A DNA stretch of 64,000 nucleotides from Amoebophrya sp. A120 (GCA_905178155.1 CAJINV010000012.1:305271-369270); one strand, 5' to 3'. Shown: positions 1 to 64,000, numbered from the stretch's first letter. The notes: a model not told the origin generated them from the sequence alone. Translations and numbers: made by a program.

Positions 1-505
1 GTTGAAAGGCATAATCTTCTATTAAGGATTTTTGCTACTCCGCCTCGTGCTTTGCGTATTTTTTGCCTAGTTTGTCCATGTGTTTTTGCTCTTGTTTTTT
101 CTTTTGCGTATCTATGAATTCAAAAAAAACTGTTTTGCTTAAATGTTTTTCTCAAGTACAAGTAGCAGTGATCGCTCGCTCCGTCGACCGACGATCGTGT
201 TGATTTTTCTACTCAGTCCGGGATGCCCATGGCCGGCGCTGCATAGTCGTAGTCCGGGGCGGGGTGGTACGCGAAAGTGTGGAAATAAAGCTGCATTTGT
301 ACATCCAACAATGTTTGAGCTTGAATTTGGTGTTATCAAAACGGCCTGATTCCGTCGTTGAATCAATTTATCGCCCAAGTCACGCATTACAAACTCCCGA
401 TATTAGTTTTCCAACACGCATGACAAATGAGTTCATTTCCTTATCCGCCGAAAGTGGAGTAGTTTCCGCTCTGCAGGAACGCGCCGTAAAGTATTGCCAG
501 CATCG

Positions 506-3500
506 TTAGCAAAGGTATGAGCTTGTAAAAATCACTGTCATGCCTACTTTGTCGGAATCTTCGCATTCGCTTGTGCGCGTTCAGAAAATAAGTGCGGTGT
601 GAGAGCATTCATGCACTTTGTGTCTGCGAAAAAAATTCAGAAGATGTCTTTCTTGATCGTGAAGGCTACGTTTCTGCATGACAAACTCGTAAGTTTATGT
701 TTTGCCACAAAGGAGGACACCGGGTAACAGTGACAGAAAGAACGCCTAGGTTTCTGGTGCATAATCACGACTATCACCGCTGCTGCGTCCCACATGAGGA
801 TGCTCCACCTGTTTTTTTTGCAGTCTGACTTTGCTGGTTCCAAAACTACAACTAGCGTAGAATTTGTCATGCATATAATTCTCCAGGGGTAGAGGATCGG
901 GTAGATTTGTCATGCAGATCCAGATGATATGCAAAAAAGGAAAAACCAAAAGTACATGACTCCATCCTGGACAAAGCCCTGCTCTGCCGCGCTGCCCGAA
1001 TACGCGGAAACAAAATTCTTCTTCTTCTGGATCTGCTTGGTGGTTTTCTCCAGCGCAGCCAGCTTTGACATGAGGTCGGCCTTTTCTCGCTCGGATTTGT
1101 GGACCTCCTTTTTCAGGCGTTCGACCTGTGAAAGTTTTTTTGGACGTCGTGCATCAGCATCACAAGTTTTGACTTTTAGACTCGGCCCTGCTCATGCAGC
1201 CGATGTTGCATCATAATAGATTTTTGTGTATTGGTGTTTCGCATAGATCATGAACACAGACCTCCAGAGAAACAAAATCATACCACTATTATCGCCTCCT
1301 TTGTTGTTTCGGATTCGTGTTTCTGCCTCAGGCGACTCAGTTCCTCTTCAAACGCCAAGGAAAATTCTCGTTCCAGGTTTTGTATGCGTTCGCGCTCGTT
1401 GACCAACTCCACTCGCATCTTTTCAAACAGAATAGAATGGAAAAAACGTCGAATCCAACCACGCTTGTATTCAGTCGCAGTTTGTCATGCAGATCATGCA
1501 AGAAATAAAGTCGTCTGCAAAAAAATGAACATAGAAAGGAAGACCATGCGGCTGCAGCTCTCCGTGGCACGAATTGCTTACACAACAGGAAGAACATGAC
1601 AAGATTAAAACAGTGAGACATCCACCTGCTGAGTCATGGCATATGACAAGCATAAGTTGATTCGAAATGTCCCTTGTTTCATACTCTGTGCCGCTAGTCG
1701 TTGTGTTTCGAGGGACCGCAACCGTTCGGACTCCTTGAGCTCCGTTCGAAGCTTGGTGCACTGGTTTTCCACCTAGAAGTAAAAAAAGAGACGATTGATT
1801 TTTTGCGGACCAAAAGAGTTCAGGTGCCCTCTAAAAGTGCCGAAATAAAGCAGAATCTTCAGAAACACTATATCGTTCGTCCACATCCCAGACTCCATCT
1901 GCGATGCATACGCTCGGCGTCCTCGCTACATGGCATGCGAGACCCTAACTGTGATGATAAAAAGGAAAGATCCACTTATCCTATACCACTATCCTGGCCT
2001 CATTGTGCTGAGAAGCGTACTGGGCGGCCTCGCGCCAAGCCTTTTCGAAGGCAACTGCGTCACTGCGGGTCATGTTGCCGAAGGCGATCCGGAGAAAGTT
2101 GTGTAGATTTATGTGGTCTCTTCTTCCCGGAAGTGTTCTCCTAGAGTCACTGTACGTCTACATTGACGTTTCGTCCGATTCGGCTTACAACTGTGATTCC
2201 CGCCCGCTGCTTGCAAAATTTGAGAAATGGTTGGTGCGACGTCCACCAGCGGTTCCGGTTTCTATCTGCGCGAACGATATTTTTTCTTCACCAGCGTGGT
2301 CTCCTGGTAACCGCCGAAGACGCGTAAGAACAGGGACTGCACTGTCCTCTTCACCTTGTTCACCCCGGCCTCTCGCAGCGGAGTCAAAAATCTTGACGAT
2401 CTTGGTCTTGCTCCAGAAGGAGGACCTCGCGTTGCAAATCGCAGGCCAAGTGGACGTCGATGATTGGCTGCTGCTGTACGAGGACGACGTGACCAAACAA
2501 GCTATTGGGGTGAAGTCACGCGTCGATGAAGCTCCAACAGCAAGCCAGAACCCGCCGCAGCTGTCGCGACTCGTGCAGCGGAGCTGGCGCTGGTGCCGGC
2601 CGACCGCAGGGAAAACAAAGGAGCTTCGTTCAGGCTCTACTGGAATATGAAACTACACCACTCAGGTCGCGCCAGTTGTTTTCCCGCTTTGTAGCTCTAT
2701 CAGTCGTGGCAAATTAGAGACACCCGCAGCTGCACCGGTGAAATCATGTTGGTTGTTCCTTGTAGTTTGTCTTTGTAGTTCTTCTTCTCGTTGAAAAAAA
2801 CCAGTTATTGAAACCAAAGTAGTCTGATCGTAGTTTTTGTTGCCTTCGCAATTCTATTCACTGTCCACCACCTACCGAGTCGCGTCGACCGAAAAGTATC
2901 GATTCCCATATAAGGTAGGGACTTGGAACGACCACTAGATGAAAGATGAAATCCGGCACAACATCCTAAGAACCATAGAGCGTTGGTTTACAAAAATTTA
3001 AACTGCATGGAGCACTTCTTTCTACGCATGAAGTTTCAATGTGGTGGCATACGACAGACACGACCCTGCTTGTGCTTGTTCTTGGTGAGCGAAGGAAACG
3101 AAGAAGGATCGCTTTTTTTGTTCGTTCCATCAAAAGTGAGTGCAGCGTTCGCATATTTACTACATCGTGATGATCTTTCGTGTCCTCACCGCAAATAGGA
3201 AACACTAAGATGAATAACGCAAACATCAAAAGTAGAATCGAGAGAAGAAAGGGGCACTAAATGGATCAATGACGACCCAGATGTTGACTTTGATCTTGAA
3301 GGAAGTAATGGTGCCGCTCAAACTCTACGAACGACCCAAAAGGCTGGAAAATAGTTTTGAATTTCCAGAGAAGGACGCAGCTGGCGCTGCCGGTGATGGG
3401 CGCAATACCAGTGACGGTACGACGGCACCTCAACTCACCACATCTTTTACGCTCAGTGTGAATACTTTTACTTGCGTTCAGTTGTAAAAACAATACTGCT

Positions 3501-3537
3501 ACCAACAACAATCGCACCTCCAGAAGCTGCTCCACAT
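506..3537 (-). CDS. Hypothetical coiled-coil protein with C-terminal hydrophobic segment (possibly tail-anchored)
   Basis: Exon-like pieces: KLRTELKESERLRSLETQRLA (~1690-1770), ELVNERERIQNLEREFSLAFEEELSRLRQKHE (~1300-1430), LKKEVHKSEREKADLMSKLAALEK (~960-1120), WSILMWDAAAVIVVI (~765-808). Junctions only partly resolved. Confidence 0.35.
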
Positions 3538-5287
3538 GTTCTTGCAGTTGTCGCGATCTCGTGCTGCTAAAACGAACACACAAAGCTCGCATGTGCATGT
3601 GGTGGGGCTAGAAGATAGGGAGCTGCTTCTTACATGGATTCGTTCCCCGGGCGGGTCGGCTGACTTCCGGCTCCGTGCATCATGCACGAGAGCAATTATA
3701 GACGACACGCGATCCATCTATATCTGCAGGGATCACTGCCCTCGCCCTGACTTCTCTGGATTCGGGTTGTATCGGTACCTATGAAACCGAATACGATATA
3801 TTCGCCGCAGCCATGTTGATAAATGGCGGCACTGGTAGAAAGATAGATTTTATGATTTAAATTGATGGCGCCTCCTCTGGTGCTCTACCTACGAACACTA
3901 CCACCCCACCTTCTTGCCCTTGGTCTTCGTCTTCTCTCTCAGAGGCGCTATAAATCAACTCTAGATGAAATGCAAAGCCCCGCTTCTCTCAGTTCTGTCA
4001 GAGACACCCAAATAACCGACTGCGCTGCCCTCCGCTCTGCCCGCGTCCTCAATCATGGCGCGACTAAGTAGGCAACGCTCCACCCCGCATAGCCACATAG
4101 TGGCCCACTAGGAACAAGACCCGGAACTGGGGAGGCCGCTTCGCCTGGGGTGTTGCGCATACTCGTGCGTGCGAAAATCAAAGAAAGTGGAGGAATTTGG
4201 ATGATCTTTTCAGCGTCCGACGAACCATAGACCGAACCAGACGGCCTGCTGGCTCGCTTTTGCCTTCGCCCGGCTGCGCCGCCCGGAATAAACGAAGAAC
4301 ACGCGCGCCACCATACTGAAGAGCGCCCACACGCCTCCGCCGGGCTTCCAAGGGGGGCCTTCCTACCCAAACACGGGGGGAGGACGGGGCCACCAATCCC
4401 ACACACACGAGGGCCGGCCCCGAGGAAATTTACGCCGGCGCCGGCGGCAGCATACGGACAAAACCGGACTGGCTTCCAGCCCCGGGCAAGGGCCCCCAAG
4501 ATCACGGGGGCCCCACGAGCGAAGGCGGGCGCGGAAGCACGCGCGCGCTTTATCGTCAAACCAAGCGAGGCACGGCCTTCGGGCCGAAGGGTGGCGGCCC
4601 AAGGGCTCCACAACCAGGCCGACCAGCAGCCGGGGGCACTTTAAAAAAGTAAGCGGGTGCGCGCGCGGCCGGGTCCTTGGGTTCGAAGTGATCGCCAGCG
4701 GCAACGCCAGAAAACATCAATATCATGTTGACCCCCGTGATGAAATGCAGGGGCGCGCAGCCCCCCCCCTAGCCCCACCGCATTCTTTGCCAGGCGGGGA
4801 GCTGGACGCCACGCGGCGCCCATCCAACCAAATTGCGCCCAAAGGCCCGCCGGCACGTAGGGCGCAACACGGCAGAAGGGGCGCGCGCCTCTGGCCTCGC
4901 CGATGCGGGGGGCATGTGGGTGCGGCGCCCGAAAGGCGGGCCCTTAGCCCAGGACATTTGTCCCCGCGCGCTCTCGCCGCCCCCTCAAGAAGCACGAAGA
5001 GCGCGAATGCTCGACGAGCAGAAGAAAGAATAACAAGAGTGCTCGCGTCAACATTTCGTGTCGCCCTCCTTCACTCATTTTTCGCACACCTTCACCCATT
5101 ATTTCTCGGATTTCTTATGAGACTCCGGATTTGTTGTCGCTCTGCTTCACTCATTTTGCGCAATCATTGCTGAAAATCAGACTCAACAGCCGGAACCCCT
5201 TCCCTACATGGAGTATGGTGCTCTTTCGTCCAGCCAGATTCAGCTCTCAGAGTAGAAGTTGCGCGCTTTTTATTCAATTGAATTCGT

Positions 5288-8253
5288 CTACGTCTTTTTC
5301 TTTATCACAAGATGGTAGTATGCACCCAGAGATCTCCTTTCTTGGTACACGATTTCGTAATTAGCAATAAGAATAATCTTTTCCTTGTTTTCTTGCTGTG
5401 GTTCAGTGTCCTGTAGTTGCCTATCAGCACCCTTTTGTTCAACATCACCAGTAGGTCCCACCTTCGTAAAATCCTCACTAATAGTGGAATCATCTGCAAG
5501 CCCCCTGCAAGAAGGTGTTGACGTAGAAGTCACAATTTCCTCCCCGACTTCTACCACTCCCCTCCCCAGCGCCTTTCGCACCAGTCCAAACATGTCGATC
5601 GTGCTGTCGCACCCGCATTCGTGGAAATTTTTCTCCCAAAACTTCTCTTGAGCGTACTGGACCAGTTTGTAGTCGGCAATCCCGTGCTCGGACAAAATCA
5701 ACCGTCCCGTTTCCGGTTTCAATACGCGGAACATTTCTTGCACCGCCTTCTCCGGGTTGTCGTAGCTGCACAGGCCCAGAACGTCTACCACGGTGTCGAA
5801 TTCGCTATCCAGAAGGAGCAAGGGTCTGCTTCCAAGAACCATGTGAAGTCTAACTCACTTTTGCATGCATTCATGCTGCACAGGTTCTTGTGCCAACCCC
5901 AATCGTAATTTGACAGGATGAAGAAGGAGGTTTTACACATTCGAGGGTCTAGTGGTCAGTAGAGACAAATCAAGCTTGATTACTGACACTGAGTCAATGT
6001 CGTTTCAGTACATTTGCAAGAATAAACTATCAATTGCACCAAAATTGCGACAGTCTCTGCAACATCACAAAGTCGACATGATTTCATGGACGCAGAAATT
6101 TACGTGGCGTAACTGTCGGTCCAGGCCTGTTATGAACCGCAACAATATGATCCTCGCGTTGTACTCATCGCAATATTGTTGCATGACAAATCTTGGCTCT
6201 TATCTGAATCGGCATGACAACTTGCAGTTATTCCGAAAATTTGTCATGCAATTCACGCTAGGGTACTGGTAGTGCGAGGACACTTGAGCTTTTGCAATGC
6301 ATATGTGTGGTAGGTGTTCTGCGTCGGCGGTCTGTAGCTTCAAATGAATCTTCGAGGTGTCCGACTTGCTCGCATGGTGCGGATCTGTACTAGCGCCGCA
6401 GCTTCCATTTTTACTGGAAGACGATCTGGAGGCTATTCTTGGAGCGGAAGTGATATTTGTTTTTCTCGCCTGCTCCTGCCCTAGACCCCCATCCTCGCTT
6501 TCCTTATCCGTCCTTTTCGGTTTCCCAACTCCCACTGCGAACGCCTGCAACTGAACGGCCCGCATGTACGCGCGTCTCAACATTTCCTTCGAACTGTCGA
6601 CCAGCGTAATGGCTGTGATCTTGTTGTCGCATTGTTCGTCAGGGTTATCGACTGCAAAAGTATCGATATCGTGCTCGGTCGTAGCAATCGCATTCCTTGC
6701 ACGACAAATGCGCTTTGATGTTGCCTGCTGAATCTCCATGACAGGTGCCAACTTTCCTTCTGGAAAAATTTGTGATGCAGCTGCTAAGACTGATCCGACA
6801 ACGACTACGATGATTTTGCAGTGCATAAGCGTAATAGCCCAACCATTTTCCCGTGCCGCCGGCGACCTCCAGAACGTGTCCATGAGCGCGAGTGTCACTG
6901 TTGAAAAGGGAATAACTCCAGGAGGTTTCAAGACTAACAATCTATGGCGCAGTTGTGATGCGCAACTTGTTGGTTTCGCTTTCGCTTGATGAAAGATCAG
7001 GTAGGAAATGAAATAGAGATCGCTACGCTGGAGCGAACTGCGCCGCGTGGAGGTCTGATGAAAGTCATATCAAGTGTATGTATTTTTTTGCATGAAATAC
7101 TTGCTGCTCGCTCTGCTGAGCGTATCCCGTTATTCGTGTACAGGACGAGGACAACGAGAAACAACTTGTTCTATTCCGAAGTTATATGAAAGTAGTTCTC
7201 TTCCACCGCATAAAATTTCCGTACCAGGTGCACGTGGCCTTTCGCTACCCGTCTGTGCGCCCAAGCCGTGCTCGCGTCATACCCAGACGCGGTTGCTTCG
7301 TCGCACCAGAAATGTTTTCTGTGCAGGTGAGAGGTTGATGGCGTCCGCGTAGGACGAGTGGGCTGGCCGTGTTGATGTTCCGCAATACAACTGGAGCTTG
7401 TAGCTGTTCCACCACTCGGCTTACTGTTCCTTGAAAATGAACTATCCCCATTCACTTTTTGCATGACAAAAACAGAAGTCGCTTCATCTTTTGCATGACA
7501 AATTGGATCATGGGGATGGTTAATTTTCAGGAAATACGGCTGCGTCTCCTCGTCTACTTGTTCCTTGCCGTTGACAGAGTCTCGAGGCGTTGACGACGAC
7601 CTTATCTTGCCATCATATTCTAGTACACCTGTCACAACAGGTTGTGCTGGAGGTCCTCGCTGGGAACAAGATGTAGTTGGAGCTTCCGCACCAGAGCCGC
7701 GTGCCGCGTCACAAAACCGCACTATCTTGTCGACGAGGGTCGTTTCTTCGCCGCGTTGGCTCCCTGCTTGCTGATTTTCATTACCGGTTCGAGTTGTTCT
7801 TGTTTCGCGATCTTCGTGCAGCTCCTCGTGGTCTGATAGTGATACCCGTTCTGATCCACACTCTGCGGTCGAAGCAGCTACATCATGATGTGTCGTATTT
7901 CGTATCGAACGAGGGTGAGAAGAGACGAAGCTGCGCGCTGGAGGCTCTGTCGTGATTTCAACTTGACCACGTGAAGTTGTTGTAATATTGCGACAGAAAG
8001 GTTGTGGACCTTCGCAGGAGTGTCGTGTTTTGGTTTCCTTCTCCTGCGCATGGTTCACGTCCTCTGGGGTTTTTTGATCCGCGCAACCACTTAGCTGATG
8101 TTCTTGCTTGTTCCACGTCCACCCACAGCCGGTAGAAGAAGTTCCAGACGCGGAAGAGAAGACATACACAATTCTGGCCACAACTGCAGTCCCCAATGCG
8201 CAAATCGCAGGCGTGGGGAGCGAGCCGGCATTGCGGAAGAGAAAAGTCGCCAT
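5288..8253 (-). CDS. Class I SAM-dependent methyltransferase (OMS1/METTL7-like), multi-exon, long low-complexity N-terminus
   Basis: Motif I AHGHVLEVAGGTGKWLGYY (~6830-6890), ITLVDSSKEML, ADAEHLP, and FDTVVDVLGLCSYDNPEKAVQEMFRVLKPETGRLILSEHG...CGC (ORF 5288-5842). Some junctions and the start codon are unresolved. Confidence 0.75.
6131..6303. mobile_element. Introner (degenerate TIR)
   Basis: TATGAACCGCAA...TTTGCAATGCATA; transcript-strand flanks ACACA/ACAGG; several GCATGACAA motifs. Confidence 0.55.
6646..6827. mobile_element. Introner, C-like TIR family
   Basis: TATCGACTGCAAAAGTATCG...GATTTTGCAGTGCATA; flanks ACGCT/ACCCT; removal joins methyltransferase motif I to motif II. Confidence 0.8.
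7422..7536. mobile_element. Introner, short I family (frame-preserving)
   Basis: Perfect flanks CGGCT; 115 bp; similar to 32629-32743 and 27033-27144; left end is TAC rather than TAT. Confidence 0.7.
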
Positions 8254-10404
8254 TCGGAGGTGGCAATTGACCGGTCGGCAACATCAAAATAATTGGGCAG
8301 CAGACCACTGTGGGAGTTCGAGCTGTGCACAACTTTTTAACCACGCCCAACTCTTAGACAGCAAAGATCACTCTCATCCGGTGGTTACCTTATCAGAGCA
8401 ATATCGCTTTCCACAGGACATTTTAAACCTTTTCGTCCTCGAAATACAAAAATCGCCGCCTGCGCAAGGTCCATTAACTCTGTCTGTTTTTTATCTTTGC
8501 GCCCGGCCACGCGAGTTTGCGCGTCTTAAGTTGTAGAGCTGCGTCAACTGTTACGGAACCCCAAATCTTCTCTCATTCATTCTCCCCCCGGACGCAGGTA
8601 CTATGGAGTGGCCGGCGACAAGGAAATGTCCTGACACTGCTGTATTCACATGTGCTGAAGGGTACTCAGACAGGAGGGAGCAAACACCGAGAAATCCATA
8701 TACCGAATACACGAGGATGGAACACAGAATCGAGCGGGCTCCGACACCTTTCGGACAGAAATTGAGGAAACAGGAGAAACAAAATCAAGCGCCACATCTC
8801 GCGTCCCCGGAGGGGCCGGGCGGGGAAGGGGGGCGCACAACATTGGCCCAGGCGCGCGACAGAGCGAACGTGGGCCGGCGGGCCCTAATTGTATGCCACC
8901 CCCGCCCGCCAAAGTAGTGCCCAAACTTGGGCCATAGCGCAACACGTCCTTCCGAACTGGGGCGCGACGCGCGGACGGTATTACGTGCCTGGCCCCGCGC
9001 CTCCCCCCCCCCGCGCCTTGGCCAGAGAGCGAGGCGGACCCCAGGCGACCCCGCCCGCCGGACCGACCGCCCACAAGCGTAGGCCACCAGGAGCGGGGGG
9101 CAACGAACACACGAACGAACCAACCGGCCCCCCGGCGCACAGATACGGGAGAGCGGCGGGACTAACTGCCACACCGCGCGGGCGCCCAATTCTGGGCCCG
9201 CCGCCGGGCGGAGAAAATGAAGGGGGGGCGAATGGGTTCCGGCGTCACCGATGAGGCGCGCATTCCGCTGAGGCTCAAATCTCACGCCACCACCGGCCAA
9301 CCAGCCCCAGAACGCTCCCGCTGAGATCCCCCTGCGCCGAGTCGGGGCCGCCTCCTCTTGTTCCTCATTGGCGGAGCCCGGCCGCCCCGCTTTGGATGGG
9401 CGTTGCCCGGCCGGCGCCGAGAAGCTTGCGCCCTGGTCTTGACGCCCAGCGCAATCTATCACACGCCACGGCCTGTCCGGGGTTTCTCCCCGCGGTCTTT
9501 CTGATCTTGGGCGCGCCCATCCGTCAAACGGGAACGAAGGAGCCGCCTCGGGCTGCGGCTACGTAACGAGCTGAAAGGACATTTTTTTGCGACCGCAATG
9601 CGGCCCTTGCTCGCTGCTGGGCTGTCACACGGTGTGCGGGCTAAAACATAGATTGGCATTGCGAGCGGTTGGCACTTTTCGGCCCCGTGTCACTCCGCAA
9701 TTCTCATTTCCACTCAACATGAAAAAGAATGAACAGCAGAGCTTCCCTGACTACACACACTACACACAAAACTCATCTCCATATTTCACAACAACTCTTC
9801 TTGCAGTTGCAGTTGGTGAACTTTATTTGCGCCTGCAGTTGCACACTCGACCTCCTCTCAAATGTCTTAGCGCAAGACACTCTCTCTTCACGTACATGAG
9901 GTCACGTCATCGAACCGGGCATGCCATGGGCCCGGCTAGGACATGCCATTGCCCGTCAGATTTTGAAAGAAAGCTGTCTTCCTGCTCATACACGTCAACG
10001 CCACCGGTGGTGCTTCCACATACGGAGAAGAGCGAATTTTTGGGTGGATTTCCCCCCTTACGCTTTTGGGCCGGAAAATTAATTTTTTTTTCAAAATTTT
10101 CAAATTTCCCTTTTTCCCCCGGCCGGGGGCGACATGGTCCAAAAGAGATGGGGTCCATTGAAAGGTGGCGGGAGGGTGGCGGAAATCTTGAAAGCAAGGC
10201 GCCTCCGACCACATCAGACCCAAAACAAATCCCACCCCAGATGACCTTGAGAAGGCAGACCGGCAACAGGCCTGAGGAAGGACAACTAGAAGAGAAAAAC
10301 TGGGCCCATGTTCCAAGCAGAGATCTTGCAAAGACCAGGATCACATCGCAACAAATAACATCATGAGGCCTGAGAAAGTGAGACAAGACACAAGATATCT
10401 GCTC

Positions 10405-10670
10405 GCGGAAAATTCCAGGAAAATTTCAGGAAAATTTCGAAAACGTCAAGAGGGCAACAAGAACATCGCCCGGAAAATTTCAGGAAAATTTCAGAAATCG
10501 GGCAAAACGCAAAATCGTTCCCGATTTTACAGTGTGGCCAGATTTCTGAAATTTTCCGGAGCCATTTTTGAGGTCCATTGAAATTTTCCGGAGAGGCCAT
10601 CGAAATTTTCCGTGGCCCTTTTGAAATTTTCCTGAAATTTTCCGGAGGCGAAATCCCGGAAAAATCCGCA
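10405..10670. repeat. Foldback-like array of GGAAAATTTC units followed by inverted GAAATTTTCC units
   Basis: About 5 forward units at 10407-10495 and about 5 reverse units at 10545-10645; related motifs recur to ~10980. Confidence 0.7.
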
Positions 10671-12740
10671 CAAAGAAATGACGAAACCGGGGCCAATCCC
10701 AGAATACCAATCCCCGACCACCAAGAGAAGATGGGCCTCATACGAGAAGAGATGGGACGGAGCCAAGACAAGAACACCCCACATAAGATCGCCCCGCTGC
10801 CATTGCCTCCCAGCCGTGTCCCGATGTTCTCGGGCCACCACCCATGGCACCAACACGCCGGACAATAGCAACACACTCACCAAGAACCTCGGGCCATACA
10901 GGCGCACCAACAAAAGCGAAAAAAATTTTTTTCGGATTTTTTTGGATTTTATTTCCGGAGAAGTTAAATTTTCCGAAGCGTTTCCACTTAGGGCCAAAAT
11001 CCCACCAAGAATTTATTGCCCGAGCCGGCGATCTCTGCGGTGAGTCTTGTGCGCGGCACCGCGACAACCAAAACGAGCCAGAAATCGAGTCCGAAGCGGG
11101 GGTAGGCGCGCAGGGAAGGAGCGAAGTAACACGGGCCCCCCGGCAGCAGCCGCCACTTGCGCCCATAAAAGTCCCGCCCTACGCGGGCGGGGCGCCGGGG
11201 GCCGGTTGCAACGAGCGCCGGGCCCCCGATCGCGTGCCGGCGGGCCCGCCGGGCAGGCGGCCGGCCAAGGAACCCTGGGGACGGAGGGAGCGCGCCAAGA
11301 CCGGCAACACCCGGAGGGGGCGGGGGCGGCCGGGGGCCTCGCCCTCGCCTCCGCCGGCGGGAGGGCATGGCGCGCCCGCGGCAAGATACACACGGGCGAG
11401 AACCCGCGCCCGCCCAGGCGGTGCGTGCAAATGCCCGACGGGCGGGCTCGCTCGACTTTAGAGCAGCGGCGGGCCTGCGCGCATCCGCAGGAGCTCTGCG
11501 CCATCGACGGAAAAAAAGGAGCGCCGTCGCGATCATGGCCGGGATTGTATTCGCCAGCGCGTCTAGCTCCCTGCCGATCTGTGGTCTTCGCGCGGCAGAC
11601 TGTGCGCGCGAGATCCACCGCGCACCCTGCCGCCAGGCGCCGCGCCGGCATGGTCCACGCGCGGCGCCTGCCGCTAGGCGAGACTAACGAGGCCTGATCC
11701 GAAGCACCTGCGGCGCCGCGTCGGCCCCGACTGCTTACCAGGCGCGGCGTTTCCTCGCTTCATAACAATAGTTGCAAAGAGCGTTCTTGCCACTGCCACA
11801 AGCATCTTTCTGATCTTCCACCTATTAGTAGTATGAAGGCCAATCTATTAATATCATTGCAGCATGAAATTGAAACAAAGGGAAAACGAAAAGCGTCAAC
11901 GATTTCAAAACTACACCAAAATCCCTCACACGATTGCACGCTCTCCAATTGTTTTTTTTCTTTTGATGGCCTGAATGAAACACACGCTAACTGAAACTGC
12001 TTTTATCCCTCAACAAGAGACACCAATGAGAGGCTGAGTTCATGACAACGCAGCCGCAGATATTACATGAATCGTCCGCAACGCTTGATATATCTGGGCA
12101 GTTACACACTGGTAGCTCTGACGCCTATGCACTGAGGTCCAGAATTTACATGAGCAACTCTCTACAGGTTGCAACCAGCTTTATGGTCATACTCTCGTCT
12201 CACGGTCGCTCAAGCTTATCACGTCATGCGCAGTCATTGTTTTTTCTCTCGTCATCGAGCCTGATCTTGATCATTCGTTTTTACCACAGCCCCGTTTTTC
12301 CGCTCACATATGTACTTGAGTGTGGATCGTCGGACAGACTGTTTCCAAAAAGAAAGGGCACAAGAGTCGTTCGTCCTCGGACTGCGCCGCGAAACCAAAT
12401 GTAGTAGCTCCATCGTCGCGACTTTCAACAAGAAATTGAAATTCGGTTCAAAGAACAGCAGGCTCGGACGCGAACGCGACCAAATGTTGGACGCTGTGTG
12501 TGAAGTATAGAGTGCATCTGACTTATTTTCGTGATGAAAGCTCCAGGCTCAGAAACGCTGTGCGTCTTCGGTGGAATAAGTTGCGGCTATTTTGTTCATG
12601 TTTTTGCAGTTCTAGAGCTGCTGCGCCGGGTGCAGCTCGTGCTTCTATTTTCAAATCTCATTTTCAAACGTGCGTCTGTGTATATCCATGGGTGGCGTTC
12701 AAGGTTTCTGGACTAGAGTCAAGCACTTCATTTATCATCA

Positions 12741-15700
12741 TCATTTCCTCGCCATCAACTCTTGCATGAAGCTCTCGTATGCAGTGTCTTCCTCATCACC
12801 GCTGGTGCTTACTTCACAGCTCTCACCGTCTTCATCATCGTTGTCCCCATCCCTGTTTGGAGGTTCCGTTTTGCCAATTCCATTCACGAAAACTGTACCA
12901 GAGGACGCACTTTGTTTTATAATTCCACCGTGTACTTTATTCCGTTTGGTCGTGTTCCTTCTCCTGTTATTCTTATTTCCCGAACAAGCATGTTGCTCTG
13001 AGGAGGAAGAAAATGAAAAGGCTCTCGAGGGTCTGTCAACTTCATCAGGTCCAGCGAAGTTCTGGTCCAGCGGATTCCGCGAGGAAGAAGAAGCGCAGCC
13101 TGGTCTAGAACTGCAGTTAAAAAACAAATCCACGGCGACAACCTTGTTGTTCTTCTTGCCGTGTGACAGGCCCCCACGGGGATCTGCTTTTCTTTCTCCT
13201 CGACTGCTGGATGGTGGTCCTGGTCGTGCACCACCTCCGCGGCCGGGAGGTGTGATACAATCTGGACCTGACCTTGTCCTTGCAGATGAGCTTGATGCGC
13301 CGCTACGACCCGCCAAACGATGCTTTGTGTTCTCGAAAGCAATCATATCTGCCTCCTCGACGAGCCTCTCCGCAGGGGCGCAGAAAGCAATATGGCGTTC
13401 TCAAACGTTACATTATCAACTGTTACATGAATTTGTAATGCAAGAGTGGCAAAAGTACAGGAGGAAGATTGCGCCTTTTGCATTACAGATTTGGGACGGA
13501 TTATAGTGCTATGTAGCGCGTCGAGAAGTTGTCATGCAAGGCAGGCTTGGTCGTGTGATTGTGAATAGTGATAGTGTTTTTGCATGACAAATCATGTAAC
13601 AGTTGAGAGTGTAACGTTTGAGAGCCCCATAAGCAAGCAGCAGCGGAAACAGGAATGAGAAGGAGACACTGGCGGCGGTGGAGGAACCAGGGTGTTGAGA
13701 AGTGCAGCTCTTTTCGTTCGGAGTTACAGCTTGTGGCCCATCATCTGAGTCGGCGTTTGTTAATATTTCTCGATCTCCATTTATTTTATTCCCAACGACG
13801 CCGCCGGAACTCCCTATTCTGTTGACGCACAGCATAACCGTGAAAAAAACGGCTTTGAATGCTGGTGGCAAAAACCGAAAGCACGCCGCCTGCGAAAAGG
13901 TGAGTTCCTGCCGGTCTTCGGGCGTGGGGTAGAGGTGGGTGAAAAGGTGATGCAGATCGTCGTCCGTGTGAGTCAAATATGGAATGAAAAACGTAGTACA
14001 ACACTGCATAGAAATTTCATTTGTGATCAGAATCGTTCATGCGGCTTCGCGACAGAAGGCAACGCTTTGCTTTTCATGCACTTTTTGTTTCATGATCATG
14101 CGCGACTTCGCTGATTAGTACTTTTTGAGACTTATTTTCCACACCATATCAACACCTGTGCTGCGATACGCGGCGGCCAGCGGATGCACAACTTCTGGTG
14201 CAGACAGTCGTTCACGCTGTCCTTCTGAGCAGGGCTGGCTTTGTCCCAAGAAGGAGAGGATGTGTTGCTTTTCGAGTTATCATAAGCCACCACCTCGTCC
14301 ATGTCCTCGTTATTTGCTGGAAAACCTGTGTTCTGCAGAGGTGCGGAGCATTGCAAATGCACGGATGTCTGCCTTTCGCGCTCAAGGAGGGAGACCGGTC
14401 GTGCAAAATCTACTGCATCTCCAGCGTCATGGTCAAGTACAGGTGCACGGCAAGCCGGGTCACCAAGTTGACTTTCCTCGTTCTTGTTTCCAACGAGTTT
14501 TATCAGTTGGCCCTTCCACGTCCCAAATTCGGCTGTTGCTCGATAGCTGAAGCTCAATTCCACGATTTTCGGCCGGTGCGCTCCTGTACTGTTATTTCGG
14601 CGGTCCTCCTCTGACCCGACGTCAAGTTTCGCTCCTGCTGGACGACCTCCTGCTAGAGAACCAGCCTGCTGTCCCGCGGCGGGCGTGGGGGCCGCGACCA
14701 AGATTAGCAGAAAATCCGCCGGCGTTTCGTCTGGTTTGGTGCTGTTACTGTTGGACGTCGAGGCAACTAGGCCCTTTCCGTTCAGAGACCAGCTAGTAGA
14801 GATGGTGCTGTAGTGGCGAGATGAGGATGGCGTCGGTAATGATGAATTTGATAAAAACTTGGAATCTTTATCATCGCTTCGCGCGCCAAGAACACCAACG
14901 TCAACCTCTGCCGGAGCGTGCAGCTGCTGTTGGGCAGTCGTGTGTAGGTGTTCCTCCGCGTCCTGTCCTTCACGCCTTTGCTTTTCGTCGGACGGCCCCG
15001 CCCCCCTTGGTGGGGAAAGCGCGTTACTTCTGGCCCGGTATTTCAGGTGTTGGACCTCGTCACAAACCAGCGGCCGGCTCACAGTCAAATCCACGCCCCC
15101 GCTCGCGTACTCAACCACCGTTTCGTGCGGGGTGTGCAACACAAATTTACGTTCTTCGCCGCACAAGATCATAGAGCTGCAAATTTCATTCGCACGGAAA
15201 AAAAGAACGACGCTTCAGATTCTCAACCGCAGGTGAAAGGACCTACCTAGTGATGCAGAAGCTCAAGCACAAACTATGTAAATTTCCGTATCGCGAGTTG
15301 AGGGCCCGCAGTTTCAAATCGTATGATCATGTTTTCTACTTGCACGGCGAAGTTTGAAGTTCAACCCCGGGGCATACTTTTGGCAGAAGATAGACAGCGG
15401 GTTCTCTACCGGCCCCAGCGGAAACTCGCGAATCAGCTGTGGGATAGAGGTTACTGTTGTTGAATTTCCAAAACGCGGACCTGCTTCGTCGCCTTCTGAG
15501 CGTGGTGGAAATTTGCCACCAGAATGGTCGTCGTCGGGAAAAGGACCTATCCCGGCCTGCTCATCACACGGTCTTGGTTGTCCCGAGTCGTTCGGCGATT
15601 GTGTCCTAGAAGCCATCTCCAGTTCTTGTGCGGCGGGCGCGGTTGATGTTCTTGCGCTGCGAGAGGAAGAGCTCGCTTCTATTCTCATTCGGTTGTCCCT

Positions 15701-16908
15701 GTGAGAGGTTTGAGGCTGTTTGCGTTGCTGCTCTGATGTGGGTATGTGGCACTGTTGTGAAGAAAATATTTCGTCTTTGTTCCGAGAACCGTCAGAGCCG
15801 CCTCTAGTACAGCTTCCGGCCCCCGCGCCAGCCCTCCCACCACCAGCAGGAAGCTTGCAATAGATCCACTCGAGCGGATTGCGATCCAAATTGTTTTCAG
15901 ACTCGGAATCCGATGGCGAGGTCTGGAAGCAAACCATATCAACTGCAAAAGTGTCTGGGTCTGGAAGTATCAGTATGCAACTTGTCATGCTAAATCTGAA
16001 GCATGCAAAAATCTGTGTTGCATGATTACCAAAAGTCGTCCAGTTTTGCCCAAGTCGGGAGGCAGTTTCTCATGCAGGATATGCGTGAGAATTGAGAGAG
16101 ATCGCACAGGAGATGAATTTGTCCTGCTAGGTCCTGCATTCCAGACCTCATGGGTCATGGAAAATTTGCATGACAAACTCCCCCAATCTTCTTCCAGACC
16201 CAGACATTTTTGCATTTGATAACCCAAACCCGGATGCAAGTTTGAGTTTGTCGTCGTAGTGGTTCCATCTACAACTTCCTGTCCTCGCGGGGGACGAGTA
16301 CCAGATGCAGCTCCTGGCTGCACAAACGAAGTGGCACCTCCTGCGCCGTCGGCACAGCTATCTCCGAAGCTCAAGTAGAGGAAAAAAATCTTTACCTCGT
16401 CGTGCTGTCGCTGATTCATGCGTATCATCCGGTGGTTAATCTTTGTTGCGCTGCTGTTGGTTCGTGGACCATTTGTTCCGGGGTAATTTTGATCGTGCTG
16501 GCGTGAGGATGAGGAAGAGGACGCTTCCTGTATCGGTCCGCTCCCCTGTTGATGTTGATCAACATCCGGAGTACTTCTAGCTCGCACGTTGTCATAGTCG
16601 TACCGGAGCTGATCAGGATGCTTGTACTTTGCGGGGATGACCCATTTTAAATCCAGTTTTTCCAGCAAATGCGGGAATCGGATCAAATACCTTTCTCCAA
16701 CCTTGTCGCCACGGACGGTCGTCGCCTGGAAGGGAAAGGATCTCCTTGGGTCTGCGCCGGATTCAAATTCTGGTCCACTAGCGGTTGTAGCTACGTTTGG
16801 TTGTGTTATAACTGTATCGTTCTTTCCGCCTTCGAAAAAATAGGTTCTTCTCGGCCCTTGTGTTCCAGTGCTGGTGGTAGGGCGCCGACCGAAATCTTGG
16901 GCCACCAT
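12741..16908 (-). CDS. Hypothetical multi-exon protein, Ser/Gln-rich
   Basis: Chain of long minus-strand ORFs (15985-16908, 15314-15988, 14132-15172, 13509-14009, 12741-13346). Two junctions become in frame after removing TIR elements 15937-16221 and 13391-13631. Ends are uncertain. Confidence 0.5.
13391..13631. mobile_element. Introner, F family (TATGGCGTTCTCAAACGTTAC)
   Basis: Clear TIR pair, perfect flanks AGCAA, frame restored. Confidence 0.85.
15937..16221. mobile_element. Introner, A family (TAT..GCAAAA.TGTCTGGGTCTGGAA)
   Basis: ~30-bp TIR pair, flanks AACCA/ACCCA, frame restored. Confidence 0.85.
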
Positions 16909-18509
16909 CGGGTCAATTGCAGCAGTTCGTGTCTTTTACTCTGGTGGGCCACGCCCGGTGTAGCACGCTCTAGTTGGGCGTGTCTTCCACAAGGAGAATT
17001 GTTTGTTGATGAAAAGCTTTTTCTCAAGATGTCATGTGGCTCAATATGCTATATGAATGGCCAAGAAAAACAAGTAGTTGATATGCCTGCAACACACTGT
17101 AGTACCCAACATTTTTATCGTGAGCAAACACTCCGAAGTGATGTATGATCGTAAGTAGAAAAAGGATTCACTAGAAGTAGGAGTAGCGCTCGCATAGAAC
17201 GAGGTGGATTAAGTAGATAGTAAACAAAGGAAAGGTCGTGGACCCAAAAAATCTGAATCACGTTTATGAAAGATCAAAAGCATCACGACCCAGTGTAAGA
17301 AGTGACAAAAAGTAGATATGCAGTTGGGATGGATGCCTCCAAGCAATGGACAGGACTATCGTTACTTAAGCTTGATCGCGAACTGTTTTGCTGAGCAACA
17401 TCAATTCCATGTTTGGGATGCCTCCACCTTGTCGCACCTTCGTGCTCGTACCGACTACACGACCACAACATAAAAGCAAACGACGCGACTGCCGAAAAAA
17501 CTGCTTCAGCCCTGTCGCGATCAACACTCGAAACAAAAAGAACACGCCACGAAATGAACAATCGAGCACCGGGCGCCGCACTTCCTGCTGCGAAGCACTA
17601 GCGAGGCTCCTGTTGTTTCTTTTCGGCGGATATAACATAGGCGCCGTTACCCGCCGACCAGCCGGTACCCAGTCCGGAGATACACCGGACTACGGATTAA
17701 TGCGTAGGCGCGAGTGGATGCTCAGACCTGCCGAAAGGCTGCCGACGCCGACGAAGCTACGGGGGTGTGCGTACTAAGCAAGGCTGGCGGACTAGGTGAC
17801 GCATGGCCCCCGCGCCTGCGCGAGTGCGCGACCATGTTCGTTTTTGCGCATGCAACCGAAAAGGCAGGGGCCGCGGGGGCAATGTTGGTGGCCACCCAAC
17901 CGTAACAATGGGGCGAGGGCCCATCCGAGATCCGGCGAGGAAACGAAGTAGGCGCCCTCCCGACCAATCAAAACCAACGACGAGGCCCACCACAAGATTG
18001 CTGGGGGCCTTGTCCGACAGAGAGACACTGGAGCGAGGCGGGCCGCGAGGCGGGCCGCGAGCGCGCCCCGGGCGCCCCGTTCGGACGCAAGGGGGCGGGC
18101 GAAGAAACACCACGGGGCCGCCGAACCGTGCGCCACGCGGTGGGCCCCCTCGCTGCCGGGGTGGGCGTTAGCTAGGGGGGGCTCGGGGCCGGCGGCGCGT
18201 CCTCCTCTTGACGTTTTGCGTCCATTCTTCATTTTGCTTCCGGACCAAAATGCTCCGCGATGCGCGGGCAGCTGATCCCACGGGCGCGACACCCCCGCCG
18301 GCGTTTGGGTCTTCTATACGGCGCTGGCGGGCCTGCAGCTCCGCGCCGCGAAGGAGGGCAGCGCCCCCGGGCGATGACTGTTACGCCTCAGCGCGCACCC
18401 ACCCGCAGCGCGATCGTGACTGCCGATGTCGGGGTGGGGGCGCGGCCCGTCCTTCCCCACCCCGCTCAACTACAAGCGCACATCTGTCATGTTCCACCTC
18501 GACTGCGTT

Positions 18510-21500
18510 TTGGGTGTAGCTTAAATCTTGGCAACTAGGTCTCACCTACAGCTTCCCTCAAGAACGTTCTCAAAACTCTAGCTCTACACATGTCACACGG
18601 ACTAATAGGGTATTAACTCAAGGTCAAGGACAGATCATCAGTCAATGTCATCGCTCTTTCTGACGCTTTGTCGCACTGACAATACTGAGCAAAAAAGCCA
18701 TCTGCGCGGCGCCATGGCTTAGGCTTCCCTCTCAAACACGCTGGGTCACACTCCGCGTATCCCTAATGTAATCCCAATCTCACTCCCACTCGCTTGTGCC
18801 CTCTCTGCAGGCTGCGTCATGATCCGCACTTCCACCAACATTGCCTGCAACGGGTTGTTTTAAGTACTTAGAAACACACTCGCCTTTAATAAACCTGCTG
18901 GCAAATCTTGACAGGGAAGCAATGAGAAGCCAATGATCGGCGGCCCGCTTGCGCACCAATCAAGCCCAGGGCATCTGGTCGGGCAGAACCGACGATATGA
19001 ACAGAACCGACCACGAAGGCGGCTGCCGCTGGTTGAAAGGCGACGGACGCCGCGGGGGCGCGGCAATGCTAGATCACCTTCAACCGCCGCGCCAACACAA
19101 GCTAGCAAAATAAAGGCGCAACTGGTGCGGCGCCTGCTATGTTGCGGCCCGACCGAGCCAACAAGGCCCGTCGGCGTCCAGGGAGGCCGGCCGCCATGCC
19201 GGCCTGCGTAATTCTTCGTAACAACACCCACCAAATGGGGCGGGCAGTCAAAACATACGCACCGACCCGCCGGGGGCGCAGGCTGGTAGGCCGGCGCGCA
19301 GTACCCTCCTGGGGAAAGGGGGCGCGCGCAGGCGACGGGGGAAGCACCGGCGCCGGCTGCTTCCGTGGTGGGCCTGGCTGGCGCCAAGGGCCCGCCGGGT
19401 TGCCCGATAGAGCAACCAACCGCGCGCGGCCAGGCGCCGCGCCGCGCGTTCGATCGCTCGACCAACATCCGGGCGACTGCTTTTGATGCCGCGACGTTTT
19501 CTGCGGGCGATGACGATCCGACGCCGCCCGCGACATCAGCAAAGCAACAACGCCGCCCGGCTGGCGGTCGGTGAATGTGGCGCCGCAGTGCGTTCCTGCG
19601 CCCGGCCGCGCGGACGCATGGCGGCGCAACAGGAACACCATTCCACCGCGCGGCCCCCGGCTTCCAGTGTGGGGGGTGCCCACCCGCCGGCCCTTCTTTC
19701 CGGCCCCGTTCGCAAACAAATCCATCGAATTTCGTTTCCACTGCATTTCTGTATACTGTTTTAGAAAAAGGCTATCATTTTATTTAACTTTAGCTTACAC
19801 CTCGGACTCGGTCACCAGATTCCACCTAATGCTCTCCTCAACATCCTCAGCGCGCTAGCTCTTTTAAACGCGTGACGCGGCCACACGTCTTTGTTCAAAG
19901 ACGAAGAAATCACTCAGCGCCAACGCTCTTAGACTTTTACTTCACTATCAAACACAGTCAGTGCGTCAGAGTCCTATTTGCACTCACTGTCACTCTCACA
20001 CACTTGCGCCTCCTCTTCAGCAGGCTGCGTCGTGATGTGCACTTCCACTTGCACTTCCACCAACACTGCCTGTCGCTGGGTTATGAAGAGAGACGCGTCA
20101 ATATAGTGGTCCGAGGCTGGCAGACCTGCTGCCGAGAAGAGGCCAGGCAATACATGGCGGGCGACCCGGCTGCGCAGCAATCACTTAATCAAGCCGCGGG
20201 CACCTGACCATAACCAGATAGAATGAACTGTAGGACCAAAACCACAATCAAACAAAGTAAGACAGGCGGCCGGATTTGGCGGAGGGAGCCGCGGGGGGGG
20301 GGAAGCATCCATGCATGCAGCGCGCGCCAGGCATACAGGCGGCGCGCAACTGACCAAGCCAGCACGGGCGCGGAGAAGAAACGAGGCCGCAACAAGTGCT
20401 GCGCGATGGTGCGCGCGGCGCCGGGCCCGGCCGTCCGCCTCCCTGGGCACGCGCGCCGGCCCACCTGCCTTGGCTTTCTTTTGCGAAAACACACAACAAG
20501 GCCGGGCGACTGGGCGCCCACACTCACTCAGTCACATTAAAAACAGACGGCGCGAGTAGGCCTGCGCGCGCCGCCGGGGGGGCGGGCGGGGGCAATCAAA
20601 TGCCACCACACAACGGGCGGGCGCCGAGCCAGGAAATCACGCCCACCCGCTCGCCCGCCCAACCGACCAGCCGCGCGCGGGCAGGGGCGGAGACACACGG
20701 AAACACGAACGCAACCCGGGGCCCGACGCATACTTCCCCTGATCAGCTCGTCGCTGGACGCTTTTTACCTTGGAGGTTGCTTCTCAGTGTCGTGAGCTGC
20801 AGCGCAAACCGCAGAGCGGGCGCGCTTTCCACGATCCTCCTTCTTGCCGGCCCCGTTCGCGCGCAATCATCGCGCAACGACATTCACTGCAGTACTTTAA
20901 CAAAATGCGCGCGCTTCAACTATCCTTATCAAAGAATCCGGCTGAAGCATAACAGTACTAGTGCTGTCAACATCGCATGTGTATATTCTTTCTTAGAGGA
21001 TTCATTCCAATCTCTCGTTCTCAACGACACCGTTCTCAATCTCGTGACCGGAAACAGAAACATCAGATACAAGACCACTCTCCACTCCCACAGAGTGCCT
21101 CCATTGCTGTAGGATCATTCTCACGCTATCAGAACCCTGCAGCTGCATTCAACACTGCCAGCTGCGTGCATCCTCAACAACTCCATGTCCAGCAGCATCA
21201 TTTTCAGAACATATATAAACAGAGAATTGCATGACCCCCATGATATAATTTTCTTTCTCGTAGGGACCGTGCACTATTTCTAGCAGCCGGATTATTTGCT
21301 GCGACTGCGGCCCTTGTCGTGTCTAATTACTATCTATCTATCTATCGGGCGGTTGGGAAAAACCGCACGGGCTACGCAACATTTCGTCCTGTTCAGAGTT
21401 TCTTTCCTCGTGAGTTCGTCTGTTTCGCTTCTCGCTTTACCTTTACTTACTGCTTTTTCCCCACGGTAATTAGCACACTATGATCGAGTAAAGGTAAGAT

Positions 21501-24500
21501 AATGATAAGGATTCTTTTACAAGGAGATAAAAATCTTTTCTATAACAATAGGACCAGTCTGCTTACATTCGTATACGCTCATTATTTGTACAAAGTCAGG
21601 AGTGTGGGATTAGTATTGCACTGGAAGATGGTCTTCCAAAGTTAGTATCAATGTCCCTAACTGAAACTGTCCAGTCGGCCGTAAGAGGGTTTCTTTCTGT
21701 TTCTTCGCACGGTCCGGCTGTCTTTTTTCCGACTCATATTTTACCTGGGACACATTTTTATTGATGGGCCGACCCAGAAGAAGGCACTGTGACTGTCATT
21801 ATAATTAGATAGAAGTTGTCGAAATTAATTAGACACAAGCTGCTTCTATTGGTGTCTGTAGTAGCTGTAGCAGCAGCTGTACGTTGGGCGAGTCAATACA
21901 GCAACGCGTACGTACAAAATCATAAACTTTGGTGTTTTGCAGTTTATATACACACAATGCTATATTGATAGAAGCTCTTGGTGAAATAGATTGCGCTACA
22001 TGAGCCTAATTACACTTCCTTCCGAAGATCTTCATTCGGTGGCGGGAGCACTAGAGAAAGGGAGAGATGATTCACTACTGGTATAATCGTGATGTAATTA
22101 CCGCATTACAAAATCATAAAGTTGAATGCTGGATATAAAAATCGACTCTTCTTCCTTCGCACAAGGACGAGCTGCAGCTGCGACCTGCGTGACACCCAAT
22201 CTAAGTTGGAGCTCTTTGTACAACAAACCACAAACGCGCCTCACTTCTTTTTCGCCCCGGTCGTGGTCTTGCCCTTGCTGCTTCCAACGTTATATGCAGC
22301 AGCAGCAGTAGCCCCCATCGTGTTTTTTGATTTTTCCTTCGGTTTAGGTTTGCTCTTCGGAGAGGATGGTGTGTCTGCTTCGTCCACAAATGTAACCGAT
22401 CTGGCGTTCGGCGTCGTACCGTTTTTCGCAGCCAACACATTGGCACTACTGGTCGATGAGGAAGAATTCTTCGCTGCTCCTGCTCATTCGAAACCAAGTT
22501 TACCAAATTCATCCATGTCTACTACTGTGTCTTTCTTTGTTTTGGAAAATGGCGGCCGTTTCGCTGTAGCTTAAATCTCGGTGACCAGGTCTCTCCTGCA
22601 ACTTCCCTCGGAAACATCCTCAACGCGCTAGCGCTAGACATATCACACGGGCTAGTAGGATCTGAGCGTGAGCCCAAGACAGACAAATTGCCACTTCCCT
22701 CTCAAATAGATACACTGAGTTATATTAGTTCTCATATTCCTACTCCCAGTGTCACTCTCACTCCCTGGCTCCTTGTCTTCAGGCTGCGTCATGATCGGCT
22801 CTTCCACCAACATTGCCTGCTTCTGGTTTATTTAGAAACACACGCGCGCCATGGTCGGCGCGGCGGTTCTAAAGTTGCTGACGAATAGGCAAACAACGTA
22901 CGAAGAAAGGCCCCTGGCTACTGGCCAGATACAATCAACGATACGAACGGATCCAGCCGAACACCAGGCGGCCGGCGTTGCCTAGTTCGTTGGTAGAGCC
23001 GCGAAGGTAAGGCAATGCCAGATCGCCCACAACCGAACCTGCCGCGCAAACAGGCGCGCAGAACAGGAAAAACACAGCAGGCGCGACCGGTGTTATGCCT
23101 GCGTGCGTGCGATACTGGGGCCCGGCCTACCGTCCGGCCAACCGGGCAGGCCCGCCTGCACCGGCAGCACTGCCGGATGCACAACACACACAGAGGGCCG
23201 GGCGCACAACGGTCGCCAAGGGCGCTGGCGCCCCCGCCCGGGGCGGGGGAGGGAGCGAGCAAAAGCAAGCCCGGCGCCCGGGTTGGTTCGCCCACGAAGG
23301 GCCCGGCGGCGGCCAGCCACAAAAGGGCCACAGGAAACGCAATGGGCCGGCCCGCCCGGCACACCGACCCGGCGCGCGGGCGGGTGGATGGAAGGGCGGC
23401 AAGAGGTGGGAAGGCTTGGCGCCAGTGATCCAGTTCGGGGACAGCAGCTACCGCCCCCGGGGCCGCGGGCGAGTTTTTGCAAAAAGCCTGGCAGCTAACA
23501 GCGCCGGTCTTTTTAAAGATGGCGATGAGGTTCATCGGCCGCGCGCGACGCTTTGGGCTTTGTGACGTCCTTGCTGATCGCTCGCCGGACCTGTCGCCGC
23601 GGGGCCGCGTCGCCGATTGCCCTGTCAGTCTGAGCGCCAACCCCGTCCGCGGCCGGCGTTCTCCGGGAAAGGGAATCCCGAGGGGGCTCACGCGTGGGGC
23701 TGCTGCAGGAGTGCCACACGATCCCCCAGACGGACCATCCTCAGGCCCAGAGTCAGACCTCACATCTGTCCTAGAGAGAGCACGTTGGAGAAAAGCTTAG
23801 CTTTGCACTCGTGCATGCACGTTCACGCAGTCTCATCCACAAGGCCAATCCCAATACCGGCTCTACTCAAATCTAAAAATACTATACATCTATTCTCCTT
23901 CTTGTTGGGGCTCTCTCGCTATCCACTGCCACAGAATAATTATAGACCGAAACACACGTTGTGACACACTCACAAAGCCGCGCTCACACACTTGTCGCGC
24001 AGGAGGGTGCGCTCAAATGCAAATCTCTCAACACTGACTGGCTCGAACAAAACGACTCCACAAGAAGCCGTGTGCATTCGGAATCAGCGGAAATGAAGGT
24101 GGTCGCCAATGCATGGCATAGCAACGGAGATGCGTCATTGCCAGATCGCCCACAAGACCGCCAACAAACGACAAACGCATCCATGCCATGGCGGCGCGGC
24201 CGAAGAATCATAGGCAGCGAAACAACGAACGGGCCGCGCCGCCGGCCGCGCTAATACGCAGGCAACAACCCCAGCTACCGGTCCGGGGCTGTTGCGCTCC
24301 CTGCAAAAACTAAGAGGCCAATATACAAGAAACACCACGCCCACGGACTCGGGCGGGACTAGAACGCGGGCGCAGCGAGGGCGTGGGCGAACCCAAATAC
24401 ACCGCCCCACCGGGGGGGGCGCGTGGGCAGGCGAACGCCCATCCCTTCCGCAGATGGGCGGCCAACAGACACCCGGGCCGGAAGATGCGCCGGCAGGTCA

Positions 24501-24800
24501 ACCATGGCAACCAACAAGGGCCGCACATGAGAAAACACGGCCGCACGGGCGGGGCATGGCCCGCCGGGGCACGAAGAGAGGCGCGCGGCCGCTTCGCTGG
24601 GTTCCGCCTCCTGTTCGTACAACTGGCCCCACGCACCCGCAGCCATTTCCACTTCGTGCCGTTTCGCAGGTGCGCACATCCGCGGCGTTGGGACAGAGCG
24701 CAGCCTTTAGCCACATTTCCGTCGCACCCGCCCGATATTCTTGCGGCCGGAGTCAGGCACTACAGGCCCTTTGTCTATCGCCACCACAACCACTGAGCAC
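18510..24800. repeat. Diverged repeat units (~350-bp moderate-GC head plus GC-rich tail)
   Basis: Heads start (TG)TAGCTTA at ~18515, ~19791 and ~22565. CAGGCTGCGTC.TGAT...CTTCCACCAACA.TGCCTG occurs at ~18808, ~20021 and ~22780. TGC.AGATC.CC recurs at ~19067, ~23016 and ~24139. Confidence 0.65.
22241..22486 (-). pseudogene. Diverged duplicate of the last ~80 codons of the cryptochrome-like gene
   Basis: AAKNSSSSTS...ARSVTFVDEADTPSSPKSKPKP...NVGSSKGKTTTGAKKK* aligns with 25918-26400. It is preceded by an in-frame TGA and has no upstream homology. Confidence 0.75.
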
Positions 24801-25917
24801 CAGTGTCTTATTGTGTATACTTAACATTGGCATTGGATAAAGTATGTGCCACTAGTACCATTTCGAATTTCATTACCAAATTTTTCAACCCACACGCAGC
24901 ACTCTCAACATCGCACCTCTATATCTTTTCGTACTTCTGCTGAGGTCACTGCAGTCTCTCACTGCCAGCACCCTCAGACTTTGCCACTCTGAAATGACCG
25001 GAAACAAAAACGTCAGAAAGATAAAAGTGCATCTGACCGACGGCTTCTCGTTCTCACAGAGTGCCATCTACACAGTTCTGAATCAACGCCATCAGAACCC
25101 TCCACCCCGCCCTGCATGGTCAGCAAGTCCACCAACATCACCATTGTCAAAACATAAATAGACAAACAGGCCCCATACATGTCTTGCAGTTGGCGCCGTG
25201 CGGTATTTTCAGGAGCAGGCGGACCCTTCGTGGCCCTTCAGATTTCTACTAGTCGCATATCTTTGTTCGTACAAAGTCAATCTGCTAGCACCGGAATGAA
25301 TATTTACATACAATCAGCACAGTGGAAGAGCGTCGCCAAAGTTTAGTGTCGATGTCCTTCACTTTCCTCTTCGGCTAAGCCAGAAGGAGGTGTACTCCTA
25401 TTTCTACGCTGCGGTACACATAAAGCTCCATGTACCGTTTTCCTACACGTATTCTTATTTCGTGGAGACTGCGTTTAGTTTTAAAGACCCGGGTTAGGAA
25501 GTAACGGTTTATGACAACATCTCAGATTTTGTCGAAAACCGGCACAAGCTGCGCTTGATTTCTGCAGCAGCTGCATGTGGTGGGAGTCGATAATTAAGTT
25601 AGTAAATAAAATAAGTAAAAATTAGCTTATGCTGCTCTATAATCTGAATATATACAGAAGCAGCCCAGTGGCGGGAAAGCGAAAGGGATAAGGTTGTTCT
25701 ACGACAGCCTAAGTACATGTTCAGAAGATCTTCATTCCCATTCGGTGGCGGGACCACGAGAGGAGAAAGGGATGAAAGATGTATCACTTGTTTTACGTCT
25801 ACTGGTAATACAACGTTCTTTACAAAATAATTGGGTGGGTATAAATATTTTACTTTCAGAGACTGACTGAACTTCGCGGCACGAGGACGAACTGCAACGA
25901 AGAATAATAAACGCAGC

Positions 25918-28900
25918 TCACTTCTTTTTTTTCGCCCCGGTCGTGGTCTTGCCCTTGCTGCTTCCGACATTCGCAGTTATGCAAGAAAAAAACTGTGTAA
26001 GTGTAACTCTGTAACGCAGAACATGCATCAGAGTTACACCTGTCATGCAAGACAACCATGAAGCTCTCTTTTCACGTGTGTCTTCCCTTACAAGCCGCGC
26101 GTGACAGGCTTTCTCTGTCATGTAGAGCAAATTTGTGGTGCTGTCAACCAAAGAAAGTTACACTAACACAGTTTTTTTCTTGGATAGCAGTGGCAGCAGA
26201 AGTACTAGCACCAGCGCCGCCTGTCGTGGTTTTTGCTTTTGTAATATCTGGCTTAGATTTGCTTTTCGGAGAGGATGGTGCGTCTAATTCGTGGTCCACA
26301 AATGTAACCGATCTGGCTTTCGTCGTCGTCTCGTTTTTCTTTTTCCCATCCAACACATTACTGGTCGATGAGGAGGAGTTCTTCGCTGCTACTGGTCCTG
26401 CTCCTTGTGGCTCCTTGTTCCCCTTGTCTTTCGCTTGTTTGTTCCCAGCTGCCCCCGCTGCCGTGCTGCTGGCTGCCGCCGAGCTAGAAGAAGAGGAGGA
26501 AGTCTTTTTCCCTGCTTTGTTGTCGTCCACCACCTTCCCGGCTTTCGCCTTGCTACTGCTACTGGCAGCAAGAGGACCTCCTTTAGCAGCTTGTTTCTCT
26601 TTGTCATTTTTCCCGACATCGCCTTCCTTTTCGCCTCCAGCTCGGGACTTCATTTTCGACGTCTCAGCTTTGATGTTCTTTTCCTTTTTTTCCTGTTCCT
26701 CCAACTGGTGTTATGCGTTTGCAAAAGGCAGGAGTTTGCAGTCACTGTACACAAATCCAAGAAAAAATGCAGCACTATTTTTACTGATCAGAATTTGAGC
26801 ATCAGCATCTATTGTTTTTGTGCTTCTTCTGTAAGCACACGACGAGGTCGAGGAGCGGTGGAAATGATATAATTACTTTTTTACAGTAGACTTGCAAACT
26901 TTCATATTTTCATTATCATTTTCATAACTGTTGCCGCATCTGTTCGGCCGCCTGCAGCATGTCGAAGTGCATCTGCCTCCCTATCTTCTTCTCCTCCGCC
27001 TTTTTTCTGCCTTGGTGTCCCTTCCCGTGAAATATCCAAAGAAAAAAACCGATCCCCATTATCCAATTTGTCATGCAAAACACGTATGAAGTCATGTGCT
27101 TGCCATGCCGAAAATGGATGCGGATGGGTTTTTTTCTGTGGATATGAAACGTGAGTCCGAGCAGCTCGCGGGCCTTGGAATGGGCTTCTGGACTGATCAT
27201 CTCTTCCTCTTTGATGTTCAGCTTTCCGTTTTCATCTCCAAATTCCTCGACGAGGGACTTCCGGAACGTTTTCAGGTCCTTGTCTCCCCTCGGCGTCAGC
27301 TTTCCCTTTTGCCGGGGCGTGAGCTGTCTACTCCCCGTGCCGGAGAGGCTGGATCGGGGCGTGTAGTCCTTTTCGATGGCGTTGGCACCAAACGCCTTCT
27401 CGAAGATATCCCGCTTCTCGTGCTTGTAAAAGTCCTCGTCGTGTTCGCCGACCGACTTGATCACGAGACCTTTTCCGCTGATGTAGGTGTCGTACGTAGT
27501 TGGGTCCTCAGGGTTGATTTTCAGCTCACCGTCTTTCTTCCGCAGTTGCTTGATTTTCGGTGGTTCTTTTTCGGTAATACCATCGTCGTGGATCTCAAAC
27601 ATCGGCCGGTCAGGGAGGGGTTTGCCCTTCTTGCCGTAGTATGCACTGCAAACTTTTTGCCACAAAACACGAGCACGACGCGGTCTTATCATGCACTAGC
27701 ATTACGGATGGAGATGATTTTTTCGATATCAACGACAATACGAAAAAAAGAAAAATATGAAGTTGTTTGAGAATCAATATACAAAATGACTTTAAAAACT
27801 TATGTCATGCGATGTTATCCATATTGTTTCAACATCATGCGTACTAGGAGCAGGGCAAAATGTTTGCTGTGAATAGGATTTGCGACGTGTGACTCTTCTC
27901 TTTTTTGTTCAACAGATCTACGCCACTGGCACTCGCGCTGGATTCCTGAAAGGGAAAACAGGTAAAGCTGATGTAATTCATCTGGTGGGGTTCTTCTCTT
28001 CTAGTTGCTTGTACTCCTACTCCTCCTCGGGAGCAGCTCAAACTCAAAGTACCATATGAGACAAAACAAGAATATTACCATTCCCCCGGCCGCCTTACTG
28101 CTTTTGTTTCCCTTTGTTTTCGATTTGGACTTGCTTTTTTCCATTCCGGCCTGTTTTCGGAGCTCCTTCTCTGTTTCTGGGTTCAGTTCCGGCGGAAACA
28201 TGCTGGGAAACTTGTCAGCCACGTCCTCATATCAAATGTAAAAATGTCTGGGTCTGGAAAGTTGGAACTTGTGATGCTAGCTTTGGACCCAAAAAAAAAT
28301 GGTATTGCATGACCAGCAAGAGGAACCACATTTGTGCTACGCGAGGAGGGCATTTGTCATGCGGAAATGGCATCAGGAAGCTTTCCAAAAATCTGTGATG
28401 CTGGGTCATGCATTACAAGCAGCATCGGTCATGCCAGACAAGCATGACAAGCCTTCCACTCTTCCAGACCCAGACATTTTTACACATGATACCTCATTTT
28501 CGTCGTCGACGTGCTCGTAGCCCTCCAGAGCTATCAAATGTAAAAATGTCTGGGTCTGGAAGGTTGCAACTTGTAATGCTAATTCTGGATCGTGCAAAAA
28601 TCTGTGTTGCATGAATGCCAAAAGCTGTCCACTTTTGACCAAGTTAGTAGTAGTAGTACCATTTAACTCCTGGCGGGTGGGCGTTAGAACAGATTTAGCC
28701 TCTGCCAATGCCTGGGCGTCAGAACCAAGTTGAGAGGAAGTTTCTCATGCAGGATAGACATGATACGGATCTCACAGAATCTGTCATGCTAGGTCTCGCA
28801 TTCCAGACCTCACGGCTCATGCAAAACGTGCATGACAAGTCTCAGAATTTTCCAGACCCAGACATTTTTACACTTGATAAGAGCTTATGCGTTGCAAGAG

Positions 28901-31900
28901 TACTTGTACCGACCAATATGAAGATTCCGGTGGTACAAATTCAAATTGCAGGACAAATGTTGATGAAGATCTTCCCGCATTTTTTTATTTCCATTCGGAG
29001 TTTTCAGATAAGAACGCGACAGCAAAACCAGCGGCCCACTAGCATGCAATCTGATACACTGGTGTTGTACTTGTAGTGATGGTAAGTAAGTACTTTTGCA
29101 CAGGATAGAGCTTCGAATTCTTCGGCCTCTTTGCCCTTTTTCTTCTTTCCCTGTAATATTCATCGTAGAGTTTGGGGTAGTAGATGTAAAAGCTGTGCTG
29201 TCTCAAGATTTTCAGAGTGTGGTGCAAAAGCATCTATTTTGAAATCTTCATCTTCCGATCTCGACCTAGAATTTCATCGATCCATTCAGGACGACTTGCA
29301 GATATTAAATCTGTCACGCGCACCACCATTATTCTTATACAACAGTACCTTCGTCTTATCCTCCTTGATGCTCTCGAAAATCAGTGCCTGCAGCTCTTGC
29401 GCGGTGAGCGCGCTATGGATTGCAAAAGTGTCTGGGTCTGGAAGAGTGCAGGAGTTTGTCATGCAGATTTCGCATGACCCATGAGGTCTGTGATGCATGC
29501 CCTAGCATCAGAGATTTTGCGAGGGCTTTCTGATGCTCATAACGCATGAGAAATGCCCTCTCCGCGTAGCACAAATTACACCTCTTTTGCTTTTCATGCA
29601 ATACAGTTTTTATGTAGATTCCAAAAGTAGCATCACAAGTTGTATCCTTCCAGACCCAGAGGACATTTTCACATTTGATATGCGCGGCCCAGCAACAGCT
29701 GCTTCCTCTTCTTCATCCAAAACAATTTCATGGCTGCACTGTCGCTATGCATTGCAAAAGATCGAAAACCCTCGTGCTACTGTACTGCTAGTAGTAAGTT
29801 TTGCATGACAAAGACAATTTTTTTCAGAAAGAAACGAGCCGGGAAGTAGATCCTTAATTTATCATGCTAAACAGAAACGCTACTTAATTTGTTATGCAAA
29901 ACTGGGATACAAGCAAAGATCATAACACTTTGCAACGCATAGTCGTGCTCCTGGTACATTTCCTCATCTTCCGCTCGTTTCTGTATCGCAAGAAAAAGTT
30001 GCTACAGTTACATACACATTGTGCTGCAGGAGCCGCAAGACAGACAACCTTTGTCATGCAGGAAATGCTTTTGCGAGCCTCGCTTCCTACGTATTTTCGC
30101 TTATCATCATTGCATTACAAGTTTTCTCTGCCACACAGAGAAAATTTGTGATGCAGAAACTTCAACAAATGTGTAACTGTATACACTTTTTTCTTGTGAT
30201 ATTCTGTGCCCCGGGACTAACTCCCTCGTCGTCCTCTTCCATTTTCTTTCGCTTTTTCGGGGCGGGAGCTGCAGCACTGCTCATGTCGTCGTAGTCGGAC
30301 TCGTCAAGGCCCTTGATTGGCTGGCCAAAGAGTTTCCGCTCGTCCTTGTTGATGTTTCTAGACACGTGGTTTCGCAGGTCAATCCGGATAGCCCCTTCAT
30401 TCCCCGGCACCGGTGAGCCACCCAGGGAGATTTTTCCCTGCTTTCTCCGCCGCTCATTCACCTCCGCCTTGGAAGTTTGGTCTTTCCGCCTCGGAAAAAT
30501 GATGTCGTTCTCCTCCCACTCCCGCTTGGTTGGTCGTTTTCGCCGCGTTGGGGCGCCGTCTTTGTTCGCAGCGTCTTCCATTGCCTCCTATCCTTTGTAA
30601 AAATGTCCCCACACCATAGTTGTCATGCAAATCTGCATGCTTAAAATGTTTCTCATGCGGAGCCCCATGAGAAGCATTTTCTAATGGTGTTTTGAAATTT
30701 GTCATGCTCCAATCAGCATGAGAGACTAGATCTATAATGCTGCTGAACTAGCTCAAACAGCACTACACTACGCGTCCAAATTTGTCATGCGAAACAGCCA
30801 AAGCTTGTGGATTTGTCTAGCCGATTCCCCATCCCGACTCTGGTGTGGGGATGTTTTTACTCAGGATACCTCCTCCGTAATAACCACGTTGTTTTTCCCG
30901 AGGTACCCGTGTCCGGCCTTGGGGGAGTGCAGCTGGTAAAACACGTACTGTCTGGCTTCGTCATCCTGTGCAAAAGTACTATCGCACTCGTAGTTGTAAT
31001 CGCAGTCATGCATTACAAATCTCCACCCCAAGGCAAAACAGAATGACAAATTCCATTTGTCATGCTGTTGAGCCAATTTGTAATGCGATTACTACTAGTA
31101 CGATAATTTTGCAATGCATATTCGTCTCGCAGCAGCCACGCGTTGGGATCTCGGAACTCGCCGGACGGGCCAAAGTCAGATGTTTATGAAATGCACAAGC
31201 ATCGTACTTGTAGAAATCGCATTACAAATTCTCTCAGCATGACAAATCAATGAAATTTCATATGCTGATTTACCTTGGAAAAGAGATTTGTCATGCATAG
31301 ATGCGATTGGTTTCGGTAGTACGAGTACGATACTTTTGCACAGGATAATGCTGAGCTGATGTTGAAATTCGAAAGGCCGACCAGTTCGTGGTCTAAAAGC
31401 CGCGCGGGGTACTGGCGACCCAAGACGCAGCCGAACTCTTCCTGCTGTTCTGGCTTCATTTTCCAGGGTTCGAAAATGTAATCCGCGGGCAGGTTGCGCA
31501 ATTCTGGGAGGTAGTACCTGATAATGATGATATTCTCGTAGCTGTACGTAAGATTTTACAATAAAATTTCACCTAATGTTCCCAGTAAACACCAAACCGA
31601 GTTGTGTTCCATCTATGTTTATGTCCAGCTCCTAGACGACAGCGAGGCCCTCGGGTCGAGATTCGTCGTGCATGGGGAAAAATCAAGAAGCGAAAAATTC
31701 AAATTCGCACCAGCACTACATGGTGATGAAGTGGTGTTACAACTACGTAAGCTATACCTGATGTAGTCGCCATTCGGGTCGATATCCTTGGAGTAGTCTG
31801 TATCAAGTGCAAAAGTGTCTGACCCTGGAAACTTGCGATGCTGGGTGGCGTATCATGAGGAGGCCACAAGTTCTGGCTCAGCATGACAAGTGTCTGAGCT

Positions 31901-34900
31901 TCTAGGTGTTGCCTGTTCTGCATGACAAAGCACGTTTCTGCATGACAAAAAAATGGGGCTCTTGGGTAATGTGCATGACAAATTCAAGAGTCATGTGAGA
32001 CAAGCATGACAAACTTGCATTCTTCCAGACCCAGACATTTTTGCAGTTCATAGTCTGCGGGATTGTACACGTTCATGAAATTTTCTTCGAAGCTATCACA
32101 GGAAAAAGTGTTAACGGAATTTGTGATGCAGGAATGCATCAGAAAAGGTATCCAAATTTGTATTGCGTAGCATGCATGGAAGGCAAAATTTGTAATGCAT
32201 GACTGCCATCTGTGGAAACCGTTAACGTTAACACTTTTTTGTTTGATAGAAGCAGCTGCAGGAGTATGGCACAGTGGACAACTACTAACTTGAGACTGTT
32301 ATTCCCCGTCCTCTGCTGATTTGAAGCATTGCATCATCAAGGACCGCATGCTATTAGCGCCACAAACCACCATGTGAAGAAAAAAAGTGCAGCAGTTCCA
32401 GGACGAATCTAGTTCCACGCCCAGAGTTGGAGTTCTGAGGTCTTAGCTTCCACCAGAACTCGTCATGCAAACACAGCCGAAGGGCCCGGATAGAGTTTTT
32501 CGGAGAAATTCTGCATCGCAAATGAGCAGGGTAAGAGCCGCGAGTAGTAAGTTGTCGACTATCATACAGACCCGGTGATCCACCCCGCTGTATTCAACGC
32601 CCAGTCGTTGTCAATTGCGTACTTCGGATATCCCAAGAAAAAAAACCCATCTCCATCCATTTTTTGCATGACGAACACTGGATTTGATGAATGTTTTGCA
32701 TGACAAATTGGCGGTGGAAATGGATCTACTTTCTGTCTGGATATCGCAAACACGTCTCGGCCTCGCTCCCAGGATTCGTACATATCTCCATACGTCAGGA
32801 AGCAGCACACCACCCGCCGAAACTCAGCCGGTAGCCACCTGGAGGTACGTATTTTTATATCGTTTGATGTTGCTCATGCTCATGCTCTTGCTTCTGTGAA
32901 GATTGATCTCTACTCGAAGTAGCGGCCCATCACCATCAGGGTCTCGTTCAGAAAAGTTTTTCATTTTTACATTAGAAAATAAAACGTTTCACTACCCTTC
33001 ACTCCGGAGTTGCGCCATACAGGCGTCGATGAAAGGGTAGCCGGTCCGGCCCATTTCCCACTGTCGCACGATGTTCGCCGAATTGCCCCAGTTGATTTGT
33101 CGCACGAGTTTGTTTTTCCACGTTCCCCCAAAGTTCGCTATACTAAACCCGAGCGCGTAGCAATAGTCTCGGTGTCTCAGGTTTTGCAGCAACTGGTTTT
33201 GATCGAGGAAGAACTCCTGCTTTTTGGTAATCTTCTTTTTCGGCTCGTTGGCGTAGAAAATTTTGCGCTCTTATCCTGAGGAAAAGCGTCCCCATCCCAT
33301 AGTCAAGTTGGTAAATCTGCAGCACAAATCTCGAAGTTTTGGGAGTTATGCATGAAAAGTGTGGTCTCGTAGTGTAATCCTGTTTAGCTAGAATGGCAGC
33401 ATCACAGATCTAGCATATCATGCTGCTTGGAGCAGGACAAATTCCGAGTCGATACTAGAAAATGCCTCTCATGGGGCTCCGCATGAGAAATATTTTTACC
33501 ATGCAGATTTGCATCACAACTCTGGGGTGGGGACGTTTTTACACAGGATAGTTCTTTCACCTTGTTCTCCGCATCCGCTCGATTGAAGTCCGTGAAGAGC
33601 ATATCGCACGAAAAAACTGTTTCACTGTAAACTTGTGATGCATAGAATGGAGCAAAAAACGATTTGTCTTGCTACACCTGCAAGACATTGGATTTTTAGG
33701 CGTGTTCTGCCTTTGGAAGCGCGCATGGCAAATTTTCTGTGTCATGTGTAACAAACTTGTGATGCAGATCTTGCAAAGCCATCACAGTGAAACAGTTTTT
33801 TCGTGGGATAGAGCAGCTTGAGCTCCTGCTCGCTGTTTTTCAGCATGCAGTGCGCGTAGTATCCTGAGTAAAAACGTCCCCACCCCAGAGATGTCATGCA
33901 AATGTGCAATGACAGGAACATTGGTAATGCGCATCTCCACGAGATGCATTTCCAATCGTGTTTTTGCATTTTTCATGCTGTAAGCAGGATGATAAGGTGG
34001 GTTTGTCATGCGACTTCCCTTGCCAACCAGCACTACACTGCAGATGGAAACTTGTCATGCACAACTTCCAAAGCTTGGGGATTTGTGTTGCAGATTTACG
34101 AACTTGACTATAGGGTGGGTACGTTTTTGCTCAGGATACGTAGCACTCGAGCATCATCTTTTTCACTTCGAAGTACACCGTTTTTGCGGACAAATTTCCC
34201 ATAGCGAGGTAGGGGGAAAGCCCGGTAGTCGGCGGATAGAAGTGCCACTGCGCGTCGCTGTATTAAATAAACATTTGTAGGAACACCATCAATAGCGGAA
34301 CGAATCAATAGAACTGAAGATGGCTGATACTAGCATCGCAATCAGATAGTAAAGATTTGCATCACAAAATTTCCACCTACCGAAAAATTTGTACTAATAC
34401 AAGGTCGTGCTACGATGAAGTAAGAACCCGCTCCTTCCAGTTGTAAGTATTTTTTGTAAGTGCAATGCAGCGCAGCACAAAGTAAGTAGACCAAACTTCT
34501 CTTACCGCACAATCGGCGCCGTCCTGTCCATGTCGTACCTGAGTGCGATGCCTGGATCGTTTTTCGTGATTTGCTCCAGTCGTTGCAACGCGTGCTTCTC
34601 TCCCAGTTTGTCGTGGAAGTAACCGAAGTACTTCACGATTCGTATCCTGAGCAAAAACGTCCCCACGCCATAGTTGTAATGCTAATCCGCATGCTGAGAA
34701 TGTTTCTCATGCGCAGCCCCATGAGAAGCATTTTCTAGTCGGGTTTCGGAATGCAATGCGTCATGCTCCAACAAGCATGATGAGTTAGAGTTGTGATACT
34801 GCTGGAGCAGCTAAACAGCATTACACTACGAAGCTCAACTTGTCATGCGCAACAGCCAAGGCTGGCTGATTTGTGTAGCAGGTTTCCCATCTTGACTCTG

Positions 34901-37900
34901 GGGTGGGGACGTTTTTACACAGGATAATCCGGCCAGTCGCTTTATCGTGGTCGGAAATCAAAGTTTTGTCTTTGTGAAGGTTCATCTCGATCAGATCTGG
35001 GATGTGGGTGGTGCACATTATGCAATACAAATTTCTTTTCCCGTAGTACATGTACACAATGCATGACATCAAATAAATTTCGCTACAACATGTCATGCTG
35101 ACTAAGATTAAACGGTAAGTTTTGTCATGCACAAATAGCATTTATTGTACGTGTACTACGGGACTAAATGTACTGTGGATACACATGTGGAAAAATACGT
35201 TGTGCTCCGGGACTACATTGAAGGGGTTCGCAAGTCGATCGTCTTGTTCGTCATAGTCGTACTGCGTGCAGATTTTTGGCGGCATCCGTACGGATTTCTC
35301 GATGTGCAACGCGTACATAAATTCCTTCTTGCACTTCTCGTCGAATTTCAACACCCGCGCGGCTTTCGCGTTCGGGGTCTTCTCGGCGACTTTTCGCCTT
35401 TCCTGCTCCAAATGCCGCTCGAAATGGTTGTAATCGTCGACAAATCTCACTTATGAATGGCAAAAGTATAATCTTGATCTTCTTATCGCGCTGTTAGCAT
35501 AACAATCATTTTCAAGAACAAAAGTGCAATTTGTAATGCTGTTTTCATATTCCCTGCTTAGCCAATTATCGATCTGTCATGCATGACTGCGATAACAAAT
35601 CTTTATTAACACGACGAGTAAGATATTAACTTTTGCAGTGCATAGAACAGGGTCTTCGGGATGCTGCCCGAGTTTCTTCCTCACAACTTTCGCGTAGTCT
35701 TCTACCGTTTCCGCAATCTGAGAGAAGTTTGTGTTTGTTTTGACGAAAGCATAAGGATCTCGCTCATAACGGAAGATGTCATGGTTCGGAGGACCACTAC
35801 ACACAAAGTCATCTTTCCAGTTTTCCATGCGGTAGTCAAAGAAAAGATGAGCAACAAAATCTTTACACGCAGTAACTACTTGTTAGTACTAGAGTACCCT
35901 CATCTGTGGGATTTTGTCCTTGACAATGGAATTCTGTTTTCCCAAAACCCCAGCAGCCCCTTTCTTGATCCCACGGCCGCTCACGATTGGCTCGGGTATG
36001 TCGAGCAGTTGTTGTGGTGGCCTTGAGCTGCTGGAGGCAGACGGTTGTTGATTCTGATTCATCATGTTTGCACTACTTCCTCCCGCACCGGCACCGCTTC
36101 CGATGACATTATTATCATTTTTACTCGCGGATGCGGACGAAGCTGCACTTTGACTCGTCTTCCCCGCACCCTGCCTGCCCCCGGTCTGTGCGAGGAGTTG
36201 ACTTTGTTGTGCGGCTTCGTTTTCTTTCTCGTCATTATCATCAAACTTCTCCTCGTAGAAGAAATCCCGCACGTCGTACAGCATTTGACTCGCATAGCTG
36301 ACCATCCGGATCCCTCGCCGTTCTGCCAACTCCGTGACCGATTCGTCGCGGACCATATCAACTGCAAACATGTCTCGGTCTGGATATTTGTGACGCAAGG
36401 AAGGGAATATTATTGAGTGCACTACAATGCGCTTCCCAGCACGACAAGTTTTTCCGTGGTTCAGAGTTGCGTACTCCGCATGAGAAACTGCGTTTTTACA
36501 TGACAGACAAGCGGATCTCTTCGCAGGCACGCAATACAGAGTTTAGAGTCAGGCTAGACTAGCATGACAAATCTCGCAATCTCCCAGACCCAGGCATATT
36601 TGCAGTTCATAGACCAGGCCGTACGGCTCGAGGTCCTGCTCGAAAAACACGGTGTCCACGTTGTATGAGAGTGCACAACTACCTCTCCCTTTCATTTGTC
36701 ATGCAAAGTCCCAAATCCAGGCTGTACCTCTTGGCACTGTTTGCATTACAATTTCTGGTAGCCCAAATAGCTCTAGCTCTACACTCCAATGCAAATCTGT
36801 CATGCAGAACTGGCATTGCTGCTGATGCTTGTATTGCCTCCATGCTATACAAATGAGGGGGAGGGGAAGTTGTGCACTGTCATACGTTGAACTCGTCGAA
36901 CAGAAAGGTAAACACGGGAACTTCCCGCTGTTGCGTGATGTACAGTTCTATCACAAGAAAACGTGTTAACATTAACGGTTTTCATAGATTGCAAATATGC
37001 ATGACAAATTTTGCCGAGCATGCATGCTATGCATGACAAATTTGGGCGCGTTTTGTGATGCGTTACTGCATCACAAATTCCGTTAACACTAACACTTTTT
37101 CCCGTGATAAGTTCCTGCCCGTGCTCCCGCAAGTTCGTCTGCACCTCCCGCAAGCTCGCGAGCAGCAGGTTCCACCACTGGTTGCCCGGGCAATTTTGGT
37201 CCGGCACCCGCTGGTTGTTCACGATGCCCGTGCCCTGCAGCTGCTGCCGCTGCTGCTTCATGGTTTTTGGGATCATGTACGGCGTCATCGTGTACAGACA
37301 CAGCAGCGGGATGTCGTTCTCCCGTGGGTCTTTCTGCTTCCGCGGCCGGCCCCGCGGGTTTTTTTTCACGATGTTTCCATCTTCGTCGACAGTATTCCCG
37401 TTTTCGTCGGTAGTGGTGTTCTTCTGTAGTTTCGCAGAGGAGGCTCGAACAGCAGCATTAGCGTTTTTATTGTTGTTCTTATCGAGAAACTCCGCTTCTA
37501 AGTGCTGGTCTTCCTCGTCACTAGATGTAGAGTCATCTCCTTTCGGTGGTTTTGGATTCGCGGTGGTGCAGGCCTTCATTGCGGCTTTCAAAGCCGGGTT
37601 GTCGTGATACACCCGCAGATTCCGCCGGAACCAGCAAATGTTGATCTTCAGCCGGTCGTCCTCTTCTGCAGCTTCACCGACCTTGTTATGCATTGCAAAT
37701 GTATTGGCACGTACAGGCACACGTAGCAGTAGCGGCATGAGAAACAAGTTTTGCAGAAACAAAAACGGAACTTGTCATGCTGATGGAGTTTAGAGGAAAA
37801 CAACTCTGTCATGCATGATAGCGACTAACACGTGTAGTACAATAGAAAATTTGCAATTTGCATATTTCACAGCCGGTTTCCTTCGCTTCATTTTTCGCTT

Positions 37901-38770
37901 TGGCTTCGGTTTCGCCTTCGCAGAAGCGCCGGAGGGCTCTTTATTCAGCAGCACCGGCTTCTTGGGTTTTACTTTCACTGGCTCCCCATCCTCACCGAGG
38001 ATGACCTCGTCGTCGACATCGTAGAAATCGAAATCTTTATGGCGTTTTCAAACCTTATACTCACAACTGTAGCATGGATTTGTTGTAATGCGAGAACAGC
38101 AACAGTGAAAGGGGAACACTTGCAAATCGCGCATTACAAACTTTGAACAGATTTAGATGCTGTTTCGTCCTTCAAGAATTTGTCATGCGAATAATCTTGA
38201 TCGTCTGGCGGCTTATGATATGTTTGCATGACAAATCATGGTTCAACACCAGTTTAGAATGTAACATTTGAGAATCTCATAATCCTCGTCGTTTAATTGC
38301 AGCCCGAGGTTCTCCACTAGCGGTTCTTCCTCTACTGCGTTATTTTCTTCGACGTTATTTTCGACGTTCTGGTTTATTGATGTTGTTCCCCCTTCGTTTT
38401 TTTTGTTCATTTTCCGCATTTTCGCCTTCGGTTGCGGCGCGAAGTCCGGTTCGAGTTCGTCTTGTAGTTCTTGGGGGTTTTCATCAGCATTTTCAGGATT
38501 TTCCTCGTCCTCGTAGTCGTCCCCGAGATCGAGGTCCAGATCGAAATCCGGAATCTATCAAACAAAAAAGTGTTAGCGTTAACATTCACCTTAACCCTAT
38601 TAATGGTAGAGATGCATGACAAATTTTCGCTATGATGCGTCCTATGCAATACAAATTCGGGCTGAGGCACCATTTCTCATGCATGACAGCATGCCAAATT
38701 CTGTAGACGTTAACACTTTTTGCTTTTCCTGTGATAGAATTTTCGCCTTCTTCATCTTTTTCGGCGGCAT
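25918..38770 (-). CDS. (6-4) photolyase / animal-type cryptochrome-like flavoprotein, ~1730 aa, 36 exons, with acidic N-terminal and ~720-aa Lys-rich C-terminal extensions
   Basis: Removing 29 TIR elements (+5 nt each) and 6 GT-AG introns (35718-35897, 34258-34505, 32839-32995, 31518-31757, 29151-29348, 27946-28078) leaves 5193 nt in one open frame, from MPPKKMKKAK to GAKKKK*. Family motifs: [134 protein letters not shown]. Confidence 0.9.
25978..26186. mobile_element. Introner, J family
   Basis: TIR TAT.CAAGAAAAAAACTGTGT.AGTGTAAC; perfect flanks GCAGT; absent from the duplicate at ~22295. Confidence 0.9.
26712..26926. mobile_element. Introner (degenerate TIR)
   Basis: Shared inverted AGTTTGCA.GTC.ACTGTA; transcript flanks ACAGT/ACACC; frame restored. 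Confidence 0.65.
27033..27144. mobile_element. Introner, short I family (frame-preserving)
   Basis: TIR TATCCA.AGAAAAAAACC.ATCC; perfect flanks TGAAA. Confidence 0.85.
27640..27875. mobile_element. Introner with almost fully decayed direct repeat
   Basis: TIR TATGCACTGCAAACTTTTTGCC / TATTCACAGCAAACATTTTGCC; flanks AATCC/CTACG (1/5 match); +5 removal restores frame. Confidence 0.75.
28230..28491. mobile_element. Introner, A family
   Basis: 30-bp near-perfect TIR; perfect flanks CCTCA. Confidence 0.9.
28532..28879. mobile_element. Introner, A family, carrying a nested insertion
   Basis: 30-bp TIR; perfect flanks AGAGC; contains 28646-28723. Confidence 0.9.
28646..28723 (-). mobile_element. 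78-bp insertion with 8-bp target duplication and (TAC)n tail; possible truncated non-LTR/SINE fragment
   Basis: ACCAAGTT at 28638-28645 and 28724-28731; absent from related A elements (compare ~16045-16075). Confidence 0.6.
28886..29107. mobile_element. Introner, C-like family
   Basis: TATGCGTTGCAAGAGTACTT / TATCCTGTGCAAAAGTACTT; perfect flanks GAGCT. Confidence 0.85.
29414..29680. mobile_element. Introner, A family, inverted relative to 28230-28491
   Basis: TIR pair; flanks CGCGC/TGCGC; internal sequence is the reverse complement of 28230-28491. Confidence 0.9.
29746..29941. mobile_element. Introner
   Basis: TATGCATTGCAAAAG / TATGCGTTGCAAAG; flanks GTCGC/GTCGT. Confidence 0.8.
29984..30201. 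mobile_element. Introner, J-like family
   Basis: TATC.CAAGAAAAA...TACAGTTACA TIR; perfect flanks TTCTG. Confidence 0.85.
30589..30868. mobile_element. Introner, D family (TATCCTG.GTAAAAACGTCCCCAC.CCA.AGT)
   Basis: TIR pair; perfect flanks CCTCC. Confidence 0.9.
30962..31120. mobile_element. Introner, C family
   Basis: Perfect flanks TTCGT; one end reads CAT instead of TAT. Confidence 0.85.
31185..31347. mobile_element. Introner, C family (TAT....TGCAAAAGTATCGTACT.GTA)
   Basis: TIR pair; flanks ATGTT/ATGCT. Confidence 0.85.
31801..32052. mobile_element. Introner, A family
   Basis: Perfect flanks GTCTG; joins YNPAD to YSKDIDPNG. Confidence 0.9.
32094..32248. mobile_element. Introner, E family (TATCA.A..AAAAAGTGTTAACG)
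   Basis: TIR pair; perfect flanks GAAGC. Confidence 0.9.
32265..32566. mobile_element. Introner (degenerate TIR)
   Basis: TATGGCACAGTGGACAACTACT / TATGATAGTCGACAACTTACT; transcript flanks GTCTG/CTCCT; restores WITGSCSCF spacing. Confidence 0.7.
32629..32743. mobile_element. Introner, short I family (frame-preserving)
   Basis: Flanks TCGGA/TCGCA; interrupts conserved RDVFA|KYAIDND. Confidence 0.88.
33272..33550. mobile_element. Introner, D family, inverted relative to the other D copies
   Basis: Flanks GCTCT/GTTCT; internal TCTCATGGGGCTCCGCATGAGAAA is the reverse complement of the core in 30589-30868. Confidence 0.9.
33602..33810. mobile_element. Introner, H family (TATC.CACGAAAAAACTGTTTCACTGT)
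   Basis: 27-bp near-perfect TIR; perfect flanks GAGCA. Confidence 0.9.
33860..34138. mobile_element. Introner, D family
   Basis: TIR pair; perfect flanks CGTAG. Confidence 0.9.
34643..34926. mobile_element. Introner, D family
   Basis: TIR pair; flanks ATTCG/ATCCG; colinear with 30589-30868. Confidence 0.9.
35019..35181. mobile_element. Introner, G family (CCCGTAGTACA.GTACA core)
   Basis: Perfect flanks CACAT. Confidence 0.85.
35452..35644. mobile_element. Introner (decayed direct repeat)
   Basis: TATGAATGGCAAAAGT / TATGCACTGCAAAAGT; transcript flanks TGTTC/AGTGA; frame restored. Confidence 0.75.
36356..36611. mobile_element. Introner, A family
   Basis: Perfect flanks GACCA; joins EPYGLV to RDESV. 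Confidence 0.9.
36664..36884. mobile_element. Introner, B family (TATGA.AGTGCACAACT.CCCCTCCCCCTCAT)
   Basis: Perfect flanks CGTTG; colinear with 52880-53095. Confidence 0.9.
36949..37109. mobile_element. Introner, E family
   Basis: Perfect flanks AGTTC. Confidence 0.9.
37687..37864. mobile_element. Introner (decayed direct repeat)
   Basis: TATGCATTGCAAAT / TATGCAAATTGCAAAT; transcript flanks TGAAA/ACAAG; frame restored. Confidence 0.75.
38038..38281. mobile_element. Introner, F family
   Basis: TIR related to 13391 and 49674 copies; flanks ATCTT/ATCCT. Confidence 0.85.
38556..38736. mobile_element. Introner, E family
   Basis: TIR pair; flanks GAATC/GAATT. Confidence 0.85.
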
Positions 38771-40255
38771 GGTGGGCGAAGGTGGTCCGTCGTGTGGACG
38801 AAAGGTTGAGATAGTACGGAGTGAAGATCAAGATGCAGCTGGTGGTGCTGATGAGTGATTCTGGTTGTCCACCGAAGAACCTAGTAAAAATTTGACGTGT
38901 TCTTCTCGTCCGCCACCGGTCTACTTTGTGAAACGGAAGAAGATTGCTCTTGCACTTGCTTCGTAGGAGACGAGCGCTTCTTCTGTTGAAGCCCCAGATT
39001 GATTCTTCAAGCCAGCACCGTTTTTTCAGACCGTAGCAAGAAAAAGCTGAAAGACGAAAAGCGATCTGTTCTTTCGGCAAACTGAAACTTCATTCTTGTA
39101 TACGTAAGTAGTTGTCTTCTTCAGAAAACTCACTGTCAACTCAGCGTTGAAGAAAAATTGCTAGAGAAAATGAAAATTGCGTTTTTTTACAATTTGGATA
39201 CAACCAGCGCATGCTGCAAAATCAGTGAAACTTGAGTCAAACTTTAGCTCGACGTCCAAGAGACATACAAAGGCGATGCGAACAATGTGACAAAAACAAG
39301 GTGTCGATCAATTCAAGAAATTTGTTTACGGTTGCTTAGAAGATGAAGCGGGAAATAGATTGGATTGTGGAGTTCCTGCGCAAGAAAAAAATGCTCACGA
39401 GCCGACCAGTTATAGACCGAATGGAAGATCGATCGACGATACGAGGCGAAACGATGACGATTACGACGATTCTTGCGACAGAAACCACGACACGCCATGA
39501 GTACTGTCGGTTTCTTCATCTCCTGCTTCTCTCAAGAGGGCCATCAAGCAATATCTGTCTCTCTGCAGGTGTCCTAGTAGCTCTCGCTGTACTACGAGAG
39601 GTCGATCTATTTTGTGAGGGCGAAGAAACACAAAAATCAAAATGTTCAAAACAAAGACAGCGAACCTCTGCAGCGGGTTTTCGGATCCGAAAAAATGTAC
39701 AAGTGATGCTTCTTCTGGCGGAAAGGGCGCTACGTTCCTGACAATGTAGAGGAGCCTGTATTCTCAAAAAAGCAAAATGTCAGTGGTTCTAGTTTCTTCA
39801 AACACTCAGAGTAGCAGAACTGTGTTACCTTCCATTGCTTTAATTGAGTCAGTGTCGTGTCACCCTGGCGATAAAACAGAATTATGGGTTGACAGTTGGC
39901 AGTCGTGTTGTTTCTTGAAAACCAGAAGCATCATCAAAATTTCGAAAAGTACGTTTCCGCCGAACAGGAATCTTTCCAAGGCAAAAACCCGCCGCGGCAT
40001 TGGAATCTGTCTGCAGCTTCACGGAGCTCCTCTTCTGTCACGTACGCAGAAAATTTCTGCGACAGTTCATGCCCGCGGTCCTTGACCCGGGTCATGTCGA
40101 AGTGATTGAAGATGATGTACCCAACTGCGGGGTCTATACTATAATTTAGGAACTATTAGTATTCTAATTCTTGTGGTGCGCTATCGCTGTCAGACTGCAC
40201 TCGATCAATGAGCAACTCTTTCTCTTTTTTCATTTTCATCTTAGCACAGCGCTCC

Positions 40256-43200
40256 TTAGAAGTGAAAAAGATTAAGCCTCCAAACATGTAGTAGCCCTTG
40301 CGCGGAGGTGGGAGCAGTAGAACAAGAGTGTGGCGCTGCTGCAGGCGGCACTGCCATCATCTCGCCAGAGCAATCCCCGGAAGAGCCTTTTGGAGGTCCG
40401 CTTTTTATTCGATGATATACTCGTCCGAACCTGTCTGGTGTTGCAGGTGCACCTGCCGCAGCCTCGCGTTCTTCTTGCTGACTACTGGCGCGGCCGTCAC
40501 AAGGTCTACAACTTCTATCCAGCGATTGAAAAACAACAAACGGCCTCTCTTCCCCTGTCTTCCGGGCGGCTAATGCCACATTAAGCAACTCGTGCCACTC
40601 CGAAGAACTAGCAACCTCGTGCCAGTAGTGCGAAAAGTATGCGCTGTAGTTTTCGCTGTAGAGCTTGATTTTGTTGTTCGCTGGTGCGGGTGCCAGTTGA
40701 AGTTGATCTTTCCCAACTAACACGTAGCTCTGCTCTTCCAACACAGAAGGGCAAAGAGACACGAGTCCCGCGGACAGTTCGAAAAGGTTCTTCCTTCCTC
40801 GTTCCTTGCACCGGCGGACGGTGGAATAATCAGGAGGTTGCTGCTGGCTGTCGTCTTTCGATGCGTGGTCAACGTCGTCACTACCCCCGGTCGGATTGAA
40901 GATGTCACGACGAGGAGTACTAGCGCCACCCACCTGTATGAAAGGCTGCGCCACCAGGTCATACAGCTTCTGCAAGGCGTGCCGTCTCTGTGTCATTGCT
41001 GACAGGAACACTTGCTTCGCGTCTGATGAAGTAGAGAGCCCGGGATGATCAGAAACTCCAGCTTCACCACACTCAGGACCACGGGCGCAGCTATCTGTGT
41101 CTACCTCGGAGAAGGCTGCACTACTACCTGTTGGAGCAGAATGGTGATCATTCTCGGTCGTGTAGAAATAGGACACATCGACAAATCTCAGGGGCCAGCT
41201 GCGGCTGCGGTGGGCGGAGGTTGCTGCACCTGTTGCCGCGCCGTCGTCGGATTCAGGAGCCGCAGTTTCAGTTGTGCTGCTACAGGCCGTGCTACAAGAG
41301 CTCGACGGTGATGTTGTTGTTAACGCACCAAACGACCGCTGCTCCCATTTTTCATCTCCTGTTAGTTGCACCATCCTCGTTGGGTACAATCTTTCCGCCC
41401 CAAAATCATCGCCCCCGGGCTTGCTTTTTGCCAAAGCGCGTGCTAGAAAGCTTGGCTTTCTCACTTTGTGTTCCCCGTCCGGAAAAACTTGCTTTCGGGA
41501 TGAAAGCTGCGCGGTGCTTGGCTGCGGCGTCGAGGTCGCAACCTTCACCCGATTCAAAAATCCGACAGCGTCACCGGGCACGATAAATCGCTCGTCCAAC
41601 CTGCCGGCCTGCATGTCGATCTTTTGTATTTCCTGGAAAACTTTCGCGACAAATTCCAGGCCGAAAAAAATTTTATCCACAGGGTCGCCTGGAGGAAAGG
41701 TCGTGCGCAGTTGTTCCTGGTGTAGCTGGTGCCACAGCTCTTCGTTCTGTCGCACGCCCGCTTCCCAGAATTTGTTCCTCAAGTACTGCAGCGGTCTATG
41801 CTTTTTTTCCTCATTCTCCACTTTGTCTTGCTCGCTCTGTGTCCTGGGAGAATTCTTGGAAAGATGCTCCTGCACATCTTCAGACGTAGCGGAAGGTGAG
41901 GAAGACTGCACCCCAGCAGGAACCCTTGTAGTTGCGCTTGATGCCCTTCCGACGTAATCAAGCGGCCCGGGCAGCGAGGACGTGTTTACCAACTGCGTCA
42001 AAACAGACGGATGTCGGACCACTAGCAAGACGACAACCTGCAGCAGTTCCTGACTCAGAAACAAAGAGTCGGCCTTCCACACCTCGCTGAACTTTTTCCA
42101 ATACTGAATCGCGAAGAAACCACTCAGATACACGCTACTGGAGGAATTGTTATGTTTATCATCCTTCCATTTCGCAATCCCGTCCGCGACGGCAAGGAGT
42201 AGCTGCGCGCCGAAAGACAGCTCGGCGCCGGTGCTGCTCGCGCTGAAGTCGACCGTCTTCAGTAGTAGCAAGTATTTCGGCACCTGCTCGTAAAAAGTCC
42301 AGGCGCTCCGCTCACTTGTCTTGCTGAGGCTGGTCGTGCTGTCGACGAGAGAACTTCTGTTGCTGTTTTTTCCTGTTGGGAGGGAAGGGTGTTCGTTATT
42401 GCAGCGGCCTGCACGCTGGCATGATTCATCGTCATCTATAGGAGGGCGTCTTCCAGCAGTACGGATGATCTCCTCGTCGAACCAACGCAGTCCTTCGAGT
42501 TTTACCGTTGCTGCCATGGTGCGGACATGCTCCTCGTGGTAGAACATTTCTTCCGCGAGAAAATTGGCCAAAGAGCAGCTGGAAATGCGCGTACCTGGTG
42601 TAGTCGTGGTTTGAGCGGCGTCTCGCACAGAGGCGTCTCGCTGGGCGGGTGCAAGGTGGAGAGCCAGAGACTGTCCGTGTGGCGCAGCCTGTGGCGTATT
42701 CTGGGGCCCAACAACTACTGAAGGATGCGAGCTGCACGGGACAACATGGACAGGCCGACCTCTCGTCTTCAACTGCCTCGCTCTTTCCTTTACCTCGTGC
42801 ACGAATGCTGAGCCTGCCAGAACCTCTTTCAACCACTCCTCGTTCTGCGTGCGTGGATCCAAATGAGACCACTCCGTGGACGAAGTGCGGGTGGTCGATG
42901 AAAGTGGCGATGAGCCAGAGCGACGGCTTTCCGCTGGTGCGGCCACCACGAGGCTCTCCCCATTTGATGTTCTCGTGGTCTGCTCTGCATTTTGATCATT
43001 ATCCTTCCCGACGGTGTCGAAGAGCTCTTGCCCTCCTATCCCAAGCTTCCTCCGCACCCGTCTCGCGATCACCAATCGCGCTTGCTGTCTCACTTTTTCC
43101 AGCGAGTCGATGCAGCGGTACTGCAGCAGATCGAAGAGCAAGTGCGACAGCTGCTGTACTTCCCTGTGCTCCTCCGTTTGGAGTAAGTGGGATCTGATGG

Positions 43201-44258
43201 AGAACAGCGGGGGCAGGTGCCGGGCGCGGGCTGCGTAGGTGAAAACCAGGTCCCAAACCTCCACTGCGAGTTCGGATTGCTCCTCGAAGCGGATAACCTT
43301 TTTGGTGGCCGTAGCACTCTGATCTGCGCGGAGGTGGGCATCGTTCGTTCCCGAGCAAGCTCCTGCTGGAGCAGCTCCGACATCTCGTTCTAGCCAATGT
43401 TGCGCCTGTGCCTGAAACGTACCAAGAGCGTCATTTTCTGGCGCTGTGCATGGAAAACAAATCTGAGTCAGGATCTTTAGAGATAGTTGGGCTATTTGCG
43501 ATCGTTCCTTTCGCTGTTGCTATTCGGTGCGTTATCAACTACCATCTTGTAGTTTGTTGAAAGATCAAGATCCCGCGCCGGCGAACGCGTTTTGTAACTT
43601 CGCCTTCTGCAGGCCTAGAAGAATCAGCTTCACTTTCCTGACCCAGAAGTTTTTTCCACCTGCCAAGGATAGCAATTAGCCAGCGCGGAAGCGTCCACTG
43701 TTTTCGGAACAAGTGGGGCTGGGTATCTTCAGCATCTTCCGTGCTAACTGCCTCGATTGATATCAAGGAGTCGTCGTCCTCGTCGTCGTTTTCTGCAGAG
43801 GACGGTGCCTGCGTTCGGTCATTTGCTGCCCCTTGTGCAGCTCCGTATGCAGCATCCCGCGCCGCGCCCAGTGCTGTCCTAGAAGTCACGTCAGAAACAG
43901 AAGCCCGACCAAGATCTAGAAGGTCGTCTTCCATAATGGTATCACCATTTATTTCACTGTCTTCTCCTCGCGTAGGGGAGCTGCGCGAGGAACACAGGCT
44001 CGGGGTCTTGGAAGCGGAGAAAATGCTCGGTCGCTCCAGCGCAGCTGGAGACGTGGCGCCGGGGGTTGGTAGTGTTAAATTACTCAGACTGACGTCACGT
44101 GATCGCCCGTTGGATGGAACCGCGGCGCCCCATTTTGCTGCGCGTGCTAGTTGCGTGGCAGCCGCAAGCAGCAATAAGGCACTCCTCATAGTGAGGAGGA
44201 CGACTACTCCGAGAGGTCGGACACTGGCAACGCTGGACAACGGTGTCATCATGATCAT
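40256..44258 (-). CDS. Hypothetical ~1285-aa protein with N-terminal hydrophobic/signal-like segment; paralogue of 47230-51735
   Basis: 1002-aa ORF plus an upstream exon (MIMMTPLSS...VVVLLTMRSALLLLAAATQLARA) joined in frame by a 145-nt intron. Shares WTLPRWL, YAAR.R, RCI.SLEKVR, SLA.FLAEEM.YHE, QVPKYL and SFGAQLLLAVADG with the neighbouring gene. Confidence 0.7.
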
Positions 44259-47229
44259 GGAGGATGGGGATGGAATAAACGGGCTGCATTTTTCATCTTT
44301 GTTTCGAGAGTTCTCTTGTGATCGGCTCAGAAGACAAATACGAGAATAAACACGCAGGAGGAGCGCACACCGTTCGTGACCCGTCTGGACATACAAAAAG
44401 CTCCAAGAGACTGCAGGAGAAAACGAGCAAAACAATAGATACGCTCGCAAGTCGGGTGGAACATAGGACGACCCACGCTCTCCGAATAGAACGAAGGAAC
44501 GGCCGACAAACTGAGCCAAGAGCGGCGGCGCTCCTCGGGGTTGGGCCCTAACGAACCAGAGCACGCGACCGCGAAAGAATGTATCTGCGAGCGGTGCGGG
44601 CTCTCGCTTATCGGCACAAATGCTAGCTGTAAGCAATTCCACTCCTGTTGAAGCAATGGCACTGGGCCCACCGAGTCGCCCGGCAGCCAAACCAACACAA
44701 CGAACGAACGTGGGGCGGGCAATGAGAGGCATGGCGCCCTCCCCCCAAGCGCCCAAGCTAACAAGGCGGCAGCTTTGCAAGCACGCAGCGAGCGCGCGCC
44801 GGCCGGGAGCGGGGGCACATAATCGCCAGCCCTCTGCCTTTTATCGTGCTGGGTGGCCCAGGCCGGGGTGGCACAGCGATGCGAGCAAAACTTACTTGGC
44901 GCAGCCACCCAGCTTGCGCCTACATGAGGGGGGGGGGCTTGCTGCGGGCCCACCCTTCCGGGATCAAGGGCCCGGCCGAAGGGGCGGGCCCGGGCGCGCC
45001 ATGCCCTGGGCTTCACTGGCGCAACGGGCGGGCTGGCCTGCCAACGAACGAACCAGGGCGGGGCAAGGTAAGAAGGGCGCGCGAGCGCGGCCCCCCTCCC
45101 TCGGCGGCCGGGGGGGCGGCCGGAGGCCCAGGCAACAATCGAGCAACGGCGCGGGCGCGCCGGCGGGCGCGATGAAACGAGACGGGGGGGCCGGAAGGGG
45201 CCGGGGCCTTTCTTAGCCTTTTCCTTTTCGTTCCACTCCGGGACTCGGCGGCAGCCAAAAAACGGCCGGCCTTCCTCGGTCTCGGTGCGCGGGGGGGGGC
45301 GCGGCCGCCTTTTCCTTCTGCTGGTTCTCGCGCGCGAGCCCCCGGCGCGGAGGCCGGGCAGCCCCGAAGAAACAAGCACGGCACCCGGCCCCCCCCTGCC
45401 TTCGTTCATTCTTGGGCCGGGCCGGCGGGCGACGCAGGCGCCTTCAGGCGAACGGCGGGCCCACTTACCCGGGGGCCGGGCCGACGCGCCCAAGCCCACA
45501 GTTCTTCTCGCCTTCCGGGGTCCCGGAGGGCGTAGAGGAAGGCCAAGGGGCCGCATTTGTCCCAGGCATGACCGGAGTGAGCTGGACACTGAAGACCCAA
45601 GCGGCCCCCGCCCCGAAGGGCCCACCAAAGAGCGGGGGCAGCGCGCTGGGCACGTTCCTCACACGAAGCGGGGCGCGCGCGTGGGCGAGACAACAAACAA
45701 GGAACCGCCCACAATGGAGGCCGGGGCGGGCCGGCGCGCGGGCGGCGCCTTTGATTGCGTGCAGGACTGCCGCCGGCCTTCCTTCCTCGGCGCCCGCGTT
45801 CGTTCCATCCTGCGCCGGAGGCGGCCGGGCGCGCCGATCGCCCGAAGCATCCAAGCCACCCCGGCCGCCCGAGGCCCTGGGGCAGGCCAGCGCGGCCTTT
45901 TTCATGCAGGGAACGTTGGGAGACCCAGGGTCGGCCGCGCCTTGCCCGCCGATAGGTTTCTTGAAGTTCTCCGGCCTCCGTCGAAATGCTTCGGCCATTC
46001 TTCACTAATTTGCGGCACTGTAGTCGTTTCTTTCATTCGAAAGGCCCCAATGGCCAACGGAGGGGGTTTTTGCGCTGGCAATGTGGGGCGCGCAGGGAAT
46101 CGGGCAGCTGCTCCGTCTTCCCGAGCGCCGCAGGCGCAGGCGCGCGGGCGAGTCCCTCGGCAGCGGCCATCCCACGAGCGAATGCCAGGAAGGCCGGCCG
46201 CAAAGAAACCGCTGCCCGCCTCGCTCTGGTCATTTCCGCGGCTTCCTGGGTGTTTGCCGACTCGCCTGGCCGCCGCTAGGGATCATCCAGCGCCATGCGC
46301 GCGACGCTTCCCGCCCCCCTCCGGGCGCGACATTGATGGGGCCGAAGCGGCCCCGTCGGAAAATTTATTGCCGACCTGTCCTAGTACATTCCCCAGGTCC
46401 TGCTCGATGTGCTTGTCGAGAATTGTAGCGCAGATATTCACGGGCGTCAGATCGCCATTTCATGGTCCTCGCAGACGAACAACAACAAACCATGCCCAGA
46501 TACGTAGCGATCAAGCGATGGGGCCGCTGCGTAGTTTCTTGTACTTGCACATTTCCCAGACGATTCCGAATCGTATTGACTTCCGCGCGTGAACGTTAAA
46601 ATCCGAGCTCTTTCTGATGCGTCATAGGTGCACCGGCATTTCCTTCATTACAACATGATACGGCTTTTACCTTTCCCATCTTGTACAACTTACTTTCAAC
46701 TACTTTATTCTTGACGCACTGCATTCTGGATGTTGATCCGCCTCCTGTGATGATTCTTTAATAGACAAGAGTGCTACCGCGACTCATGTTGCAACAAACA
46801 CGAGCGCGCGGCGCATTCAAGTGACCTGTCCAACGTAGGTTAGCAAAATGCATTCTAGATTTTCTTGTTTAGTGTTGAAAGATGAAAGCTGGTCGTGTAA
46901 ACGAAAATTACAACTCGATGCCGTCCTTTGCAGCGAATGGATTGAAATTAGAATATTTTTGCACTGAATAACCCCTCACAAAGAGAAAAAGATAAAGTGC
47001 ACGAAGTGCCATCGGTTCGGCAAAAATATGAATAGTTTGCTTTTTTTACGTGACATGTTTAACCTATTACTTTCTAATGCCTTTATTCTTGAATTCAAGT
47101 TCGGACATCGCGCCCCTCTTTCCACTCGCCTACGCACACATCAAAGCCACTTCCTTACCACGCTGCCCATTTATTTCCATACGTAACTATTCGTATTCCA
47201 CGATCGTACAATCGTGGTCCGCGGCGAAT

Positions 47230-50200
47230 TTACGTATTCCAAACTCCCCTCATCGCCCGAATCGCGGTCAAAACTAGCTCCAACCTCTGCTTTTCCAAAG
47301 GCACCACTTCTTTATCTACCCACCAATCTTGGTACGCCAAACTACTCGGAAATATCCGCACAAACTCCACCGCGCAAGTTTGGAACAATTCATGCGCCGT
47401 TTGAACCGTATCCACTTCGTCCGCCTCCTGTCGCATTAAAAACATCTGTTCGTAGGAGTAGCGAAACAGCGTTAAAACCACATCCGACCGCTTCGGCGCT
47501 AGGTGCGCGAAGCGGTAGAGCCGGAGATGGTGTGGGCGGTTGGAATTTTCCACTCGGCGGGAATAGAACGCGTTTCCCGCTTGGAAACGGGCGCTGTAAG
47601 AAATTTCGTCGCCAGGGATGGTGATAGCGAGTTTAATATTTCTCCTCGTGGTGGTGGTGGTGGTGGTTTTCGTTTTCCCCAGCTGCAGTGGGGCAAGGTC
47701 TACTTGATGTGCAGCTTCTGCTTCGTCGTGCTTCAACAGAAAGTTTTCCGCGATCAATTCTGCTTTCTCCTTCTCCTGACGATTCAGCTTGGAAAAAACG
47801 GTGGCAAGCGGGAACGGCGGAGGACTCGCGACTTCTTCGCGGGTCAACACGTAAGTTCTTTCTGCGGGAGATGTTCTTGGCCTTCCTCTTATAGGTTCTG
47901 CTTGCTTTGTTAGAATCTTGTTCCTGTTCATCTCGACTTCCACAAAAGAATCCGCATTCCCGATGTTCTCCAGCACCCTCGCAAGGAATTTCAGGGTGAA
48001 TTCCCTATCCTCCCTCAGTTTCCGATGTAGCCGTAGAAACGGCATCTGCTCCTGCGCGAAATCTGAGCTCGTAAACTGCCGCACGGAGCCGTGCTGGTAG
48101 GAAAATTTGAAGTACTTATCTAATTTTACTTCGTGCGGGACGAATTTTTCCCGTTTCGTGTTGTGGAAAACCAAAAACATCGTCGGGTGGCGGGATAAAA
48201 GGTGCTCGAAGAAGATCTCGATTTCGCGTCCCGTGTCGTGGTGGAAATCTGTTTCTGCGTATAGAAGTTCTTGTTGTTGTAAGGGGTTTTTTTGTATTTG
48301 GATTTGTAGTTGCTGTTGCTGTTCATTATAACCAGAAACAAATGAAGGTGACCCGGCGTCTTCCTCGAGTTGCTGTATCAATTCCAACTCCCCAACATCG
48401 ACCTCCGCCACCGCGGAAAGGGAGTTTGTCTTGCGCATCGGCTTCAAACTCGGCGAGCAGCACGGCGTCACCGGGGCGGACGCGGAACCGTTGCTCATGC
48501 TGGCGCCCGCCAGAGTTGTACTTGAAGGGGAAGATGAAGTTGTGCTGCCCGAAGAGATCTGCCTCGCAAATATGTCTGGGTCTGGAAGGATCTAACTTGT
48601 CATGCTGCATTTGCATACGACAAAAATCTGTATTGCATGAACAGCAAAAGAGGCCCTGTTTTTGCCACGGCAAGAGGGCACTTCTCATGCGGTATAGGCA
48701 TCAGGAAGCCCACCTCGCAAAATCGGTGATGCTAGGGCATGCATCACAGACGTCAGGAGTCATGCAAAATGAGCATGACAAACCTTGCATCACCTTCCAG
48801 ACCCAGACATTTTTCCATTTGATAAGAGAAGACCGTGCTGCTCCTCCTCAACAACCTTGTCGTTCGCGCCCGCTCGTAGGCAGTCGGCTGCCTGTTCCGC
48901 TTCTTGCTGCCCGTATGAACTGCAAAAGTATCGTATTCGTATGAATGCATTACAAATTTCCCTATATTGCGGATTTGCCTTGGAAACAAGATTTGTGATG
49001 CAAGACTTGCATTTGTACGAGTACGATACTTTTGCACAGGATAGCCCGGCTGTGGTGCTGAAATGACGCTAGTATGTGTATGTGCAGGGTATTCATCCTC
49101 GTCCACCATTTCTGGCATGTCCGGGGAAAAGATGTCCCGGAAAAGTTGTATGTCCTCTTTATCCACTGCGCTGGTAACAGGGTCCTCGAAGATGTGATTG
49201 TCAACGGCAGATGAGCCGGATGCTCTAGTACTGCCTAGAGGACCTCCTGCAGAAAAGGATAAGGAGCCGGCGTTTGATATTGATGTTCTGGAGCTAGTCC
49301 TAGTAGTAGTAGCACCTCCTCCGGTGCCGCCGGCCGAAAAGGATGAACCACCTTGCTGTAGTCCTCGTCCATCATTGATAGTATCCCATGGTGGTCCTCC
49401 ACCGCCCTGCACGCTCGTCCCCCCAGCCGCCTTGATTTTGTTCCCGCAGAGCACGGAAACGTATTCTTCTGCTTCCGTACCATCCAGATACACTCCCTCG
49501 TTTTTGTTTCTCGCCAACCCATCTGCGACTGCAAGGAGGAGCTGTGCGCCGAAGGAGATGGTGGGAAGTAGTTGATGTTGGGGAGTGCTGGTGCTTTGTC
49601 GTGGTTCTGGTTCTCTCTCCGATGCTCCACGTCTTCCGACGTAGCCCGACACCGGTGTTCTGAACTTGTTCAATATGGGGTTCTCAAGCGTTACATTCTC
49701 AGCTGTTGCATGAATTTGTCATGCAAAAACACCTTCACCATCCTCACGATCAAGCTGCTCCGCATGACAAATTTGCGAAGGGCTAAGCCGCGCCTAAATC
49801 TGCGCCGAACTTGTAACGCAAAAGGCGCAATCTTCCTCCTTCCACTTTTGCCAGTCTTGCATTACAAATTCATGTAACATTTGAGAACTCCATATTCAAA
49901 ACCAGATATTTCGGCACCTGCCGGAAGAAGGCCCAGGGACCGAGATCTGCGCGCGACCGAAGTTGGTCGTACTGCGCCGGATGTAGTGTCGTTCTCTGCG
50001 CTTTTTCGTGATAAAGCATTTCCTCCGCGAGAAAGACTGCGAGGGAGCCGGTCGCTTGTTCCAGTCTGTTTATTATCCCTCCGCGAGCTGTTCTAGAAGT
50101 TGAAAATAGCTTCTGGGCCCCCGTCTTTCCACCTTGATATCCTATTTGCTTCGCACCATTCGCGGCTACAAGAACAGTCGGGGTTTGTATCGCTTTCAGC

Positions 50201-51735
50201 GCGAAGGATTTTTCCAAAACCATTCGCCTCAGCACTTTCAAGTCCTTGTCCTGCACCCTCTCCTGTTTGATCTTCCCCTCAATCAGTTCCAAAGCTGCGA
50301 GTCGGACTTTTTCCAAAGACTCAATACACCGAAAATTCAAGGTTTCCGTCACAAGGTTGTCATCCAGGGCGAGGAGATTCGTACTCGAGGGAGATCGGGT
50401 AGCAGTGATGCTGCTCGCATCTTCTGCTGTGCCACGCCCCGCCGTCGTCCTAGGAACAATTGCAGTCCACGCAGGCGTCTTACTTAGCGTGGAAAGTAAC
50501 CTACCTGCCGGTACTCTTCGCCCCCTGGCCGCGTAGTTGAAGAGAAGATCTAAAGCGAGCACCTGTTCGTCTGTTTCCTCCTCTAGGCGCAAGGTTGAAT
50601 TTGCTTTCGAAGCTTCTGGCGGGGTCGTGTAATGCTGCATCACAACGTCAACATCGTCAGCAGCAGAGCCGGCCGCTCCTACACGGGCAGATGCCGCTGG
50701 CTTCAGCGGTTCCGGCGTAGTGGGTGCGATAGAAGTCGCAGCCCGCGTGCTTGCTGTGTCACTTAAGGAGTCCTGCGACATCATCATCTGCTGGTCTTGT
50801 TCGAAAAAATCAAAGCCGAGGATGCCTTTATTGTGCAGCTTGTCGCGGTCAGCAGAACTGGTTTTCCATCCCGGCACCAAATTTCCGCTCCTACTACTAT
50901 CTCTCAAAGCTTCATCCACTTCGCGATGAAATGTGCGACAATTATCCGGCGATTTCCCATAAGCCTCCGCGTGGTCCTGCGCACCGCCTAAACTCAGCCA
51001 CCGGTCGCTTGCCTGTGCTTGAAACACCCCGAGAGCGGAGTTTTCCTCCACCAGCCATCGTGGGAGGGTCCAGGTTTTCAACGGAGTGCTAACAAGGTCC
51101 TGCTGCTGCACTCCGGTCGCGGTCGTTGAACCACCAGCAGGAAGTTTCTGCAGCTGTTCCGCACTGTACGCTTCGATGGTGAGTCTGTTGTCGTCATGTA
51201 AAAGTGGAGGTGCTTCCTCGTTAAAATCAGGATTTAAGTGGGCTTGTTGCGGCTCCGGCTGCTGGGAATGAATATGTTCTTGATGTAACTCTGTCCGATC
51301 GGTTGCTGTTGAAGAACTGAATGCGCCTCCGAGCTGGAAATCCGGGATAGGGTCGTCCTCGTCCACGACCGTGGCTGAAGTGCCCCCTCTTCTGCGCTGG
51401 TGGGAAAATAAATGATCCTGTTCCTGCTCACCCAGAACTATATTAACGTCGGGGAAAGACGACCAAAGTCGGTGGTCTTCGTCCCGAAGCGCAGCGTCGG
51501 TAAATGTTTCTGCCTCATCCGATGGGGGTTGGAAGAGGACTGGCCTAACTGATTTTACGACTGGCGTTAAGTCGTGGAGTTGTACCGTTGCTATGCCAAT
51601 GAAAAGCTTCAGGAGAGGACGTCGGCGGGACAGCACTCCTGCGCTAGTAGGTGATTGTGGTTGATGGTTTGTCATCATGTTCTTGACGCCGGATGTTGTG
51701 AGCCGCTGCTGCCCGCCCCGCCCGTAGAGTTCCAT
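47230..51735 (-). CDS. Hypothetical ~1290-aa protein; tandem paralogue of 40256-44258
   Basis: ORFs 49870-51735, 48753-49673 and 47230-48498 join in frame (3873 nt) after removing three TIR elements +5 nt. Conserved blocks are shared with the paralogue. Confidence 0.75.
48558..48824. mobile_element. Introner, A family
   Basis: Perfect flanks AGAGA; one end reads TCT; colinear with 28230-28491. Confidence 0.88.
48914..49043. mobile_element. Introner, C family (frame-preserving, 135 nt removed)
   Basis: Perfect flanks GCCCG; ~28-bp TIR. Confidence 0.88.
49674..49894. mobile_element. Introner, F family
   Basis: Perfect flanks TTCAA; TIR TATGG.GTTCTCAA..GTTACAT. Confidence 0.88.
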
Positions 51736-52579
51736 TGCTCTTGTTCCTGTGAAGAAAGAGGCGATTTCCTACAGGAGGTGCAGATCCTCGCAATACTGCG
51801 GAACAAATTACAAAATCAATATATTGAAGGTCCGGTGCAAAAATCAAAATGCAGTGGAAAAAATACTATAGTGAATGCAAAAAAAAGCGCACGAGAAAGA
51901 TTGATGTAAGTGTGCTTCGGCCAAAAGGTCAATATTGCTGTAGTTCCTTGTCGTGCATAATAGCTTAGTGTTAGATGATACTAGACCAGGTCTGGCTTTC
52001 AACAAGAACCTGCTCATGCTTGGATTAGGATACGAAATAGAACCAGACAGGCGACACATGGAAAGAAAAATTACCATCTATGACAGAAAGGAAAACTGAA
52101 CCAGATCGTTTTTGCAAGTATGCTACTAAAACTTGTAGTTCTTTCAACCACCACAGGTAGGAAAGCAATACATCGTTCGGATCGTTTCTTTTTCTTTCCG
52201 AAGCTATTCTCAAGTTTGCGAGAGCATGTGGTCGTGAACAACATCGGTGTCAGAACACTTCTTCGCAGCTGCACCACAAAGTCGCACATGATCCGACGGC
52301 TTGATTACTAGGCCATCGTGTTTCATCTTGCTCAGGTAGCAACACCTTTATATACTCGTCGTTATTTTTTGAATTTCTTCGAAATTGCGTCACAAGCCAT
52401 TTCCTGTCTCTCAACATGCGCACAGAGGATGCTCCTGTACGACGTCCAACGAGAACAACCTGAACCCAAGCTCACATCGCCCGCGTCTTGGTTGTTCAAC
52501 ATCCTTCTTGTAAAACCGCATGAGAAATCGTGGCCTGTCCTCGCGTTGTTGTAAAGCATCAAATGCAGCTTGTGCTCCA

Positions 52580-54836
52580 CTACAGTTCCCCACATTCCGT
52601 AACAATTACGTTCAACCGTGGTCCGTGTGCCGTGTATGCTGTGCAAAAGTATCGTACTCGTACTAATCGCATTTATGCATTACAAATTTTTTTGTCAGGT
52701 TAAATCCGCATTTCCATTTGTCATGCTGGCCGAATTTGTAATGCGATTTCTACTAGTACGATGCTTTTGCAATGCATAACGTGCCGACCGCGACGTTTTC
52801 TATCTTCCTCACGACGTGCATGCTGCTCTGGTCCAGCACCTTCCCGAACACCACATGCTTCCCGTCCAGCCAGTCGCACTATGAAAGTGCACAACTCCCC
52901 CTCCCCCTCATATGTCATGCAAAATACCCAATCCGCCCTTTGTATCTTGGCACTCTTTGCACGACAAGTTCTGCTAGCCCAAATAGCACTACACTCCAGT
53001 GCAAGTTTGTCATGCAAAATCGGCACTCTTGCTGATGCTTGTATTGCCGTTAATGCAATACAAATGAGGGGGATGGGGAGCTGTGCACTGTCATACGCAC
53101 TTGTTACAGGTGAGAAAAAACTGGCACCCGTTGGTGTTGGGCCCACTATTTGCCATGCAGAGCAGGTATGCATTGCAAATATGTCTGGGTCTGGAAAAGT
53201 GGAACTTGTATTGCGTGTCGAGGATTGCAGAAAAATCTGTATTGCATAAAAGCAACAAAAGCGCCACAATTTCGTGATGAAAAAACGCAGTTTGTAATGC
53301 GAACTAAGGATGAGAAAGCGTCTGAAAAATTTGTTATGCTACACTGCTCTTACAGGCGCAGTCACTCATGACCATTCAGCATCACAAATTTCCAGACGCA
53401 GACATATTTGCATTTGATAGCAGGCCCGCCTGGTCGTGTCGCAGGGTGAAGTTTTCGTCCGGAAATTTTTCGCCGAAAATTGACAAAGACCCGGTGCCGT
53501 CGCCCTTCACGAAGTCACCGCCTTGGATCTGTTGTGGGTTTTTGGAGTCTGCTGTAATGGGGTGACTAAGTAGGGTTTATTTTTCTTTCACACGACACGA
53601 CAGGGACACTACGTTCGTGCTGCCGCTTGGTAGTACTTTCTCAGAGCCACCATGTTCAGGCGGCTCTCCTAGGCGGTCCTTATCGAATCGACGGAGCACA
53701 CGGCCCCGTCGTGAGAGCTGGCTCCTGAGGAAGCGAAAGGTAGACCAGAACCAGAGGGGGAGATCATCTCGAGTGGCGTTTGAGGGTCCGATCCGCGAAA
53801 TTTCAAAATTTCATTTTTATCGCGGACAAAAATCCGCGAATTTTCAAAATTTTGTTTTTATGACGCAGTGGAGGACGACGTTGTCTCTTTATCGTGGTTC
53901 GGACAGGGATTATCTGAACATGAGGTGTGTTTTCGCCTTATCACACTTCAAATTTGGTAAATTTCTGGTCAATTTTCAAAATTTTATTTTTATTGGCCTC
54001 ACTTTTGTGAGTCGATTTGCTTGTATGAGCTGTAGTTGCTTTAGCAAACACGTACCGGCAGTTTTGCAGTTGATGACATCTTGATTTTTGCTTTAGAATT
54101 TGAAATCGCGAAAATTTAAAATTTTATTTTTATCGTGGACGCGAATCCGCGAAATTTTAAAATTTTATTTTTATTGAGGTCGAAAAGTCGTCTGCTTCTC
54201 TTGCATGCTCCAGCGTTCAGCCTATGTCCTGTATTGAGTAGACCATCACAGAACGAAAATTGCTTTCGCCTCCCACCCGCCCCTGAATCAACCTTTTACT
54301 GTCCTCCACCAGGTCCATGATACTTTTCGACTAGTACCAGGACACAACAAGTCAAATACTTGCTACTCACCATACCATGCTGCATAACGCTATCTAGCAC
54401 GGTGTGCTAGCCACAATCCGCATCAGCAATCATACCATGGGGAATGACATTATGCAGCATGGTATACCCAGAGCCTAATTCCAACAGGTTTCTACTCCTC
54501 ACACGCCATGGCAACAGCGTGGTGTCATCGTATACAAACTACCATCACGACATACGATCTACTCTCGTGGTATCAAGATCTACCTAAAGGTGCATCAAGT
54601 AGTTAGTTCTATACCATGAAATCCTTGATGACTCGGTGAAAGATGCAGTTTTTGTAGCCAATCGGCACTCGGTTCAGCTTAAACTCCCCTGTGCACAGCT
54701 GTCGGAAGTTTTCCGCCGTTTTTGGTGCGACGTCGCGGTAGAGTTCCATTTTTATTCTCCCGATGGCGTGGCCGCCGACGCCAATGTCCAGAAATACCAC
54801 CGGGTTCTCCGGGTGCCGAAGAGGCTTGTTCTCCAT
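52580..54836 (-). CDS. PPIH: Cyclophilin-type peptidyl-prolyl isomerase, most like spliceosomal cyclophilin H, 180 aa, 5 exons
   Basis: One GT-AG intron (53529-54614) and three TIR introns. The 543-nt spliced CDS reads [42 protein letters not shown]...[22 protein letters not shown]...[48 protein letters not shown]...VIVTECGEL*. The segments [16 protein letters not shown] and [17 protein letters not shown] are typical of PPIH. Confidence 0.92.
52635..52778. mobile_element. Introner, C family (cyclophilin intron 4)
   Basis: Flanks CCGTG/ACGTG; restores the C-terminus. Confidence 0.9.
52880..53095. mobile_element. Introner, B family (cyclophilin intron 3)
   Basis: Perfect flanks CGCAC; ~40-bp TIR; joins TCNKC to DWLDGKH. 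Confidence 0.92.
53167..53419. mobile_element. Introner, A family (cyclophilin intron 2)
   Basis: Perfect flanks GCAGG; 30-bp TIR; joins AGLL to CMANSG. Confidence 0.92.
53790..54180. repeat. AT-rich interspersed repeat (CGCGAAATTTT.AAAATTTTATTTTTAT) in cyclophilin intron 1
   Basis: About 5 imperfect copies at ~53793, 53834, 53970, 54106, 54147. Confidence 0.7.
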
Positions 54837-55761
54837 TTTTTGTGATACGTGGTCGTACTAGACAGAGTGAAAAATGCCTCGTAGGCAGTTTGTAAATTAC
54901 GATGTAGAAATACTTAGATGTGCTCACAAGAGGAGCGGATTGTTTGATAAAGATGTTTTATCTGAACAAGTACGAGCACTACAAGAACTATTTTCACGTC
55001 TATTCCACCAACGTCGCTGCGCAGAGAGTAATCGGTCAACAGTTTGGAAAAACATGTTTTTCGACAGGAACGAGAGAAGCAGAAAAAAGTAGAAAATTTT
55101 CCCAAAATATGATCCTTATTTGAGCCACAAAAAGTAGCCGGTGATTTGACCAGTGCAGGTGCAATGCGCCACAAGAGGCAATTTAGCAGTACTGAATACT
55201 TGGATCCAATCTCATGCGGGAAAAACAATTTCGTCTTCTATGACTGTTTCATTTCCTTCGGATTTGATCATTTCTTACTCTTTCCACGTCGGATGAAGAT
55301 CTTTGCCTTTGGCTATCTCATTCCTCTTCACATTTCCGTTGAAACAACTCGCTTCGATGTGATTGTGAGTCTAGGCACAGCTACGCTCGTCAGCGACTGT
55401 GACTAGAAAGAGAGAGGAGCTTCTTGCGCTTGTCACCTTCCTGCTTCAGACAATCCTCTAGAATTTCATGATACAAATATCGCGGTGAATAAAGTTCGCG
55501 TGTCAGCTTTGCTTTTGTTGAAGCTGAAATAGAAAGGGATTTGATTCCGATTGGCGGAATGTGGCCTATAGCATGAGCTCAGCATGAGCTTGATTCCAAT
55601 AGGATTGATGAGTGAAAAAAGCCTCGCAGAATTTCGCTTTTTGCGCCCTCTGCGCCGTGCTCCTACTGTTCCATGTTCTGTCTCGGCAGGAGCATAAATT
55701 TACTGTTTTTCCACGCCTTTATTAATCTCGTTGTCTTCCGCGTTCAACATAACAGCGCGGC

Positions 55762-58329
55762 TTACTTTGTTGCAGTCGTCTTTGAGTCATTTTTTGTCTT
55801 CTTGCTGCTTCGCTGAGGCAAAGGTCGTAGCGTGACTAGTTCAGCATCAGCTGGTTTCTTCAGATCCCATCCCTTGTTGCTGAGGAGATTTTCGACGGCT
55901 CCAATAATGGGCGCTTGCTTGAGGATGCCTTCCATATCGGGTTCCCAGTGTAAATTTTTCAGTGTGTAAAGCAGGAAAGCAAGAGGTCCACCATGGTCGT
56001 GCAACACTCGGAAGGGGAAGGGCCCTTTGCTGTAGCGATGGCCATCATCATCTAGTGTGATGTACTTTTTCCAGCACATTTCTCCATGCTTCCACGCCGT
56101 TGATTTGTTCGTCTCGTATAACACTTTCAAAAACGTCATTAGCATCCCAAAATGCGCTGTCGCGGCGTTGTAGTCTGCTCGAGCGCTTGCCTGACGACAT
56201 TCCTCTTCCTCTAGCGAGGGACAACGCTTCGCGTGCTTGATTCCTGCGTCCAAAAAGCGCTCCGCGATCCGGCGAGCGGTGCGGGTCTCATCCGCGAAGA
56301 CACCACTCGACCCGCGAATGAGTTCAATTAGAAATAGTAGACGCTCCCACATGTACCTTCTTGACCAGATGAGCTTCGAATCGTCACCAGACGGATTACC
56401 TCCACAATCCTTGACCTCCTGTTCGAACGTCATGAAACCGAACCCAATCTCGCCTTTCCCTTCAATGTCCTCCTCAAAAAAACTGTTTTCAAAGTCCTCC
56501 TGTACAAGCCTTTTCCTCTCGTTGAGCCAGCGGCGCAGCCTGCAGGACAGCTGGACATAAATCAGCTCGTTCCGTAGAACGCCCTCGTCGTGGCATCGCC
56601 TTTTATTCCTGATCACCCTCTTGCTGCCCTCCCAAATCAATCGGCTCAACTTCGGATAAAAAATACCTGCGATATGAATCGTTTTTCGAGAAAAAGGACG
56701 CAGTTCGAACACCATCCGCTGCAACTTCGGTCCAGAAATGCCACACGTTTCACTGACTGCTCAGGCGGACTAGTTTGATGAAAAAAACGTGCACGTAGTA
56801 AAAGTAAAGCAGATACTTGGTGGTGTATTGTCCGCCGGCTTCTCGAGGATCCCGAAGAACCACTTGCATTCCGACTCGAACAAAGGCGCGCTCATCGTCG
56901 GGACCGCAAAAAACCAACTTCTTATCGCTTCTTCCCAATCGAGACCGTTTTCCTTTTCGCTTTCGTAGCAAAGAGATAGCTGAAGTTGTGCCGGTAGTAA
57001 GCCATTGCTATTGCAGAAGCCCACCCAGGCCCTGTCTCTTTTCTCGAGTGCGAGTTGCGTCGTCTCCCGCTGAGGTTGTTCAGCAGCGTGTAGGTCGGCG
57101 GCAAGCTTCTCACTTTTCTCGCACACCTGCAGATTCTCCGCCTCCAGTTCCTTGACCCTTGTTTCTAACTTCTTTTTGGCTTGTTCCACCTGCGCCAAGC
57201 GCCAGACGCCCTTGCTACCTCCTTCCTTCTCCGTGCTGGGAGCGACCTTGGCCTCGCGAAGCTCTTCCTCCACAGAAGCTAATTTCGAAGTCAGCGTCTT
57301 TAAAAGACGCTCCGAAACCTTAGCCTGTTGCTTCACTGTGGCCAAATCTCGTCGCAGAGCGTCCGCTGTCGTTTGCGCCGTTTTTTCGTTCGCAGCCATT
57401 TCTCTCCTCAAAGTTGCACTTTCGTGCGAGGATTTGAAGCTCTTTTGCAGCCGCTCGTCGCTTTCTTTCTGTACTTTTTCCACCGTCGATCGCAACTCGG
57501 CTATCGTGTTTTCCAGGTCGGTGATTTTGTGCTGCTTTTGCTGCAGCTCTAGAGCTTGGGATTGGCATAGACTTTGCAGGGCCTGTAAGCCTTGGCTTTG
57601 TTGATGTGCCCTTGAAGCGGTACAACTGGGCACGAAAAGATGTCCAGCTTGTCCTCCATCCCGCGTCATTTCCCGCGCCGCGGTAGGCACAGGAGGTGGT
57701 ACTTGTGCCGCACTGGTTGCGCCCTTTCCAATATGAGCATCTTCGTTTTCGGAAGAAGAATTGCCCCAGGTTCGATCACCCCACGAAATCTCCTGGTACT
57801 GAACGCCATCCGAAAAGTCTCCTGAAGATGATCCCTCTTCCGGCTTAGCGGTGAAGCTTCGGAAGGTCTGCTTCCCAGCAACGTAGTGCTGCAAAGAGGT
57901 GTTTTGCTGCTGGCCACCGGTTTTCGGTTCAGCATGCGTGTGGTGGTGAAAGTGCATGTTGTATTGAAAGACTACATGCTGCGGTGGTGGCAGGTCGTCG
58001 GGTAAAGGAGTTCCAGAGGCGTGAGAACCACGTTGCGTTGCGCGAGGACCACGACCTGTCCTATATGCAGGACTGCCTCCCACGTCGCCGCCGTCCTGAT
58101 AAACGCTGCCTTGTTGAGGTCTCGGTTTTTTATCTCCCTCACACTCGGCATCTACTGCCCACTCGAACTCACCTTCCACGGCCATTTCCATTTTGTCGGC
58201 CAAAGCCGCGTTATCTTTTTCCTGTCCTGTGCGCGAAACTTCAACTTCCTCCTTGCGTCGTGGCACAGCTGCTCCTATCTCTTCCGGCTGCAAAAGCGCC
58301 AGGCTTGAATCCGAGAGTGTTGTCTCCAT
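55762..58329 (-). CDS. Hypothetical ~835-aa protein with central coiled coil
   Basis: ORFs 56770-58329 and 55762-56724 are joined in frame by a 60-nt GT-AG intron (56757-56816). Heptad-rich K/E/Q/L segment at ~57050-57600. Confidence 0.65.
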
Positions 58330-59976
58330 TTTTATATGACCTTTAACCTCGAAAATGATTTCACCACCCGTTTTTATTTGCAGTTCGACGCCAACGAGAC
58401 AAAAAAAACTGATATGGAGGAGTCAGAATATCTCTTCTAGTTTGTTTAACATCACGATATGATGTGTTGACGCGAACTCGAAAAAATTTAACGACCTGCT
58501 CCTGTACAAGAAGTTTAAGTTTTGGTGCAAGCAATAATCGCTGCCTGAACAGCGCGACAGGCAGGAGGAGAAGAAGAAGAAAATTAAAGATTAGACAAGA
58601 TCATTTTCATCAAGCCTGTTCGTGATGGTGGTCAGGCTTCATTCTTGGGCGTCAATAGCCAAGTGCTGATCCAAGGGAGGGTGATGGACAACATGAAAGT
58701 TCTGCTCTCCCCAAAACATCATTCAACAGTTCTTCCTTATGTAGATCCACGCAGCTGCAGGGGAAGCGGGCCTGAGCACTGAAACTTCAACTCAAGCAGT
58801 ACCGCCTCCAACTGGGTATCGTACGCGAAAGGAAAGTTCTTCATGTTCATGCTCTTCTACTGGTGATACAGATACTTGTGATGAAACTTAATCTTATTCT
58901 GCCTATAATCTTAATCAGCTCAACATGCTCAACGAAAACACTTTCGCGAAGATTTTCAGAAACAGAAATTCCAGTCAACTGCTATGCATTCCTCACTGAA
59001 GGAAGCGGAAAGATACTTTTGAATACCATAAAGAACTGAGATAGAAATATTGCGCCAAATAAGTAGAAATGTCTTTTCCGGCTACGTAACACTACAGCAC
59101 GGAAAGCCGGCATGCTGGAAAGATGCATATGTAAATAACATACTTCTGATCCTGATGCTTAAATTTACTTTCACTTATGATCTGACATCCACGTGGAAAA
59201 TGGATACTGCTCCTCCGCCCCGTGCATCAACGTCGAGTGACTACAAATTCGCTGCTATTTCATCAGGTCTTGGGAGCGAAAGACACTACTAGACTCCATC
59301 ATCCGTCAACGTCCTTCTCAAGCTTCGCGTCGGCGACGCTCCACGACCGTGGTATCCCATTCTTCGCGCTTTCCGTACCTCACCTCCGCCCGGCGTCGTC
59401 GCTCCTGATCGTTCGGATCAGCTCCCTCCGTGGCGTTTGTCAGTTCCCAAAGCTCCGTAAGCCTCTCTAACGTTTTCTCATCCGGAATCGGAAAATGCTT
59501 TTTCTTCAAAACCGCCTTCAAAGTTCCTTATGGCGGAAAAATCTCTCTGGAGTCAAGGTCAATCGACCTACTTTTTTGTATTTTTAATGTGGTTGATCCA
59601 CCAATAAAGGCAAAGCACGAGGCTGGCCATCATGCAATCCCAGCCTAAGAATGCTCGCGCTACTAGGTGCTTAGTTGCAACAAGAAGAGCTTTGACATGA
59701 TGGCCAAAGAAATCTACGTATATATTTTTGAGAAAATGCATCACAACCTCGAAATTTCAGTTGACTCGCGATTTTTTCCCATAGGAGTCCTTCAAATTTG
59801 GAGGCCTTGTTCAGTAGCTCTTCCACGACGAGCGGTCTTTTCGGCATCTATATGGAGACCTCAGTTGGGAATTTGTCAAAATGGAAATCCATTTGCCCAG
59901 TCTCGGGCAAAAGCGCGTCGGAGACAAATTATGTTTCCTTCACAGCATGCAGCTTAAGCTTATATATGTACGGAGG

Positions 59977-62770
59977 TTACTTTGCTGCAGATTCGAAATC
60001 GAAACCTGCAGCGCCATACAAAGTCAAATGCTTTTGACTGACGCAACAAATCCATGACTTCCACTCTGACAAGCTCCAAGCTGGTGGCAGAGGCATAATT
60101 TCCTCGTCCTTTTCGCCCTGAACGTTCCACGTCCACATGTCCTCGAAAGTTAGCTTTTTGGGGTATTTCTTTTCCTTTTCGTCGTCTATCCTTTTCTTTT
60201 CCTCGAAAGTTAGTTTTTTGGGGTATTTCTTTTCTTGGATAATATCAAACCACACAGCATTCGGGGAAAGAACCACCGCACGTTCGGAAACGACTTCAAG
60301 CTCGATAAGCACCGGAAGCCCCTCGTCTTTCGAACGAAACCAGTAAGGAGGACCGGGTCTACAGTTGTCGGGGATACGCAACGAATCGACTTCGACATCG
60401 CTACTTTCGAGGACAACGCTTGCGACATCGCTCTCGCCATCGCTTTCGACATCGCTTTCGACATTGTCATCGCCGGCATCTTTCTGTTTGAAGATTTTTC
60501 GTTGGATGTCCTCGAACAAGATTTTCCAGGCCTGCGGATACATTTGTTCCTCTTGCTGTTGCTCATACGTATCTCCGTCGATAAAGCCGCTTCTGGAGGA
60601 TCCGCCAATCGATATCTCCTGGTAGGGTCCGTCGGAGGGACGCTGTAATCGAGGCCCCACCAGGTTCCTCCGGTAGAGGTCATTTCCCGCCTCGTCTATG
60701 ACCCGAAGCCAGATGGGTTTCCGTAGTCCGGATCCAGGAGCTGTCTCGTCGTACTCCCAAAATCGAAGTTGGTGAAAAGCCCGTCCGTCGACGTACTGCA
60801 TTCCGAAAAGTTGCACCCGCGGGTTCAGTATGCATTGCAAAGATGGCCCGGTCATCCGGAGGATTTCAAAACTGGTGTCCCACTGATATCTATGTGAGAT
60901 GAAAATCACAAGCGATGCATGAAGCGGACTCTGACCGCCAGTCAATACTTTGTCATTCAAGAATGCAACAACTTCTCGCTCTCATCCTCATGCTGGTGCC
61001 GCACTGTGTACCCCTGTCATGGCTGACTGGGGAGCGCTATTGGGGACGAGACCAGCATCACAATTTTTCAGACCCAGACATATTTGCGCTTGGATATTCA
61101 CTATCAGTTCTTGAAGTTTGTGGTCGCTTATATTGTGCTTGCGTCCAAGGACTTTGCGCACATTCCTGTTCACCCCGTTCGCGCCGTCAAACATTTTGAA
61201 GCATCGCTTCGCGCCCATTGGACGTGGCCCCGAAGGCAGCTCTGGAGGAGTGAGGTTGTATCGCTCAATCTCCCAACCGCCGTCTGCGACGTCCGGCGCG
61301 CAACTCCGCAAGTCCATCCCTAGATGGTGTAGAGGGTGCGCAAACCGCTCAGGTATAGAGGAAAGCCGCATAGTACTATCTGAACATACTCACTCGGTAT
61401 GCAGCGGTGTCGCAGGATCGTTCATATGTTTTTGTGGTGGCCGCCTACTTCGCCCCCTATAGCGAAATGCAAGAAATCGGCGTGCTTGCATGCCAAAAGC
61501 CTCGCGTTTGCGGAAGTAAAACAATGCAGCTCTTGCCAGACAAATATGGTGGGGCCACGCTTCTAGTACGAAAAAAAAAATAAAGTATGCGCCTGGCCAG
61601 TATGACAGATACTACGCTCCCGATTTTCCATCCCATATGAGCCAGGTGAAACATGTACGAAAAGTCTATAACGGCATTGAGGTCCCATTCCAGTGGTTGA
61701 TTGAAATCTGTGCAACCAAGGAAAACCATGCGCATGTTTGTCAGCCCGGTGGTTTTCCAGTTGGATATCTTAAATGCGTCCTCGTAGACACCCGACCAAG
61801 GCAGCGCCATGCCATGCTGGAAGCATTTAGGAAAAGGACCCCACCTCCTCGCACCGACGTCCTCCTCCTTGCTTCCGCCGAACTGTTCACCAATTCGAGA
61901 TACGTCCCAATATTCTGTCGGACCGTATTTTTCGACCACTTCCTCTCTTTCCCTCTTAATCTCCTCTTTTTCCCTCTCCGCTTCGTCCGTCTCCGCTTCC
62001 TCCATGTCCGATTCCTCCATCTCTGCTTCCTCCATCTCCGCTTCGCTTGTAGAAGCGGCCCTCCCTTTCTTTTCCCACAGAGCAACAATGCGATCTAGCT
62101 CCTCCCGATTGGGCACGGGAACATAAACACGGCTAGGACGTCGGCGATCTTCATTGTCCGGAGCCGGTGCTGGCGGGGGTGTTGCGTTTAACGAAGAGGT
62201 CTTCTCCTGCACGTCTGGATTTAATATGCCGCTAGAGCTACTAGCACTGCCTGCTGCTTGTTGTTCCGCGCTGGATCGACGAGCTTCGTTCTTGCTGGAA
62301 ACGGTAGCAGCAGCACCCGACCCTTTCGTCGTCTTCCTCCCACGCCGGGGGCCCTGTTTGTCTTGCTTCAGCACGTTATTTCCGGGACGACGTCGTCGAC
62401 GCTCACTTTGTCCTTTTTTTCCTAGCTTACGCGGCGGAGAAGTGGCAGCTCCTGCTCCCTCAGCTCCGCTTGCTGTTCCTGGAGGGCCAGCTCCGGAGGA
62501 AGAACTACAGGGACTCGCACCGGCTCGTTCAGGCGGAGCCACACTGGTACTGGTAGGTGGTTGTAGTCCTTTGCGTCGTTTCTTACACGGGGTACACCGG
62601 GCAGCAATTTGCCGGCGGATTCGCTGCCAGTTGGTAGTACCATGATCCGTTCCTTCTCCGCTCTCAGTGTCAGAACTCCGCCTCCGCTTCTTCAAGTTTT
62701 TCGCGGTTGTTCTGCTCTTCCTCGCAGCGTCCTCTTGCACGACGGCTCCGCTCTTGGATGAAGTCTTCAT
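59977..62770 (-). CDS. DUF285/BspA-like repeat-containing protein (exon structure partly unresolved; may start near 63355)
   Basis: ORF 61457-62770 contains EKYGPTEYWDVSRI and ISNWKTTGLTNMRMVFLGCTDFNQPLEWDLNAVIDFSYMFHLA, matching the DUF285 pattern W.(T/V)S.VT.M..MF....FNQ.L..W. Downstream ORF 59977-60960 is probably part of the same gene. Confidence 0.55.
60139..60235 (-). repeat. Coding direct repeat (EKKYPKKLTFE x2)
   Basis: TCCTCGAAAGTTAG.TTTTTGGGGTATTTCTTTT at 60139 and 60200. Confidence 0.75.
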
Positions 62771-64000
62771 CTACTTGAGCTTGTTGTTATTTCTTGCGGG
62801 CAGCCATTTTTTTCCCGTCCGGCGCATGCGCTGGGTGTTGAGACCCTTGCTCTTGCGGCGACGTTCTCCGGTGGTTTCTATTTCGTTTCTCGCCCCAGCA
62901 CCAGTACCGCTCGTAGAAGCTGCCGCGTGCTATGCTAGTAGAGGACTAGTTCCTCGGCTGTGTTGCAAATCATCCTGCTCAAGCACGGCCTCTCCGGAAG
63001 GACGACCCCGACGTGTAGTTCCACCAGTATTTGTAGCTTCCGCCCGTGAAGATGCAGCAGCTGCCAGTACTCCAAATCGCACACGGGCCCCATAAAAACC
63101 AGAAGCAGGAAAAACAGTATCCCAGAAGACGCTGCTATTGTAAAAACCGGCCCAGATTACAACTGTACGTGTGACGACACGGCGAATTGTAGTTGTCGTG
63201 GGGGTTAGCATCATCGTGGCGGCTGCACTGGTACTCCGGTAGCTGCAGGTACAGGAAGCGCTAGACTGTTTTGCAATATTGAGAAACAGACCCACAATGG
63301 TGATGGTGTGGTACAGGGGTATTATACGTTTATTTTTGGTACTTCTGTCAAGCACAAGCTCGTCTAAAGCGCCTCAAAATACAAGTACAACTGGAAGCAA
63401 TTTGCAATCCACTTCAAGAAGAGTAGAGAGCTGCTGTAGACATGTTGGGCAATCAGATATCATTATCAAAAAAGGCACCACACTTGCGAATCGCAAGGAC
63501 AAGCCTTAGCATCATTCAAATCTTGCATTCTAATTTGTGACGGAACTTATTTGACCTTTTTGTGCCGAAAACAACTTCGAAGCACAATCGGGTAGAGTGC
63601 TAGAACCATTTTCAAATTGAAATTGTATGTTGCGACTCATGAAAAAAGGAAGACACTGCGTGATCTTTAATCTATGACAGGAGCTTGCTGCTCATCGGCC
63701 TTCCTCAAGCGAGGAAGAAGCCACTGGTTCTTGTTTGATCCATATATCAGCAACAGCAGTCACTTTTCTTAAGAGCATTGAGCTTAGGAAACTGTGTTTC
63801 GGCGTTTGCTGGATCTGTTGAAACTCAACACACAACTGCTCACGCTCGGTCTTTGATATCGGACAAAAACTCCTGAACGGCCAGCGCCAGTACTCGTTTG
63901 ATCGTGTTTTCAGTATCTCAAGAACATCAAAACGTTTCTATCTAAGCAGCGTACGGGCGGCACGACGCAGCGAGTCATGTCTCTGTCCAAGCAGAAATCG

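What the first reader, a model, noticed from the sequence alone, without database searches (positions are those of the whole stretch)
25978..38736. Shared subterminal motif TTTGTCATGC/GCATGACAAA across unrelated TIR families
Seen: TTTGT(C/A/G)ATGC or its complement occurs, often several times, in nearly every element, typically 30-60 nt inside a TIR (e.g. 27067, 29454, 30697, 30781, 31287, 36694, 38179, 52976-53013). I did not find it in the long exons or introner-free stretches (40.3-48.5 kb, 55.7-60.9 kb). Families differ only after the common TAT-N(5-7)-AAA end. Inference: one trans-acting factor (transposase DNA-binding domain or splicing factor) serves all families. The family-specific ~20-30-nt arm could ensure correct end pairing among closely spaced introns.
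Basis: partly seen in the sequence, partly recalled or inferred. Interest (0 to 1): 0.78.

Follow-up and report, generated by a model that had tools for sequence, protein, structure and literature searches.

The report
Helix-phased DNA motif in transposon introns
Dozens of otherwise dissimilar transposon-made introns, likely of the plankton parasite Amoebophrya, carry the same 10-letter motif, conserved and spaced in step with the DNA helix but missing from some introns that are still spliced, so it likely marks where the still-unknown enzyme that spreads these introns grips DNA.

Summary
TTTGT[C/A/G]ATGC occurs 54 times in 42 TAT...ATA elements (9.0 kb) against 8 times in the other 55 kb. The elements match the published introners of Amoebophrya sp. 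A120. All 29 in this photolyase-family gene are absent from spliced contigs, and the cut falls 1 nt before and 4 nt after the element.

The motif is conserved beyond ancestry: 84% against 66% identity, in 10 of 10 families, with one free position. Same-strand copies sit 30-33 bp apart with a 10.5-bp period. It shows no strand bias on the transcript, and two spliced, decayed elements lack strong copies. This favours a double-stranded-DNA site for the mobiliser (likely a hAT-like transposase, as with subterminal repeats) over a splicing factor. No protein was identified here.

The idea that family-specific arms prevent mis-pairing is not supported: adjacent same-arm elements are not avoided and splice separately. 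I found no published account of the motif. This scan has already noted both the motif and the -1/+4 cut on other DNA of the same genome.

The parts
25920..38770 (-). Host gene, photolyase/cryptochrome family, 1,730 aa after removing 29 introners and 6 GT-AG introns
   Evidence: Open frame; spliced model matches contig coordinates at 8 of 8 (X3) and 12 of 12 (X7) checkpoints; Pfam PF00875 and PF03441
25978..26186 (.). Introner, family 7, TSD 5/5; PWM sites 3+/2-
   Evidence: joint 25972-26187
26712..26926 (.). Decayed introner, TSD 3/5, no motif site; spliced; fixes the -1/+4 cut exactly
   Evidence: joint 26707-26928 with 0 ambiguous letters
27033..27144 (.). Introner, family 6, TSD 5/5; exact motif at 27067
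27640..27875 (.). Decayed introner, TSD 1/5, only weak sites (under 10 bits); spliced
   Evidence: joint 27635-27877
28230..28491 (.). Introner, family 1, TSD 5/5; sites 4+/3-; same arm as its neighbour 28532
28532..28879 (.). Introner with the family-1/2 arm and its own interior, TSD 5/5; sites 4+/2-
28886..29107 (.). Introner, singleton, TSD 5/5; one site; removed together with 28532 (580 nt), leaving a 1-nt exon under the -1/+4 rule
   Evidence: joint 28526-29107
29414..29680 (.). Introner, family 1, TSD 4/5; sites 4+/4-; exact motif at 29455
29746..29941 (.). Introner, singleton, TSD 4/5; sites 2+/1-
29984..30201 (.). Introner, family 10, TSD 5/5; sites 2+/2-
30589..30868 (.). Introner, family 4, TSD 5/5; sites 5+/1-; exact at 30698 and 30781
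30962..31120 (.). Introner, family 0 (left end CAT), TSD 5/5; sites 2+/2-
31185..31347 (.). Introner, family 0, TSD 4/5; sites 1+/2-; exact at 31287; adjacent to same-family 30962
31801..32052 (.). Introner, family 2, TSD 5/5; sites 1+/5-
   Evidence: removal shown by length arithmetic
32094..32248 (.). Introner, family 8, TSD 5/5; sites 3+/1-
32265..32566 (.). Decayed introner found from the spliced joint, TSD 2/5, one strong site; fixes the -1/+4 cut exactly
   Evidence: table 5c (7 exon letters between 32093 and 32568)
32629..32743 (.). Introner, family 6, TSD 4/5; two minus sites 32 bp apart
33272..33550 (.). Introner, family 4 in reverse orientation, TSD 4/5; sites 0+/6-
33602..33810 (.). 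Introner, family 7, TSD 5/5; sites 3+/1-
33860..34138 (.). Introner, family 4, TSD 5/5; sites 6+/0- at spacings 31, 48, 33, 49, 31
34643..34926 (.). Introner, family 4, TSD 4/5; sites 3+/0-
35019..35181 (.). Introner, singleton, TSD 5/5; sites 2+/0-
35452..35644 (.). Introner, TSD 2/5; sites 2+/0-
36356..36611 (.). Introner, family 2, TSD 5/5; sites 1+/4-
36664..36884 (.). Introner, family 5, TSD 5/5; sites 2+/1-; exact at 36695
36949..37109 (.). Introner, family 8, TSD 5/5; sites 1+/3-
37687..37864 (.). Introner, TSD 2/5; sites 2+/1-
38038..38281 (.). Introner, family 3, TSD 4/5; sites 2+/2-; exact at 38179
38556..38736 (.). Introner, family 8, TSD 4/5; sites 1+/4-
6131..16221 (.). Six further elements (6131-6303, 6646-6827, 7422-7536, 13391-13631, 13978-14148, 15937-16221), each with at least one PWM site; 13978 is a weak candidate
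   Evidence: no RNA laid here
48558..53419 (.). Six further elements (48558-48824, 48914-49043, 49674-49894, 52635-52778, 52880-53095, 53167-53419), all with the motif
   Evidence: no RNA laid here
60829..61096 (.). Element with the family-1/2 arm; two PWM sites, no exact copy
384..1490 (.). Six exact motif copies (384, 418, 676, 863, 906, 1481) outside recognisable TIR elements; three lie in what read as GT-AG introns
   Evidence: introns predicted from the frame only

Best explanation
The motif (consensus ATTTGT[C/G/A]ATGC) is a conserved, helix-phased subterminal repeat of these transposon-derived introns and is likely the double-stranded-DNA binding site of the one protein, probably a hAT-like cut-and-paste transposase, that would mobilise all the families. 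Shown: non-autonomous elements of 112-348 nt with TAT...ATA ends and 5-bp target duplications; several motif copies per element in either orientation, starting at least 27 nt from an end; same-strand copies whole helical turns apart (mostly three); removal from the RNA of element plus 5 nt, cut 1 nt before and 4 nt after the element, with or without the motif. Inferred: a multimeric mobiliser binds several phased sites on one face of the helix, loads on the ends and cuts at the TAT termini. Selection for mobility keeps the motif while interiors diverge, and it decays once a copy is fixed. Splicing uses a separate signal, the terminal UAU[G/C]...[G/C]AUA hairpin, likely read by a relaxed spliceosome: the -1 cut makes every intron start N-U-A-U-[G/C], the register of GU-AU-G.
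For: Enrichment about 41-fold, with 0 strong sites in 6,175 nt of exon. Replicated in 35 of 36 elements from loci L001-L006 (58 exact copies in 11,040 masked nt vs 2 in 17,349). Leave-reference-out identity 0.84 at motif columns vs 0.66 at other interior columns, higher in 10 of 10 families; position 6 is free (0.56), positions 8-10 are 0.95-0.96. Same-strand pairs 30-33 bp apart: 65 vs 11.5 expected (max 22 of 1,000), in 14 families vs 6.4. With one member per family: 18.8 vs 2.5; mean cosine at 10.5 bp 0.44 vs -0.02 +/- 0.10, and still 0.15 vs -0.14 +/- 0.10 after multiples of 31.5 are removed. The best period in a scan of 8-14 is 10.5 with phase near 0. Flanks of the 30-33-bp pairs are no more alike than other pairs (0.295 vs 0.28), so these are not tandem-duplication relics. 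No strand bias: 84+ vs 72-. Family-4 copies 33860 (6+/0-) and 33272 (0+/6-) lie in one transcript and both are removed. 26712 (no site) and 27640 (weak sites only) are spliced. Elements with decayed TSDs hold 5.4 strong sites per kb vs 15.4 (6 vs 36 elements; Poisson p 0.0008). Precedent: the Hermes BED domain binds scattered subterminal repeats, and most hATs have such repeats (PMC10368747, passages); hAT5 makes 5-bp TSDs (PMC12730594, passage).
Against: No transposase is in the window: none among 23 ORFs scanned with Pfam, and no giant element with matching ends. Farhat et al. report no transposase in A120 and rule out general transposase-mediated mobilisation (section 16). Six exact copies sit outside TIR elements at 384-1481, two of them 43 bp apart in a GT-AG-looking intron with no family homology, and six verified GT-AG introns hold 2 strong sites in 1,156 nt; pure decay does not predict perfect copies there. 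Distance from the element end is not significantly phased (Rayleigh p 0.065 and 0.23). Motif bases are more often paired in predicted RNA folds (70% vs 57%; 32% motif with motif). The old-versus-young contrast rests on 6 elements and uses TSD decay as a proxy for age. The binder could be a host protein. The hAT label comes from unreviewed scan notes that I could not test.
Confidence: 0.62

Rival explanations
1. A host DNA-binding protein (chromatin organiser, or an AP2-type or other transcription factor) binds the phased motif; the elements keep it because it helps them be tolerated, transcribed through or accessed by the mobiliser.
For: All DNA-level evidence (phasing, no strand bias, conservation) fits a host protein equally well. 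Perfect copies occur in non-TIR intronic DNA at 384-1481. No A120 transposase was reported. The reverse strand resembles half of TGCATGCA, an apicomplexan ApiAP2 site (recalled; one search gave a search listing only).
Against: The motif is absent from the window's long intergenic and GC-rich stretches (0 exact copies from 1.5 to 6.1 kb, from 16.3 to 22 kb, and in 40.3-48.5 kb) and thins out in elements with decayed TSDs, which stay in the same genes.
Confidence: 0.17
2. The motif is an RNA signal bound by a splicing factor that marks these introns for non-GT-AG removal.
For: Almost every verified intron of this kind carries it (27 of 29 with a strong site). One strand contains GCAUG, a known splicing-regulator core (Rbfox; recalled). 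A few GT-AG introns also carry it.
Against: No transcript-strand bias. Single-orientation elements of opposite sense are both spliced in one mRNA, so the factor would have to read a word and its complement. Elements 26712 and 27640 are spliced without a strong site. 45% of sites break GCAUG at position 6. A 10.5-bp period is a property of B-DNA.
Confidence: 0.09
3. The motif needs no protein: it is a relic of common ancestry or is kept because opposed copies stabilise the RNA hairpin.
For: Motif bases pair more often in predicted folds (70% vs 57%). Many elements carry opposed copies. All families share ends and TSD length and so probably an ancestor.
Against: Conservation exceeds that of neighbouring interior columns in 10 of 10 families and spares position 6. 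Family-4 copies with all sites on one strand cannot pair motif with motif. Opposed outer sites of family 0 often mismatch at position 6 (alignment, read by eye). Fixed 31-32-bp spacing without flank similarity is not explained.
Confidence: 0.09

Closest known systems
Introner elements (IEs) of Amoebophrya sp. A120 (Farhat et al. 2021, PMC7789003; seen: abstract, passages of sections 10, 11 and 32, sections 12 and 16 whole, supplement part 3 of 5 and a term search of the supplement)
   Same: Non-GT-AG introns with inverted repeats starting TAT, about seven loose bases, then at least three A; 3-5-nt direct repeats; many families; no coding capacity. All nine predominant A120 splice classes in Table S4 begin N-T, as the -1 cut predicts.
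   Different: In what I read, the paper describes no shared internal motif, spacing or excess conservation. It calls splice positions variable relative to the hairpin and rules out general transposase mobilisation. Its figures (e.g. S25) are not held, so a logo there could show more.
hAT subterminal repeats: Hermes STRs bound by BED domains, also Ac and Tol2 (PMC10368747, passages); hAT5 with 5-bp TSDs (PMC12730594, passage)
   Same: Short repeats scattered inside the TIRs in both orientations, arranged differently at the two ends; a multimeric transposase needs them; a 5-bp TSD exists within hAT.
   Different: The Hermes site is 4 bp plus an AT-rich flank and its TSD is 8 bp. Here the site is 10-11 bp with a strong three-turn spacing, it is shared by families whose arms and interiors do not align, and the elements are spliced out of mRNA. 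No transposase was tested here.
IS3EU/GingerRoot and IS481EU DNA transposons (PMC10045372, passages)
   Same: TA..TA or TNT..AYA termini. Gozashti et al. 2025 (PMC12130899, passages) describe an A120 introner family with TIRs and integrase-like ORFs.
   Different: TSDs are 6 bp (IS3EU) or about 4, 15 or 25 bp (IS481EU), not 5; no subterminal repeat appears in the passages read.

Membership tests
Amoebophrya A120-type introner elements | Inverted repeats beginning TAT, about 7 loose bases, then at least three A | tested here: met
   End profile of 84 ends: T.99 A.99 T.99 [C/G].97, A at positions 11-14 0.79-0.90
Amoebophrya A120-type introner elements | 3-5-nt direct repeat at the exon-intron boundary | tested here: met
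   5-bp repeat: 5/5 in 23 and 4/5 in 13 of 42 elements
Amoebophrya A120-type introner elements | Removed from transcripts without GT-AG ends | tested here: met
   Joints in X3 and X7 (15 of 34 rows shown) and exact length match for all 29. Both runs are contigs of one study, guessed to be RNA; run X1 has contigs that run unspliced across such elements
Amoebophrya A120-type introner elements | Repeated in families across the genome | tested here: met
   11 families of 2-11 members among 78 elements, about 68-88% identical where the alignment spans most of the element
Amoebophrya A120-type introner elements | Window comes from strain A120 itself | not testable with these tools
   No genome held; inferred from the published end signature; scan notes say the same (unchecked)
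hAT (hAT5-like) non-autonomous transposon | TSD of 8 bp, or 5 bp in hAT5 | tested here: met
   5-bp TSD; hAT5 definition from PMC12730594
hAT (hAT5-like) non-autonomous transposon | Short subterminal repeats inside the TIRs | tested here: met
hAT (hAT5-like) non-autonomous transposon | Cognate autonomous element with a hAT DDE transposase and a BED domain that binds the repeats | not testable with these tools
   No transposase among 23 window ORFs; no genome to search; candidates exist only in unreviewed notes
IS3EU/GingerRoot | TA..TA termini | tested here: met
   definition
IS3EU/GingerRoot | 6-bp TSD | tested here: not met
   Duplication and net removal are 5 nt in 12 of 12 single-element joints examined
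RNA splicing cis-element | Fixed strand on the transcript and needed for splicing | tested here: not met
   84+ vs 72-; single-orientation elements of both senses and motif-less elements are spliced

The most novel reading that the evidence does not exclude
One divergent transposase (or one transposase-plus-host-factor complex) mobilises all the TAT...ATA introner families of this genome by reading a shared three-turn lattice of 10-bp sites rather than family-specific TIRs. This frees arms and interiors to diverge into the roughly 2,000 published families, while a separate terminal UAU hairpin code lets a spliceosome without U1 snRNA cut them out at -1/+4. The elements would carry two independent codes, one for DNA and one for RNA.
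Probability: 0.4. Interest if true: 0.8.

Novelty: new variant of a known kind. Interest (0 to 1): 0.5.

Why it matters
How tens of thousands of Amoebophrya introners spread is an open question: the genome paper found no transposase in A120 and no common family signal. A conserved, helix-phased site shared by families that do not align gives a defined bait for pull-down and a filter for autonomous elements. It also separates the mobility signal from the splicing signal, which can then be tested one at a time. Subterminal repeats are a known transposon feature, and this scan has noted the motif several times on other DNA, so the gain is a testable handle rather than a new kind of system.

Tried and rejected
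No whole genome was held, and the records behind L001-L005 are not held, so there is no genome-wide count.

No RNA holder was on record. The first lay at 90% likeness was swamped by other copies; the second at 99% gave the joints.

Viral contigs had 0 matches to one arm pattern.

Transposase search in the window: Pfam on 23 ORFs found none; the Atlas gave no usable hit for 55765-56760; pairing orphan ends gave no convincing giant element.

Tandem-duplication origin of the spacing: rejected, flanks 0.295 vs 0.28. Phasing from the element end: not significant. End positions 4-13 as a motif copy: resemblance only, 12 of 156 ends reach 8 bits. Avoidance of T at position 6 (4 of 316 sites) as avoidance of cryptic TAT[G/C] ends: inconclusive, TATG 89 vs 132 expected but TATC 86 vs 88. 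Concerted evolution of an element's own two arms: not seen; own left-right score exceeds cross score in only 4 of 10 families, all small. Avoidance of same-family neighbours: rejected.

Rows dropped before counts: three L006 elements that duplicate L002 in reverse, nested inner TIR pairs, and low-scoring or overlapping TAT...ATA pairs.

Literature: searches found no paper describing the motif. Roy et al. 2023 and Henriet et al. 2019 were not read, nor the datasets of PMC12130899 or the figures of PMC7789003; these may bear on novelty.

Full report
WHAT THE REGION IS. The stretch 25978-38736 lies in one minus-strand gene. A scan for TAT...ATA inverted ends gave 39 candidate pairs against 0-3 in three shuffles. 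A relaxed scan, reading by eye and the spliced joints brought the curated set to 42 elements (9,025 nt) in the window, 29 of them in this gene. They are 112-348 nt long and flanked by a 5-bp direct repeat, perfect in 23 and 4/5 in 13. The end profile TAT[C/G]...AAA is the signature that Farhat et al. 2021 give for introner elements of Amoebophrya sp. A120 (PMC7789003, passage). No genome is held, so the organism is an inference.

THE ELEMENTS ARE INTRONS. Contigs of runs X3 and X7 (one study, guessed to be RNA) skip the elements (15 of 34 joints shown), while contigs of X1 run through them unspliced. Removing each element plus 5 nt and six GT-AG introns gives an open frame of 1,730 aa with photolyase and FAD-binding domains. 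This model matches the contig coordinates without offset at 8 of 8 points in X3 and with one constant offset at 12 of 12 points in X7. Of 12 single-element joints examined, the only cut that fits all is 1 nt before and 4 nt after the element on the transcript; two joints (26707, 32260) fix it exactly. Under that rule the 42 introns start CT 13, TT 11, AT 10, GT 8 and end at random. All nine predominant A120 classes in the paper's Table S4 also start N-T.

THE OBSERVATION. There are 62 exact copies, 30 plus and 32 minus: 54 in elements, 8 outside, about 41-fold enriched. 30 of 42 elements have an exact copy and 38 of 42 a strong PWM site. 37 of 54 copies lie 30-60 nt from the nearer end and none closer than 27. 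In the gene, 6,175 nt of exon hold 0 strong sites, 1,156 nt of GT-AG intron 2, and 6,359 nt of introner 89. Six loci from another assembly, found with one arm pattern, gave 36 more elements after duplicates and nested pairs were dropped; 35 carry a strong site. The PWM is ATTTGT[C/G/A]ATGC, 14.7 bits, with most information in TGT and ATGC and a loose position 6 that is almost never T.

MORE THAN ANCESTRY. The 78 elements fall into 11 families and 19 singletons. Families align to each other only through shared arms or short stretches. Sites were defined on one member and identity measured among the others: motif columns are 84% identical against 66% for other interior columns, higher in 10 of 10 families with three or more members. 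Position 6 (56%) is no better than background while positions 8-10 reach 95-96%. Alignments may anchor on the motif, which could inflate the gap somewhat.

DNA, NOT RNA. Same-strand copies lie 30-33 bp apart 65 times against 11.5 expected, in 14 families against 6.4. With one member per family the count is 18.8 against 2.5, and the 10.5-bp cosine is 0.44 against -0.02 +/- 0.10; an excess remains when multiples of 31.5 are removed. A period scan peaks at 10.5. The flanks of such pairs are not alike, so they are not old tandem copies. There is no strand bias (84 vs 72). Two family-4 copies with all six sites on opposite strands are both removed from the same mRNA. Element 26712 has no site and 27640 only weak ones, yet both are spliced. 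Six elements with decayed TSDs hold a third of the strong-site density of the other 36 (p 0.0008), while 26712 and 32265, found from the joints rather than by an end search, still have exact TAT[G/C] ends in register.

AGAINST. Six perfect copies lie outside TIR elements at 384-1481, three in what read as GT-AG introns with no family homology; two of those introns begin GTATGA and may be old introners. Phasing from the element end is not significant. Motif bases pair more often in predicted folds. No transposase was found in the window, and the genome paper reports none in A120.

THE ARM HYPOTHESIS. Same-arm neighbours number 3 against 1.5 expected, or 2 against 1.0 with strict families. 28230 and 28532 have near-identical arms (the left arm of one matches the right arm of the other at 25 of 26), yet the 35-nt exon between them is kept, as is the 59-nt exon between 30962 and 31185. 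Contigs drop rare isoforms, so some skipping is not excluded. Pairing of the nearest ends as the RNA is made would suffice (inference).

MECHANISM. Shown: anatomy, TSD, splicing register, enrichment, conservation, phasing, and dispensability of the motif for splicing in at least two elements. Inferred: a multimeric DNA-binding mobiliser reads the phased sites (0.62); rivals are a host DNA-binding protein (0.17), an RNA splicing factor (0.09) and ancestry or hairpin stability (0.09). The nearest precedent is the hAT subterminal repeat bound by BED domains of the Hermes octamer (PMC10368747, passages), and hAT5 makes 5-bp TSDs (PMC12730594, passage). IS3EU shares the TA..TA ends but has 6-bp TSDs (PMC10045372, passages). 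Unreviewed scan notes report long elements with the same ends and a hAT-like transposase elsewhere in this genome. I could not test them; they moved my guess at the enzyme from integrase-like toward hAT-like, and I do not file the elements as hAT.

NOVELTY. The elements are known. The motif, its conservation and its phasing did not appear in my searches, in the parts of PMC7789003 that I read, or in term searches of PMC12130899, PMC9860276 and PMC11282704 (passages). Figures, datasets and two Current Biology papers were not seen. This scan has already noted the motif and the -1/+4 cut on other DNA; those notes are not independent support. Verdict: real, a new variant of a known kind, interest 0.5.

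Noticed in passing
window 28880-28885: Two introners inserted one base apart with overlapping 5-bp duplications; the contigs skip 580 nt, which leaves a 1-nt exon (28881) under the -1/+4 rule, or the two are removed as one unit.
   Followed up: partly
window 384-1490: Cluster of six perfect motif copies without TIRs, in the 3' region and GT-AG-looking introns of a coiled-coil gene; pairs are 34 and 43 bp apart. Unexplained.
   Followed up: partly
window 22240-22482 vs 25920-26394: Partial duplicate of the photolyase gene's 3' end (79% over 172 nt); by eye it lacks the introner at 25978, like an empty site.
   Followed up: partly
window 30962, 48558, 7422: Elements whose left triplet is CAT, TCT or TAC instead of TAT. 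All genes here read on the minus strand, so each change falls at the intron's 3' end; 30962 is still spliced.
   Followed up: partly
window 4.2-5.0, 8.7-9.5, 11.0-11.7, 17.7-20.7, 23.0-24.7, 44.5-46.2 kb: GC-rich islands (0.66-0.74) between genes, free of introners and of the exact motif; several at 17.7-24.7 kb are preceded by similar AT-richer blocks (and by eye).
   Followed up: no
window 52500-54840: Cyclophilin gene (PF00160) with three introners and a long intron holding repeated AAAATTTT-rich units.
   Followed up: no
window 55762-58422 and 61457-63373: Long minus-strand frames broken by a few in-frame stops; no Pfam or Atlas match except DUF285 at 61457-62770.
   Followed up: partly
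window 10410-10650: Short imperfect repeats of a GGAAAATTTC-like unit, first on one strand and then the other, in intergenic DNA.
   Followed up: no
L003:3557-3611: Two opposed exact motif copies 45 bp apart outside the masked elements, possibly an unrecognised element.
   Followed up: no
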